A stretch of DNA of 60,878 nt, from the IMG/VR virus record IMGVR_UViG_3300023184_009656, positions 1 to 60,878 of that record; one strand, 5' to 3'. How positions within the stretch are numbered: the stretch's first letter is position 1; every line of letters begins with the position of its first letter. The position numbers were made by a program, and so were the translations under genes. Under the pieces are notes generated by a model that saw only the letters and a program-made list of their open reading frames with translations, did not search any database and was not told where the DNA came from. This DNA is from a virus (lineage: Duplodnaviria; Caudoviricetes). Of this stretch, positions 1-60,878 are shown one piece after another.

Positions 1-3000
1 ACTAATTTAAATTCAACTGGCGCTAATTTAAATACTTCAATAAATAATTTAAGTGGATTGTTTACTGGATATACTGGAACTTTAGACGCAACTTATGCAA
101 CAGATTCTCAATTAAATTCAACTGGTAATACATTAAATAATAACATAAATTCACTCAGCGGAACTCTAACTTCCAACTACGCAACGATTACTAATCTTGC
201 ATCTACTGGCGCTACTTTAACTTCTAGTATAAATTCTCTTAATTCTGCTTTCACTGGATTTACTGGAAATCTTGATGCAACATATGCGACTGATAGTCAA
301 CTTACTTCTACTGGAACAACTCTTATTAGTACTATTAATTCTTTGAGTGGCACCTTAACAGGAAATTATTTAACTACTAATTCTGCATCTTCTACTTACG
401 CTACGATTATAAATCTTGCAAGCACTGGTAGTACACTAACAACTAATCTCGCAAGTACTGGTTCAACTTTACAGACAAATATAAATAATCTTAGTAATAC
501 TTATGCGACAATAATAAATCTTGCATCTACTGGTAGTAATTTAAATAATACTATCAATTCTTTAAGCGGAACTGTTACGGGAAACTATGTTACAAAATCT
601 AATGGTCAATTCACTAATCGTCCAACAGTAAATGGCACTGGTATTTTATTAAGTGGTGAAGCTGCTTCTTTACCAACTACAATTCTTTATACAACTGGAA
701 ATCAAATTAAAAGCGGTCGTTTAATAATTGGTGATGATGCAATTAGCATAGTAGATCCAAATTCTATATATACGTTAAGTCTTCAGACAAATAGCCCAAG
801 AACTTGGTTAGAAATTTTAAATAATAGTGGCGCTAATAAAGGAGTATTTTTTGGAATAGAGGGCAATGATTTTGAACAATATAATTGGCAAGCTGGAGAT
901 ATAAAATTCTTTACTTCTGAAAATTTTTCTAATGGAACAGAAAGATTAAGAATAAAAAATGATGGTAAAGTTGGTATAGGCACAAGTTCTCCATCTGAAA
1001 AATTAGAAGTAAGTGGAAATATAAAAGCAAGTGGCGCAAGTTTTATTTATCGCCCAACTGTAAATGGCACAGGAGTATTATTAAGTGGAGATATTCCATA
1101 TGTTCAAACCAATTCATATTTCTATGTTGATGCCACTAGAACAGATTCATATATTGAAAATGGAAATATTTTATATCCATATAAAACTTTAAGTGGAGCT
1201 TACAATGCAGCAAAAAATATTGCATCTTTTCACAATCCAACTTATATAACGCTTCTTAGCCCAATAGCTGAAAATTTAACTATAGATAAAGGATATATTA
1301 ATTTAATAGGAAATAATACAAATAAAAATGATCCAATTAGAATAACTGGCTCATTAGTTTTTGCAGCTACTGGTATTGGTACAACTGCAACAGATAATAA
1401 TTTTTCAATAGGTGGGTTAGGAGTAACGGCCACTTCAAATAATAAATGTATATTATTTTCTGGAAATAACCCTCAAAGATTGTTTATTCAAGATTGTTGG
1501 TTGATAGCAAAAGATAATGGAACTTGTTTATATTCAAATAATACAAATACAACTTCAAGATTGCAAGGAGATATATTAAAATTTAGTCCAGAAGGAGTAA
1601 ATACAACAGCAATTGATATAGTAAGTGGAACATCTTCGATTTCTTTTGCTGAGACTAGTAGTTCTGCAAGTGTTTTAGCTTACGTTAGAAATAATAGTAC
1701 TTTAAATATAAGTAACTCTCAAATAGAAACAAGTGGAGCAAAAGCTTTTCAAGTTGAAAACGCTGCTAGATTAACTTTATTAAATAGCGTGCTAACAAAT
1801 ACAGCGAATCCTTCGACTGGAATATTTTTAAAAGATGCATCTTCTACAGCAGTAGTAGTTGGTTCAGCAATTTCTGTTCCAGCAAACGCTAATAGTTATG
1901 CTATAAATGGAGTAGCTTATTCTTATCTTTTTTATAAAAATCTTTATTTTAGTATAGATGCTGCTGGCCAAAGCACAGAATCAAAAATTGGAAATAATGT
2001 TAATAAAAATTTAATTAATTCATATGATCCAGTAGTTTATAGTATAGGTGATCAAACTATTTCTGGAATTAAAACTTTTGATGTATTTCCAGTTGTTAGC
2101 GGAAATAAATTAATAACAGGAGTAGATTTAAGTTCTTACGCAACAATAACTAATCTTGCAAGTACTGGATCAACTTTAACTAACAGCATCAATTCGTTAA
2201 GCGGAACATTAACCTCAACATATGCCACAATAACTAATTTAGTTTCGACTGGCTCAACACTTCAAACCAATATAGATAATCTTAGCGGGTATATAAATTC
2301 TTCAGGTAGTAATATACTATTTACAACTGGAAGCCAAACTATAAATGGATTTAAAACATTTAATACAGGTATCTCATTTATTTTACCACCAACTGGCACA
2401 GGAATTTTTGGAATAGGCCCTTATATAAATATTACTGGATCTTTAGCTAGTGGAAATTTGTTTACTGGAATTAGTATAAATCTAGGAGCAGATAATAGCA
2501 CTAATGCTGGAACTAATAGATTAATAAGTGCTAGAGTTGGAGGAAGCGATAGATTTGTTGTAAGGAGCGATGGACAAACGACCATTGGTGGAGCAACGAG
2601 CATTCAAAGCAGTATAAGTACAAATAATAATATAAATATGACAGCTACTACTCCTACTATAGTAATGTATGCTGGAGGTAGTCAAAATCTCGTTCTTTCT
2701 CCAGATAATATATCTGGAAATCTTTCTATAAGAAATGGAGCGAATCCAACTCAATTAAGAGTATTTAATCGAACTGGCACGAACACTGGTGAATTTGGAT
2801 TATTTGGTTGGCGAAATAATGAATTAATTGTTGGTCCGCAACAAACGACCTCTGGTGCTCTTCGTGATTTAACTTTAACTGGTGCGAATATTAATATCAA
2901 TGCTTCTGGTGATTTTAACATTTTTGATAATACTAACATACTTGGCAATTTAAATGTAACTGGAAATATTTTACTTAGCGGCAACCAAGTATTAACTGGA

Positions 3001-3867
3001 TCAAGCACTTTATATGCAACCTCAGAAAATCTTGCTTCTACTGGTTCTACTTTGAATTCTAATATAAATTCATTGAGTGGTACATTGACTGGGAATTATC
3101 TTACGACTTCATCTGCTTCTAGCACTTATGCAACTATCACTAATCTAGCAAGCACTGGCTCTACTTTAAATACCAGAATAAACAATCTAAGTGGTTATAT
3201 AAATTCTACATCTAGCAATATTGTATTTACAACTGGAAATCAAACTATCTCTGGAGTTAAAAGTTTTGCTCAAGATACAGTATTTGGCGACTCGGCGCAA
3301 GGTGATTTTTTAGTTATTTCTGGAAATAATTTTACAGTTTATGGAAGTGGTAATTTTACTAGTGGACTTTTTGTAAATGGAAATGCAGTATTAACTGGAA
3401 ATCTATATGCAACTGCAGTTAACCTTGCAAGCACAGGTTCTACTCTTGATAATAAAATAAATAATCTTAGTGGAGTTTCAGTATTAACATTTGGAAATCA
3501 AACAATTAATGGATTAAAAACTTTTACATCTGGAATAGATTTAAATAATTCTAAATTAATTAATGCTACTCCAGATCTTTTAAATGTTTCAGCAAACTTC
3601 AATATAACAGGAACTCAAAATAGCAGAGTAATCCTTGCTAATTCACCAACTATAATAACTGGATCAATTGTTAGTGGCAATCCAATTGGATTTAATACTT
3701 CAATAATTCAAATTAGTTCGGGACAAGTTTTAATTACTGGTATTGGATCTAATGTTATAGTCAATAGTTATAATAATCAATTTAGAACAGCAGCTCAATA
3801 TGCAACAATTTCAATTCTTCATACAGGAAATGATGGATACATAATGTATGGAAATACTAGCACATGA
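1..3867 (+). CDS. Long tail fibre / adhesin-like virion protein, 5'-truncated (coiled-coil repeats, fibre repeats, beta-helix domain)
   Basis: Frame is open from base 1, so the TTG at 58 is not the true start. Many YATITNLASTGSTL...INSLSG repeats, four (Y/F)xxGxQTIxGxKxF fibre repeats, RPTVNGTGxLLSG x2, GKVGIGTSSPSEKLEVSGNI motif, and YFYVD...GNILYPYKTL...ENLTI...INLIG (DUF1565/pectin-lyase-like beta-helix start). Confidence 0.75.
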   Translation, partial: TNLNSTGANLNTSINNLSGLFTGYTGTLDATYATDSQLNSTGNTLNNNINSLSGTLTSNYATITNLASTGATLTSSINSLNSAFTGFTGNLDATYATDSQLTSTGTTLISTINSLSGTLTGNYLTTNSASSTYATIINLASTGSTLTTNLASTGSTLQTNINNLSNTYATIINLASTGSNLNNTINSLSGTVTGNYVTKSNGQFTNRPTVNGTGILLSGEAASLPTTILYTTGNQIKSGRLIIGDDAISIVDPNSIYTLSLQTNSPRTWLEILNNSGANKGVFFGIEGNDFEQYNWQAGDIKFFTSENFSNGTERLRIKNDGKVGIGTSSPSEKLEVSGNIKASGASFIYRPTVNGTGVLLSGDIPYVQTNSYFYVDATRTDSYIENGNILYPYKTLSGAYNAAKNIASFHNPTYITLLSPIAENLTIDKGYINLIGNNTNKNDPIRITGSLVFAATGIGTTATDNNFSIGGLGVTATSNNKCILFSGNNPQRLFIQDCWLIAKDNGTCLYSNNTNTTSRLQGDILKFSPEGVNTTAIDIVSGTSSISFAETSSSASVLAYVRNNSTLNISNSQIETSGAKAFQVENAARLTLLNSVLTNTANPSTGIFLKDASSTAVVVGSAISVPANANSYAINGVAYSYLFYKNLYFSIDAAGQSTESKIGNNVNKNLINSYDPVVYSIGDQTISGIKTFDVFPVVSGNKLITGVDLSSYATITNLASTGSTLTNSINSLSGTLTSTYATITNLVSTGSTLQTNIDNLSGYINSSGSNILFTTGSQTINGFKTFNTGISFILPPTGTGIFGIGPYINITGSLASGNLFTGISINLGADNSTNAGTNRLISARVGGSDRFVVRSDGQTTIGGATSIQSSISTNNNINMTATTPTIVMYAGGSQNLVLSPDNISGNLSIRNGANPTQLRVFNRTGTNTGEFGLFGWRNNELIVGPQQTTSGALRDLTLTGANININASGDFNIFDNTNILGNLNVTGNILLSGNQVLTGSSTLYATSENLASTGSTLNSNINSLSGTLTGNYLTTSSASSTYATITNLASTGSTLNTRINNLSGYINSTSSNIVFTTGNQTISGVKSFAQDTVFGDSAQGDFLVISGNNFTVYGSGNFTSGLFVNGNAVLTGNLYATAVNLASTGSTLDNKINNLSGVSVLTFGNQTINGLKTFTSGIDLNNSKLINATPDLLNVSANFNITGTQNSRVILANSPTIITGSIVSGNPIGFNTSIIQISSGQVLITGIGSNVIVNSYNNQFRTAAQYATISILHTGNDGYIMYGNTST

Positions 3868-4766
3868 TAGTCTTGCCATCAACTTCTTCTGGTTTTATAA
3901 GTAGCAATAAAGCTTTTCCTTATCTTCCTAGATCTATAAGAGAAAATAACTCTTTATATCCTAATAATGAATTTATAGTTTTACCTACTGAAGGTGAAGT
4001 AGCTAAATGGACAGAAAGAGCTCCAAATGGTTGGGGTCAATATTCACCATATTATAATGTATTTTTAAAATATTATTTAAAATCAGATGACAGCGCCGAA
4101 AGTATACCAGCTGGAGGAGGAAATATTCATTGTTTAAAAGCTGCAGGAATTGGCTCACGATTAGGTCTTGGAAGAGTAAGAAATATTACAAAAAATCCTA
4201 TAGGCACAACAAATCTTGCTAATGATTGGAGTTTGTATAATATATCATCTAGTTCTGTTTCAATTACTACTCAAACTTATGTTGATTTTGGATGTTTTTA
4301 TAGAGTAACTAGTAATGACCCAATGAGATCATTAAATTTTGGAGCAATTGCTATAAATTTTTCAAGAGTTACACCTGTTCCTTCTAATAGTTATTTAAAT
4401 TACTCAATAATACATGGTGGCGGAGTTAATCTTCTTGGAAATAATTCTACTTATACATATTTTAATACATATGATGAAGCTAAAACTTATGAAGCATATA
4501 ATCAATGGCTTGGGTCAGCATTTATTAAGTTTAAAAAACTTGACGAAATAAACCAAAGCTCAGTATTTAATCAATGGCAATTTTTAAGTTATAGGGTCAC
4601 AATTCCAACATTTGTAGATACTCCACAAGACGATGGAGCTACTGGTAAAGCTCAGATCTGTACCCTTAGACTATGCTTTTGTGAAAATAATAGTTATCTT
4701 GATGATGGTTCTGGCTTAAATACTGGGTCTATTCAATTTTTATATCCATTTTTGAATTTGAGCTAA
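3864..4766 (+). CDS. Hypothetical virion/fibre-associated protein (beta-rich, possibly carbohydrate-binding)
   Basis: 300-aa ORF with ATGA overlap to the fibre gene; aromatic/Asn/Ser-rich. Confidence 0.5.
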   Translation: MIVLPSTSSGFISSNKAFPYLPRSIRENNSLYPNNEFIVLPTEGEVAKWTERAPNGWGQYSPYYNVFLKYYLKSDDSAESIPAGGGNIHCLKAAGIGSRLGLGRVRNITKNPIGTTNLANDWSLYNISSSSVSITTQTYVDFGCFYRVTSNDPMRSLNFGAIAINFSRVTPVPSNSYLNYSIIHGGGVNLLGNNSTYTYFNTYDEAKTYEAYNQWLGSAFIKFKKLDEINQSSVFNQWQFLSYRVTIPTFVDTPQDDGATGKAQICTLRLCFCENNSYLDDGSGLNTGSIQFLYPFLNLS

Positions 4767-4782
4767 AAAATCATTATTATAT

Positions 4783-4789
4783 AGTGTAA
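4783..4789 (+). promoter_or_regulatory. Putative phage late promoter motif AGTGTAA
   Basis: Intergenic, 10 nt before ATG 4800; the same motif recurs before at least 6 other genes. Confidence 0.65.
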
Positions 4790-4799
4790 TATCTATTAT

Positions 4800-5324
4800 A
4801 TGACCACTAATAAAATTGTAGATATTGCAGATGAAATTTATCGCGAATTAGGCGAACCAACTGATCTTAGTCATGCTAGTATTGCTTTTTGGTTAAGAAC
4901 TAATATTGGCGATCTTAATCTTCTTATTAATAAAAGATTTTACATAAGTGAAGATACTTTTGAAGTAACTGTTCCAGAAGATCTTAATGATACTTTTGGA
5001 GATATTGAAAAAAGCGTATTTAAAATGATTTATAGTATTCATTATTATGAAAGACTTTTTAGAAATGCTCTTGGCGCAGCTAGCACAGATAGCACAATTG
5101 AAATAACAGAAAATGGATTTACTGGCAGAAAAGTTAATAAAAATGAATTAGCAAAAACTTATGCTCAATTAAGAAAGCAAATCAATGATGAGCTTCTTGT
5201 TCTTACTAAAAATTACAATCTTAATGAAGCTAAACCTATTCAAGTTGCTGGAGATGATATTTATCAAGATCCAACAAGACCTTATACTTATACTAGCTAT
5301 CTCAGAAGCATAGAGAATTCATAA
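4800..5324 (+). CDS. Putative head-tail adaptor/connector protein
   Basis: 174 aa, helical; first of four small genes upstream of the tail tube gene (synteny only). Confidence 0.45.
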   Translation: MTTNKIVDIADEIYRELGEPTDLSHASIAFWLRTNIGDLNLLINKRFYISEDTFEVTVPEDLNDTFGDIEKSVFKMIYSIHYYERLFRNALGAASTDSTIEITENGFTGRKVNKNELAKTYAQLRKQINDELLVLTKNYNLNEAKPIQVAGDDIYQDPTRPYTYTSYLRSIENS

Positions 5325-5325
5325 T

Positions 5326-5769
5326 ATGGCTTCATTTTTGTCAGCTGGTGATATTGCAGGATTTCAAAAAGATGTAAATACTCATTTTGATACATTTAAA
5401 AGATTATTAACAGTTCATAAAACACCAGTTAAAAAAATTACAGTTTCTATTCAAAATCCACAAGTTCTTGGATACGAAACTAATTCTGTAGAACAACAAT
5501 TTGAATACGAACAAAGGAGTTCAGATTTTTATGCAATTATATCATATGAAACAGAAAGAAGACCAGATATTATAGAGCAAATTCAAATTAAAACTAATAA
5601 TCCTCTTGTTTCTATTAAAGTTCAAAAAGATGCTAGAGATTACATCTTAAATGGCAAAACAGAAAAAATTGCTTTTGATGATAAAAGTTTTAATGTAGTA
5701 AGCACAGATATAGTTAAAAATTATCAAGGGCTAAAATATTATTTATTCTATTTAGAAGAAGCAAAATAA
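5326..5769 (+). CDS. Putative head-closure (stopper) protein
   Basis: 147 aa, beta-rich C-terminus (KIAFDDKSFNVVS...YYLFYLEE) typical of stopper proteins; position in neck module. Confidence 0.4.
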   Translation: MASFLSAGDIAGFQKDVNTHFDTFKRLLTVHKTPVKKITVSIQNPQVLGYETNSVEQQFEYEQRSSDFYAIISYETERRPDIIEQIQIKTNNPLVSIKVQKDARDYILNGKTEKIAFDDKSFNVVSTDIVKNYQGLKYYLFYLEEAK

Positions 5770-5770
5770 C

Positions 5771-6361
5771 ATGGGCAGCGTAGACTATACTTCTATTCGA
5801 GAGAAGATTAAAAATGTAAAAAAACTAGAAGTTTTGGCTGACAAAAAAGTTCAAGCTGGCGTAGAAGAAGCTAAAAGTAATTTCATAGAACAATTTGAAG
5901 AGCATCCAATTACCAAAGAAATTCAAGATGGCCCAGAAGCAAGTAATTCATCTGGAACATTAAATGGTCAAGGAAATCTTTTTAGTTTTATAGGTTTTGA
6001 AAGAGGATCTAATCCAATCGCGCCAGTTTCTAATTTCTTAAAAAATGCATTTCAAGTTAAAAAGTTAAAAACAGAAATTGGTAGATCAAAAATAGTTATA
6101 AATTATAAAGTATCATATCCAACACAAAAAGAATTAGATGGCTTAACTCCTATGCCTTGGGAACCTGGTAATAGTTGGTTAATTAATGTAGAAAAAGGTA
6201 TATCTGGTTTTAGTAATTATATTAGCAAAAAATTCTCTAAAGGTAGATCTGGAACAGGTGTTCAATCATCAGAAAATGTTAGATCTGCCAATTTCAAACC
6301 AACGAAATATATGTCAGATATAGTTAGTAATTTCTTAAAAAGTGTAAAGAAGATTAAGTGA
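5771..6361 (+). CDS. Putative neck / tail-completion protein
   Basis: 196-aa basic protein with GNLFSFIGF and MPWEPGNSW...EKGISG motifs; position in neck module. Confidence 0.4.
   Translation: MGSVDYTSIREKIKNVKKLEVLADKKVQAGVEEAKSNFIEQFEEHPITKEIQDGPEASNSSGTLNGQGNLFSFIGFERGSNPIAPVSNFLKNAFQVKKLKTEIGRSKIVINYKVSYPTQKELDGLTPMPWEPGNSWLINVEKGISGFSNYISKKFSKGRSGTGVQSSENVRSANFKPTKYMSDIVSNFLKSVKKIK
6341..6347 (+). promoter_or_regulatory. Putative late promoter motif AGTGTAA inside the 3' end of the upstream gene
   Basis: 10 nt before GTG 6358, the same spacing as at 4783. Confidence 0.55.
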
Positions 6362-7209
6362 AAATACAATTTGATAATTTAGTTACTTCTAGTATGATGC
6401 TATTTATTGATAATAAATTGTGTTCTAAAGGAGAAGCTTTTACTAATTATAGTGGTCAAATATATCCTATTGAAAGTAGTTATTACTCTTATAACACTTA
6501 CGCTTTACCATTTAGACAAATTATAGCAGATAGTTCAATTAGTGGCGCTAATATTATGTCTGGAGTTTATGTTAATAATACATTTACTCCTGTTAATACT
6601 AGTAATTTAGTAGGAATTAATCATTATAGAGGTCAAGCATATTTTAGTGGAGCTGCTGGTGGCAATTTAAGTGGCAGATACGCTGTAAAAGATTTTAATA
6701 TATATTTAACTAACAAACCAGAAGAAGAGATATTATTTGAAACTCAATACAAAATAAGGCCAAAAATAGCTCAAAGTTTAACTGGTTTAGCTGATAATGT
6801 TGAAACTATACCATCAATTTTCATCAAAAATAATGGCAGTATGAATCAGCCTTTTGCTTTTGGTGGCATTAAAAATTCAATGTTAGATATAAGAGTTATT
6901 GTTTTAGCTGATAATTTATATAATTTAGATGCTGTTTGTTCAATTTTAAGAGATACAGCCAATACTTTTGTATATACAATAGAATCTAGTGATTTAAAAC
7001 TAGATAATTTAGGTAATTTTACAAGTGGCTATTATAACTATAATAATATAGTAAGTAATAAGGTAAATAGCACAGATAAGCTTTATATTGAAGAAGTTAG
7101 GGTAAGTAAAGTCCCCAATGTAGGATTTAATAGCGTTAATTACAAAAACGTACTATACCCCGCTTTTATTGATTTTACTCTAAGAAAAGTTAGAGCAAAT
7201 TTGAATTAA
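6358..7209 (+). CDS. Putative tail terminator / tail completion protein
   Basis: 283 aa immediately before the tube gene; IPSIFI...PFAFGG...DIRVIVLAD...LDAVCSILRD pattern resembles the tail terminator fold. Confidence 0.45.
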   Translation: MKIQFDNLVTSSMMLFIDNKLCSKGEAFTNYSGQIYPIESSYYSYNTYALPFRQIIADSSISGANIMSGVYVNNTFTPVNTSNLVGINHYRGQAYFSGAAGGNLSGRYAVKDFNIYLTNKPEEEILFETQYKIRPKIAQSLTGLADNVETIPSIFIKNNGSMNQPFAFGGIKNSMLDIRVIVLADNLYNLDAVCSILRDTANTFVYTIESSDLKLDNLGNFTSGYYNYNNIVSNKVNSTDKLYIEEVRVSKVPNVGFNSVNYKNVLYPAFIDFTLRKVRANLN

Positions 7210-7231
7210 AAGTTCTCAAGTGAGATAATTT

Positions 7232-7238
7232 GATGTAA
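7232..7238 (+). promoter_or_regulatory. Variant late promoter motif (GATGTAA) with AGGAG Shine-Dalgarno at 7255-7259
   Basis: Intergenic, upstream of the tail tube gene. Confidence 0.4.
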
Positions 7239-7268
7239 TTTTAAATGAATTTATAGGAGAAAAAATAT

Positions 7269-8084
7269 ATGGGCAATGTAACATACTATCCAGCACAAAA
7301 ACTAACCGTAACAGGTACAGAACTTAATCTAGTTCAAAGCGCAGATGTCGATTTTAGTATTAGTCGTCAAGATATTTTTGAATTCGGCAATCTTTACGCA
7401 ATTGATAACATTCAAGTAGAACCGCCAACCGCTACTTTAAATTTTTCTTACATTCTAGCTACTGGAATTAATAATCACATTCTATTAGGTTTAAACAACC
7501 TAGACGTTTTACTCGCTGATGTAACTGGCAAACAATATGTGTTAAGCGGTGCTGGAGCACTTACAATTCCAAGTGGAGTTATTACTTCTTATGCAGTAGA
7601 AGGCTCAGTAGGAAATGTTCCAACAGTTACCGTGAGTGTTCAAGCTCTCGATGCAACGTATACTGCTGGTCTCCCAACTTATCCAGCGGGTAGCATTAAT
7701 GATATTAATGTTATTCGCCCAGATCAAATTAGTGTTAGTCTCGCTGGAACAAACTACGAATGTAGATCTTTCTCATTCACATTAGATATTCCACGCGAAT
7801 ATGTTAATAAGTTAGGGCAATTAACTCCTATTGCTAATATTTTAACTGGCCCACCAAAGGTTACAGTAGAAGCAGAAATTATTCTAAGAGATAGCGCAAA
7901 TCCAAAATTCGCAAATGATGCTTCCAATAACGTAAACATTGTTTGCGGTTCACTAAATTTTGCGGTTTCTGGAGCCAAACTAGCTAACTTTACTTCTAAT
8001 ACAACTCTAGACGATATTCAAATCGCCTCAGTAACATTAGAAGCACCAGTTAAATCAAATTCTCAAATCACAATCTCTGCTTAA
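7269..8084 (+). CDS. Major tail tube protein with two tandem tube domains
   Basis: Strong RBS; VQSADVDFSISRQDIFEFG...EPPTATLNFSY is repeated as CRSFSFTLDIPREYVNKLG...GPPKVTVEAEI; lies between neck genes and TMP. Confidence 0.7.
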   Translation: MGNVTYYPAQKLTVTGTELNLVQSADVDFSISRQDIFEFGNLYAIDNIQVEPPTATLNFSYILATGINNHILLGLNNLDVLLADVTGKQYVLSGAGALTIPSGVITSYAVEGSVGNVPTVTVSVQALDATYTAGLPTYPAGSINDINVIRPDQISVSLAGTNYECRSFSFTLDIPREYVNKLGQLTPIANILTGPPKVTVEAEIILRDSANPKFANDASNNVNIVCGSLNFAVSGAKLANFTSNTTLDDIQIASVTLEAPVKSNSQITISA

Positions 8085-8090
8085 GGTTTC

Positions 8091-8140
8091 AATATTATTA
8101 TAATAAACTAGACTTTCCGTTTGGTTTATTATATAATATT
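8091..8140 (+). terminator. Long AT-rich hairpin after the tube gene (terminator or mRNA-stabilising stem)
   Basis: AATATTATTATAATAAACTAGAC-TTTCC-GTTTGGTTTATTATATAATATT: ~22-bp stem with 2 G:U pairs and a 1-nt bulge, followed by TT. Confidence 0.5.
8109..8137 (+). promoter_or_regulatory. sigma70-type promoter TAGACT-N17-TATAAT
   Basis: -35 at 8109-8114, -10 at 8132-8137; AGGTAAAAGG RBS at 8145-8154. Confidence 0.6.
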
Positions 8141-8157
8141 TTAAAGGTAAAAGGTGT

Positions 8158-8373
8158 ATGTCAAAGGAACAAGACTATCTATCATTTCAAGTTAGAAGAA
8201 AAGTTACTTCTTTATTCAAGAATTATTTTATAATCTTAGAAGATCTCGTTAGAGAAAATCCTTCTATTTCACAAGAAAAATATAATCAAATCCGTAAAAG
8301 GATTTTAGATTATAGTAATGATACAATTAGAGAAATTGAGCAAGATATTGAACAATTCAAAATTTCTTTATGA
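8158..8373 (+). CDS. Hypothetical small helical protein
   Basis: 71 aa, own promoter and RBS; YNQIRKRILDYSNDTIREI. Confidence 0.6.
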   Translation: MSKEQDYLSFQVRRKVTSLFKNYFIILEDLVRENPSISQEKYNQIRKRILDYSNDTIREIEQDIEQFKISL

Positions 8374-8630
8374 AAAAAATATCATTCAATTTTCCAGCCC
8401 AAAGTATAATTGAGGCTAATTTAAATTTACAATCTATACAAAGAGCTCTTTCTCAAGAATATAAAATCTATAGCCCAAAGCTAGAAACATTAATTAGTGA
8501 TAAATTTATATCCATATACAAAACATGGGATATTAAAAGAAAAGAAGATTTCGTCAGAACAATTGCTGGTAAACTTAACTTTAAGAAAGTTAAATCTTTT
8601 TTTGATGAAAAAACAGGAGAACAAATATGA
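8370..8630 (+). CDS. Hypothetical protein
   Basis: 86 aa, ATGA overlaps on both sides. Confidence 0.55.
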   Translation: MKKISFNFPAQSIIEANLNLQSIQRALSQEYKIYSPKLETLISDKFISIYKTWDIKRKEDFVRTIAGKLNFKKVKSFFDEKTGEQI

Positions 8631-9388
8631 TACCACTTAAATTTTTATACAAATTCAAAGCTATTGAAACAATTGAAAAAGAACAAATCGAAGAGTCAAA
8701 AAATGACCAAGGCGAAGTAGTTAAAACTATTAAAACAGTCAAAGAAGAGAATCCTGTAGAATTCGCAGTTAGAAAACCTAACAGAGTTCTTTTTGATGAT
8801 GCAGAACTTTTCTATGGCGTAAAATTGGCTGAAGCAATTAAAGCTGGTATGTTAACTAAAACATTAATGATTAAAAAGTATGAAAAAGATGGCGGTATTT
8901 TTACTGAAAATGAATTAGAAAGAATTAAAAATATACTTGAATCTCTAGGTGAAACTCAAGCTAAATTAGATATTCTAGATCCAAAAGAAGAAACTAAAGA
9001 ATTATCAGAAGAAGAGAAAAAAGAAAAAGATAACCTTGAAGCTATGCTTAAATCTTTAAGATTAGAATTAATGGAAGTTGAGAATAATAAGAATAATATA
9101 TTTGAACAAACTGCTGAAAATAGAGCTAAGAACAAAATGTTAATGTGGTGGATTTTACAATTATGTTATAGGAAAGAGGGTGAAATATACTCTCCTCTTT
9201 TTGGTGAAGGTTCTTACGAACAAAGGATAGCAAAGTATGATGAATTAGAAGAAGGTGATGATAAATTCTTAAAGAAAGTACTTACTAAGTTCGCATATTT
9301 TGTTAGTTTTTGGTATGCTGGTAAAGCTAATACAGAAGAAGAATTTAAAAATGTAGAAGATTTTGTTGATAAGGAAAATGAATCTTGA
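8627..9388 (+). CDS. Putative tail assembly chaperone
   Basis: 253 aa, acidic and coiled-coil, between tube and TMP; FAVRKPNR motif. Confidence 0.45.
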   Translation: MIPLKFLYKFKAIETIEKEQIEESKNDQGEVVKTIKTVKEENPVEFAVRKPNRVLFDDAELFYGVKLAEAIKAGMLTKTLMIKKYEKDGGIFTENELERIKNILESLGETQAKLDILDPKEETKELSEEEKKEKDNLEAMLKSLRLELMEVENNKNNIFEQTAENRAKNKMLMWWILQLCYRKEGEIYSPLFGEGSYEQRIAKYDELEEGDDKFLKKVLTKFAYFVSFWYAGKANTEEEFKNVEDFVDKENES

Positions 9389-10377
9389 TAGATCTAACAG
9401 AAAAGAAATTAAAACTTTTATTCTTTGAAATTTGTAATGGCTATTCTAAACTTTTAGATAAAGATAATAAAACATACATATACATAAAACATTTTGGCGA
9501 GTTTACTTCTGGTGAGTTTGAGGAGTATTTTTTTGAGCAATATGAAATAGCCAAGAAAAAAGGTTTGCCCACGTTAGCAGAAAAAGAAAAATTTCTAATA
9601 GATCAAGATTATTGGACTAAAACTCAAAATGAAGAGTTAAAATATAAGCAAGAAAAATTACAAAAACTAGAAAAAAGCTATGCGGACTTATTCTTAAAGT
9701 CTCATATGGATAAGGCTAAAAAAGAAATAACTGAATTACGTAAAAATGTTAAAGCCTTAGAAGATGAAAAGAAAGACTTATTAGGTATGCATGCTGAAAC
9801 ATATGCTGAAAATAAGCTAGAATATTTTTATATTTTAAATTCATTTTATAAAGATAAAGAGTTAAAAGAGAAATTATTTGATTTTTACAACGAAGATGTA
9901 GATAGCGATTCTTATTATCAATATATTGTTTTACATAATAAAATTATCGAAAAATTCAATATTAATCATATTAAAGCTTTGGGTTTATCTAATTCATTTC
10001 AAAATATAATTAACGTATCAGATGAAAATTGTTACTATCTATTTGGAAAACCAATATATCATTTAACTTATTACCAAAATAGTATATTCACTTATGGCAA
10101 GTACTTTTCTAATATATTATCTATGCAAGAGGCTAAAAAATTAGATACAGCAACCAAAACTAATGCAGATAAGTTATTAGAATGGTATAATGCCCTTGTT
10201 AATTTTAAGTCTAAAAACCCTAATAGTTCTGGTAAAGGCATGAGTTTCGTTATGGGCGCAAACAAAGAAGACATGGAATATCTAAAGCAAGATGTGAAAA
10301 ACGATATGAATGATATAGCAAAAGCTCAAGGTGGAAAATTAGGTATACAAGAACTAGCGAAATTATCTAAAATATAA
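9385..10377 (+). CDS. Putative tail assembly chaperone 2 / hypothetical coiled-coil protein
   Basis: 330 aa, TTG start overlapping the upstream TGA; directly upstream of TMP. Confidence 0.4.
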   Translation: MIDLTEKKLKLLFFEICNGYSKLLDKDNKTYIYIKHFGEFTSGEFEEYFFEQYEIAKKKGLPTLAEKEKFLIDQDYWTKTQNEELKYKQEKLQKLEKSYADLFLKSHMDKAKKEITELRKNVKALEDEKKDLLGMHAETYAENKLEYFYILNSFYKDKELKEKLFDFYNEDVDSDSYYQYIVLHNKIIEKFNINHIKALGLSNSFQNIINVSDENCYYLFGKPIYHLTYYQNSIFTYGKYFSNILSMQEAKKLDTATKTNADKLLEWYNALVNFKSKNPNSSGKGMSFVMGANKEDMEYLKQDVKNDMNDIAKAQGGKLGIQELAKLSKI

Positions 10378-10384
10378 AAATATA

Positions 10385-10410
10385 AGTGTAATAATATCAT
10401 AGGAAAAAGG
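10385..10410 (+). promoter_or_regulatory. Late promoter AGTGTAA (10385-10391) plus tandem AGG-N4-AGG RBS (10401-10410)
   Basis: Intergenic, upstream of TMP ATG 10418. Confidence 0.65.
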
Positions 10411-10417
10411 TTAATCT

Positions 10418-13400
10418 ATGAGTGATATTATTATTTCGGTGGATGGAGATACAAGGCCGTTAGAGGCTAAGTTAGGCAAGATATCCGCCAGAACAGTAAA
10501 TTTAAATCTAAAGGATAGCTTATCACAGCCTTTAGGTAGAATTACTGGTAAAGTATCAGAATTCCAGAAATCATTAGAAGCATCTAATGCTCGTGTTTTA
10601 GCCTTCGGCGCATCAGCAGGAGCTATATATACTGTTCAAAAAGCTTTTTCTGAAATAGTAAAATCAACCATAGAAGTTGAAAAAAGTTTAGCGGATATTA
10701 ATGTAGTTTTAAATGCATCCAGTAAAGATCTTGGAAAATTTGGTAGTAGTTTATTTGGTATAGCAAAAAGTACTGGACAAAGTTTCGATCAAGTATCAAA
10801 AGCTGCAACAGAATTTGCTCGTCAAGGTTTAGGAGTAGCTGAAACATTAAAAAGAACAAGTGATGCTTTGATATTAAGTCGTCTTTCTGGATTAGATGCA
10901 GCAAGAAGTGTAGAAACTTTAACTGCAGCAGTAAATTCGTTTGCTCGTGCTGGATTAACTTCTACTCAAATCATTAACAAATTAGCAAATGTTGATGCAA
11001 GTTTTGCTGTTAGTACTGGTGATTTAGCAGAAGCTATTAGTCGAGTTGGTAGTACTGCTCAAGACGTTGGAGTAGATTTGGATCAATTAATTGCACTTGT
11101 TACTTCTGCTCAACAAACAACTGCTAGAGGTGGAGCAGTAATTGGTAACTCATTTAAAACTATTTTCACTAGAATTCAAAGAGCAGATACTCTTGATGCA
11201 TTAGAAGGTGTTGGTGTTGCTGTTAGAGATTTACAAGGCAATGTTTTACCAGCAATGCAAGTGTTAGATAATTTAGCAAAAACATTTGGAAAATTAACTC
11301 AAGCTCAACAAGCTTCAATTGCAGAAGATGTTGGTGGCGTATTCCAAATTAATATTTTGCGAGCAGCACTAGCAGACTTAGGAAAAGAATATAATGTTTA
11401 TAATAGTGCTTTAGGAGTTTCAAGAACTGCAACAGATCAAGCTATCAAAAGAAATGAAGCACTAAATCAAACTCTTTCAGCTCTAACAAATAAAACTTTC
11501 GTTAATTTAAAAGAAGCTGCAGCTAAAGTTGGTGAAATAACAATAGCTCCAACAATTAAAGGTGGGCTAGGTGGACTTAATGTTTTATTAGAAGAATTTA
11601 ATAAACCACAAGAGAGTCAAGGTATTGGAACACAAATCGCGACAGGAATTTTATCTGGTATAGGAAATTATATAAGTGGTCCAGGATTAGCAGTTGTTGG
11701 TGCAGCTTTTATTAAAATTTTTGGTGGATTGACTAAGTTTAGTGCTGAAGCATTAAAGAGTTTAATTGGAATTAGCAGTCAAGCAGATAAAATCGCAGCA
11801 GCTCAAGAAAGAGTTAACACTATTCTTGCTCAAAATCCAAGTTTAATTCAAGCTATTATTTCAAAAGAAAGCTCTTTGCTTCAAATAGAAAATCAAATAT
11901 TAAAAATTATACAATCTCAAAATGCAGCAAGAGCAGTTGGTGCAAGTATTTCTGCTAGAGTTGCTCCAGCAGCCGCAGCATTACCAATTCCAACGGTAAA
12001 AACAAAAACAAAAGCTGGTGGACATATTCCTAATTTCTCAGCTGCAGCAGCGCAAGAAATTATGGGAGCATATGCTGGAGGATATACTCCAGGAGCAGTT
12101 AAAAAAACCAATGGAATGTATTATAATACAGCAGAATCTGTTGTTCAATTTCCTGGAGCTAGCGGTCCAGCAATAATTCCTCCAGAAAATAGTGATGCAG
12201 GAAAAAATTATAAAAAACAATTTCAACGTTCTGCTGGATTTGATCCTTATGCGTCAAATGGATTCATTCCTAATTTTGCTAAAACATTAACAGAAAGTTA
12301 TCCAGAAAAAGGTTCTGCATCCAAACAAGTCTCAATGATTTATGCTAAAAAAGCTGGTATTGGGTTAGGAACTGGTGTTGCAAAATATGGAGATTATAAT
12401 GTTCCAATTAGTTTTAATACAGCTGGATTTTCTGCAAGTAAAGTTAGAAAACCTGAAGATGTTAATTTAGAAAAACAATTAGGAGATTATTTAGTTAAAT
12501 TTACAAATCAATTTGCTCAAAGAATTTTTGCTGGAGGATCTGGCGGAGGAGCAGCTAAAATTGGAGGGATAAGTGAATTATCAAATAGAGGTTCATTTGG
12601 TAGTATAGTTGGAACAGTATTTGAAACAGCAGTAGATTTAGCAGCAGGAAAATTAAATGAAGGTAGAGCACAAAATGCTCCTATTGATTTTGCAAGTCCA
12701 AATGGATTATTAAGAAAAATGTTTGGTGGTGCTCCAGGCCAATACGAAGCTAAAGTTAATAACAATCCAGATCAATTAAATAGCGTTGCTCAAAAAATTC
12801 TAAATACAGGTTTAATTTCTCCTCAATTAAAAAATTTATTAGGAATAAATACTAAACCAGAAGGAAAAAGAAGAGCTAAACAAAAACCCGCAAGATATCA
12901 AAAGAAAGCATCAGTTGGATTTATACCTAATTTTTCAGCTCTTCAAGAAGCGATAGGTAGAGAGCAAGCTGCTGGTATTTCTTCTAGTCAAATTAGAGTT
13001 GGAGCTGATTCAACTTTAATGAATAAAAATAATCCTTTTGGTCTAGGAGTTTACAATACAAAAGATGAACCAGCAGGATTAAAGCAAGGAATAAATAGGT
13101 CAAGAGGAAATATACCAAATTTTGCTATGCCAGTTGCAACTCCTGGAGCAGGAAGTATACCTGTTCCAGAAATGAAAAAACTTAAAGAAACTACTATAAA
13201 TTTGTCAGAAAAAATGGTTGTTAGTCAAGGCAGATTAATGGCTTTGAGTTTTGGTCTTTCTACAGCTCAAGGCATTATAACTCAATTTGGTTCAGAAACA
13301 AATAAAGTAACAAAAGGATTATCTCAAAGTTTGGGAATAATGAGTACAGTAGCTTCTGGATTTTCTGTTGGAGGGAAAAAATACGGAGGAGCAATTGCAG

Positions 13401-15682
13401 GAACCATGGTAGCTGCTCAAGGAGTTGCTGGATTGTCCGAATCAGCCAACAAACCATATACAACACAAATAGATAGTTTAAATAAAAGTTTAGATGAGAT
13501 GAAAAATAAATCTGGACAATTAGAATCAACAATTAGTTCTTTAACTCCAACTATTAATGAATATGTTGCAGAATTAGATAAAAGTGAACCAGATCCAGCA
13601 AAAATATCAGACTTTAAAAAAGCAATATTAGAAGGCATAGCTCCACTTGGAAAAGAAATGCAAGATAAGATTATGAAAAATTTATCTTCTCCAAAAGAAG
13701 TTCAAGCCGCTTTAAGCAAAGAACAAAGAGGAGGAGCAATCGAACAGTCTCAAAAAGAACTAACGAGAGATATTTATCAAAAACAATTAAATTCAAGAAA
13801 ACAAATGGGATTTCAAGGCCAAGTTGGTCAAATATTATCTGCAGTTCCAGGTTTAGGTGGAGTTGGCAAGCGTATGATAGAAGGTCAAGGAACTCAAGAT
13901 GTATTAGGAAATAAACAAGATATAGAAGGAATGGCTGGAAATTTATTAGCTCCATTAGCTCAAACTCCAGAAGGATTAGCTTCTCTTGCTGAAAATTTAT
14001 CAAATGTCTCTACTAACACAAATGATGTTATTGCTGTATTAAAAATGATGTATGAAAGTGCTGGAGTTAGTACTGAATCTATTAATGCTTTAAATGGCGC
14101 ACTTGCTCAAAGTCCAAAATCAGCAAATGAACTTACTCAAGCTTTATTTAAAACATTAGAAGCAGAAATTAAAAGAACAAAAGCTATAAAAGAACAAGGC
14201 GCTGGTCAAGGTGGAGGTATTGTAAAAAATTACGCAGGAGCAGAAAATATTGTTACAAAAGAAAGTGTTCAAGGAGGAAAAGAAACAAGCTTAAAAGCCA
14301 GATTAGCAGAGATGACTGCTATAACTACTCGCGCAAAAAAAATTGGTCCAGCAGCTCAAGTTTTCCAAGATCTAGGTTCATCTAATCTTATAGATCTTAT
14401 GAGTCAAAGTGGAGTATCTCTTGATACGTTAAAACAAACAAATCCAGAATTAGTAAAAATGGGAGAACAAGGATACGTTAATAAAGCTAAAGAAAATTTT
14501 GCTGCTCAAAGAGAAGCTATTGTTGCAACTGGTGGAGATGTTGGAAAATTTGATGAAATGATGAAAAAATTAAATCTTGAAGATCTTGGTAAAGCTGCAT
14601 TTGAAAAATCTTATACTGGAAAAGATTTACCAGATTATACTAAAATGGGAACATTTTTTCAAGAACAAAGCGCAGCGCAAAAAGAAAATACAGCTGCTGT
14701 TCAAGCTTTAACAGCAGCTCAACAACAAGCAGCTGCAGGATCAGCAAATGCAAAAAATGCTACGTTCGATCAAGGCCAGGCATCTAGAATGGGAACTGAA
14801 GTTCCAGGAACTCAACCAGATTGGGTGAATACATTATTAACTACTTTAGGAGCAGGTGGAGGCGTAGTTAGTAGTGCTCTTGGAGGAGCTCTTGGAGGTG
14901 GAGTAGCTAATGTATCAACAAAAGCTGTTGGAGGTGCACTTAATGTAGGAAAAAATGTTGTTGGAGGTGCAGTTAATGTAGGAAAAAATGTTGTTGGAGG
15001 TATAGGAGGAGGATTTGGAGCTGCCAGAGGAGTATTAAATACAGCAGCTGCAGCAAATGGAATGAATATAGGAGTAGGAGAGGCATTAGCGTTACCTGGA
15101 GGAGCTCTAACAACAGCTGCTTTAGGTGTTGGTGCATTTGCTGGTGGCGCAGCTCTTGGTTATGGAGCTGGAGAACTTGTTGATCCTGGAGCAGAAAAAC
15201 GTACAGCTATGCTTGAATCAATTCCTGGAGTCAAAACTGGGTTTAAATCATTATCTTCTGTTTTACCTAGTTTTCTTGGCGGTGGAGGAGCTGAAGGACC
15301 TAGCCAAGAAGATGAAGCTAAAACAACTGAAATGTTCAATCGAGCTAAAGAAAAACAAAAACAAAGACTACAAAGACAACAAGCCGTCTCAGAAGCACCA
15401 ACCGTAGAAGTTCCAGAAAACCAACTTAAAGAAGTGCAAAAAACAGCTAGCACAGAAAAAGCTCAACAGAATCAGATTACTAACACAATTTCTGTATCAC
15501 CAACAATAAGTATTGCTCAACAAGCAGCAGCAAATGATAAGGCGGATCTGCAAAAAATGATAGAAGCAGAAGTAAAGAAATTTGGTGAAGGGTTATTAAA
15601 AATTGTAGAAGAAAAATCTAAAAACACGGCAAAAGGAACTGTCACTCCACCTCAATCAATGAGGGCTCAGATGGCAGCATAA
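10418..15682 (+). CDS. Tail tape measure protein (TP901-type core) with internal G-x-IPNF-delimited domains
   Basis: 1754 aa, Ala/Gly/Gln-rich. N-terminal core motifs (EFARQGL...ALILSRLSGLDAA...DLAEAISRVGS...RGGAVIGNSFKTIFTRI), hydrophobic TM-like segments, Gly-rich C-terminus. Confidence 0.9.
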   Translation: MSDIIISVDGDTRPLEAKLGKISARTVNLNLKDSLSQPLGRITGKVSEFQKSLEASNARVLAFGASAGAIYTVQKAFSEIVKSTIEVEKSLADINVVLNASSKDLGKFGSSLFGIAKSTGQSFDQVSKAATEFARQGLGVAETLKRTSDALILSRLSGLDAARSVETLTAAVNSFARAGLTSTQIINKLANVDASFAVSTGDLAEAISRVGSTAQDVGVDLDQLIALVTSAQQTTARGGAVIGNSFKTIFTRIQRADTLDALEGVGVAVRDLQGNVLPAMQVLDNLAKTFGKLTQAQQASIAEDVGGVFQINILRAALADLGKEYNVYNSALGVSRTATDQAIKRNEALNQTLSALTNKTFVNLKEAAAKVGEITIAPTIKGGLGGLNVLLEEFNKPQESQGIGTQIATGILSGIGNYISGPGLAVVGAAFIKIFGGLTKFSAEALKSLIGISSQADKIAAAQERVNTILAQNPSLIQAIISKESSLLQIENQILKIIQSQNAARAVGASISARVAPAAAALPIPTVKTKTKAGGHIPNFSAAAAQEIMGAYAGGYTPGAVKKTNGMYYNTAESVVQFPGASGPAIIPPENSDAGKNYKKQFQRSAGFDPYASNGFIPNFAKTLTESYPEKGSASKQVSMIYAKKAGIGLGTGVAKYGDYNVPISFNTAGFSASKVRKPEDVNLEKQLGDYLVKFTNQFAQRIFAGGSGGGAAKIGGISELSNRGSFGSIVGTVFETAVDLAAGKLNEGRAQNAPIDFASPNGLLRKMFGGAPGQYEAKVNNNPDQLNSVAQKILNTGLISPQLKNLLGINTKPEGKRRAKQKPARYQKKASVGFIPNFSALQEAIGREQAAGISSSQIRVGADSTLMNKNNPFGLGVYNTKDEPAGLKQGINRSRGNIPNFAMPVATPGAGSIPVPEMKKLKETTINLSEKMVVSQGRLMALSFGLSTAQGIITQFGSETNKVTKGLSQSLGIMSTVASGFSVGGKKYGGAIAGTMVAAQGVAGLSESANKPYTTQIDSLNKSLDEMKNKSGQLESTISSLTPTINEYVAELDKSEPDPAKISDFKKAILEGIAPLGKEMQDKIMKNLSSPKEVQAALSKEQRGGAIEQSQKELTRDIYQKQLNSRKQMGFQGQVGQILSAVPGLGGVGKRMIEGQGTQDVLGNKQDIEGMAGNLLAPLAQTPEGLASLAENLSNVSTNTNDVIAVLKMMYESAGVSTESINALNGALAQSPKSANELTQALFKTLEAEIKRTKAIKEQGAGQGGGIVKNYAGAENIVTKESVQGGKETSLKARLAEMTAITTRAKKIGPAAQVFQDLGSSNLIDLMSQSGVSLDTLKQTNPELVKMGEQGYVNKAKENFAAQREAIVATGGDVGKFDEMMKKLNLEDLGKAAFEKSYTGKDLPDYTKMGTFFQEQSAAQKENTAAVQALTAAQQQAAAGSANAKNATFDQGQASRMGTEVPGTQPDWVNTLLTTLGAGGGVVSSALGGALGGGVANVSTKAVGGALNVGKNVVGGAVNVGKNVVGGIGGGFGAARGVLNTAAAANGMNIGVGEALALPGGALTTAALGVGAFAGGAALGYGAGELVDPGAEKRTAMLESIPGVKTGFKSLSSVLPSFLGGGGAEGPSQEDEAKTTEMFNRAKEKQKQRLQRQQAVSEAPTVEVPENQLKEVQKTASTEKAQQNQITNTISVSPTISIAQQAAANDKADLQKMIEAEVKKFGEGLLKIVEEKSKNTAKGTVTPPQSMRAQMAA
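12020..13123 (+). repeat. Four dispersed G-x-IPNF-(S/A) peptide repeats in the TMP
   Basis: GHIPNFS 12020, GFIPNFA 12260, GFIPNFS 12917, GNIPNFA 13106 (residues 535, 615, 834, 897). Confidence 0.9.
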
Positions 15683-15685
15683 AAT

Positions 15686-17371
15686 ATGGCAAATCCAGTA
15701 TTTAATATAAATTTACAATATCCACAAATTACTAGCGCGACAAAAAAGATCGAAAAAAATCAAGCTAATTTTTTATTAAGAATTATCCAAGAGATTACTG
15801 TAAAAGGAAAACTATTAAAATTTAATAATCTAAGTGGTTATTCTGAAATATGGGCTCAAATTGATGCTATTCAAGATAATAAATCAGCTAAAAATTGTAC
15901 TCTTAATTTTGCAAATTTAGTATCTTATAGTGGAGTTAAAATAACTAGTATTAGTTTTGATCAAACAAATAATCAAGATGTTCAAAGTAAAGATTTTTCT
16001 ATAACTTTTGAAGTATACGAAGCAGTAAGCTCTTCTGGTTTAACTCAATATGGAGTTACTACAACTCAATTAAAAGATTTAGAAGATATTAAAATAACTC
16101 AAGTTAAAGATCAAAATTTAGAAGGAGAAACTTTAACAACTTCAGTTGGAATAACATTTACCCCTAATGCAAATACTTTTAATGAAAGTATAGCGAATAC
16201 TATTGCTAAAGCTGTATTAGCTGCAACAAATATACTCTCATTAACATCATCAAGAACAACAGTTTCAAATGTTTACGATGAAAAAACTGCAACGTATACA
16301 TATATAGAAGTAAAGAACAAATTTAGAGGAAGTGGTGGTGGATTTGCAATTTTAAGATCTAATAATTATAATATTCAAAATAACGGATCAATTCTTGTGA
16401 CAGATAATACTCAAATTAAAATAGAAAGCAATACTTATACAATTAACGAACTATATTCTAGAGCTTTATCTGAAGCTAGTGGAGCATTAGGTAGATGTCA
16501 ACAATTTCTTAACATTTATTATTCATTTAGTTATGGAACTCCTCCAGCTGGATATAGAAACACTTTCTTACTTTTCAATAAGCAAATAACAGTAGATGAA
16601 GCTTCTGGTACTGCTCAAGCTAGTGCTTCTATAACTAATGAACCAGAATATACTGGTAATGTTAAAGTAGAAATTGTAAGCACAATAGAAGATCTTAAAA
16701 AAGAAGATTCAAAAAGAAAAACAGTTAGGGGGACTATAACTGGCATAAATAATCCACCAGATAAAGAAATCAATCCCACATCTAATAAAAAATTAGCAGC
16801 TGCAAAAAATTATTTTGATAGTAATTATAAACCTAAATTTATAAGCGCAAAAAATTTTATTGATGCAAAAGGTGAAATAACTGGAGCTAAGTATAAAGCT
16901 TATATTACAAATGGAGATGTTTCGTATAATATTAGTGAAGGATCTATTAATTTTAGTTTAACTTACGAAAGCAGACCAAATTTTGATGTTTCTGAAAGCA
17001 CTATGATTTATGGTTCTGCAGAATTAACAAATCAATCTGCAGTTCATTTAGCAAATCAATTTATTATAATTGGCGGACAAACTCCAGGAGAAGAATTAAT
17101 TCAAGAAAGTAATCAATCTAGACCAATAGAACAAACATTAAAAGTCCAAGCTTTATTTAAAAAACCTGCAGATATTAAAAATTATATATCAAAATTTAAA
17201 GATCTTATTAGTCAGAACTACAATGATGGAATCATTAAATCAATAAATATTTCAGCAGAATTAATAAATAGAACATTTCAAGGTAGTGCAACTTGGTTAA
17301 AATTTGGGGATTATAGAGAAAGAAGTAATATTAGCCTTAAAGTTACAACACCAAAACAGGTAAAAGTCTAA
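15686..17371 (+). CDS. Putative distal tail / tail-tip hub protein
   Basis: 561 aa, beta-rich, first gene after TMP; repeated ITSISF...FSITFEVY-like strands. Confidence 0.45.
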   Translation: MANPVFNINLQYPQITSATKKIEKNQANFLLRIIQEITVKGKLLKFNNLSGYSEIWAQIDAIQDNKSAKNCTLNFANLVSYSGVKITSISFDQTNNQDVQSKDFSITFEVYEAVSSSGLTQYGVTTTQLKDLEDIKITQVKDQNLEGETLTTSVGITFTPNANTFNESIANTIAKAVLAATNILSLTSSRTTVSNVYDEKTATYTYIEVKNKFRGSGGGFAILRSNNYNIQNNGSILVTDNTQIKIESNTYTINELYSRALSEASGALGRCQQFLNIYYSFSYGTPPAGYRNTFLLFNKQITVDEASGTAQASASITNEPEYTGNVKVEIVSTIEDLKKEDSKRKTVRGTITGINNPPDKEINPTSNKKLAAAKNYFDSNYKPKFISAKNFIDAKGEITGAKYKAYITNGDVSYNISEGSINFSLTYESRPNFDVSESTMIYGSAELTNQSAVHLANQFIIIGGQTPGEELIQESNQSRPIEQTLKVQALFKKPADIKNYISKFKDLISQNYNDGIIKSINISAELINRTFQGSATWLKFGDYRERSNISLKVTTPKQVKV

Positions 17372-18906
17372 TGAGTAATATATCTTTATCTTCTCTTTAT
17401 CCAAATTTTTTAGAAGGTTCAAGTTTAACTGATAAAAAAATTACAGCTTTTGCTACTAAAAGAATAGAACCAGTATTTAATGGACCAATTCAATATGCAA
17501 ATAAAGTAATCTTTACAATAGAAGGAGAATATCTTCCTCAAGGAGTTGGGGGAAATATACCCAATCAAGCAGTAATTGGAATTAAAACATTTTTAGATAC
17601 TTTTTCTGTATTGAATAATGGAAATTGTACTCTTTCAAATATTACTTTAAATGAAGCTAATTGGGTTGGTCATGTTCCATATACTGTAGAATGTGAATGT
17701 TATAGTTTTATGGATGATAATATAAATAAAACTATTGATGCAAAAAATGAAATTAGCATTACTGAAAACCTAGATGGTACAATAAGTATAAATAGAAGCA
17801 TTAATGTAAGCGCTATATCTATAAATGGTTCTAGCGCTGTAAATGATGCAAGAACTTTTGCTTCACTTTTAAGTGGACAAGTAGGTAGCTGGAAATTAAA
17901 TTATTCTACAAGTAATAAAGCTGGAAGTTTGAATAGTATAGTTTTAAATAGTGATTCACAAACTGCGGATATTAGTAATGGAGGTTATAGTATTCAACAA
18001 AATTTTACAGCAAATTTATTACCAAGAGATATATCAAAAAAAGGTATAGTAAAACATTCTGCAGAATTTCAATCTAGTATAGATGGATTAGCCACAGTCA
18101 ATGTAAAATCTAATGTAATTGGTGGAATAAATACAACTGAAAATGATTTAAAGGCTTTAATAAAATCTAACCCATTTTCTACTCCAGCTGGTTTTAAAGT
18201 TATATCTAATACAGCAAGTTACGATGATGTTCAAAAGTCAATGGAAATAAATACTACTTTTTCTAACGATTTGACAATCACTACAAATGGAAATAAAGTT
18301 AGTAATTCATTAAGTTTTAATTTTGATTTTTTTACACAAAATACAAATGCTACTTTTAATTCAGAATCAAGACCAGCAACCGTTGTAAAAAACTCTAATT
18401 CAACGGCATCAGATTTATCAAAAAATATTTCTCAACAAATAAAAACTTATAATCCTCTTGGAGAAGATCTTATATTAGAAACAACTAGCGATGGAGATGG
18501 GGTAGTAACTCAAGTTTCAACTTATTCTGAAAATTATATAAGATCTTCAAATATTATAGCAAATGGCAATAATATTCAATATACAGATGTAAATGTTAAT
18601 GTTGATTATCAAGCCGCATTTCCACAAAATAGTTTCGCACCACTTTTAAGTGGAAAAGGAAATTATTACTTAGAAAATTTAGATTATATTAATAATTCAA
18701 TTATTAATACTTCTGTTCAAGGAAAATATATCTCAACAGCACCACAAACAAGCTTTTTTAAAGATTTCGACAAGAGTGGAGATTTAGTAGCTTTAACTAA
18801 AACTTTACTATTAAAAGATGAAATGGGGCTTGATACTCAAAATAGATCATTCTCTTATGTTATACAAAAAGTTGGAAACGATAAAACTTTTGAAAGCTTA
18901 AAATGA
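17371..18906 (+). CDS. Putative tail-tip protein, apparent paralog of the upstream gene
   Basis: 511 aa; similar pattern (FTIEG...LSNITLNE...YTVECECY; ENLDGTISIN vs IQNNGSILVT). Confidence 0.45.
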   Translation: MSNISLSSLYPNFLEGSSLTDKKITAFATKRIEPVFNGPIQYANKVIFTIEGEYLPQGVGGNIPNQAVIGIKTFLDTFSVLNNGNCTLSNITLNEANWVGHVPYTVECECYSFMDDNINKTIDAKNEISITENLDGTISINRSINVSAISINGSSAVNDARTFASLLSGQVGSWKLNYSTSNKAGSLNSIVLNSDSQTADISNGGYSIQQNFTANLLPRDISKKGIVKHSAEFQSSIDGLATVNVKSNVIGGINTTENDLKALIKSNPFSTPAGFKVISNTASYDDVQKSMEINTTFSNDLTITTNGNKVSNSLSFNFDFFTQNTNATFNSESRPATVVKNSNSTASDLSKNISQQIKTYNPLGEDLILETTSDGDGVVTQVSTYSENYIRSSNIIANGNNIQYTDVNVNVDYQAAFPQNSFAPLLSGKGNYYLENLDYINNSIINTSVQGKYISTAPQTSFFKDFDKSGDLVALTKTLLLKDEMGLDTQNRSFSYVIQKVGNDKTFESLK

Positions 18907-21900
18907 AAAATAGTACAAAATATTTTTTAAATAATCTAAGTGTTGATTCTGAGAATTATATACTTCATTATTTCTTTGATACTGGAAATTTTAGTGGCAA
19001 TAACTATATTTATAATAATACTGAATATACAGATTATACTGGCACTTATGTTGGATCAAATTTAAATACTAATTTAAATAAAAAAACTGGATATCTGTTT
19101 TTTGATACAACTAATAGAATTGATATACCTTTAAAAAATTTAAATATTAATTCTTATACATTTATCATTAGTTATGAAAAAACTGGATCTGGACCATGTG
19201 TTTTATTTTCTAATTTGAATACTGGAATTAGTGGTCAATATTATGGATTTAATATTTGCGTTAATGATTATAACAATTTACTTATAGAGTATTATGATAC
19301 TAATAAGAATTTAAAATATCTTTCACCAACTTATAATCTTGATACAAAAGGAATTGTTTGTTTTAGAGGATATGAAAATAATATTTTCGTTAATTATTAT
19401 AATGCAGCTTATGATGATTTTTATACAGAAGCTTTCGAAATTGATAACAATTCGACTCCTAATGTAACTGGTTCGATAGTTTTAGGTAGCGGTAGATTTT
19501 CTAATTTTCCAAATTATAGCGGATATATAAAAGACTTTATATTAATTGATGATAATATAACAAATTTTCAACTCAACAATGTGTTAGATCAGTTTGCATT
19601 TAATTTAAATTATTATTATACGTTCCAAAGAAACAATGAATTTTATGGATATGAAAACTATCCAGACAATGTTACTCATGTTTTTGATAGTTATGCTGAT
19701 GTAACTGGTTGTTTTAATAATACATTTTTAGATAATACTGGAGTAATTTATGGCAGTATAACAGGAAGTAATTATAGTTTAGATCTTACTGGAAATAGTG
19801 GCGTTGCTACTAATTTAGATCGTTCTCTATTTTTATCATTAAAAAATAAAATTAAAAAAACTCAAATATTTGGAATAACCACGTTGGGTGCCAAAACATC
19901 AATCGTTCTATTAAATGATGGCACAATAACTGGTTGGGGAACTAACAATTTAGGACAAGTATATGGAGTTCCACTTTATGTTGGAGATTGGACTGGTTCA
20001 CCTGTTGGAAAATTAACAGATATTCAAGATATTTCATGTGATACATATAGTTGTTTAGCTCTTAAAAATGATGGAACGGTTACTGGTTGGGGGTCTAATT
20101 ATAATGGAGGAATTTATGCAACTATTATAGATAATGATCCATTGTCTAATATATTTACTGGAGATTATAATAATACTCCGCTTGGTCAATTAACAGATAT
20201 CAGTGGAATTAGTATGGGTACTTATTTTTCTGTTTTTTTAAAAAATGATGGTACAGTACTAAGTTGGGGATCAAATAATCAAGGGCAAGTTGCTGGCATA
20301 AATGATAGAATTTTACCATATCCTCTTAAAATACAAATTACTGGAATATATAATGATTGGAGCTATCTTTCTGGATTAACTTTAAACTATACTGGACAAT
20401 ATAACTCTAAACCAGCATATAAATATACCAATGATCTTGAAAATTTTGGTCTTTCCTTATATAACGATACAACTGGATGGGTTTTAAACTATAGTAGTTT
20501 ATCTGATGTTATTAAAATTACTGGAAATACAAGCTTGCCAACAAACAACAATTTAAACCTTCCATATCAAGTAGTAATTGAGGATAGTCAAGATACAGGA
20601 GCAAATGGTTTATATACTTATAATATTGCTTATGCATTTTATGAAAAGAATGGAGACGTAACTAGAGTAATAAATTTTGAATCAGATCCTAATGACAATT
20701 ATTGGGCTGTTGTTTCTGGTGGAAATAACCTTTATATTAATAGTGGTATTGGATCGTCTAGTTTATTTCCTTTAACTGGCTGGAGTGGGAATAATGAATT
20801 AGGTTACTATGGCGATATTACTATAAAACCAAAATATGTTCAATTAGATTATGTATATAATACTGATTCTAATAATAGATTTACTGGAGTTTTTGAAGAA
20901 ACTATAGTTGGGCAATTAACAGGAATAAAAAAAATATCAGCAGGTGCCTTTCATGTTTATGCATTGAAAAATGATAATACTATTACTGGTTGGGGAAACA
21001 ATCAATATTATCAAATTGATCCTTACAACGCATCTACTATGTGGACTGGGAATTGGAATAATAACAAATTAAATTTATTAACTGGCGTATCAGATATTGT
21101 AGCTGGTTCAACCGCTGGATTAGTATTATTTGATAATAATAAAATAAGTGGTTGGGGAGGTATCGGAGCTATTGGACTAAGTGGAAACTATTTAACTGGA
21201 GTAAAACAAATAGGCGGAGGCTTTGCATTTTTAAATGCTTTATTGCAAAATGAAGTATTAACGGGATGGGGAACAAATACAGGAGCTTATCCAAAAATAG
21301 CTAGCGGAGTTAAACAATACAATAGTTCTCAACACGGAACATATTACGAAAACATTACTGGCCAACAAGTTAAAAATCTAGTCTCTGGTAATGCTTATTT
21401 TGTTTATAACATAGAAGTAGAAAGACCAACTATAATAACAGAAACTATAACAACAATAGTTAGTCAAATCTCTGGTTTTGAAAATCAAGTATTATTCTCT
21501 GGAGTAACTGGATATAATACTGGTTGGTATAAAGATATTCCAGATTTTTGTGGAACAGGATTTCCGCTTTATCTTATTTCTGGAATTATTGGGGTTATTA
21601 CTGGCGATGTATTAACTGGTATTGATATTACAACATCAACATCTACTTCTCAAAAATTAGTATTAAGTAATACAACTTATCAAACTGGTTCTTCTTCTGG
21701 AATTTATAACGCATCAAAAACTGGAAATTATATTTATGAATTTAATTATACTAACAACGGATCTAGCATTGATGGATTAGAAACATTATACTTAGATTCT
21801 GGTTATCATACCTTGCAATCTAAAAATATACTTGATCCAGATAACTCTTTAATTGCTATAAAAAATAGCAACTTACAATATACTAAAAATTATTTTTTAA

Positions 21901-22607
21901 CAAGGAATATCGAATTTTTACAAGACCTTGGCGTAGATTTATTATTAATAAATCAATATTTAGATGCAAAAGATATTATAGAAATTTATCTTTTCCAAAT
22001 TAATAGTGGTTTAAATATTAGCTTAAACAATGGTTTGTCGATGAGTAAAGCTTCAAAAGATTTTAGATTTGGTACAACTGGATTAAATTATTCAGTTAAT
22101 TTAAATGGAGTTGCTCAAACTACTGGTAATAATTATACAGTATCAAATATTAATGTAGGCTCACCAATTTCCTTGTATGAATTTAATGATAATTTAGAAG
22201 GTGATCTAGCTAAAACTGGCGAAGTATTATTTAATTATACTGGTCAAACTGGTCAAGCTTTGTCTAAAAAAGATTTCTTATATTTAAATGGTCAAAAATT
22301 AATAAGTGGATATCAATATAACTTTGGTTCTACAACTATTAGTTTTATTACAGGAAATATTCCTGTTACAGGATTAGTTCATGGCTTTAATAGTTTAATT
22401 AATTATATTAGATATACTGGCAATATGTATAGTTTTGATTTACCTAGATTTAGTAAAAATAGTGAGTTAATTTGGCTTAACGGTATTAAGTTAAATTCTG
22501 ATAGTTATTATGAAATATCTGAAAATGATAAATTTTATAATCCAACTTTTTATGACAAATCAACTGTAATTATATATAATAATACGGACAATTATTTCAA
22601 TGCCTAG
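18903..22607 (+). CDS. Tail-tip/adhesin protein: LamG/ConA-like N-domain plus RCC1-like beta-propeller repeats
   Basis: 1234 aa; ILHYFFD...YTFIISYEK...GFNICVND...YSGYIKDFILID (LamG-like); about 6 LKNDGTVTGWG-type RCC1 repeats at ~19855-21360; C-terminal LNGxK/Q repeats. Confidence 0.65.
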   Translation: MKNSTKYFLNNLSVDSENYILHYFFDTGNFSGNNYIYNNTEYTDYTGTYVGSNLNTNLNKKTGYLFFDTTNRIDIPLKNLNINSYTFIISYEKTGSGPCVLFSNLNTGISGQYYGFNICVNDYNNLLIEYYDTNKNLKYLSPTYNLDTKGIVCFRGYENNIFVNYYNAAYDDFYTEAFEIDNNSTPNVTGSIVLGSGRFSNFPNYSGYIKDFILIDDNITNFQLNNVLDQFAFNLNYYYTFQRNNEFYGYENYPDNVTHVFDSYADVTGCFNNTFLDNTGVIYGSITGSNYSLDLTGNSGVATNLDRSLFLSLKNKIKKTQIFGITTLGAKTSIVLLNDGTITGWGTNNLGQVYGVPLYVGDWTGSPVGKLTDIQDISCDTYSCLALKNDGTVTGWGSNYNGGIYATIIDNDPLSNIFTGDYNNTPLGQLTDISGISMGTYFSVFLKNDGTVLSWGSNNQGQVAGINDRILPYPLKIQITGIYNDWSYLSGLTLNYTGQYNSKPAYKYTNDLENFGLSLYNDTTGWVLNYSSLSDVIKITGNTSLPTNNNLNLPYQVVIEDSQDTGANGLYTYNIAYAFYEKNGDVTRVINFESDPNDNYWAVVSGGNNLYINSGIGSSSLFPLTGWSGNNELGYYGDITIKPKYVQLDYVYNTDSNNRFTGVFEETIVGQLTGIKKISAGAFHVYALKNDNTITGWGNNQYYQIDPYNASTMWTGNWNNNKLNLLTGVSDIVAGSTAGLVLFDNNKISGWGGIGAIGLSGNYLTGVKQIGGGFAFLNALLQNEVLTGWGTNTGAYPKIASGVKQYNSSQHGTYYENITGQQVKNLVSGNAYFVYNIEVERPTIITETITTIVSQISGFENQVLFSGVTGYNTGWYKDIPDFCGTGFPLYLISGIIGVITGDVLTGIDITTSTSTSQKLVLSNTTYQTGSSSGIYNASKTGNYIYEFNYTNNGSSIDGLETLYLDSGYHTLQSKNILDPDNSLIAIKNSNLQYTKNYFLTRNIEFLQDLGVDLLLINQYLDAKDIIEIYLFQINSGLNISLNNGLSMSKASKDFRFGTTGLNYSVNLNGVAQTTGNNYTVSNINVGSPISLYEFNDNLEGDLAKTGEVLFNYTGQTGQALSKKDFLYLNGQKLISGYQYNFGSTTISFITGNIPVTGLVHGFNSLINYIRYTGNMYSFDLPRFSKNSELIWLNGIKLNSDSYYEISENDKFYNPTFYDKSTVIIYNNTDNYFNA

Positions 22608-25600
22608 TAAAATAAAAGTAGAATCTATAACATTAAATGGCTCAACTAAATATATGGGCGGAAGGATATATTATTGTAATTTTAATCCATCTTTTAGTGA
22701 AAAACCAACTGAATTACAAATTAATGTTATAAGCGACAATGGCCAATATCAAACTCCATCTATTGATTTTAAAAGTTCAGTAAAAGTTAAAATTGGCAAT
22801 TTAGATCTTGGAGATATGTATCCATATAAATATAAAAATACATATTCTTCTCAAGGAAATATTTTGCAAGTATCTTTTATAGATCCAAGTTTTATTCTTG
22901 ATAAAATTTATATTGGATTAAATAGCAAACATGGCTGGACTGATGGTTTTTCTAAAGATATGAGTACAATGAATGAAAAAACATTTTCAGAATATCTTGG
23001 TATAACACCTCCTGGTAGCAGTAGTAGTAGCAGTAGCAGTAGTAGTACATCGTTAGCATCTGATTCTCAATTAAGAAAGAAAAAAACAGATACTTTTTGG
23101 ATTCTTGGTAGACTATTTCATCCTTGTGATACTAATAAAGATAATTTAATAGATCATCAAGAAGCATACAATGTAGATCCTTGTGATCCATGTCCAACTT
23201 GTCCAGAAGATAAATATGATAATCGTTGTAAAGAACTAGCTTATACGACAATATTTGAAGTAGCTTATTCTTTTAAAGATTTAATTGATGCGATTAACGA
23301 ATTTAAACCTAAACAAGGAAGTGTCACTGTTGGAATTGAAACCCCAGCTGCTTTATCAAGCAATATAACCAAATATGAAAAATTTTATAGAGATTATCAT
23401 GGTAATTTAAGAGAAGTTTTAACTAGTTGGGCTAATGATTTTGGTCTTAATTGGTATTATGATATGGTAGATAAAAAAATAAAATTTATAGATATCTCTA
23501 CTCAAGAAATACAAGTTCCAATTGATGAAATAGTAAATAAATATAAAAGTGATAGATTAATATCTTATGAACATGAAGTAAGTGCAGAAAATACATATCA
23601 AAGAGGAGCAATATCATGGTATGAAAGGGGCGGAGAAAGAAAAAGTGCAAATTGTTCAAAAGCTACAACAGTTGTACTTTCTGCTCTATATGGAACAGAT
23701 TATTTAGGAAATAGATCTAGAGATACCGTACAAGGCAACCAAATTAATTCTAATACAGATATTGTTGGATCAATATTAAGAGCTTATAATCCATTATTAA
23801 GAGATTTATTTTGGACAAGAAAAATATATGGGATTACTAAATCATCAGAAGCAATGAAATATCTTGTTGATATTGGAGAACTAAGCTCATCATCTTCATC
23901 TTCATCTACGCAATTAGGAGAATTTCCAGAAGATGGTAAAAAAGGTGATCTAAAAATATTAAATGAAATGGGTAATATGTCAATATTAGCTGTTGTTGAT
24001 TGCAATTTATCCAAAGCAGACAAAGAAAAAACTGAATATCAAAAAATTGCTAATGCCGCATGGAATGATTTAGTCCTAGGTCTGGGTCATACTGATGGAT
24101 TAAATTTTGTTGCAAATAGCGGATTTTTTATTGTAGCAAAAGTCGATGAAGACTTATTAGCAAAAAGATATGAAATGGAAGATGAGCTTTATAGTTTTAT
24201 AGGAAAATTTTTTATAAGAGAAAATTTATTTAGATTGTGTGGTATGACGGGTAATGAAGAATTTGTTAAAAACAATACTAATATTGAATCTGCAGATGGT
24301 TCAGCTAATATTTACTCAAAAAGAGATGGCATAGGAGCCCATCCTCTTAGTCAATATAAATATTATAAAAGTGGATATCTTGGATGCGTTGTTGGAACTG
24401 GAAATTATTCTAATATAAATCCAGCAGAACCAGTAAAACCTGGAGGCACAAAAGAAAATCCCAAAGTAAATGAAAATATACCTAGTTCTACTCAAGGTTT
24501 TGCTCTTCAAAAAGGTACAGTTAATAATGTAGAAGTCGTTAGTTTACAAAGTACTCCTCCAGCATATACTCAAGCAGAAGGTGGAAATGGAATGTTTTCT
24601 ATTAAAAAAGCAGATCAAACTGTACCAAGATTTGAGCAAACTGCAATTATTTTAGAAAGAACACCTAAATGGATTCCAGAACCACAAACTTTTCAAGAGA
24701 ATTATAATGAAAATTTAACTAAAGCATTAGGTCATTTAGAGTGGTCACAATTTGGTAACGGAGGAACTCCTCCAGGATCTCAATTCTTAGAATTTGTTTT
24801 TGGTTTTGGCAATACAGACGCTTTTAAGAGCGGTATAATGAAAAAAATTAAAATTTTTGCAGTCAATACTGGCGTATTTGAAGTTTATCCTGCATTCCAA
24901 GATGAATTTGATGGAAAAATAAAAAATCCATTAGATAAAATAGCAACCGTAGAAAGAAAAATGCTTAGAAGAGTTGGTGGAAAATATTCTCCATTAACAC
25001 CAATAGGATTATTAAATAATGATTGTCATCAAATTGATCTCAGTGGAAATGCAATTCTAAAAGGACTACCAAGTATAATTACTCCTCCACATACTTTTGT
25101 GCCTGTAAAGAAAAAAGATTTAATTGAAAAAGATATTTTAAGTAAAACTAAATCACAAGGAGATAAAGCTACTAGTTGCGATGAGGGTTTAAAAACTGAA
25201 ACTTTCAGAGTTCCAGCTTATAGAGTGTATGTAACTCAAGCTTTTGATCAAGCTGTTACATTACCAAAAATTCAAACTGGAGTAGATACTCTAATGAAAT
25301 GCGCTGATAATGTTAGAAGATTAGATGTATTATATAATAAATTTACAGATGATGATTTTAATGCTTTTAGTGGAAGAGCTGGAGGATATGGATGTACACC
25401 TAACGTGGCTCATATAACAGGAATGCATGATGCTTACACTGGAAATGCTTTTTCTAATACAGGAGCAGATGATACTTTAAGTTTAGAAATTAAAGGATTG
25501 CCTAGTATACAAAATTATTCTTCTGAAATTAAAAAAGGATTAGAGAGTTTCAGTATACAAATTTCAGACCAAGGAATTTCAACATCTTTGCAATATAGCA

Positions 25601-25683
25601 CAAAAATTATCAAAGGCATATCTCCTGATTTATTAAAATTCCAAAATAGTAGAAGTTTTGACAGGATGTCAAAAGGAGTTTGA
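22600..25683 (+). CDS. Putative baseplate hub / central tail-tip protein
   Basis: 1027 aa; YHGNLREVLTSWANDFGLNWYYD...IKFIDI resembles hub/gpD-like motifs; two poly-Ser loops, EF-hand-like loop, CxxCxxC. Confidence 0.5.
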   Translation: MPSKIKVESITLNGSTKYMGGRIYYCNFNPSFSEKPTELQINVISDNGQYQTPSIDFKSSVKVKIGNLDLGDMYPYKYKNTYSSQGNILQVSFIDPSFILDKIYIGLNSKHGWTDGFSKDMSTMNEKTFSEYLGITPPGSSSSSSSSSSTSLASDSQLRKKKTDTFWILGRLFHPCDTNKDNLIDHQEAYNVDPCDPCPTCPEDKYDNRCKELAYTTIFEVAYSFKDLIDAINEFKPKQGSVTVGIETPAALSSNITKYEKFYRDYHGNLREVLTSWANDFGLNWYYDMVDKKIKFIDISTQEIQVPIDEIVNKYKSDRLISYEHEVSAENTYQRGAISWYERGGERKSANCSKATTVVLSALYGTDYLGNRSRDTVQGNQINSNTDIVGSILRAYNPLLRDLFWTRKIYGITKSSEAMKYLVDIGELSSSSSSSSTQLGEFPEDGKKGDLKILNEMGNMSILAVVDCNLSKADKEKTEYQKIANAAWNDLVLGLGHTDGLNFVANSGFFIVAKVDEDLLAKRYEMEDELYSFIGKFFIRENLFRLCGMTGNEEFVKNNTNIESADGSANIYSKRDGIGAHPLSQYKYYKSGYLGCVVGTGNYSNINPAEPVKPGGTKENPKVNENIPSSTQGFALQKGTVNNVEVVSLQSTPPAYTQAEGGNGMFSIKKADQTVPRFEQTAIILERTPKWIPEPQTFQENYNENLTKALGHLEWSQFGNGGTPPGSQFLEFVFGFGNTDAFKSGIMKKIKIFAVNTGVFEVYPAFQDEFDGKIKNPLDKIATVERKMLRRVGGKYSPLTPIGLLNNDCHQIDLSGNAILKGLPSIITPPHTFVPVKKKDLIEKDILSKTKSQGDKATSCDEGLKTETFRVPAYRVYVTQAFDQAVTLPKIQTGVDTLMKCADNVRRLDVLYNKFTDDDFNAFSGRAGGYGCTPNVAHITGMHDAYTGNAFSNTGADDTLSLEIKGLPSIQNYSSEIKKGLESFSIQISDQGISTSLQYSTKIIKGISPDLLKFQNSRSFDRMSKGV

Positions 25684-27782
25684 TGATAACTAGTTCTTTA
25701 GTTTATAGAAATTTCTTAAATCAAACTGGAGATTTGTCCACGACTTGGAATCTATCTATAGATAATTTAACAGGATCAGGCTCTTTTGGTTTGAGTGGAA
25801 CAAATGGAAAATATAGTTTCATAGTGAAAAGCGGCGAATTATATGACCCATACAACAAGTTACTTGGTTCATATAAAATCAATGAACCTTTTAGTTTGCA
25901 GAATAATATAAAAAGTTCAAAAGATACTTTATATTTTAATAACTCTGCTAAATTCTTTTTTAAGGAAAGCGATTTTTTTACAGCTAAAAATTATAATTAT
26001 TTTTTTGTTGATCCTTCTGGATTAACTATAGATTTTGATTTTTCAATTCAAGGAGAAGCAACAACATTACAAGCTTCTATTTTAAATACAAGATATAAAA
26101 ATGATAATACAAATCAAATAATAAATACGATAACTGGAAGATTCGTTAATACTAAACCAAATTTAAACGTAAAAATTTTTGATGCTCAAATCAATGGAAC
26201 AGCATTATATAGTTTATCTGGTTTTCCATTGTCATTTAATAATACTGGATATTTTTATATATTGACGGATTCTGGAACAAACCCAATTAATAATAATAAT
26301 ATCACAACTTTACCAATTGTTGCTAATACAAATTATGGTGATGTAGGATTTAGTTTAAATGTTCAAAATGAATATATTGCACCAATTTTTCATACTTTTT
26401 CAATTTCTCCTGTTGGAAATCAAAATATTCAAAATAATGAAACAATTCCATTTGTTTTGCAATATGGATCAAGTAGTGGTTCTTCATTAAATATACAATT
26501 AAATTATATTAGTGGAACAAATGGACTATTTACTGGTAATCTTATTGGCACTGGATATTTAAATAAAACTATATCAGGACTAATTACTGGTTCTGGATTT
26601 ATTGAACAAGTTATAACTGATCCAATTACGCTTTCTGGATATAATCCATACTATGAAGATTATCAATATACTGAAATAACTGGTATTGTAGGAAAACAGT
26701 TTGTTTATGCTACTGGAGATGTTGTATTCAATTATTCCGTGACTGGAACTGGATTAGGAACAGGTTATGTTTATTTAGATATTCCATCTTCTGGACAAGT
26801 CACGGTTAATGTATCTGGATATGTTCCTTATGTTGGTGGGGGACCTCTTTTTTATACTACAGGAAATTTTAAAAGTACAGGATATAGTTTAGATATAAAT
26901 AATAATTCAATTGTAATCACTGGATTTTCTAACGTAATTAGTAATTCTGTAAATGTATTTTATACAGGAAAAATTTCTGGAGTATTTTTAAATACTGGAC
27001 AATATATATCAAAAGCATTTTCTGGATCACATACTGGATCTCTTGCTGGACTTGCTATAAGTGGAAATAAGTATTATCAATTAGCAACTGGATTTGGAAC
27101 TGGTCAATTTAAAACTGGCACAGTAAATGCAGATTTTTTTAGATTTATAGAAGGAGGAAATTATTATTTTACAAAAATTGTAACTGGGATTTCTGGTTTT
27201 TTTGCTTTAAAAGATTCTGCAGAAGTTATAACTGGTCTTTCTGGACTATTAAATTGTAAATCTAATCAAAGTGATTTTAATTATTCTGGTATAGGTAAAA
27301 TTACTGGAATAAATAATTTTAATTTATTTATAAATGATTGCGATACTGAAACTCAAATGTTTTATTTCTTGGCTACAGGAAATCCTCTAGAAGATTTCAA
27401 ATTATATACATCTCAAGGCAATCAAATTATTGAAGAAAAAGATATACCTAAATTTGTTATTCTGAAAGTCACTGGAAATGAGTCTGAATTTACTCATTTA
27501 GAAAATTTAAATTATTTAACTGCAAACGCTTATGGAACAGGAATAAGAACTAGAATATCTCATCTTGGAAATACAATTAGTGGCAGTGGCTATTTTAGTG
27601 GAATATTTTCAGAAGGTGCTTGTGAAAACGAAGGCATTTGGGAGCATAATTTTACTAATTTCACAACTAAGACTGGAATTTATTCTACAAATAATTATAT
27701 ATCTCAATGTTCTTTTAAAGTAATATCTGCAGAAGATAATATTATAGATAATTTCAATAGTATTAAGTTTAATATTCTATAA
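25683..27782 (+). CDS. Virion structural / fibre-like protein, S/T-G rich
   Basis: ~699 aa; AAGGAG RBS before ATG 25683; dense TG/SG motifs. Confidence 0.55.
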   Translation: MITSSLVYRNFLNQTGDLSTTWNLSIDNLTGSGSFGLSGTNGKYSFIVKSGELYDPYNKLLGSYKINEPFSLQNNIKSSKDTLYFNNSAKFFFKESDFFTAKNYNYFFVDPSGLTIDFDFSIQGEATTLQASILNTRYKNDNTNQIINTITGRFVNTKPNLNVKIFDAQINGTALYSLSGFPLSFNNTGYFYILTDSGTNPINNNNITTLPIVANTNYGDVGFSLNVQNEYIAPIFHTFSISPVGNQNIQNNETIPFVLQYGSSSGSSLNIQLNYISGTNGLFTGNLIGTGYLNKTISGLITGSGFIEQVITDPITLSGYNPYYEDYQYTEITGIVGKQFVYATGDVVFNYSVTGTGLGTGYVYLDIPSSGQVTVNVSGYVPYVGGGPLFYTTGNFKSTGYSLDINNNSIVITGFSNVISNSVNVFYTGKISGVFLNTGQYISKAFSGSHTGSLAGLAISGNKYYQLATGFGTGQFKTGTVNADFFRFIEGGNYYFTKIVTGISGFFALKDSAEVITGLSGLLNCKSNQSDFNYSGIGKITGINNFNLFINDCDTETQMFYFLATGNPLEDFKLYTSQGNQIIEEKDIPKFVILKVTGNESEFTHLENLNYLTANAYGTGIRTRISHLGNTISGSGYFSGIFSEGACENEGIWEHNFTNFTTKTGIYSTNNYISQCSFKVISAEDNIIDNFNSIKFNIL

Positions 27783-27789
27783 TGAAACT

Positions 27790-27814
27790 AGTGTAAATAT
27801 ACAAAGGAAAAAGG
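27790..27814 (+). promoter_or_regulatory. Late promoter AGTGTAA (27790-27796) plus AGG-N4-AGG RBS (27805-27814)
   Basis: Intergenic, upstream of ATG 27823. Confidence 0.65.
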
Positions 27815-27822
27815 AATAAAAT

Positions 27823-30006
27823 ATGTCTTTCTGGACTCAAAGCTTTAAACTAACTGGAGAGCCTGGTGACCAATTTGGAACTAGAGCATCTATAAATTCT
27901 TTAGGAAATATAGCTCTCGTAGGGGCACCTAGAGCAGATTTACCTTCTAAAGCTAATGCTGGCGCTGCATATTTCTATACTGGCAGTGGGAACAATTGGG
28001 TTCAAGTTGCAAAGATTACGGCAAGTGATAGCACTGCAAGCGACCAATTTGGCTGTAGCGTAGATATAAATTCGTCAGGAAATATTGCTGTAATCGGCGC
28101 TTTTCATGATGATATAAACGGACTATCTAATGTTGGATCAGCATATATCTTTACTGGTCGTGCAAGCAACTGGGTTCAAGTCGCAAAGATAATAGCAAAT
28201 GATGGCACTTCTGAAGATTTTTTCGGCCATGCCGTAGCTATAAATTCATCAGGAGATACTATTCTTGTTGGAGCATATAACGATAATGTAGGGGGAGTTT
28301 TAAATGTTGGTTCTACTTATATCTTTACAGGAAATGGGGCTAATTGGGCTCAAGCCGCAAAGATAACAGGAAATGATAGCGCTTCTGGAGACTTTTTTGG
28401 CCATAGCGTAGCTATAAACTCGTCAGGGAATATTGCGGTCATAAGTGCGTATGAAGATGATATAAACGGACTATCTAATGTTGGATCGGCTTATATCTTT
28501 ACTGGGAAAGGAAGCAACTGGGTTCAAACTGCAAAGATCACAGGAAATGATGGTGATGCAAACGATGGATTTGGCTCTAGCGTAGCTATAAATTCGTCAG
28601 GAAATATTATTCTTATCGGCGCATACCAGGAAGATACATTTTATACTGATCAAGGCGCAGCATATGTATTTACTGGTAATGGAAGTAATTGGACTCAAAC
28701 TGCTAAAATAATTGCAAATGATCTACAAGACGTTGATCTTTTTGGAGCTAGCGTAGATTTAAATGCAGCTGGAGATGTTGCTATAATAAGCGCATCTTTT
28801 GAAGATCCAAAACAAATATACTCTAATAATCTAACTAGTTCGGCTGGAGCGGCTTATATTTTTTCTGGTAGTCCAAGTAACTGGAATCAAATTGTTAAAC
28901 TTTTTGCTCCTTTAGATTTAGCAGTAAACGCTAATTATGGTAACAGCGTATCTATTAATTCTTTAGGACAGGTTGGGATACTAGGCGCATATAGCAGTAG
29001 TGCAGCTTATATTTGTACCAGTCTTAATTATAGCGTAGAACAACAATTTAGAGATCCTTGCAATTTTCCTGGGGAAGATTTAATAAATGAAAATTTTAAT
29101 TTTACTTTAGAAGGTGAATTAAATCCAGATTATACTACTAAACATAAAATTATTATTTATAAAAGCGGATCTAATACTGGCTATTTGCCAATTCATGAAA
29201 CAGAATATTCGGGTTACTCTTCTGATGTTATAACATTTAATTTACAATTAGATTCTGGTAATTATTTAAGTAAAGTAAAAAGCATTTATCAGGAAAATCA
29301 ACAATATACTAGTTTTTGTAATGACGGTATTCAAGTCTTAAATTTAATTGATATTTCTCGCAGTAATCAATCTGGATTTCAAGTTATAAAAACTTCTGCT
29401 GAATTATTTTTTGAAGAATTTCTAAAAGAGAATGTAAAAAATAAAATCTCAAATGTATTTTTTTCTAATAATAAATATGCAATTACTGGCTTTGATTTTA
29501 CTAATAGTACTGGAATTTTAAGAAATTCATTCACTGGTATACAAATTATTAATTCTACTATAGAAGGATCTGCGATTTTGGAAGCGGTATCTTATATAAA
29601 TAGAGTATCATGGAATGCAAATCCACTTAATACAATACAGATAGTAAATATTATCACTAATAGTGTACCATATATAGTTGCAAATAGAAGTGGTGATAAT
29701 AATCAAGATATAAGAAATATATATTTTAGCCCACCATTTGAAATTAAATATAGAGATTTAGAAAATGATACATATAATAACATATATTATCTTAATAAAA
29801 ATGTAAATTTTATTTATTTTGATAAAAATTTAAATGTAAATTTAGATCCAAAAAATCTCATATTAGATGAAAATCAAATTAGATTATTTTATAAAAATTT
29901 AGCTTTTAAATTAAATGGATCATTTTCACACAACGAAATATCACCAATGATAAGATCTATAAATAACGCTAGAGATATTCAAAAACAAAGGGGTAATTGT
30001 GTATGA
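27823..30006 (+). CDS. FG-GAP (integrin-alpha-like) seven-blade beta-propeller protein with unrelated C-terminal domain
   Basis: Seven FGxSVAINSSG...GA...GxAYIFTG...WxQxAKI repeats in aa ~1-400. Confidence 0.85.
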   Translation: MSFWTQSFKLTGEPGDQFGTRASINSLGNIALVGAPRADLPSKANAGAAYFYTGSGNNWVQVAKITASDSTASDQFGCSVDINSSGNIAVIGAFHDDINGLSNVGSAYIFTGRASNWVQVAKIIANDGTSEDFFGHAVAINSSGDTILVGAYNDNVGGVLNVGSTYIFTGNGANWAQAAKITGNDSASGDFFGHSVAINSSGNIAVISAYEDDINGLSNVGSAYIFTGKGSNWVQTAKITGNDGDANDGFGSSVAINSSGNIILIGAYQEDTFYTDQGAAYVFTGNGSNWTQTAKIIANDLQDVDLFGASVDLNAAGDVAIISASFEDPKQIYSNNLTSSAGAAYIFSGSPSNWNQIVKLFAPLDLAVNANYGNSVSINSLGQVGILGAYSSSAAYICTSLNYSVEQQFRDPCNFPGEDLINENFNFTLEGELNPDYTTKHKIIIYKSGSNTGYLPIHETEYSGYSSDVITFNLQLDSGNYLSKVKSIYQENQQYTSFCNDGIQVLNLIDISRSNQSGFQVIKTSAELFFEEFLKENVKNKISNVFFSNNKYAITGFDFTNSTGILRNSFTGIQIINSTIEGSAILEAVSYINRVSWNANPLNTIQIVNIITNSVPYIVANRSGDNNQDIRNIYFSPPFEIKYRDLENDTYNNIYYLNKNVNFIYFDKNLNVNLDPKNLILDENQIRLFYKNLAFKLNGSFSHNEISPMIRSINNARDIQKQRGNCV

Positions 30007-33000
30007 GTAAATATCTTACAAAAATAACTTCTCCAAGTGGTGGTTATGGTGATTTTTTTGGATCAGGTACAGCAGTAAATGGTGATGGAAATTTATTATA
30101 TGTAAACTCTAATAAAAATACAGGAATTCATGTTTATTGGAAGGATACCATTAATAATACATGGATTCCAAGTCATTATATCGACATGACTGGAAATGGT
30201 TATAAACCAATAAATATAACAGTAAATAATACTGGAAATATATTATATACCTCAAATGAAAAAAAATTCTCAATTTTTACTAGTAGAATAAATGAATTTA
30301 GTGGCGCTGGTGAAAAAGAATCTATAAATACAGAATTAATAAATCAATGCAAAATAAATAATACAAATGGAAATAGAGTAATCACTAGCACAAAAAAGGT
30401 TGGAACAAGTATAATACCAAAAAAAGTTATTCTATATGATTTAGGAACACGTAATAATAAATATGATTACGTGGAAATACGTAATAAAAAAGTTAAAGAA
30501 TTTATTGATCCAACTATGGCAAGTTTAAATTGTTATAAAAAAATCCAAATAGGATTAGACCATGGTATTTTATTAAAAAATAACGGAAGGATAACTGGCT
30601 GGGGATATGATCAAGGTAAAGCTAATGTATTTCCTACGGGATTTACTAATGAGGGCAGTGAAATTTATGTAACGGATATAGCTGCTTTTCCTTTAGGAAA
30701 TCTTGTAATATATAATAGTGGAATATATACTGGATTAATGACAGGTTTTGGAGACGGAGATAATCTTTTAAATAAATATCATAAAAAACATCCTCTTATT
30801 ACAGGTTATACAAAAGTAGCAGCTGGTGATTATAATTTTGTAGCTATAGCTGCTACTGGTACTGTTATTTGGTGGGGAGGAACAGGTATTGGGACCCCAA
30901 GTCGCCCTGCTGTTGTACCAATTCAAAAACCAATATTACCTGTAACTGGAGCAATTGATGTTAGTGCTAGTAATATATATGATAATGGCCAAACTTATGC
31001 TTGGCCAGTTTGTTTAGTTCTTTTGAATAATGGGACTGTTACTGGTTGGGGAGAGAATCAGTATAATCAACTTACTCCTCCTCCACCTCGTCTCAATTTA
31101 CTTACAATGGAGCAACTTAAAATAAAAGCGATTTCTGCTGGAAGATTTCATTCTTTATATTTATATGAAGATAATGTAGTAACTGGAATTGGAATTGATG
31201 ATGAAAATTATGTAAAACAAGAAAATTATAGTTATAATTGGCAAGTATTTAAAAGCACAACTAGAATTAGGGCTGGAGATGGATTTTCTCTAATTGATAA
31301 TAATGAATTTTCTTCTACTTTTGGAGGACTTACTGGTTATGGATATGGTAATGGAGAACAAAGTATTAAAGAGTTCATAGAAAATAGTACTATTAGTTAT
31401 GGATCCCCAGTAGGTGCCGATGGAACCCTTTTACCTGAGTATACATCTCATAGAAACGTAGTAGATTATGATGTATATGGAGATTATTTTTCGGATCAAT
31501 TATATTGGGCAGCTGCAATCTTAGAAAATGGAAAAATAAATGCTTGGGGTTTTAATACGGATGCTAAATATTTAGACAATGATTTAGTTTTGAAAGAAGA
31601 GTTATTAAATATTCCATCTTCAATACAAAATTGTACTGGTTCTGGTAATATAAATTCTAAATTTGGAGATTCTATAGCAATAAATTCTGGAGATTTAATT
31701 TTCATTGCTGATTCTAGCTATAACAATACTGGCGTTATATACGTATATTCTGAAAAATTAAATTGGGAAAAAACTGGTACGATTACTGGTAGTAAAAATC
31801 AAGCTAATCAATCTTTTGGTTACAGTTTTAATATAACAGATGATGGAAATACTGTTGTCGTGGGTTGCCCAGATACATTCAATAAATCTGGATCTTTTTA
31901 TGTTTTTGAAAAACAAGGAAATTCTTGGCAAGAAAAATTTAATGTTACTGGATTTAGTGGGCGACATTATTCGGGTTTGGGTGATAGAATTGCTATTAAT
32001 AATTCAAAAAATTTAATTTTAGTTTCATCTTTAAGTGGATCTGGATCAATACATTTATATACTGGAAATATTCAAGGTTGGAGTGGTATAAGTATGGTCA
32101 CTAATCCATCAAACCCAAATTCAGGATCATGGAACTTGAATGCTTTTGATCAATGGACAGTGAGTAAAAATTTTAATACTTTAATTATACCAGATCCATA
32201 TTTTAATTCAAGTCCATTAACATCATCAACTGGCTGGGGCCAGATTGCAAAACTTAGCGCAACTGATGGCGTAGTGATGGATAATTTTGGAAATAGCGTA
32301 TGTTTTAATAGTTTAGGAAATGTTGCTATTATTGGCGCAGAGCAAGCGAATATAAATGAAAAAATCGATGCGGGTGCTGCTTATATATTCACTGGAAGTG
32401 GAACTAACTGGGTTCAAACTGCAAAGCTCACAGGAAATAGTGTTATTGGTAGCGGTAATTTTGGAAATAGTGTAGCTCTTAATAGTTTAGGAAATATTGC
32501 AATAATAGGACAAAAAAATTGTACGGGAAATTTTATAGGAGGTGAAATAAATTATGCCCCAACCATTGGAGCTGCTTATATATTCACTGGAAGCGGAAGT
32601 AATTGGGTTCAAACAGCAAAGATTACTGGAAAAAATATTGTTGATAGCGGTCTTTTTGGATACAGTGTAGCTCTTAATAGTTTAGGAAATATTGCATTAA
32701 TAGGAGCGCCTTATAGAGATATAAACGAAAAAACTACTGCTGGAGAAGCTTATATTTTTACTGGAAGCGGAAGTAATTGGTTTCAAACTGCCTCGATTAC
32801 TGGTAATGATATAAATATTAATGATCGCTTTGGACATACCGTAGCTCTTAATGCCTCTGGAAATGTAGCTATCATAGGATCATATGGTGTAGATATCAAT
32901 GGAATAAGTAACGTTGGAGCAGCTTATATTTTTACTGGAAGTGGAACTAACTGGGTTCAGACTGCTAAGATTACTGGTAGCGAATCAACAACTAATGGTT

Positions 33001-33992
33001 ATTTTTCATCTAGCTTAGATCTTAATGATTCTGGAAATGTAGCTATAGTAGGAGCAGATGGTTTAGAAATAAATGGAATAAGTAACGTTGGAGCAGCTTA
33101 TATTTTTACTGGAAGTGGAACTAACTGGGTTCAGACTGCTAAGATTACTGGAACAAATGGACTTAATAGTATTTTCGGAGCTAGCGTAGCTCTTAATGGC
33201 TCTGGAAATGTAGCTATAGTAGGAGCAGATGGTGAAAACGTCGCCTACATCTTTACTGGTAATCAAAATAGAAATAATTGGGGTAAAGTAACAACAATTA
33301 CTAGCAATGATTTATTGCGTAGTGATTCTTTTGGTAGTCCAATATCTATTAATCGTTTAGGAGATATTGCAATTGTAGGAGTAATGAATGATGAAGATAA
33401 TTTACTTGGTTCTCTTAACGACTTAGGCGCAGCTTATATTTTTAATCCTAATGTAGTTACTTCTACATCTATTGAAAGTAGTGGTATTCTTTATGTTGTT
33501 GAAGGCGACTATTTTGGCGATTATCTTCCTCTCCCTTCTAGTAGCTCCAGTAGTTCATCTAGCAGTTCTTCGTCTAGCAGTTCTTCGTCTAGCAGTTCTT
33601 CGTCTAGCAGTTCTTCGTCTAGCAGTTCTTCGTCTAGCAGTTCTTCATCCATTAACCCTAACTATGAAAATTGTAAAAATTGTTGTGGAGTAACTCCTTC
33701 TTTAAATATTACTAATTTAAGACAAAATAATTTAAATAAATTTAACGCAACTTTATCTATAGGAATAGAAAACAAAAATTGCTCTGATATAGTAGATTCT
33801 TACAAAGTTTATTGTAATAATAATATAATTTATGAGAATCTATATTCAATGACTGGATCTGGTTCTTATAGTAAAGTATTAACTGTTTTTAATATATCTC
33901 CTATTAATAATTGGGCAGATTTAAAATTAAAAGTAAATAATATATCAAATATATATGAAATTAAAACTGGATTTTATGCTTTTAATTATTAA
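30003..33992 (+). CDS. Large adhesin-like virion protein: divergent propeller, RCC1-like repeats, FG-GAP propeller, 38-Ser linker, small Cys-containing C-domain
   Basis: ATG 30003 overlaps the upstream TGA; LLKNNGRITGWG/AISAGRFHSL RCC1-type repeats ~30520-31640; FG-GAP repeats ~32230-33445. Confidence 0.8.
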   Translation: MSKYLTKITSPSGGYGDFFGSGTAVNGDGNLLYVNSNKNTGIHVYWKDTINNTWIPSHYIDMTGNGYKPINITVNNTGNILYTSNEKKFSIFTSRINEFSGAGEKESINTELINQCKINNTNGNRVITSTKKVGTSIIPKKVILYDLGTRNNKYDYVEIRNKKVKEFIDPTMASLNCYKKIQIGLDHGILLKNNGRITGWGYDQGKANVFPTGFTNEGSEIYVTDIAAFPLGNLVIYNSGIYTGLMTGFGDGDNLLNKYHKKHPLITGYTKVAAGDYNFVAIAATGTVIWWGGTGIGTPSRPAVVPIQKPILPVTGAIDVSASNIYDNGQTYAWPVCLVLLNNGTVTGWGENQYNQLTPPPPRLNLLTMEQLKIKAISAGRFHSLYLYEDNVVTGIGIDDENYVKQENYSYNWQVFKSTTRIRAGDGFSLIDNNEFSSTFGGLTGYGYGNGEQSIKEFIENSTISYGSPVGADGTLLPEYTSHRNVVDYDVYGDYFSDQLYWAAAILENGKINAWGFNTDAKYLDNDLVLKEELLNIPSSIQNCTGSGNINSKFGDSIAINSGDLIFIADSSYNNTGVIYVYSEKLNWEKTGTITGSKNQANQSFGYSFNITDDGNTVVVGCPDTFNKSGSFYVFEKQGNSWQEKFNVTGFSGRHYSGLGDRIAINNSKNLILVSSLSGSGSIHLYTGNIQGWSGISMVTNPSNPNSGSWNLNAFDQWTVSKNFNTLIIPDPYFNSSPLTSSTGWGQIAKLSATDGVVMDNFGNSVCFNSLGNVAIIGAEQANINEKIDAGAAYIFTGSGTNWVQTAKLTGNSVIGSGNFGNSVALNSLGNIAIIGQKNCTGNFIGGEINYAPTIGAAYIFTGSGSNWVQTAKITGKNIVDSGLFGYSVALNSLGNIALIGAPYRDINEKTTAGEAYIFTGSGSNWFQTASITGNDININDRFGHTVALNASGNVAIIGSYGVDINGISNVGAAYIFTGSGTNWVQTAKITGSESTTNGYFSSSLDLNDSGNVAIVGADGLEINGISNVGAAYIFTGSGTNWVQTAKITGTNGLNSIFGASVALNGSGNVAIVGADGENVAYIFTGNQNRNNWGKVTTITSNDLLRSDSFGSPISINRLGDIAIVGVMNDEDNLLGSLNDLGAAYIFNPNVVTSTSIESSGILYVVEGDYFGDYLPLPSSSSSSSSSSSSSSSSSSSSSSSSSSSSSSSSSSSSSSINPNYENCKNCCGVTPSLNITNLRQNNLNKFNATLSIGIENKNCSDIVDSYKVYCNNNIIYENLYSMTGSGSYSKVLTVFNISPINNWADLKLKVNNISNIYEIKTGFYAFNY
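32898..33151 (+). repeat. Identical 80-nt direct repeat in adjacent FG-GAP blades
   Basis: 32898-32977 equals 33072-33151 (AATGGAATAAGTAACGTTGG...GATTACTGG). Confidence 0.9.
33537..33650 (+). repeat. Poly-serine tract (38 Ser) built from a 15-nt tandem repeat
   Basis: (TCTAGCAGTTCTTCG) x5 plus one copy ending TCA at 33558-33647. Confidence 0.95.
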
Positions 33993-34000
33993 AAATAAAA

Positions 34001-34029
34001 TAGATATATTATAATATATCATATATAAT
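34001..34029 (+). promoter_or_regulatory. sigma70-type promoter TAGATA-N17-TATAAT overlapping a perfect 18-bp palindrome
   Basis: -10 at 34024-34029, 5 nt before ATG 34035; GATATATTATAATATATC at 34003-34020. Confidence 0.5.
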
Positions 34030-34034
34030 TAAAT

Positions 34035-34451
34035 ATGGAAACAAAAATATCCGAAAATATAGCTATAGTTGTTTTGCATTTGATAAAAGATGATATTATC
34101 TTTTTAAAAGAATTTAAGAAATTTGTTCCAGTTCTTGAAAAAGAAATCCAAGATTTTTCTGAAGGTCGAGATCAAGCAAAAGACCAAATTTTGTCATATA
34201 TAAAAATTAATGAACAAGCAACGGTAAATTTTGTCGAATATTTTTTAAAAAATAACCCTCAAGTTCAAATTAATATTGACGAAATAATACAAAAATATCA
34301 AACAAAAGACCTAAGAGGGAAGGTATTTAAAATATCTAAGACTCCAGAAGCATTTGAAAATTTTTACATGTACATTAGATCAAATAATTCCAGCTTTAGA
34401 CAATTCTCTGTTACTTCAGAAGAAGACTCTTGGGTTATATTTTTCCTCTAA
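34035..34451 (+). CDS. Hypothetical, probably non-structural, protein
   Basis: 138 aa, charged cytoplasmic-type composition unlike its neighbours. Confidence 0.6.
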   Translation: METKISENIAIVVLHLIKDDIIFLKEFKKFVPVLEKEIQDFSEGRDQAKDQILSYIKINEQATVNFVEYFLKNNPQVQINIDEIIQKYQTKDLRGKVFKISKTPEAFENFYMYIRSNNSSFRQFSVTSEEDSWVIFFL

Positions 34452-34465
34452 GCTACTCATATTCT

Positions 34466-34515
34466 AGTGTAAATTACTTAGGAATCTGCAAAGATTCCAC
34501 CCTAAAGGATAAAGG
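34466..34515 (+). promoter_or_regulatory. Late promoter AGTGTAA, GNRA hairpin and AGG-N4-AGG RBS
   Basis: AGTGTAA 34466-34472; GGAATCT-GCAA-AGATTCC 34481-34498; AGGATAAAGG 34506-34515. Confidence 0.65.
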
Positions 34516-34521
34516 TAAAAT

Positions 34522-35742
34522 ATGAGGAACGATTATTTTGAATTTAATGATATATCTGGTCATGGATTGCCGTCTTTTATAACTGGCTTGAATTATGTAT
34601 TACCAACTGGGATTAATGATAAAATTTTTATTGATTTAAATATTATTATAACTGGATATTACAAAACTCAAGACTCTACTAGAAATCCAATAATTTTGAA
34701 TGTTTCAAATTTACCAAATAATATTTTTTTTAATACAGGAACTAAATACTTACAAGGTTATTTACAAGATGAAGGAATTTATAACATAAAGACTCATATA
34801 TTAGAATCTGGAATTGCTCATGAAAAAACTTTAAGATTAACTTGTTATAATCCAAACAATAAATACATATATAAAGTTAATTATCCTATTAATATTGGAT
34901 TTATCAAATATAACCCTTTAGAAAGATTAGGAATATCTACATTATCTGATGGAGATGCTAGAAGATATTTTAATCGTACTAATATATCTAATACTTCAAT
35001 TCAAAATAAAATAAGTAATTTTGTAAGTGGATTAAAAAATCTAAATGTTTGGAACAAGTTTCAAAACATTTGGATATTAAAAAGTGGTTATAATTCTAAT
35101 GATAGTAGTTTTTATGATTTAAAAAATATAAATTTTAGTGGTTCTATAATAGGCGGAATGACAAAAAGCATAAGTGGATATAAAATTACAACAAATGGAA
35201 TTGGAACTCCACCTAGTCGTTTGTCTTTTTTAAATTATCCTATAAAATTTACTGGCAATTGGACAACTATGTTTTTATTGGAAAATTATACTGGATCATT
35301 ACCTACTACTTCTCAAGCTTTTTTAAGTAACGACAGTTATCAAGCAAGTGGATTTAGAATGGGATATCCAGCGAATAAGGAATTTAATTTTTGGAATACT
35401 GAAAGTCTTCCTCCTGGTAGCGGAGGTTTTGGAATAGCTGAAACTAATTCTCATTTAACCAAATATTCATTTATCACAGCTAGTCTTTCGACTGGAACTC
35501 TAGGATATGTATATTCTGGAACAGCTAAACTTTTAGTTGATAATAAAAATAAAATTCAATCTAGTGCACCTTATAAAATATCTAACAGAGCCATCCAAGA
35601 TTTATCTTCTCCTGCTGGTGGAAATTATGGATTTGAAAATAATATAGCATTTTTTGGATTATCAAATCAAGATTTATCTGATTATCATTCTGGAATAAGA
35701 GATCTAGCAAGAAATACTATATATGATAATTTAAACTTTTAA
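34522..35742 (+). CDS. Virion protein with putative Ig (He_PIG-like) domain and LamG-like domain
   Basis: NLPNNIFFNTGTKYLQG...EGIYNI (putative Ig); DGDARRYF...ISNFVSGLKNLNVWNK helical motif; LamG-like C-terminus. Confidence 0.5.
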   Translation: MRNDYFEFNDISGHGLPSFITGLNYVLPTGINDKIFIDLNIIITGYYKTQDSTRNPIILNVSNLPNNIFFNTGTKYLQGYLQDEGIYNIKTHILESGIAHEKTLRLTCYNPNNKYIYKVNYPINIGFIKYNPLERLGISTLSDGDARRYFNRTNISNTSIQNKISNFVSGLKNLNVWNKFQNIWILKSGYNSNDSSFYDLKNINFSGSIIGGMTKSISGYKITTNGIGTPPSRLSFLNYPIKFTGNWTTMFLLENYTGSLPTTSQAFLSNDSYQASGFRMGYPANKEFNFWNTESLPPGSGGFGIAETNSHLTKYSFITASLSTGTLGYVYSGTAKLLVDNKNKIQSSAPYKISNRAIQDLSSPAGGNYGFENNIAFFGLSNQDLSDYHSGIRDLARNTIYDNLNF

Positions 35743-35753
35743 ATTAATGATAT

Positions 35754-35779
35754 AGTGTAATTTATTTATAGGAACAAGG
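35754..35779 (+). promoter_or_regulatory. Late promoter AGTGTAA (35754-35760) plus AGG-N4-AGG RBS (35770-35779)
   Basis: Intergenic, upstream of ATG 35783. Confidence 0.65.
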
Positions 35780-35782
35780 AAA

Positions 35783-36826
35783 ATGGTAGATAAAAGCTAT
35801 AATGTAAGTATTGGACCAAAAACTATATATAATATATATAGTGATTTTGGTCAATTTGAATGTTATTATATTAATGGTATAGAAGCTTCTGGTCTTTATT
35901 TTGAAAAAGGAAAAGACTATCAATTTATTCAAACTGACATTTCAAATATCGGAAATCCTTTAAATATTTATCTTGATGAATATGGCAATAAGAAATTAGA
36001 AAAATATATAACAATAAGTGGTTCCGCTGGTCTTAATAGATACCTTACAGTTTCTATACCAAAAACTTTCAAACAAACAAATACTCTTTATTATGGAAAT
36101 GAAAGTGGACAATTTTTTGGTGCGCCCATTAAATTAACTTCAACAGAATATTATTTAAAACATAATATCCAATTATATTGTTTTAATGCATATCATGATA
36201 ATACTAAATACATTATACCCGATAATATCTTAACTCAAAATGCAAAATTTTATAATGAATTTACTTTAATTTCTGGTATTTTACCTTTTATAAATAAAAA
36301 TAATTATCTTTTTAAATCAAATTATCTTTCTAATATTCGAACAGATGTTATAAAAATTAATGCTTATATACCTAATAAAGGAATAATGCCAGATGATTCT
36401 TTAAATTTGAATTTTTTTGGGAATAATTTATATTATAAAAACATTAAAACTGATGCAACTAACCAATGGTCTAATTTGTATGATTTATATAATTTAATAA
36501 TAGATTTATCTTTTGCGGATTCTGGTTCATTAGAATCTGGGACTCAATCTAGTGCAAAGTATTATCAATATGGTTATCGACTATCTGGTTGCGAAGGATG
36601 TATTGATAAAATTACTCTAACTACTGGATTTAATAATTTTTATTCTGGACAAATAACTCTTTTTTATAATCCTAGAAAAATTTATGAAAATTATAGAAGC
36701 TATCCATTGATGAATGTAAACGGAGAAAGTATTAATAATACAAATTTCGTTAGTCCAAATACAATTATTGCTGAAGAAAATTTTAAATATACTAAATATA
36801 CTGGAGCCGAAGCATATTATGCCTAA
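35783..36826 (+). CDS. Virion structural protein with degenerate cupredoxin-like N-domain
   Basis: YYINGIEASGLYFEKGKDYQFIQTDISNIGNPL...TLYYG resembles the cupredoxin-like domain of phage virion structural proteins. Confidence 0.45.
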   Translation: MVDKSYNVSIGPKTIYNIYSDFGQFECYYINGIEASGLYFEKGKDYQFIQTDISNIGNPLNIYLDEYGNKKLEKYITISGSAGLNRYLTVSIPKTFKQTNTLYYGNESGQFFGAPIKLTSTEYYLKHNIQLYCFNAYHDNTKYIIPDNILTQNAKFYNEFTLISGILPFINKNNYLFKSNYLSNIRTDVIKINAYIPNKGIMPDDSLNLNFFGNNLYYKNIKTDATNQWSNLYDLYNLIIDLSFADSGSLESGTQSSAKYYQYGYRLSGCEGCIDKITLTTGFNNFYSGQITLFYNPRKIYENYRSYPLMNVNGESINNTNFVSPNTIIAEENFKYTKYTGAEAYYA

Positions 36827-39416
36827 TTATTATATAGGATATAGAAATTTTTTAAATTTGCTTAATAAGAAGCTTTCTTCAAAAACATCTTATGGTATAC
36901 AGAAATTTAATTCAAGTGGAAAATACATCAATCAATTTGTTGATCAATACAGAACTCAAGATTATAAAACATATAATGAAACATTAAATCCAATAATTTT
37001 AGAAGATATATCTTTTATACCTTTGCAAAATTATGTTAAACATATTTATACAGGTTTATATTATAGAAAAGAACCATATGAATATGAAACTGGGAGTTAT
37101 AATTTACCAAAAATTACTGGCAATTTAATTACGGGTGATATAAATTATATAGACTATCAAGCTGCGAGTTATATAAAAAATTCAAATGATCCATATTATG
37201 ACTCTCAAATGCCAAAATCTGGAGAAAAGCATATATTACATTTAAATCTCAATTTATATGGATTTGAAGAAGATGCTATTGAAGATTGCGATATAGAATT
37301 GAATGCAATGGTTTTAAAAACTGGATTTTTCCAGCAAATACCTAAAGATCCAACTATATTAAATTTAAAAATTAATGATATTAATCCTACATATTCTATT
37401 ACAGATTCTGTAAATGATTATATTCAACAAAAAAGAATTTTAAAGTCTTCAGAAGCTAATAATTTTATAAGTTATAATCCAAGTTTCAATCGTTTCAATT
37501 CAGATACTTTTTCTAATAATACAACTGTAATTGAAAAATATAAATATATAAAAAATACAATTACAATATCAAATCCATTTTTTAGTAATAATAAAAATAT
37601 TGCTCTACCATGTTTATTTCAATATAAATCTACAAACAGTAATCTAACATACAATCTTGGAGAATATAAATTTTTAATTTTTGATAGTTCAAATAACTAT
37701 TTACAAAGTGGAAATTATATAACTGGAACTCAAACTGGTTTCCTATACTTCTTAGCTCCAGGGACTTATACAACAATAATATCTGGTAATGAAAATGATT
37801 TCTTATATACAGAAAATAGTTTAAGTGGTAAAAATCAAAATATTCATTTACTTTCTATGAGTGTTGATTTTGTGACAGGAGAAAAATTACAAGAAATTTA
37901 TATTGAAAATCAAGATAAAATCTGGGCTACTTACGCACTAGGTCCAAGAGAATTAGTCTTTGGATCTGGATATAATAGTTTAAATTATCAAAATCCAGTA
38001 GCATTTGCAATTGATTTTGAAAGAAATTTAAGTGGGCAAGTAGATAGCCCATTTTTATTTTATAGGGAAATGGCTGGATCTTATAAAGATTTATGCACGC
38101 CAACAATAGTTCAAATTGGAATTGGAGAAGGGTGTACTACGGCATTTTGCTTAATTTGCGATCAAGCAGGTAAATTATTTAAGCAAGGACAAAGTTATAT
38201 TGATGTGCCAAAAGAATATCTTCCTCTCGAAAAATATGCTGCAATATTTAAATATTATGAAGATCCAAATTCAAATACATACAGAGTAGCAATAGATGAA
38301 TCTTTTATCGCTCAATGTTGTAGTTGCAAAGAGCAAGGTTGTACTAATCTTGCGGCAACAGTACAAACTCAAATAAATAATCCAACATTAAATCAAAGTG
38401 GTGATGCAATTTATTCTGGAGTATTTTTCTTAGATAATTTAAATCCAGCTACAGTAAATATAAAATATAATATAAACTATTACTCAGGACAAATAGCTTT
38501 TAATAGTTTTTATGAAGGAGACAAGATCACATTTAAGCAATATCCATTTGATTTTGAAAAAGTATATCAAAGATTGTATGGATCGGCTCCTGCAATTAAA
38601 GAGTATATAACAGAATTTATATTCTCAAAATCTTTAGTTGGAAATAATTACTTTAATAATAAACAAGATTTAATAAATAAAATAAATATTAAATTAGCTT
38701 CTTCTGGCTTATATAGTTGGAAACCTTTAAAATATAAAAATATACCAGAATTTGAATACGGTCCATTATTAACTGGAATTGATATAGGAATTGATGCGTC
38801 AGGAAATGATTTAATTGATATAATTTCTTTAAGGAGCGGAAAATTTGGAAGTCATGATATTAAATTAGTATTACAACCTAGACTTCAAATATATAATTAT
38901 CTTGTACCTAATATTATAAGATTGGAAATTTCTGATGACTTTATTAATTGGACTGGAGTTGTGTCTTCTCAAAATAGACAACCAATTAATACTTATATTA
39001 AATCACCAAATAATACAGTTGGCAATATTCGATATGACGAAATAGAAAATACAAAATACACAATAACTAAAATTATTCCAACTTCTTCAGAAACAGAAAG
39101 CATTGATGAAGAAGAACTTGATTTAGAAAAATTAGCAAGTAGTTTTGCTTCTGGAAATTTGGTTTCAGGAGATTATATTTGTATATTAGATGCTAATAGT
39201 AGTGGAATAAATTGTGGAACTGGTTATAAAGATTATTTCGTTGGAACTAAATTAGATTTTACTTGTAAAGAAAAATTACCAAGTGAACTACCAGATACAG
39301 GTTCAAGTGGACAATCTCCTCAACAACAAGAAAAAACTCAAAAAGCAGAAGATTCTCAAGCATTAACCCAAGATATTGATAGATTTAGAATAGGATTCTA
39401 TGACTATTTATCTTAA
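36819..39416 (+). CDS. Large virion structural protein (hypothetical)
   Basis: ATG 36819 overlapping the upstream gene end is preferred over TTG 36768; S/T-G rich, Cys cluster, PNIIRLEISDDFINWTGV motif. Confidence 0.55.
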   Translation: MPNYYIGYRNFLNLLNKKLSSKTSYGIQKFNSSGKYINQFVDQYRTQDYKTYNETLNPIILEDISFIPLQNYVKHIYTGLYYRKEPYEYETGSYNLPKITGNLITGDINYIDYQAASYIKNSNDPYYDSQMPKSGEKHILHLNLNLYGFEEDAIEDCDIELNAMVLKTGFFQQIPKDPTILNLKINDINPTYSITDSVNDYIQQKRILKSSEANNFISYNPSFNRFNSDTFSNNTTVIEKYKYIKNTITISNPFFSNNKNIALPCLFQYKSTNSNLTYNLGEYKFLIFDSSNNYLQSGNYITGTQTGFLYFLAPGTYTTIISGNENDFLYTENSLSGKNQNIHLLSMSVDFVTGEKLQEIYIENQDKIWATYALGPRELVFGSGYNSLNYQNPVAFAIDFERNLSGQVDSPFLFYREMAGSYKDLCTPTIVQIGIGEGCTTAFCLICDQAGKLFKQGQSYIDVPKEYLPLEKYAAIFKYYEDPNSNTYRVAIDESFIAQCCSCKEQGCTNLAATVQTQINNPTLNQSGDAIYSGVFFLDNLNPATVNIKYNINYYSGQIAFNSFYEGDKITFKQYPFDFEKVYQRLYGSAPAIKEYITEFIFSKSLVGNNYFNNKQDLINKINIKLASSGLYSWKPLKYKNIPEFEYGPLLTGIDIGIDASGNDLIDIISLRSGKFGSHDIKLVLQPRLQIYNYLVPNIIRLEISDDFINWTGVVSSQNRQPINTYIKSPNNTVGNIRYDEIENTKYTITKIIPTSSETESIDEEELDLEKLASSFASGNLVSGDYICILDANSSGINCGTGYKDYFVGTKLDFTCKEKLPSELPDTGSSGQSPQQQEKTQKAEDSQALTQDIDRFRIGFYDYLS

Positions 39417-39423
39417 ACATAAG

Positions 39424-39430
39424 TGTGTAA
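39424..39430 (+). promoter_or_regulatory. Late promoter variant (AAGTGTGTAA)
   Basis: Intergenic GTGTAA core upstream of ATG 39448. Confidence 0.5.
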
Positions 39431-39447
39431 TAAATATATAATATAAT

Positions 39448-40767
39448 ATGAAAAGCGTAGATGATATATTAATAGTTCCTAAAGCTATATATTTTGCTGC
39501 AAATAAGAATACGTGGTTCAAATATAAAATTGAAGGAGTACTAGGGTATTATTCTGATTTTAGAACTACAATGAGTCATAATACTCTGGTCGTAACTCCA
39601 GATTTATATATAGTTGGACATATAAAAACCCAAATTGGTTGGAATTATCAATATATATATTTTTACGACAAAGAAGGTAGAATATCAGTTTTAACGATTG
39701 GAATTTATGTATTAAATTTAACTTGTGATGGTGGAGAAACAAGATGTGAAGATTTTAAGTATTCTTCTGTGCCTTTACCTTTATCAAGTTGCAGTGTTAA
39801 GGTTGTTTTTATAGGAAATCTTGCGTGCTATGGTTGTCAAGATCTAAGTTCAAGTTCGATTCCAGAAAGTTGTGAAAAATATAATTTTTTCTCTAGTCAA
39901 GTAGAGTGCGTTGATAATTCTTTAAGTACTAAAATTTTTGTAAATGGATTAGAATGTTATACTTGTGAAGATTTTTCATCTTCATCTTCATCTAGTAGTA
40001 GTTCTTCTAGTAGTAGTATCCCGCTTCCACAGCTTCCAAATCCACCACAGCCTCCTAGTCCTAGTCCAACCCCAACTCCAACTCCTTCAGTGGGTAAATG
40101 CGCTGATTATGGTTATAGTAATACTTCAATTATAAGTTGTCCACCAGGTCAACAGGCAAAATCTATTGGTGTTAATGGTTTGCTATGTTGGGCATGTCAA
40201 GATATTGGTGGTGGTCCATCACCAACCCCAAGCCCAACTCCTAGTCCTAGCCCAAGTCCTAGCCCAAGTCCTAGCCCAAGTCCTAGCCCAAGCCCAAGTC
40301 CTAGTCCAGTTGGAATTCCTGGTAGTCCTGGCGATCCTTCTACTACAGTTGGAGTAGCAGGAAACCCACCTTGTTGTAGTTGTCCAGGAGGAAGCTTTAA
40401 TGGTTGCAGCTTTTTCGAAAGAGTATGTCCTGAATCATATAGTCTGAAAGGAAAGTGCATAGATCCGTTTAGTGGGTGGGATATTTGTAATAAAATATGT
40501 TATATCTGTGGAGCCATTTGTGATCAGAGCAATTGTCCCGATGATTGGAAACCTTTTTGTAGATATGGAATTATTCGTTTTACAAAAACTTGCAATGTAG
40601 GTTGCCCTAGTGATCGTTGCACTGCTAAAGGTTATAGATGTCAAAAAGATCAATACGATAATGGTTTAAATATTAAAAATACATTAGATATTGAATCTAG
40701 ATATCAAGATTATATTGAAGCTTTTCAAGTTTTACCAATGATTGTAGATTTTTTCAAAAATGAATAA
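39448..40767 (+). CDS. Cys-rich, poly-Ser and (Ser-Pro)n protein
   Basis: 439 aa with ~29 Cys, three C...C...C(Y/W)xC(Q/E)D repeats, 14-Ser run, Pro-rich linkers. Confidence 0.7.
   Translation: MKSVDDILIVPKAIYFAANKNTWFKYKIEGVLGYYSDFRTTMSHNTLVVTPDLYIVGHIKTQIGWNYQYIYFYDKEGRISVLTIGIYVLNLTCDGGETRCEDFKYSSVPLPLSSCSVKVVFIGNLACYGCQDLSSSSIPESCEKYNFFSSQVECVDNSLSTKIFVNGLECYTCEDFSSSSSSSSSSSSSSIPLPQLPNPPQPPSPSPTPTPTPSVGKCADYGYSNTSIISCPPGQQAKSIGVNGLLCWACQDIGGGPSPTPSPTPSPSPSPSPSPSPSPSPSPSPSPVGIPGSPGDPSTTVGVAGNPPCCSCPGGSFNGCSFFERVCPESYSLKGKCIDPFSGWDICNKICYICGAICDQSNCPDDWKPFCRYGIIRFTKTCNVGCPSDRCTAKGYRCQKDQYDNGLNIKNTLDIESRYQDYIEAFQVLPMIVDFFKNE
40216..40308 (+). repeat. (Pro-Ser/Thr)n repeat; 12-nt unit AGTCCTAGCCCA x4
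   Basis: Perfect units at 40243-40290. Confidence 0.9.
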
Positions 40768-42427
40768 ATATAAATACGCGAGAATATTCATGACAGGTTT
40801 TAGAAGTGCGCCTGTTGATCCAAGAGTTTTAACAGAATTACAAAATAAAAATATTTCATTTAAATCTTTTCCTTTGAATAAAATTAAAGTACGTAATATT
40901 ACTCTTTTTTCTGATTATGATATAAACATAAATGAACCTCAGAATATAGTATTGTCTGGAATAAGTTCTGTATATGATTCAACATACTCTGGAAATTTGT
41001 ATGCAAAAATAACTGGAATAGCTGAATTTATTGATATCGGAGTAACTAATAATTCAGGAATTTATAATCCTAGTGGATTTCATACTGGATTTTTTATTAA
41101 TGGACAAACTTTTTATGATAGAAAAAATAGACAAGTATATCCTGTTAATAAAAATTTAACTATTTCATCTTCTAGTAACGTAAAATATTTAGCATCTGGT
41201 AAAGTTACTGGACAAGATTTAAATCCTAATGATTTTACATTAAAAAGTACTTCTGGAATTATAAATGCCCCTATAACTCTAAGAGATAATTTATATTCTG
41301 GTTTATATAGTGGTATAAAAACTTTACAAGAAAATTTTTATGATCCAGATACATTTACTGTATCTTTTTATAAAGATTATAGTTATATAGTAACTGGTAG
41401 TAATCTTTGGATGAGTAATTTCAATGTTGTGAATCCAATTGCATCCTCAATAACAGAAACTCCAGGAATATTTATTTTGAATAAAGTTCTGAATAATGGA
41501 AGTGGTTATGCTTTTTCAACTCAAACAGTTATAGCTAGTGGTAATATTCCAAATGTAAAATTACCAAGAAAAAATTTAACTGGAACTGCACTTTTGACTG
41601 GATTTTTAACTGGAAAAGTTTTAGAAATTGATAGTGGAATTTATATATTTAATCAAATCGTTACTGGTTCTGGTATTAACGCAAAACAATCTTATGCTAC
41701 TGGATATTTAAATGCTTTTAATTATTTAAATTATAATACTCCAGAAGAATTTGACTTTATAAGTATTGAAGATCCAATAAATGATACATTAAGCACATTT
41801 ACTTATAGCACTGGAGAATTATTTAATCCTCCACTTTATTTTAATTCTTTAGCTACTTTAAATAATATTATAAATTCTGGAAGTGGTTCTTATGGCGTAT
41901 ATTCTGAAATAGTTGGTTCTAAATTAAAATTAACTTCATCAACTTCTGGAGAAAGTGGTAATTTGATATCTATACAAACTATTGGTTCAGCTGGAACTCC
42001 AACTTTACAAACTGGAAATTACTTATTAAGTGGAATTTCTTATTATCAACCATTAAATTCAACTGGAATATTTTACGCTCAAGTATATGGAATTATTTTA
42101 GCTACGGGGCTAATGAGAAAAAATTATATTAATGCTATTACTGGAAATATGACTGGTATATTAGGTAATAAAACATTCCTTAATACATGGAATATATATA
42201 CATCTGATAATAGCACATCTTATGTATATTTAAATAATTATACCTCATTAACTAGTAATACTGGAATAAATTATAACACTAATTATATAGATGAATCCGC
42301 TAATTATTTATATAATATTAATGTAAGATATAATAATATTAATAATAATATATATGACGATATTGCTCAATTAAAAATAACTTTAAATAATGAACAACAA
42401 ATCATTATTAATTTAACTGGAGTATAA
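40760..42427 (+). CDS. Virion structural protein, extremely S/T-G rich
   Basis: 555 aa; 35 of 45 Gly preceded by S or T (manual count). Confidence 0.6.
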   Translation: MNKYKYARIFMTGFRSAPVDPRVLTELQNKNISFKSFPLNKIKVRNITLFSDYDININEPQNIVLSGISSVYDSTYSGNLYAKITGIAEFIDIGVTNNSGIYNPSGFHTGFFINGQTFYDRKNRQVYPVNKNLTISSSSNVKYLASGKVTGQDLNPNDFTLKSTSGIINAPITLRDNLYSGLYSGIKTLQENFYDPDTFTVSFYKDYSYIVTGSNLWMSNFNVVNPIASSITETPGIFILNKVLNNGSGYAFSTQTVIASGNIPNVKLPRKNLTGTALLTGFLTGKVLEIDSGIYIFNQIVTGSGINAKQSYATGYLNAFNYLNYNTPEEFDFISIEDPINDTLSTFTYSTGELFNPPLYFNSLATLNNIINSGSGSYGVYSEIVGSKLKLTSSTSGESGNLISIQTIGSAGTPTLQTGNYLLSGISYYQPLNSTGIFYAQVYGIILATGLMRKNYINAITGNMTGILGNKTFLNTWNIYTSDNSTSYVYLNNYTSLTSNTGINYNTNYIDESANYLYNINVRYNNINNNIYDDIAQLKITLNNEQQIIINLTGV

Positions 42428-42428
42428 A

Positions 42429-43097
42429 ATGGCAGCACCAATTTTTAAAACTCTAGCAAGCAAGGAAAATACTTATATTCCATTTGAAGTTTCTGCTGTC
42501 CAAGAATCTAACAAAATATATCTTACTGTTGAGCCTAGATCTGTAGTATATAGATCTTTCAATTTAAAAGACATGATGATATATACTGGGTTCATTGATG
42601 ATGCTACAAAATCTACAATTGAAAGTTTAGAGGGAACTATAAGTGGTCATGCTATAAATGGATTAGGCCATAAATTTGAAGTAGATAAAGAAAATAAAAT
42701 TCTATATCTAAGAGTTGGAATTGGTCCAAATCTTTATGCGACTGGTGCAGAAATAGGAATTAGTAATTTAGATAATCCTTGGAGTGGATATCCAGAACCA
42801 TTTGAATATAATCCTGGAATTGAATTTGATGAACAAGGTAATTTAAAAAGCTCTATTATTTACAGAAGGCAAACTGCAGCTTATTTTCCATTAGCTTATT
42901 TAACTAATGATACATCTCAAATAGGAAAAGTTGTGCCAATAGCAAAAAATAAAAAAGTAGAACAAGTAAATAAATTAGTACAAGTAATTAATTACAATAT
43001 AATGATGACAACATTTAATTATGATGGAAATCCTGTAGCTTATGGAATTCCATTTATGAATCCTTTCTTTTATTATAGTAGCAGTAGCACAAGCTAA
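42429..43097 (+). CDS. Hypothetical virion-associated protein
   Basis: 222 aa, translationally coupled; ends YYSSSSTS. Confidence 0.55.
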   Translation: MAAPIFKTLASKENTYIPFEVSAVQESNKIYLTVEPRSVVYRSFNLKDMMIYTGFIDDATKSTIESLEGTISGHAINGLGHKFEVDKENKILYLRVGIGPNLYATGAEIGISNLDNPWSGYPEPFEYNPGIEFDEQGNLKSSIIYRRQTAAYFPLAYLTNDTSQIGKVVPIAKNKKVEQVNKLVQVINYNIMMTTFNYDGNPVAYGIPFMNPFFYYSSSSTS

Positions 43098-43105
43098 TAA
43101 TTAAA

Positions 43106-44449
43106 ATGAGTGAATTAGTTTCAGCTAATTGGAATCCTCAATATGGAATGGAAAATCCAAAAAATGTTTTAAATAAAGTCAGTCATCTTGGAGCTTTACC
43201 AATTAATCAACATTACGTTTTTTTTAAAAATGGCGCTACCAAAATGATGCAAAATGATAAAAACATTCTTCCAGAAGTCAAAGAAGAACTAGAAAGAGAA
43301 AGATTACTTAGAGATAAGAACGAATATGGAGAAGGAACCGCTAGACCTGCGGCTTTCACAGAAACTCAAATGAGTGATTTATATTATAATTCTTTTGGTT
43401 TAGATATAGACATACTTTCTAGGCCATATACGGTTGATCCACTTACAGTCATATTAATTACTGGAGGTTATAGTGGCTTACTTGCACTTTTAGTAGGACA
43501 AAGCATAGCTCTCAAATTACAAATGGTTGTAGATGAACTTTTTAGCTCTGTGATTAAAGCACAAGTACCAAGAATTGGATATACAGATTTTTATACTTAT
43601 GAAGAAAAAAAAGTTGGTGATGAAAAAAGTAAAATTTTATCTAAATTAGTAAAAAGAAAACACCCGTATATTGATGAAAAAAATAACAATAAAATTCAAA
43701 AAGATCAATTAATTAATCTTTCTAGTGAGGCAGGATTCAAGAAAGTAACTGGTGTCTCAACTTATGATACAATTTTAAGTAAATATCAATTTAATGGTGG
43801 ATCAGGATTTTCATCAAGTATTTTCAAAAATCTATCAAAAGAAAACATAAAAACTTTTATGGAAACTTTAAAAGCGAATAGTGAGATTAAATACGACCAG
43901 CTAAATAAATTAACAAAAAAATATACTGATTCTTCATTTATTAATAAATCTAAAACTAAAGAAATGGCTATAATGGATACTTTAAAATTTCAAATAAATA
44001 ATGTTCTTAGACCAATTTCAGTACATATAGATTTTAGTGACTACACAACAGTCCTAAGTGGTATGAGGCAAAAAGGATATCCAAATAAACAAAAAGAAAA
44101 ATCTATATTTGGTCCTTATATTTGCAGATCTAAAAAAGTTTTTTTATATTATCCTAAGATTATCATTCAAGATAAAGCGCTAAGTACTATAGCTAAACAA
44201 TCAAATGGAATTCCTTATATTGGAAGTTTGGATCTTTTTGGAGTACCAACAACAGCTTATAGTGTATCTTTTACTAATGATCTTTCATCTTTTGAATTGA
44301 TATTAAGAATGGCATCTTTTGGCTTACTACCTCAAATTAATGGTGGATGCAAATATTTAGCTAAAGACAACGCTTTTAATCTTGGGGCTGGATACTCTGA
44401 TGGAAAAACAGATTACAAACCCTATAAAGCTTGTCCTGGATGTCCTTGA
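43106..44449 (+). CDS. Hypothetical protein with a central hydrophobic segment
   Basis: 447 aa; LTVILITGGYSGLLALLVG possible TM; ends CPGCP; last + strand gene. Confidence 0.55.
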   Translation: MSELVSANWNPQYGMENPKNVLNKVSHLGALPINQHYVFFKNGATKMMQNDKNILPEVKEELERERLLRDKNEYGEGTARPAAFTETQMSDLYYNSFGLDIDILSRPYTVDPLTVILITGGYSGLLALLVGQSIALKLQMVVDELFSSVIKAQVPRIGYTDFYTYEEKKVGDEKSKILSKLVKRKHPYIDEKNNNKIQKDQLINLSSEAGFKKVTGVSTYDTILSKYQFNGGSGFSSSIFKNLSKENIKTFMETLKANSEIKYDQLNKLTKKYTDSSFINKSKTKEMAIMDTLKFQINNVLRPISVHIDFSDYTTVLSGMRQKGYPNKQKEKSIFGPYICRSKKVFLYYPKIIIQDKALSTIAKQSNGIPYIGSLDLFGVPTTAYSVSFTNDLSSFELILRMASFGLLPQINGGCKYLAKDNAFNLGAGYSDGKTDYKPYKACPGCP

Positions 44450-44452
44450 TTT

Positions 44453-45256
44453 TTATTTAATTTTTTTAATTCTTTCAATTAATTCGAAAATTTTAGCTTT
44501 AGGAATATCATTTAAAGAGTTTATATTTTCTACATTATCAAAATTTTCTTTAATGAGTTTACTTTTTAAAATTTCAAATGAAATGCTTTTTTGTTTCATA
44601 ATCTTTTCCAGTAAACTTAATGGAGAAGTTGGATTTTCTTGAGAAGAAGATCCTTCATCTAATAATTTAGCATCTCCAAGTTCTTCTTGAGACACGATAT
44701 TAATCTTTAAAAAATTACGAACACATCTTACAAATGCGCGATTTTCAGCAATTGCAGCCAAAAAGAATCTAGCAAAAGATTTAGTATTATTAGTTGTTGC
44801 ATCTGCGAGAGATTCAAATACAATTTCACGACCACCTGTTTCATAATTTGGAATCCAAGTTATACGACAATTTGTTGCAAAATAGTTTTCACTTGCTGCA
44901 ACTACTTTGTATTCAACACTTGTATATCCACGAATTTGAGCAAGCTCTTTGATGCCACCTAATAGAATAAGCAAATCTTTATCTTGGAGTTTTGATACGT
45001 CTGTTTCTTGAGTCTTTTGTCTATTAGGTACAAGATGCTCGGTTTTTACCATTTTACGCCAATTAATTGTTCCATCATCATTAAATATATAGTTATGATT
45101 TTTATCATCAATTAGTCCATATTGATTTCTGGTAATAAGATTTGGAGGAACAACTTGAACTACTGGTTGGGTATCTTTTGATGCTACATTTATATCAACT
45201 AATTCAGAACTACCAATAGTAGTAGTATTTTCGTTATCTTTAATTTTTGGACTCAT
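44453..45256 (-). CDS. Putative Rad52/Sak-like single-strand annealing protein
   Basis: LLGGIKELAQIRGY...FESLADA...AIAENRAFVRCVRNFLKI...QEEL resembles the AETRAxxRALR motif of Rad52-like annealases. Confidence 0.5.
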   Translation of the reverse strand: MSPKIKDNENTTTIGSSELVDINVASKDTQPVVQVVPPNLITRNQYGLIDDKNHNYIFNDDGTINWRKMVKTEHLVPNRQKTQETDVSKLQDKDLLILLGGIKELAQIRGYTSVEYKVVAASENYFATNCRITWIPNYETGGREIVFESLADATTNNTKSFARFFLAAIAENRAFVRCVRNFLKINIVSQEELGDAKLLDEGSSSQENPTSPLSLLEKIMKQKSISFEILKSKLIKENFDNVENINSLNDIPKAKIFELIERIKKIK

Positions 45257-45262
45257 TTTATG

Positions 45263-45291
45263 AGTATAGTTCGTATTTATTATTTTGTCAA
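45263..45291 (-). promoter_or_regulatory. sigma70 promoter TTGACA-N17-TATACT, likely leaderless
   Basis: -35 at 45291-45286, -10 at 45268-45263, 6 nt before ATG 45256. Confidence 0.75.
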
Positions 45292-46464
45292 GTCCATTGT
45301 AAAGATATAGAATTTTTCTGGATTTTCATTTAATATGTTAATATCATAAAATTCTTGGATATTTTCATTAATATTTTTAACTGGTTTATTATCAAAAAAA
45401 GCTTTTTCACTTAAAAATACTTGACCTTGGCTTAATATTAAATTATTTGATTTATAAAAGATTTTTTTATCCATATGTTGTTTGATTTGATTTTCAACTT
45501 CTGGATGTTTTAAGGTAACGTTAATTATTATACCATAATCAATATAGGCTAATTTATAGTCATTTATCTTTTCTTTGGGTAAATAAGAATATAATTGATA
45601 TTTGATATTTAAATTTTTCAAGTTTTTAATGAATTCAATACTAGATTCATCTTCTACGAAATAGTTTACTCCTAAGATATTTGATTTATTTTCTTTTAAA
45701 ATATCTAAACTAATTGGTTTATTTGAAGCAATAATACATGGCATTAATTTTAATTGATTATTTAAATTTTGTTCATTAAAATCTAAATCCATTCTTACAA
45801 TACAACCATTTATCATCTGAGATCTTTCGACTAGATGATTGGGAATAATATGAAAAATTTTATTGTTATATAATCTGCCATTATAAATGGTTTCCATGAG
45901 ATGTAAATTATTATCTATACCAAGTAGTCTTAAAACCGCTTGAGCGATTTTTTCTGGTTTAATTTCATTTATTGATTTTGGATTTTCTTCAGCAGCATAA
46001 CTAGGTTTTTTATCAATTTTCGGAGATAGCAAAGCCATATCTTCTTCATTGGTCCAATATGGTTTTACATTGTTTATATTATTATTACTATATAATGCTA
46101 TAATTCTTTTATTAAATCCAGAAGCTATGTGGGCTCCAAAACTATCAGTACCAAGATGTAATAATGAGTTTTTAATTATATAAGCTGCTTGTCTTATTGT
46201 AGTTTGACCATTCACAGTATAGCAGTTGTCTATGACTTTTTCTTTCTCTCCACCAATTTGAACAATTTGAATATTATTCTGCCTTAAAATAGGTGAAATT
46301 AAATTAATGACCTCTTGCCAATAATCATAGTCTTTTGCAGTATATTTACTAAAAGGTTGAAATGATATATATTTATCAAAGGGTAGTGGAAAATAACATT
46401 CCAATATAAATGGTTTTCCTATTTTTAATCCACAAGATGTGGCGTATGATTCTACGAGGTGCAT
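45280..46464 (-). CDS. GT9 (heptosyltransferase-like) C-terminal half plus unknown C-domain
   Basis: MHLVESYA...KDYDYWQEVI...IVQIGG...GQTTIRQAAYIIKNSLLHLGTDSFGAHIASGFNKRIIALY is the GT9 nucleotide-sugar-binding domain. Confidence 0.75.
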   Translation of the reverse strand: MHLVESYATSCGLKIGKPFILECYFPLPFDKYISFQPFSKYTAKDYDYWQEVINLISPILRQNNIQIVQIGGEKEKVIDNCYTVNGQTTIRQAAYIIKNSLLHLGTDSFGAHIASGFNKRIIALYSNNNINNVKPYWTNEEDMALLSPKIDKKPSYAAEENPKSINEIKPEKIAQAVLRLLGIDNNLHLMETIYNGRLYNNKIFHIIPNHLVERSQMINGCIVRMDLDFNEQNLNNQLKLMPCIIASNKPISLDILKENKSNILGVNYFVEDESSIEFIKNLKNLNIKYQLYSYLPKEKINDYKLAYIDYGIIINVTLKHPEVENQIKQHMDKKIFYKSNNLILSQGQVFLSEKAFFDNKPVKNINENIQEFYDINILNENPEKFYIFTMDLTK

Positions 46465-46467
46465 AAA

Positions 46468-47109
46468 TTAATGAAAGTTTTCTCCATATTTAGGTAAAAA
46501 TGCATGTCTTATTTCTATATTTGGTTCTACTATGATTCTATGTCCTAAACCCCGAACTTTCTCAAAAAAAGGTACATGATCTAATCTTTTATCGTTAATA
46601 TCATATGATACTTTTTTATGTAAGTGGGCTGGAATAATAAAACATGTGCCTACAGAATTAACTTCAGTTTTAACATCTCCATTGGATTTATTATAAGGGG
46701 GTTTAAAGTCAAATTTAATTCCATTTGAATCAATAAATCCGTCAATATCATAAAACCTTTTCCAAGGCCACCAATCATTATCTTCTATATAAACATATGG
46801 GGCAACTACTTCTGTTGTTGAAATAGATAATAATTTTTCAATTATATCAAATGGATATTCGACTATATCTGAGTCCATCCAAAAAACATGAGTATAATCA
46901 TCAGTAAGATTTTCCTCTATTATTTTATTTCTTAATCTAATCAACTTAGCGTATCTATGCTCATTACCCTCAATATAACCATCATATACAGCTCGATGTT
47001 TGTTTTTAAATGTTAAATTATTAAATATATTCTCTGCATTTTGCTTCCAAATAAACCATGCTCCTTTTGGAGATATGAGTTGTGGAACAAGTACTTTAAT
47101 TTGATTCAT
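46468..47109 (-). CDS. GT-A fold glycosyltransferase, Anp1/Mnn9 (GT62)-like
   Basis: LIRLRNKII...HVFWMDSDIVEYP..IIEKL...VVAP...FYD...VNSVGTCFII...VRGLG...PNIEIRH; DxD motif. Confidence 0.65.
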   Translation of the reverse strand: MNQIKVLVPQLISPKGAWFIWKQNAENIFNNLTFKNKHRAVYDGYIEGNEHRYAKLIRLRNKIIEENLTDDYTHVFWMDSDIVEYPFDIIEKLLSISTTEVVAPYVYIEDNDWWPWKRFYDIDGFIDSNGIKFDFKPPYNKSNGDVKTEVNSVGTCFIIPAHLHKKVSYDINDKRLDHVPFFEKVRGLGHRIIVEPNIEIRHAFLPKYGENFH

Positions 47110-49018
47110 CTTTTAAAGCGAAAGCTATATTTGTTTTACCATTATGGTGATAATTAAACATTCTTTGAGTTCCAATATGTGGTAAAAATGCAATTTCAAA
47201 ATATCCTTTATGATCTCCGATGCCCTCTAGCCACAATAATTGGTCCATTTGTGGTATGTATTGAATAACTTTATCTACAAAAGGATTACCCTCTAGTACT
47301 GCAAAGTATTGAGGATTAGTTGCTACATATAATTTTTTATTTGGATATTGTTTTTTAATTGATTGAAATAAACTAGTAGAAATATATATGTCGCCTATTG
47401 ATTCTGGCATAACATATAAAATTCTATCTTCTGGTTTTTCTTCACCCAAAAGATCTTCAAAACTAATTTTTTTATTTTTTTCATTTTCTTGAGCTGCAAT
47501 TTTTCTAAAATAATTTTCAATGTCAGCGCGTTTTGCACCTTTAGCTATTTCTTGAATCCAATATTTATGGCCATCATCATTATTATCTACGTGATTCATC
47601 TTTAATATATTATGATACATACAAGTCAACCATTCTGCATCATCTTTAATTTCTGGTATTTGAAAATATGGATTTTTTTCTTCTTCTTTTGTAGAAAAGT
47701 CATAATTAGTTTCTGGAGCATTATCAATAAAATCTTCTATAAATTTTCCAACAGTTTCGACTGAGAAATACTCTATAGTCCACTCTCTGGCTTTTCTACC
47801 CATTTCTCTTCTTTTTTGAATGGGCATATTGTATACTTTATTTAATTGTTTAGCTATTGAAGATGGTTTTGTGGATGCTTTTTTAAATTCTGTTCCATGC
47901 TCTCTATATTCTGACCAATCTAATTCAAATGATCCTGCTTCTGGTTCGCACATTTCTTCTCCACAAGAATAGTTTGTTACCAAAGTAATAAGCTCAGTAA
48001 GTTTTGCTTCTTGAATTGGAATTTCTTGTCCACCACTTGTAAAAGGATGACAATATACATCCATCAAATTATATACTTCGTTTAGTTGATCTTCTGTGAC
48101 TCCTAAGCTAACATTTGTTGTGATTTGAGATTTTTGAGTATTACAAAATCTGCAATCTACTTCTGGCCCATGAAAAGGTTTAACTTCATAATTTCCACAA
48201 TTTCTACAAATATATGTAGTTAAAATTTCATTTAAATTAATTCCATACTCTTGTGCTAATCTATGAATATTCCATCCCTCACCCCAATGAGTATGAAGAA
48301 GTAAATAAGTATTTTTAATATGTGGATTTGATCTCTTCCAAAGAGCATATCCTTCTAGAAGATTTGGAACACTTTTTCTTAATTGATTTCTAAAAACGAA
48401 TCCTACAATAAATGCATCTAATGGAATATTAAATCTTTTCCTGAGATCTTCTCTTTTGGAATTTTCTAATCTATAAAAATTTTGAGTTTCAATTGGACCA
48501 TGCACAGTTTTAATATGTTTATGGCCTAATTCATGCATAGCTTTTGTAGCAAAATTACTCCAAATCCAATAATTTTTAATTTTGTCTGCTTTGGTGAGTG
48601 CAGATGGTAGAATAGGCAAAGAATCTAGTGTCGTCCATAGCACAGAAGTTATTTTATCAAACCATTTCTTTTCTACTGCAAAATCAATTCCCCAAATATC
48701 TTGGACTGCAATATATACATCTGGTTTTTCTTCTTGAACAACTTTATCTAAATAATGCGCCCCATAACTAGCTAATCTAGCTATATTTGGATCTTTATTT
48801 AATTCTTGCATTTCTTGAGGATTATTAGGTAATGATCCAACTGTTTTCCATGGAGTTCTTTGAAACTCTGGATGAGCATATGGCAATCCACAAGAATAAT
48901 GAGTTATATCATATTTACCAGTTTTATATAAATAAGATAAAAGAGCTTTAGCTGATCTTCCGAAGCCTGTCTTGGCTAAACTAAAATCAGATTGATATAA
49001 TAGTTTCTTTTTCTTCAT
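47096..49018 (-). CDS. GT4 glycosyltransferase with Zn-ribbon insert, DUF4214-like domain and C-terminal GT9 N-half
   Basis: KTGFGR, VFRNQLRKSVPNLLEGY, LNEVYNLMDVYCHPFTSGGQEIPIQEAK (GT4); CRNC...CRFC; MYHNILK...DDGHKYWIQEI; RILYVMPESIGDIYISTSLFQSIKKQYP...NPFVDKVI. Confidence 0.8.
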   Translation of the reverse strand: MKKKKLLYQSDFSLAKTGFGRSAKALLSYLYKTGKYDITHYSCGLPYAHPEFQRTPWKTVGSLPNNPQEMQELNKDPNIARLASYGAHYLDKVVQEEKPDVYIAVQDIWGIDFAVEKKWFDKITSVLWTTLDSLPILPSALTKADKIKNYWIWSNFATKAMHELGHKHIKTVHGPIETQNFYRLENSKREDLRKRFNIPLDAFIVGFVFRNQLRKSVPNLLEGYALWKRSNPHIKNTYLLLHTHWGEGWNIHRLAQEYGINLNEILTTYICRNCGNYEVKPFHGPEVDCRFCNTQKSQITTNVSLGVTEDQLNEVYNLMDVYCHPFTSGGQEIPIQEAKLTELITLVTNYSCGEEMCEPEAGSFELDWSEYREHGTEFKKASTKPSSIAKQLNKVYNMPIQKRREMGRKAREWTIEYFSVETVGKFIEDFIDNAPETNYDFSTKEEEKNPYFQIPEIKDDAEWLTCMYHNILKMNHVDNNDDGHKYWIQEIAKGAKRADIENYFRKIAAQENEKNKKISFEDLLGEEKPEDRILYVMPESIGDIYISTSLFQSIKKQYPNKKLYVATNPQYFAVLEGNPFVDKVIQYIPQMDQLLWLEGIGDHKGYFEIAFLPHIGTQRMFNYHHNGKTNIAFALKDESN

Positions 49019-49022
49019 TCAA

Positions 49023-49577
49023 CTACCAAAGTTCACTGTCTTCTTGATTATTAGAGCTTTCTGTAGTTGGATTTTCTGGTTGTTCTTTTTTAGAGTTTTT
49101 TAAATTTTTAATAGTTTCAATTCTTTGAGTTTCAAATACAGAGTTTAAAGCGTAAGATAAAAACTCTTTGACAAGACGAGCTTCATTGAAATAAAAACCA
49201 ATTAGGTATGATTGTTTATTTTCGCTATTTTGCTTGTCTTCCTTATTAACTGAATATGAGAATCCAACTTGTTTGTCATCCCTAATATATGGGCAGAACT
49301 TAATTCTAGTGGTTTGCTTTTCAGATGTATGATAAGCAGAAAATTCGGTATTCCTTTCAATTGCATCTAGAATGCCAGCAGCTTCTGTAAGAGAAAACTT
49401 AACTTTAACACTCTTGTTGGGATTATTTTGATTATTTGAAAATGAGCCAATCTTTTTAGCTTCATTCCATGAGCTTTGTTTAATTAATGATCCCCAAATT
49501 GAGGCATCTTTTGAGTTTACTGTGAAGCTACAGGCTGTTCCTGTATTTTTACTATTTGGTTTATAAAATGATATCAT
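49023..49577 (-). CDS. Putative single-stranded DNA-binding protein
   Basis: 184 aa next to DNA polymerase; beta-strand/helix repeat pattern and disordered acidic tail ending EDSELW. Confidence 0.4.
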   Translation of the reverse strand: MISFYKPNSKNTGTACSFTVNSKDASIWGSLIKQSSWNEAKKIGSFSNNQNNPNKSVKVKFSLTEAAGILDAIERNTEFSAYHTSEKQTTRIKFCPYIRDDKQVGFSYSVNKEDKQNSENKQSYLIGFYFNEARLVKEFLSYALNSVFETQRIETIKNLKNSKKEQPENPTTESSNNQEDSELW

Positions 49578-49583
49578 ATTGAG

Positions 49584-49612
49584 ATAATACCACAGTTATT
49601 AATGAATGTCAA
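49584..49612 (-). promoter_or_regulatory. sigma70 promoter TTGACA-N17-TATTAT with extended -10 TG, likely leaderless
   Basis: 6 nt before ATG 49577. Confidence 0.7.
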
Positions 49613-49622
49613 ATCTTTTGTA

Positions 49623-52187
49623 TTAAGAACTTCTCTTGAGTTCGCTTAATTTCATATAAATTTGATGATCTTGAATTGCTGCAATATCTGCAAATATACA
49701 ATCTTCTTTTTTGATACCTTTAAATATAACAATGTTCTTTTCTTCAAAATTCTTGTCTTTATTTAGTGTTTTATTATTATCTATCTTATCATTGAATAAT
49801 AAGACATTAATATTGCCAGTTTCATCGCCAGTATTTAATCTTAAAAATCTAGTTTTCTTTTCATTTTTAGATACGCCAGAATAACTATCCATAATTTCTG
49901 CAACAAATGCTACTTTAGAATTAACTGGTAAATCTAGAATTTCATTAATAGTCATTAAGTCTTCTTTCTTTTCAATAAAGATATCTCTTAATGATTTTTC
50001 GTAAGTATAACCAAGAAGTCTTTTTTCGTAATACCAATTAGCAAAGCTTTCGCTTTTGCTATTTTGATTATAAATTTTAAGATAAGGCTCATATTTATTT
50101 TTAATTGTTTCTAACCTAGAACCTTTAATAATAACTTTATTTTTCTCATCTGTAAAAGAATTTAAATGTTTAATAATCTTAATTAAATCGTGATCAAATT
50201 TTTCAGCAAATGAAATCACATATCTTTTTTCTTTGGTAGTTAAGATATTCCAAAGTTGAGCTTCTAGTACGATTTTACTTCTACTTTGCTTAAAGCCAGT
50301 TAATGCTCCAGCTTGAATTAAGGAGCATAATACTCCTATATTTAAATCTGCTTCTTCTGCTGCTTGAAAAATTTCAAACTTATTCGAGTATTTGTTTCTG
50401 AAGCTATTTAACTTTTCAATTGATTTATCCGAAATACCTTTTACAGAAAGTAATCCAAATCTGATATCTTGACCTTCAATTGAGAAATCCATTTCAGATT
50501 TAATAACATGTGGTCTTAAAAGTTTGATTCCAAAAGATGCCATTTCCTTTTGAATCTTAGAAATTTCACCAATTGGATCTGGTTCATGTCTAGTCATCTT
50601 TAATAAAGATAAAAAGAATTGTTGAGGATAGTTAAACTTTAGATAAACTGTAACTGCTGCTAAAGCTGCATAAGCTAGTGAATGAGATTTATTGAATGAA
50701 TAATTTGCAGAATCTTCCATAATCTTCCAAAGAATATCTCCAACTTCTTTTGGAAGTTTATTTTCTTTTATTTTTTGCTTAATTTTTGATTGCCATTCTT
50801 TAATTTCTTCGGTCTTCTTTTTTCCAACGATTCTTCTTAAGATTTCTGCTTCATCTAATGTGAAACCAATCTTATGAGCCATTTGCATCAATTGCTCTTG
50901 GTACAATGCAACTCCACCAGTATCTTTTAGAATATCATCGAAGAATGGATGAATACTTTCAGATTGTTGAAAATTTGTATGAGCAGCATATTTATCTACG
51001 AATTGTAATGCTCCAGGTCTTGCAAGTGCTAAAACTCCACTGAGTTCTTCTAGACTTTTAGGTTTAACTTTTTGACATACTCTGAAATTTGTATCAGCTT
51101 CAATTTGAAATAATCCATGTGGTGATCTTAAGTCTTGAAGGTTTCTATATATTGATTCGTCATTCAAATCAATATCTGTAACTTTCCTATTAATACTTTT
51201 ACAAACATCATCTACAACAGAAACGCTTCTTAAGCCTAGAATATCAAGTTTAATATTAAATAAACTTACCCAACTCATATCGAAACTGGAAACAGCTTCT
51301 TTGTCGCTCGATAACTCTGTTGGGCAAGCGTTCTCTAAATAATCATAAGATAGTAATACTCCAGATGGATGGACTCCTTTGTTCTTGATTAGATTTCTTA
51401 ATTTTAAAGCTATTTGATAAATTTCTTTATTTGCGTCACACCAATCTTTAAATTTTGGTACTTCTTCATAAGCAGTTGAAATATCTTTGACTTGACCGAA
51501 CACTTTGGGAATTAAAGAGGATACTTCGGTCATCTCTTGTTCTGATTTTTCATCAATAATTTTGCCACACTCCTTAATGAGTAATTTTCCACTTAGAGTA
51601 TTCAATGTTAAAATCTTGCTAGTTTTACCTTTAAATTTTTCTTCTAAATATTGTAATACTTTAGGTCGATTATAATAACAAATATCCAAATCAACGTCGC
51701 ACATTAAACTACCATCTAAGTATGTTACTCCATCAACAACCTGCTTTTTAGCTCGAATCTTGGATATAAATCTTTCGAAATAAAGGTCATATCTGACTGG
51801 ATCAATTCTAGTTACCCCAATTAGATATAAGATTAATGACCCAGCAGCTGATCCTCTGCCAAGGCCAACTGGAATGCCCTGTTCTTTACAGTAGTTGATA
51901 ACGTCCCAAACCAATAATATATAATCAATAAATCCTAATTCTTTTAAAGTATCTAGTTCGTATTTAGCTCTATCAATATATTTCTTGTATTCTGGTGAAT
52001 CTTTTTTGATATTTAAATCTTTGAAACCTTTTAAAGATAAAGCTCTTAAGAAATCATAGTTAGATGAGTCTTCACTAATCTCTACTTGATGTTTGTATAC
52101 TTTATCTATAACAAACTCTGGTAATCTTACTCCATGCAGAGGAAGATCAATCTTACTGAAGCTTGAGGAAAAATCTTTAGAATTCAT
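49623..52187 (-). CDS. dnaE: DNA polymerase III alpha subunit core (lacks PHP domain)
   Basis: GLGRGSAAGSL, LYFERFI, CDVDLD and KLDILGL catalytic motifs, LYQEQLM, YSFNKSH, IRFGLLSVKGI, C-terminal OB; ATG 52187 preferred start. Confidence 0.95.
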   Translation of the reverse strand: MNSKDFSSSFSKIDLPLHGVRLPEFVIDKVYKHQVEISEDSSNYDFLRALSLKGFKDLNIKKDSPEYKKYIDRAKYELDTLKELGFIDYILLVWDVINYCKEQGIPVGLGRGSAAGSLILYLIGVTRIDPVRYDLYFERFISKIRAKKQVVDGVTYLDGSLMCDVDLDICYYNRPKVLQYLEEKFKGKTSKILTLNTLSGKLLIKECGKIIDEKSEQEMTEVSSLIPKVFGQVKDISTAYEEVPKFKDWCDANKEIYQIALKLRNLIKNKGVHPSGVLLSYDYLENACPTELSSDKEAVSSFDMSWVSLFNIKLDILGLRSVSVVDDVCKSINRKVTDIDLNDESIYRNLQDLRSPHGLFQIEADTNFRVCQKVKPKSLEELSGVLALARPGALQFVDKYAAHTNFQQSESIHPFFDDILKDTGGVALYQEQLMQMAHKIGFTLDEAEILRRIVGKKKTEEIKEWQSKIKQKIKENKLPKEVGDILWKIMEDSANYSFNKSHSLAYAALAAVTVYLKFNYPQQFFLSLLKMTRHEPDPIGEISKIQKEMASFGIKLLRPHVIKSEMDFSIEGQDIRFGLLSVKGISDKSIEKLNSFRNKYSNKFEIFQAAEEADLNIGVLCSLIQAGALTGFKQSRSKIVLEAQLWNILTTKEKRYVISFAEKFDHDLIKIIKHLNSFTDEKNKVIIKGSRLETIKNKYEPYLKIYNQNSKSESFANWYYEKRLLGYTYEKSLRDIFIEKKEDLMTINEILDLPVNSKVAFVAEIMDSYSGVSKNEKKTRFLRLNTGDETGNINVLLFNDKIDNNKTLNKDKNFEEKNIVIFKGIKKEDCIFADIAAIQDHQIYMKLSELKRSS

Positions 52188-52401
52188 CTTCTGGTTTATC
52201 TTCTCTATCAATTTTATCTATTTCTTCATTAAATGCTTGTAATCCTTTGGATAAAACTCTCATAGATTCTGCACTTTTGAGATAATAAAATACGTCAGCT
52301 TTACCTTGCTTCTTGCCTTTGGTAACAGTAATAAGAAGATATTCAATATTATTATCTTCTAGTCTTTGTGTCATATCGTATACGTCGTCTAATGATGCCA
52401 T
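52177..52401 (-). CDS. Hypothetical small protein
   Basis: 74 aa coupled between exonuclease and dnaE; acidic tail PEDEF. Confidence 0.6.
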   Translation of the reverse strand: MASLDDVYDMTQRLEDNNIEYLLITVTKGKKQGKADVFYYLKSAESMRVLSKGLQAFNEEIDKIDREDKPEDEF

Positions 52402-52402
52402 A

Positions 52403-53041
52403 TTATATCTCCATTTGCCATTTCAATTTATTCCATACTTTTAAATTCAAGTCAAGATCATTAATAGCGTCATGAAGTTTGTCGTAGTCATGTTCTATAT
52501 TATTCTCTTTTCCTAAAGCTGTCAATGAACTTTTTACATTTTTCTTTTTAGTATGATAGATTTTGTATTGATACTCTAATAAATTTATATCATTTTTATA
52601 TGGAGTTCCATATTTTATGCCTCTAGCAATACAATTTGTATCAATTATCTTGTTTAATAAATGCTCATAATGACAACCCATTGTTTTATAAAGCTCTTTA
52701 ATTAAATAAACATCGAAACCTAAAATATTATGTCCAACAATATAATCTGCGTGATCTAGCCAATCTTTGATTGTTGGAAAAGCGTCTTTAATGTTTAAAC
52801 CTTCTTTTTGAACTCTTTTATGATCGTATCTTGTGATTCTTGCTGCATCATCACTTATTTTCAAATCCGTGTCCCATTTAATATAAAAGTTTTTACTATC
52901 AACTCTAAAATCTCCTTTAGCTTTAATAAGTCCAATTTGCCAAGGCAAGTTATGTGAAAAATTTAAACAAAGATTAAATGTTTCCAAGTCTATGAAAACA
53001 AAAGTTTTATTTTTATTATATCTTAAAAGATGTTCGTCCAT
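52403..53041 (-). CDS. DEDDh 3'-5' exonuclease (DnaQ/epsilon-like proofreader)
   Basis: ExoI FIDLET, ExoII VGHNILGFD, ExoIII LHDAINDL. Confidence 0.9.
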   Translation of the reverse strand: MDEHLLRYNKNKTFVFIDLETFNLCLNFSHNLPWQIGLIKAKGDFRVDSKNFYIKWDTDLKISDDAARITRYDHKRVQKEGLNIKDAFPTIKDWLDHADYIVGHNILGFDVYLIKELYKTMGCHYEHLLNKIIDTNCIARGIKYGTPYKNDINLLEYQYKIYHTKKKNVKSSLTALGKENNIEHDYDKLHDAINDLDLNLKVWNKLKWQMEI

Positions 53042-53042
53042 A

Positions 53043-53516
53043 TTAATCTAAAAATGGATCTGTATTTGTTTTAACAAATCCATTTAAACCTCTTATTTGA
53101 TAATGCCAATTTAAATATTCTTGTGGTGAGATGTGTTTCCATCCGTCTTGCTTACAAAGATTATACATAGAAAATCCAGAAAGATCTTGCAAAAAAGCAA
53201 CGATATAAGCATCAACCCCTAATCTATTTGCAACTTTGATAATTCTTCTAGCTTGAGTATCTCTTACGAAGAACCTATGGATAATAGCTTCAAAATATTT
53301 ATCTGAAGGCTTAAATTCTCTATCAATTCTAGTTAATTCAAGAACTGCAACTGGTTCTTCTTGATTATTTTGGTAGCCCCATTCAATTTGGTCAATATCA
53401 GATGCATATAGTTTAGGTTGATCATAAATCCATTGTTTATAATCTCTTAATCTATCCTCTCGATCTTCTCTTTGGATAGCTTTTGTACCATTGATAGTTA
53501 ATTTTTTGACTAACAT
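53043..53516 (-). CDS. Hypothetical protein, possibly PD-(D/E)xK-like nuclease
   Basis: 157 aa; YASDIDQIE...AVLELTR...Q...VANRLGVDAYIV resembles the restriction-endonuclease fold with an atypical catalytic motif. Confidence 0.35.
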   Translation of the reverse strand: MLVKKLTINGTKAIQREDREDRLRDYKQWIYDQPKLYASDIDQIEWGYQNNQEEPVAVLELTRIDREFKPSDKYFEAIIHRFFVRDTQARRIIKVANRLGVDAYIVAFLQDLSGFSMYNLCKQDGWKHISPQEYLNWHYQIRGLNGFVKTNTDPFLD

Positions 53517-54271
53517 TTAACCTGCTCTTTCCAAGCTTCGAAAGAAAATTCATCACTGCTCATATGATTTAATTCTGGTTTATTTAAGGTCGTTCTGTTA
53601 TTGATGCATCTAAATGTAAGATAAGATTTGAAATCTTTTTTAGTTTTGTAGTAGATGCTCTTTACATTCATTAGTTCAAGTTTATTTGCTTCTGCATATT
53701 TAATAATTTTTTCTTTTATAATAAAATTAAAAGGTAAGCAATTATTTTCTAAAAGCATAACTGGTTTAGTAAAATTAAAATTTGGAACACAAATAAAATT
53801 CTTTAATGTGTTATTAAAGATGAAAGAATCGTAAAATGGAATACATAGCATCAAATCATTATCTGACCACATCTTTTCTAAAGTTTTATAATCAATTCTT
53901 GGTTCGTAGTAGAATCCATTCTTCGCTGCTTCTGTAAAGATTTTAATAAGTCTAGTATAACCTTCATTAGTTTTGAAGAATATAACTACTTTTGATGTTT
54001 TACTTCTAGACTCTTCTGTTTTATCTTCTATATTATCGTTAATTGATAGTCTTAATCCATATCTTAGGTTTATATTATTCTTTTTTGTATTAGTATATGC
54101 TTGAAGAAACGAAGACATATTATCTTCAATTAAAAATAAATCTTTAATATCATTCTTTTTAGCTATATCAATAATTGAATCTGGATCATTTTCTGAAATC
54201 TCTTCATCTTCTAAAGTAAGGATTGATCGTCCTATACTGAAGTGAGATTTGAAAACTGGTAATACTTCCAT
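53510..54271 (-). CDS. Stand-alone PHP domain of DNA polymerase III alpha
   Basis: FKSHFSIGRSIL, IIDIAKK, RYGLRL, NEGYTRLIKI...NGFYYEPRIDYKTL are DnaE PHP signatures. Confidence 0.85.
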   Translation of the reverse strand: MEVLPVFKSHFSIGRSILTLEDEEISENDPDSIIDIAKKNDIKDLFLIEDNMSSFLQAYTNTKKNNINLRYGLRLSINDNIEDKTEESRSKTSKVVIFFKTNEGYTRLIKIFTEAAKNGFYYEPRIDYKTLEKMWSDNDLMLCIPFYDSFIFNNTLKNFICVPNFNFTKPVMLLENNCLPFNFIIKEKIIKYAEANKLELMNVKSIYYKTKKDFKSYLTFRCINNRTTLNKPELNHMSSDEFSFEAWKEQVKC

Positions 54272-54277
54272 TGGGCT

Positions 54278-54306
54278 ATTATATAATCAATGTATTAATT
54301 TGTCAA
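54278..54306 (-). promoter_or_regulatory. Consensus sigma70 promoter TTGACA-N17-TATAAT, likely leaderless
   Basis: 6 nt before ATG 54271. Confidence 0.8.
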
Positions 54307-55250
54307 TCTAAAAAGTCATCATCTTTAGATACTGATTTATTATTAAATTTGGGGCATCCTTCGTATTTTCTTGTTTCTACTTTAAATCCTTTAATGTCTT
54401 TAAAATTATTTTGTAAACTAGTTTCTACTATTTGGTCTTTATCATTTACTTTTACATAATATTCATAAGGATCTTTATATGGGCATTTCCACCCACCAAC
54501 TTGACACATCCATTTATTCTTAATATTATCTATTGCAAAATTTGCTTGTGCTGAATTTTCATCAAAATTATTAACATATTCATTTATATGTTGTAGATAA
54601 TGCTCGAATCCTTTAAGTTGATTATCATCAAATGTCAATTCTTGTATTGGTTGTTTTGGAAATCTTAAAAACAAGAATTTAACAATAGGTTTCAACTTGG
54701 GCCATAATTTTTTACTAGCAAGACTATACATCATCGCTTGAATATTAGCTTCAAGGTCATCACCCCTAAACTTGTATTTGGAGCTTTTATAGTCAATTAT
54801 ATGCATTTCTTTTTTGATTTTAATAGGCTTATCTATAAAACCCTTAATATGATATTTTGGTTCTTCATTAACTATATCAAATGCATATTCTGGTTTAACT
54901 ATTTCCCCACCTTCTCCAAAGAAATCATTTTTAAGGCCAACTAGAATCATATCATTTAATAGTTTATAATTGTCTTCTTTAAGTTCAACTTTTTTAGCAA
55001 GTCTCTTAACTAATCTTGCAATAGCTTTATCGCCATCTATTGAGTTTTTCTTAATAACTCTTTTGTAATTTTTAAGGTGTCTTTTATTTAAAAGTAATTC
55101 GAAAATCTTATGACAGATTGTACCTCTTAAAGCTCCATCGTTTTGAGATTGTGGAACTTTAGCATGATAATTAAGCCAATAAACCCAAGAACAAGTTTCA
55201 AGAGTTTTAATTCTAGATGCTGATAATGTTTTTAAAGATTGTTTTTCCAT
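54303..55250 (-). CDS. PD-(D/E)xK nuclease (RecB/AddB/Cas4-like exonuclease)
   Basis: LSASRIKTLETC, RGTICHKIFE, KGFIDK, IIDYKSSK, QAMMYSLA, C-terminal Cys (C-x5-CP...CP). Confidence 0.85.
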   Translation of the reverse strand: MEKQSLKTLSASRIKTLETCSWVYWLNYHAKVPQSQNDGALRGTICHKIFELLLNKRHLKNYKRVIKKNSIDGDKAIARLVKRLAKKVELKEDNYKLLNDMILVGLKNDFFGEGGEIVKPEYAFDIVNEEPKYHIKGFIDKPIKIKKEMHIIDYKSSKYKFRGDDLEANIQAMMYSLASKKLWPKLKPIVKFLFLRFPKQPIQELTFDDNQLKGFEHYLQHINEYVNNFDENSAQANFAIDNIKNKWMCQVGGWKCPYKDPYEYYVKVNDKDQIVETSLQNNFKDIKGFKVETRKYEGCPKFNNKSVSKDDDFLD

Positions 55251-56137
55251 TGTAATATTTCTTTTTTATTCATTTCTCCAAAATCTTTCTTAGTTGGAAG
55301 TTGAATTGAGAGTTGTCTTGAGTCAAAATATCTTAATAATTTATTCATGCCTTTTTCGCAAGCTTCATTTCCAGCGTTATTTTTCTGTGAATCATTATTA
55401 AATGATATATAAATTTTATTAGGATCAATTTTAAGTAAGAGGTTTAATATTGAAATACTTATTTCTAATCCAAAAGTTACAATAGTATTTTTTACTCCAG
55501 CTTGATAAAGAGACAAGCAATCTCCGATGCTTTCAATTAAGAAAACCTCTTTAGTTTCTTTTATTTGCTCTAAGTTTAAAAACATTGGATAGCACCATGA
55601 GCTTTTGTCTCCTAAATGTTTCCATTTGATCTTGCTTTTATTTGTAATATCTCTGCCAGAAAATCCTGTGATTTCATTTTTGCTATTAAATATTGGGAAT
55701 ACGTATCTGTCTTTCATTTTGCCAGCACTAGCAATTCCACCTTGAAATTCTTTTATTACTTGTTCTTCTACTCCTCTATTAATCCAGTAGTCATGATTTT
55801 TATTTAATTTTAAAAGAAGATCTTTATCAAATGTTTTCTTCTCTTTCATTTTAGGTTTTTCATCTTTATTTACTACATGTTGAAAGTTATTATTCTTTAA
55901 CCAGATTTTAGCTTGTTCTTCGGTTTCAAGTTTCAAGCTCATCTTAACTAAAGAGTTAAAATCTCCACTAATATTTTCTTTGAAATCTACCCAAAATCCA
56001 GAATCTTTATAAATTCTTAATACAGTATCATTATCACTATCTCTATAAATAGGTTTAGTTCGATATTCTCTACCAAAGTCTTTTAGAGAATATCCCATGC
56101 TGGTTAATATTTGATGAATATTTACTCCTGTTTCCAC
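55232..56137 (-). CDS. DnaG-like DNA primase (TOPRIM)
   Basis: YWINRGV, RYVFPIFN...ITGFSGRDI, KWKH, FLIESIGDCLSL, ISFNND, KKDFGEM. Confidence 0.8.
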   Translation of the reverse strand: METGVNIHQILTSMGYSLKDFGREYRTKPIYRDSDNDTVLRIYKDSGFWVDFKENISGDFNSLVKMSLKLETEEQAKIWLKNNNFQHVVNKDEKPKMKEKKTFDKDLLLKLNKNHDYWINRGVEEQVIKEFQGGIASAGKMKDRYVFPIFNSKNEITGFSGRDITNKSKIKWKHLGDKSSWCYPMFLNLEQIKETKEVFLIESIGDCLSLYQAGVKNTIVTFGLEISISILNLLLKIDPNKIYISFNNDSQKNNAGNEACEKGMNKLLRYFDSRQLSIQLPTKKDFGEMNKKEILQWKNNL

Positions 56138-56781
56138 TCTAAAGCCTCCGATATAGTTGGGAATTGTTCCATAAAAATCTTTTTACAATCTTCTGCAATT
56201 AGTCTATGTTCTTTTTGAGTGTTCTTTTCTGTTCTAAGATCAAGATAATGAATCCAGCTTCTTAAAGAGCCTTTCATATACATTGTGGTTTGAGTTGTCA
56301 ATGGTAATACCATTCTGGCTACTTCTTTAGCTATTCCAGATTGAATCATAAGATCATAACAATCTTGGGCCATAGCTAAACTTTCCATCATAAAAGTAGT
56401 TACGTTGTCATATTGTGGATGATCTTTGGGAATTAACTCTTCTCCAACTTGTCTATTTTTATCACCCTGCATTCTAAGTTCGATATCCTCAAATTCATTT
56501 GCTGCGCTATATCTTTGACTAAATTCTTGAAATGAAAAAGAGCGATGCCTTAATATCTGCGCTGCAATTGCTCTACTAGTTTTTATCTCTACTGTTAAGT
56601 CCACCATTTCAAATGGACTCCAATGTTTATGTTTAATTAGAAATTTTAAAAGTTTTGGAGCGGTTTCTGTATTTATTTGATTAGATGGATTACTGACTCT
56701 TGCACAATAAGCTACTAAATCCTCTGCGTTATAGACTTCTTCTACTTCTGGTTTAGTAATTGATATTAATTTGACGCTCAT
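56122..56781 (-). CDS. thyX: FAD-dependent thymidylate synthase
   Basis: HWSPFE, RHRSFSFQEFSQRY, KEVARMVLP, LRSWIHYLDLR...QKEHR. Confidence 0.97.
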   Translation of the reverse strand: MSVKLISITKPEVEEVYNAEDLVAYCARVSNPSNQINTETAPKLLKFLIKHKHWSPFEMVDLTVEIKTSRAIAAQILRHRSFSFQEFSQRYSAANEFEDIELRMQGDKNRQVGEELIPKDHPQYDNVTTFMMESLAMAQDCYDLMIQSGIAKEVARMVLPLTTQTTMYMKGSLRSWIHYLDLRTEKNTQKEHRLIAEDCKKIFMEQFPTISEALEWKQE

Positions 56782-58262
56782 AGTAATTCTCCATCATTTT
56801 GATTTTGATCATTTAATTCGTATTGCTCTCTTTGTCTAGCTGCAATTTCTACTAATGAACCATGTTCTGTGATATTGAAATTTTCTACTCTATAGTTAAG
56901 ATAATTTTGAGCCCATGTTTCTTTACCAGTACAATCTAATCTGCGAACAATATCTTGGTGTCCAGCTGCATCTTTACCTTGGAATCGAGTTTTGGTTGGA
57001 ATTAATTTATGAGTTCCAAATTGTGGAGTATCTAAAGCTAATTCATCAACTGTTTTTCTTCTGAAGATTGCAACAAATGAAGCGAACCATTGCAATCTAT
57101 CTGATAATGAAATTGCAGAAGCATCGTCTGTAACATCTGCACCTTTTCGGTTAAAAGATTCTCCGCTTCGATTTAATTGCATCGCTGTGATAATTGGTGC
57201 TTGTAATTCTTCTGAAATTCTTTTTAGCTTATCAATCTTATCTCCAATGGCTTGATGTTCTGCCCAGTTTTGACCAACCTTTTCTCCAGTTAATTTAATA
57301 TAATCATAAGCAATTACTGCTTGGTTTCCTCTTCCAACATGAGAAAGATGCCATCTACGAATCATTGAGCAAATTTGATCTATGTTTTTACTACCAACGT
57401 GATAATGATGATATTGATAATTTTTAATTAATGGCCATGCTGATCTAACTTTTACTACCATTTCTTCATTCTTACGCCAATTACCAGTTTCCAAGTACCA
57501 AACTGGAACACCAGTTAATGAAGATATCATTCTAAATCTAATATCTATTGCTTGCATTTCTGTATCTAAAATTAATGCTTTGACTTTGTTCTTTGGATTG
57601 ATTGATGTTTTAAAACACATGTCATTAATCCAAGTACTTTTCCCTTGGCCTGGACGACTTACAATTGCGTAGATATTTCCATTCTTTAAACCACCATACA
57701 TTCTGTTAAATTCTGGATATGGAGTTATTAACCCAGTTTCTTCTTTTGGTGAATTTCCAATTTCTTCAATGATATCTTCTGCATCTTGAAAAAGATTAAC
57801 TGGTAAATCATTTGTTGTATAAGCAGATATTTTCCCATTATACATGGCATCTGCATCTGCTAAAATTTGATCTATAGATAATTCACTATTTTTCGAAACA
57901 TGAGTTTTAATTTTATCTGCCGTATCAAGTATTTCTCTACGAATTCTTAATTTTAATAATTCTTTGCAAGCTTCTACTGTTGCTTTTTCTGTGATTTGTG
58001 AAAAAGAAAGATTATCAATATAGTCATAAATATTAATATCATCTTTAAAAGAAATACCTAAGTTTTTAATTTTTTCTGCTAATAATACTTTATCAACAGT
58101 TTCGCCTTTGTGTTTTATATTCTTATAAACAGCATATATTGTGGAATGCACATCATTATAGAAATCATTTTCAGAAATAAAGGTATCAATATCTGCAAAA
58201 AGATTTTGATACTTAATTAAACCGCTTAATACATGTCGTTCAATCTGAACAGAATAAATCAT
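56778..58262 (-). CDS. dnaB: Replicative DNA helicase
   Basis: Walker A SRPGQGKS, LDTEM, YDYIKL, AMQLNRSG; DnaB N-domain (ERHVLSGL...DFY). Confidence 0.92.
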   Translation of the reverse strand: MIYSVQIERHVLSGLIKYQNLFADIDTFISENDFYNDVHSTIYAVYKNIKHKGETVDKVLLAEKIKNLGISFKDDINIYDYIDNLSFSQITEKATVEACKELLKLRIRREILDTADKIKTHVSKNSELSIDQILADADAMYNGKISAYTTNDLPVNLFQDAEDIIEEIGNSPKEETGLITPYPEFNRMYGGLKNGNIYAIVSRPGQGKSTWINDMCFKTSINPKNKVKALILDTEMQAIDIRFRMISSLTGVPVWYLETGNWRKNEEMVVKVRSAWPLIKNYQYHHYHVGSKNIDQICSMIRRWHLSHVGRGNQAVIAYDYIKLTGEKVGQNWAEHQAIGDKIDKLKRISEELQAPIITAMQLNRSGESFNRKGADVTDDASAISLSDRLQWFASFVAIFRRKTVDELALDTPQFGTHKLIPTKTRFQGKDAAGHQDIVRRLDCTGKETWAQNYLNYRVENFNITEHGSLVEIAARQREQYELNDQNQNDGELL

Positions 58263-58269
58263 TCTATAT

Positions 58270-58298
58270 ATGATACTACGTTAAAAATTAAAAGTCAA
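58270..58298 (-). promoter_or_regulatory. sigma70-type promoter TTGACT-N17-TATCAT, likely leaderless
   Basis: 7 nt before ATG 58262. Confidence 0.65.
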
Positions 58299-58308
58299 GT
58301 AAAGTATT

Positions 58309-58608
58309 TTATTCTTCAGTATCTTCTGCATCATCTTCACTGTCGAAATCATTATTATTTCTATTATTTTTATCTGATTGTTCTATTATAGCATCTGCTG
58401 TTGCATCCATATTCATTTGATCTACAGTACTGCTCCAAGAACCCAAATAATATAAAAGAGCCATTGCGTTCATTTGATTATCAAATTTTGTAAATACTTG
58501 TGGATCGCCTTTAGAATTAAAATTAAATAGAATATATCCACCAAAACTACATTCATCGAGTTGCTTTAGCAAATTATTAGGAAAATTAAATTTCTTTTTA
58601 TTCGTCAC
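58309..58608 (-). CDS. Hypothetical protein with acidic tail
   Basis: 99 aa, GTG start; FNFPNNLLKQLDECSFGGYILF. Confidence 0.6.
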   Translation of the reverse strand: MTNKKKFNFPNNLLKQLDECSFGGYILFNFNSKGDPQVFTKFDNQMNAMALLYYLGSWSSTVDQMNMDATADAIIEQSDKNNRNNNDFDSEDDAEDTEE

Positions 58609-58616
58609 CGAATATT

Positions 58617-58623
58617 TTACACT
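58617..58623 (-). promoter_or_regulatory. Late promoter motif AGTGTAA on the minus strand
   Basis: Intergenic, 8 nt before GTG 58608. Confidence 0.6.
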
Positions 58624-58641
58624 AAAAATTGAAATTTTATT

Positions 58642-59289
58642 TTATTTTTTGAAAGCAACCGCCATCCCACAATCTGCTCTATCATTTTCAAAATATTTTT
58701 TAATGTCATATAGATTTTTATCAATGGCTTCCAATAAAATAGATGGCCCTGGATGATAATTCGTATCGTGAAAAATCACTATTCCATCATCAGCTAGTAA
58801 ATCTGTATATTTCCAATCATTTATAATTGTATTTAGAGAATGCCAGCCATCAATAAAAAATATTGATATTTTGTCTATACCTATTTCATGCATATAAGCC
58901 CTTACTCTTTCTTGGTCAAAAGAGTTGGCTTGTATTGTGTAAATATTATTTTCTTGATTATTTAAGAAGGTTTTACTCTCTAAATCTATACCTAAATATT
59001 TTGAATTTTTTGGTTTATGATTAAGCATTGCGCGAGTAAAAGAATTTTGTCCATTTCTATGAACTCCAATTTCAACTATATGATGTTTTGCATATTTTTT
59101 GGTAAGTTCCTCAGTAAGAAAAAAATTTGATGGAGATACTTCTATTGCAAAACCGTGGCTAAATGGTAATTGATCTTCATCATTTCCTTTTGGACCAAAA
59201 TTTGTTATTTGAGGTATAAATTTAAGACCTTTTATATTAGATTCATTTTCTTGAATATGAACTTCTGCAGAATTTATATTTAATATCAT
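58642..59289 (-). CDS. Class I SAM-dependent methyltransferase (Methyltransf_24-like)
   Basis: IVEIGV, YLGIDL, IFFIDGWHS, LLADDGIVIFHDT. Confidence 0.85.
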   Translation of the reverse strand: MILNINSAEVHIQENESNIKGLKFIPQITNFGPKGNDEDQLPFSHGFAIEVSPSNFFLTEELTKKYAKHHIVEIGVHRNGQNSFTRAMLNHKPKNSKYLGIDLESKTFLNNQENNIYTIQANSFDQERVRAYMHEIGIDKISIFFIDGWHSLNTIINDWKYTDLLADDGIVIFHDTNYHPGPSILLEAIDKNLYDIKKYFENDRADCGMAVAFKK

Positions 59290-59310
59290 ATATTTTTCCT
59301 TATTTAATAT

Positions 59311-59339
59311 ATTATAATCTTATATAATTATAATGTCAA
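59311..59339 (-). promoter_or_regulatory. Consensus sigma70 promoter TTGACA-N17-TATAAT
   Basis: Upstream of the methyltransferase; leadered with AAGGA RBS. Confidence 0.75.
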
Positions 59340-59739
59340 ATTTTTTTTCTATATATTCTGGTGATAAAACCTTTAAATCAGATTCATATAATTCTAAGAA
59401 TTTAAATTCATTCATTTCTAACCATTTTTCTTTTTTTACATCTCTTTTTATACTTTGAAGATATTTTAATCTAGAATTATCATGGAAGAATTTGTTAAAT
59501 GATTCATGTTGATCGCCTTGTATCTCAACGGCTATCTTTTTTGTTGCATTTAATATATCAACTTTAAGCATGGAACCATAGACTGGAAACTCTTCATAAA
59601 CGATATGGTTTTTCCAATAAGGATAAAAAAATTGTTTAAACTTAAACTGTAATTTACTACGGCTTTTACCTTCCCAATCTATTAAGTATTTTCTTACATT
59701 TTTATTAACGAGCCTGCCGTTAATATTTAATAGTCTCAT
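59320..59739 (-). CDS. DUF559/Vsr-like endonuclease (restriction-endonuclease fold)
   Basis: EEFPV...KVDIL...IAVEIQGDQH...RDVKKEKWLEMN. Confidence 0.75.
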   Translation of the reverse strand: MRLLNINGRLVNKNVRKYLIDWEGKSRSKLQFKFKQFFYPYWKNHIVYEEFPVYGSMLKVDILNATKKIAVEIQGDQHESFNKFFHDNSRLKYLQSIKRDVKKEKWLEMNEFKFLELYESDLKVLSPEYIEKKFDIIII

Positions 59740-60878
59740 GAAGCCAAAGTATTGATAAATTTACTATAAAAATAATCTACAATTGGTTTATTTTCTTCAA
59801 GATAGGATCTTAGATTATCAATGCCTTGATGTTGCTTTTTAAGCTCAAGATTTTGATTTTTAAGTTCATCAATAATCTCATCTGAGAATGTTACCCATGC
59901 GCCTTTTGCTGTTGCAAATTCCCAAGCAAGTATTTGATCAATAACTTCATACTCTCTCCAAACAGAAGATCCATCTTTGCGACCATATTTGATTGGATAT
60001 TGAATCTTGGAATTTGTGGATTCATTGGTTGACTTTTTGATTACAATTTTAACATTATGACCAATAATTTTATTCTTTACTGAGTCATATTTATCATTTG
60101 GTTTTTCAAGAATAAGATCTTTGTTGAACTTTGGTTCAAATTCAAGAATCCAATTAGCAAAATGCAATAAAGCATTTCCACCAGTAGCGGTAGTTTGACG
60201 AATATCTTTATTCGCAGCATAAGGATCAAGTTTAATATCAGATCGTACTTGACTAATAAAGATTGCCATATGACCACGCTTAGAGAGGGCTAGAGAAATC
60301 TTCTTCATTAACATGGATGAGATAACTGCTCCACCAGCAACCTTTGTTGCTTCAGTCATGCTCTTTTGAGAATCACCTTTAGTCATCAATCCGTCAACTG
60401 AATCAAGAACAAATATATATCTCTTATTCTCATCATTTGATTGAATAAGGTCTTTCATTAATTCTGAAACAGTTTCAAAGATATTACATTCAAATACAAA
60501 GCAAGTTCCATCAACCCATTCTTTAGGATCAGTTACAAACTTAATTCCAGAACGCTCTTTGATTTCTTTGCTTAATCTTCCTTCAGCCTTGAAAAGTAAA
60601 GCTCTAGAGTTTTCTACTGATTTAAGAAAGTTCTTTGTTACTTCAAGTGCTTCTGAGGTTTTACCACCCTCATTCATTCCAATAAATCTATGCAACCCTG
60701 GGCATAAACCACCGCTTGTGGCTATATCCAGGTTTAAGCTACCAGTAGATACTTTATAATAAATTTCATCTTCGAAATTATAATGATCTTCTTTGTTGTC
60801 TTTTAAAAATGATAATAATCTATCTGATGCACTTGGACCAGATGATTCAACGACTTCTTCTTTAGGTTTTCTTGCCAT
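59736..60878 (-). CDS. recA: RecA/UvsX-like recombinase
   Basis: VSTGSLNLDIATSGG, Walker A GMNEGGKTS, Walker B FVLDSV, IFISQVR, TGGNALLHFA, KGAWV; ATG at the last base of the window. Confidence 0.9.
   Translation of the reverse strand: MARKPKEEVVESSGPSASDRLLSFLKDNKEDHYNFEDEIYYKVSTGSLNLDIATSGGLCPGLHRFIGMNEGGKTSEALEVTKNFLKSVENSRALLFKAEGRLSKEIKERSGIKFVTDPKEWVDGTCFVFECNIFETVSELMKDLIQSNDENKRYIFVLDSVDGLMTKGDSQKSMTEATKVAGGAVISSMLMKKISLALSKRGHMAIFISQVRSDIKLDPYAANKDIRQTTATGGNALLHFANWILEFEPKFNKDLILEKPNDKYDSVKNKIIGHNVKIVIKKSTNESTNSKIQYPIKYGRKDGSSVWREYEVIDQILAWEFATAKGAWVTFSDEIIDELKNQNLELKKQHQGIDNLRSYLEENKPIVDYFYSKFINTLAS

Follow-up and report, generated by a model that had tools for sequence, protein, structure and literature searches.

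Tape measure proteins (TMPs) are usually viewed as helical rulers that at times carry one wall-degrading domain. A cutting site has been mapped for one TMP only, pb2 of phage T5: its chain is severed behind R1127, where a hydrophobic stretch gives way to an enzymatic domain, and maturation yields pb2* and pb2C (Linares et al., 2023, PMC10038345). According to PMC12617516, no TMPs other than those of T5 and lambda are known to be cleaved, and neither the position of the lambda cut nor what catalyses cleavage is known. A second point of reference is the polyvalent proteins of phages and conjugative elements, which join unrelated enzymatic domains and for which proteolytic separation has been proposed (Iyer et al., 2017, PMC5512222). 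Here we analyse a TMP gene in a 60,878-nucleotide stretch of an uncultivated caudovirus (IMG/VR record IMGVR_UViG_3300023184_009656, the whole stretch being called the window below) and find that the middle of the protein, aa 535-902, is not a helical ruler but a string of three separately folding modules (m1, m2 and m3), with a short recurring peptide at every module boundary that we call the fence peptide. The features of the locus are collected in Table 1.

Table 1. Positions of the tail genes, modules, fence peptides and conserved m2 codons in the window.
Feature	Position	Strand	Residues	Basis or context
Tail tube protein gene	7269..8084	+		PF18906 Phage_tube_2, E 2.6e-08, 34.2 bits vs cut-off 27
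TMP gene (P0001)	10418..15682	+	1754 aa	single ORF; PF10145, TIGR01760, PHROG TMP families
TP901-type TMP core	10631..11617	+	aa 72-400	TIGR01760 and PF10145
Motif site 1, GHIPNF	12020..12037	+	aa 535-540	context KTKAGGHIPNFS
Module m1, small alpha/beta domain with YNTAE	12038..12259	+	aa 541-614	folded in region model
Motif site 2, GFIPNF	12260..12277	+	aa 615-620	context ASNGFIPNFA
Module m2, basic alpha/beta domain	12278..12916	+	aa 621-833	AF2 pLDDT 84.8, pTM 0.75
Conserved charged set of m2	12623..12796	+		174 distinct m2 sequences
Codon of E736	12623-12625	+	E736	
Codon of D757	12686-12688	+	D757	
Codon of E777	12746-12748	+	E777	
Codon of K779	12752-12754	+	K779	
Codon of K793	12794-12796	+	K793	
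Motif site 3, GFIPNF	12917..12934	+	aa 834-839	context KKASVGFIPNFS
Module m3, small helix/strand domain with YNTKDEP	12935..13105	+	aa 840-896	region model
Motif site 4, GNIPNF	13106..13123	+	aa 897-902	context RSRGNIPNFA
C-terminal TMP body	13124..15682	+		translation and hydropathy scan

The gene product is a TP901-type tape measure protein, as both its profile matches and its place in the tail module show. PF10145 matches aa 117-307 (E 1.1e-27, 97.7 bits against a cut-off of 33.2) and TIGR01760 matches aa 72-400 (E 9.6e-38, 130.1 bits against a cut-off of 28.8), and the genes run in the order tube, two small ORFs, TMP, large distal tail proteins. A hydropathy scan places Gly-rich hydrophobic stretches of the C-terminal body at about 14834-14893 and 15068-15172. 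Among the 20 other window proteins scanned, Pfam recognises just the tube protein, BppL_N, RCC1, FG-GAP and one weak DUF match. The N-terminal core and the tail gene order are what the window's TMP has in common with TP901-1-type TMPs (PF10145, TIGR01760), whereas none of Pfam, PHROG and NCBIfam offers a model for its three-module fenced insert.

A reading of this DNA from its sequence alone had pointed to four G-x-IPNF motifs at aa 535, 615, 834 and 897, most of them preceded by basic residues, and translation bears out all four copies, their spacings of 80, 219 and 63 aa and the basic context of three of them. The core IPNF (I at aa 537, 617, 836 and 899) would be expected 0.006 times from the composition of the protein. 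Outside the TMP, the window's ORFs of at least 100 aa hold no G-x-[IVLM]-P-[NRK]-[FY] except for one GTIPNY (56153-56170, minus strand). In the region structure model all four motifs are segments with pLDDT below 50 that lie between folded domains. Across relatives, G, P and N are invariant at each of the four sites in 57/57 aligned sequences, and yet the 228 motif sites of these sequences comprise 94 distinct 18-mers, and for Gly as well as for Pro the complete set of four codons is in use. Since the codons vary while the residues stay fixed, it is the peptide rather than the DNA that selection maintains, which rules out a DNA-level repeat or recombination signal as the main constraint. Chance or low complexity as the origin of the motif is likewise ruled out, by the expectation above together with the spacing in relatives and the invariant residues. 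The fence peptide, G-[FYH]-[IV]-P-N-[FY], thus occupies flexible linkers under strong protein-level selection.

This architecture belongs to a large family. At least 935 proteins match TMP aa 520-910 at E<=1e-3, and the motif pattern is confirmed on at least 539 viral contigs (539 of the 599 IMG/VR stretches among the matches listed). Four or more [IVL]PN[FYL] sites recur at the same spacings in 120 of the 121 relatives among the matches listed, the exception (P0019) being an incomplete record with three sites; distant relatives have IPRF, MPKF or LPRY in place of IPNF. The fenced insert has no match among 50,697 deposited phage records, and so no cultured relative there, and our literature search returned no description of the motif or of a fenced-module TMP architecture. 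A scan of genome contigs gave 13 loci, all in metagenome-assembled genomes; because these are labelled with mixed phyla, we assign no host.

What do the fences delimit? Module by module, the arrays of 293 TMPs could be tallied (full-length HMMs were less complete, overlooking for instance m1 and m2 in P0078), and 189 of them are plain m1-m2-m3 while 23 have one or more unclassified modules measuring at least 100 aa. Individual comparisons locate the changes precisely. Two relatives, P0015 and P0013, share 98.9% identity over aa 1-619, and what sets them apart is a 111-aa insert that runs exactly from motif to motif. This same cassette lies between m1 and m2 in P0015 and P0096, and between m2 and m3 in L049. 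The largest arrays have 11 motifs (P0078) and 8 motifs (L085 and L086, each). One P0078 module contains a GNAT domain (PF00583, E 1.2e-05, 26 bits, cut-off 20.7), and modules of relatives also give a ParB_N match below threshold (17.1 bits, cut-off 26.3) as well as sub-threshold GNAT matches. By eye, an HExxH string can also be seen in one P0078 module, with no peptidase family match at E<=0.01. The motif is therefore where related phages differ from one another, by whole modules that have been added, moved or replaced. The earlier proposal of cassette boundaries with swapped cargo stands in this form for the family, but as 189 of the 293 TMPs have the same three modules, cargo exchange is a family property that is not observed in the window itself.

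The two short modules behave differently from the cargo between them. In relatives with many modules m1 heads the array and m3 closes it, so that m1 and m3 are its constant bookends, and m1 is the most conserved module (mean pairwise identity 61%, compared with 47% for m3 and 22% for m2). They share the YNT motif that had been noticed earlier, at aa 569 and aa 879. The idea that they are homologous duplicates finds no support: hhalign aligns just 9 columns around YNT-x-E, with a probability of 0.35% and E 0.17.

We now consider m2, for which the sequence-only reading had proposed a globular nuclease-like domain. Globular rather than helical it is, as its confident structure model shows, and it is strongly basic, with a pI of 10.0 in the window's TMP and above 9 in 99% of 294 m2 modules. 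With the window's m2 as query, phmmer recovered 11 of 78 mid-size modules, and this could be taken to mean that unrelated domains replace m2 in most relatives. Iterated profiles overturned that view by reaching 195 of 212, from which it follows that m2 is one fast-evolving family and that true replacements or additions are a minority. What the family keeps is only one glycine, one phenylalanine, three acidic residues and two lysines. These fall around the landmarks GTVFE (from aa 732, with E736), PIDF (from aa 755, with D757) and YEAK (from aa 776, with E777 and K779): G732, F735, E736 and K779 are found in 174/174 distinct sequences, K793 in 173/174 and D757 in 162/174 (93%), and at position 777 Asp (100 sequences) alternates with Glu (74). 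The E...D...(D/E)xK layout is thus conserved.

The fold searches give a different answer. No Pfam family recurs at E<=10 among 57 members, and m2 profiles find no match among PDB sequences, the sole rows being a lectin and P16 at E>=0.06. Nothing above noise was returned when the m2 model was searched by Foldseek against the PDB, by VIA-align (wide and second look) and against BFVD (best E 2.4e-02, a GTPase), or when the region model was searched by Foldseek against the PDB and by VIA-align wide. Prediction of a three-copy m2 complex gave scores of 0.01 and 0.03, the mark being 0.42, which speaks neither for nor against self-association. How, then, should m2 be read? A true PD-(D/E)xK nuclease, injected against host DNA or host defences, would account for the order and conservation of E...D...(D/E)xK and for the basic charge, all of which recall that superfamily. 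The structure prediction does yield an alpha/beta domain, but with no PD-(D/E)xK relative in these searches and with a predicted strand order that is not canonical; the model puts D757 in a loop that has one beta-bridge, and not at the start of a hairpin strand. Since neither Pfam, PDB sequences nor folds link m2 to the superfamily, the nuclease reading is unproven, m2 cannot be classed as a PD-(D/E)xK nuclease on present evidence, and we consider that specific assignment unlikely. The module looks enzyme-like, with no known fold relative, and we infer a metal-dependent enzyme acting on a polyanion, with a nuclease or other phosphoesterase as the leading guess.

An enzyme of the cell envelope, for example a peptidoglycan hydrolase, would be another way to read the same residues, as conserved Glu/Asp and a basic pI also suit lysozyme-like enzymes. 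Pfam finds no wall-degrading domain in the 20 other window proteins scanned, and TMPs of several phages do carry a peptidoglycan hydrolase (PMC12617516; PMC10038345). Against this, m2 matches no lysozyme, transglycosylase or peptidase family or fold. Two invariant lysines are, to our knowledge, not typical of cell-wall enzymes, and we regard the envelope role as improbable.

The remaining question is what happens at the fences. The T5 record reads NSFVPR↓AEGG at the mapped cut (arrow), and the pattern [FYH][IVLM]P[NRK], which was picked after seeing both sequences, occurs once in the 1219 aa of pb2 (0.034 expected) and ends exactly at R1127. Among five readable T5-family TMPs (the Aeromonas phage TS3 locus was left out), F-x-P-R-A-[EN]-G-G is kept in four, with GFIPRAEGG in a Klebsiella phage. 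In both pb2 and the window's TMP, a core F-[VI]-P-[R/N] thus sits in a linker beside a folded domain that is not part of the ruler. The likeness is limited to a motif of 4 to 8 residues between TMPs that are otherwise unrelated: the best blastp E between them is 0.44, the module HMMs give no reportable match, and an hhalign alignment that puts motif site 4 in register with the pb2 site over 12 columns (E 0.042, probability 1.3%) is not significant. The arrangement also differs, pb2 having one site near its C-terminus before a domain with a metallopeptidase motif and the window's TMP four sites in mid-protein, and the residue after the cut is Ala in pb2, with Phe or Tyr at the corresponding position in the window's TMP family. 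Because the core F-[IV]-P-[N/R] matches the mapped site FVPR↓A, the window's TMP is, by this analogy, likely cut at its fence peptides.

The same motifs could instead go uncut and act as docking peptides or hinges, with the tube lumen, the TMP trimer or the tail assembly chaperone as examples of a partner. The insert would then stay a single chain of beads on a string, and modules would be swapped at the motifs only because recombination is tolerated in linkers. Short linear motifs in disordered linkers suit binding as well as cleavage, m1 and m3 act as constant bookends, and neither PHROGs (10 proteins, no matches) nor Pfam (20 proteins) turned up a protease in the window, which makes up about 40% of the genome. 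We hold this to be a real but lesser possibility: one peptide at every boundary of long arrays is the pattern of polyprotein cleavage sites, and the core of the motif agrees with the T5 site, the only TMP cleavage site that has been mapped. In addition, a tail tube could hardly accommodate, in register, the three folded 213-aa domains that each trimer would bring.

Taken as a whole, the best explanation in our view, with a probability of roughly 0.5, is one of fenced modules, maturation cleavage and m2 as an enzyme acting on a polyanion. The fence peptide would be a TMP maturation cleavage site of the same kind as F-V-P-R↓A of T5 pb2, with the cut, by the T5 analogy, placed after Asn. After tail assembly, cutting would part the chain into a rod at the N-terminal end, a membrane-active body at the C-terminal end and, from between them, free modules, which would exit the tail with or ahead of the DNA. 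A bolder version, which we put forward tentatively, has the TMP gene as a polyprotein: a protease reading G-F-I-P-N↓F, by the same recognition logic as for pb2 at F-V-P-R↓A, would cut every fence and free changeable basic enzymes that are injected before the DNA. Stacked in the tail lumen, these free enzymes would comprise m2 in the present phage and, in its relatives, GNAT, ParB-like and other modules. The ruler of long-tailed phages would then include a cassette-based system of effector delivery, and the fence peptide would be a general handle on how TMPs are cleaved.

The fixed fence peptide at every module boundary extends across a very large uncultured clade of aquatic-type phages, and as its core coincides with the T5 site, it provides a recognition motif through which TMP maturation can be tested. 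It also points to a tail lumen that can carry exchangeable ready-made proteins, which would matter for phage counter-defence and for tails engineered for protein delivery. Module m2, with a well-predicted fold, no structural relative and strict catalytic-looking residues, is for these reasons a good target for structure and enzymology.

Among described systems, the polyvalent proteins resemble the fenced TMPs as large virion-delivered chains, and the GNAT and ParB-like modules of the relatives recall their repertoire (PMC5512222). They are defined by several enzymatic domains, where the window's TMP has one enzyme-like module of no known family. Their proposed processors are embedded metallopeptidase domains, compared with a repeated linker peptide in the window's TMP, which has no Pfam match to a metallopeptidase domain; tape measure proteins have 0 occurrences in that paper. 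A further parallel in delivery, compared by description alone, is offered by the Sle1-type effectors of actinobacterial contractile injection systems. Their variable domain is C-terminal and no fencing peptide is described for them in the abstract (Nagakubo et al., 2026, PMC13277306), and there too a TMP-derived platform bears exchangeable domains that are packaged in the tube.

By its profile matches, the gene carrying the repeated G-x-IPNF peptide (the fence) encodes a tape measure protein (TMP): aa 117-307 match PF10145 (E 1.1e-27, Pfam), aa 72-400 match TIGR01760 (E 9.6e-38), and 11 of the 13 PHROG families matched carry the annotation tail length tape measure protein. Coverage of this phage clade by current family libraries is very poor. 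Around the TMP (window 4800-10377 and 15686-18906), a PHROG scan of ten tail-module proteins returns no match, and a Pfam scan of eleven proteins returns matches to the tube protein and BppL_N only. IMG/VR classes the record, 60.9 kb long, as a provirus, about 40% complete. TMP aa 520-921 give no match at E<=1e-5 in 50,697 deposited phage genomes; the genome-collection matches are to metagenome-assembled genomes only, and because their phylum labels are mixed, no host can be assigned.

Coordinates of the features discussed (window positions unless a related TMP, P, or locus, L, is named)
Feature	Position	Strand or setting	Remarks
TMP gene	10418-15682	+	single ORF, 5265 nt, 1754 aa (translation)
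Tail tube gene	7269-8084	upstream of TMP	PF18906
Large distal tail proteins	18903-22607 and 27823-30006		RCC1 repeats (PF13540, 4 stretches) and FG-GAP repeats (PF14312, E 8.9e-77)
5'-open ORF	1-3867		BppL_N match
GTIPNY	56153-56170	-	
111-aa cassette	L049:8780-9112; P0015 aa 613-723; P0096 aa 625-735		DGNHR string; ParB_N sub-threshold
Long-array TMP loci	L085:3911-9916; L086:3860-14557		
Split TMP	L094, about 3968-11190		

The four fences lie at G535, G615, G834 and G897, spaced by 80, 219 and 63 aa, exactly where the sequence-only reading had placed them. Its other residue-level observations stand as well: three of the four fences come shortly after basic residues, YNT occurs at aa 569 and 879, and E736, D757, E777 and K779 are as claimed. 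IPNF is found four times in the TMP against 0.006 expected, and within the window the motif is restricted to this gene, bar one GTIPNY that either begins a minus-strand ORF or lies just upstream of it and is probably due to chance. Out of 8000 candidates scored in a search with aa 520-910, at least 935 proteins reach E<=1e-3, every one with the length of a TMP; 120 of the 121 relatives listed have at least four [IVL]PN[FYL] sites, with spacings of about 80, 217-291 and 63-75 aa, and at least 539 relatives are confirmed out of 599 pattern matches in IMG/VR. When 57 distinct regions are aligned, every fence shows G, P and N without exception, and the flanking positions hold F/Y/H, I/V and F/Y; distant relatives have Arg or Lys in place of the Asn (IPRF, MPKF, LPRY). 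The 228 fence sites are encoded by 94 different 18-mers, using the full set of four codons each for Gly and Pro, so that conservation holds for the peptide but not for the DNA: the fence is a family trait selected at the protein level.

When aa 527-910 are modelled with AlphaFold2 from a 57-sequence alignment (mean pLDDT 69), the three intervening modules, m1 (80 aa), m2 (219 aa) and m3 (63 aa), come out as folded blocks and all four fences fall in segments of pLDDT below 50; as modelled, the fences are domain borders. Mean pairwise identity is highest in m1 (61%), intermediate in m3 (47%) and lowest in m2 (22%), by far the fastest evolving module. The YNT-x-E string said to be common to m1 and m3 is genuinely present, and homology between the two is not detectable by hhalign (9 columns, E 0.17).

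A comparison for the fence comes from pb2, the T5 TMP, which is reported to be cut after R1127, between a hydrophobic segment and a domain with a metallopeptidase motif (PMC10038345). The T5 record there reads NSFVPR followed by AEGG, and the core of this one mapped TMP cleavage site coincides with that of the window's fence. The pattern [FYH][IVLM]P[NRK], picked with both sequences already in view, occurs once in the 1219 residues of pb2 against 0.034 expected, ending exactly at R1127. F-x-P-R-A-[EN]-G-G is kept in four of five T5-family TMPs compared (GFIPRAEGG in a Klebsiella phage; one Vibrio phage has YGRASGG at this position). By hhalign, fence 4 QGINRSRGNIPN falls in register with T5 KGIGNANSFVPR, without significance (12 columns, E 0.042, probability 1.3%), and beyond the fence peptide we find no relatedness between the window's TMP and pb2. 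Within Demerecviridae TMPs (L110, which is T5 pb2, L111, L112 and L115), conservation of the F-x-P-R-A-[EN]-G-G string extends to about 40% identity, and a conserved GE[HN]G-x-E-[LV]-[VI]-TP block follows it.

The fence thus combines recurrence of one peptide at every boundary, disordered linkers and strict protein-level selection. The main rival reading, in which it stays uncut and serves as a docking peptide or hinge, we consider rather unlikely; these three traits, together with the match to a mapped TMP site, make maturation cleavage the most economical reading. The fence would then be a repeated maturation cleavage site (probability roughly 0.45), cut after the Asn by analogy with T5 pb2.

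How variable is the content between fences? From 438 sequences (416 after deduplication), 293 show two or more modules delimited by the motif. The variation among homologs that the sequence-only reading anticipated is seen in 23 of these, which hold one or more modules of at least 100 aa outside the m1, m2 and m3 profiles, but not in the 189 that are plain m1-m2-m3; the other 81 are either incomplete or divergent in their small modules. Two relatives, P0013 and P0015, share 98.9% identity over aa 1-619 and 87% beyond, and the extra 111 aa of P0015 start with one fence and stop at the next. Nearly unchanged, this cassette sits at the m1/m2 junction in P0015 and in P0096, a TMP much more distant from P0015 than P0013 is, and at the m2/m3 junction in L049, the three TMPs being otherwise divergent. 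Judged by sequence it is a mobile module, ParB-like through a match below cut-off (E 0.0056, 17.1 bits against 26.3). Longer arrays also occur: P0078 (2234 aa) has 11 fences and a GNAT domain exactly within one module (PF00583, E 1.2e-05); P0251, L085 and L086 have eight fences each, with a weaker GNAT match in one P0251 module (PF00583, E 0.0018, 19 bits against a cut-off of 20.7); and L088, L093 and L094 have several. The array starts with m1 in L085, L086 and L088 and ends with m3 in the first two, and the m2 core is not detectable in these three. These inserts, the moving cassette and the long arrays therefore support the proposed cassette boundaries for the family, while the window itself holds the common m1-m2-m3 content.

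Modules of the TMPs with 8-11 fences are mostly unannotatable. GNAT-like modules recur (P0078, P0251, L085), and by eye P0078 has an HExxH string in one module and DWDGT in another. The TMP of L094, a metagenome-assembled genome, is split into several ORFs, each with fences, breaks that are more likely assembly frameshifts than a truly split gene.

Modelled alone (65 sequences), m2 is predicted confidently as an alpha/beta-type fold (pLDDT 84.8, pTM 0.75), in which three long strands are followed by two long helices, of which the second bears E736; D757 comes next in a loop, then a short helix, E777-x-K779 on a short strand and K793 in a helix. Among 174 distinct sequences, G732, F735, E736 and K779 never vary, 173 retain K793 and 162 retain D757, and position 777 is Asp or Glu without exception; the module is basic almost throughout (median pI 9.8, with 99% of 294 modules exceeding pI 9). 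The conserved residues would fit a metal-dependent phosphoesterase. They match the linear PD-(D/E)xK signature, but the predicted strand order departs from the canonical one, and we regard the proposed assignment as a PD-(D/E)xK nuclease as improbable; m2 is nonetheless a candidate enzyme, and on balance probably one of some kind. Searched against 1.84 billion proteins, its profile hits 365 cluster representatives. The domain appears restricted to this TMP family, because in nearly all of the 150 representatives listed it lies roughly at aa 600-900 of a protein as long as a TMP and the few short matches inspected have frameshift-like sequence at their ends.

Enzymes embedded in TMPs, and TMP cleavage, are already known from T5 and lambda. 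For a fixed fence repeated at each TMP module boundary with cassettes moving between fences, our literature search found no published account in phage TMPs. Virion proteins of the polyvalent kind, which have many enzymatic domains, are also known, from a source that makes no mention of tape measure proteins (PMC5512222). In actinobacterial contractile injection systems, TMP-derived effectors with exchangeable domains are reported (PMC13277306, PMC11126660).
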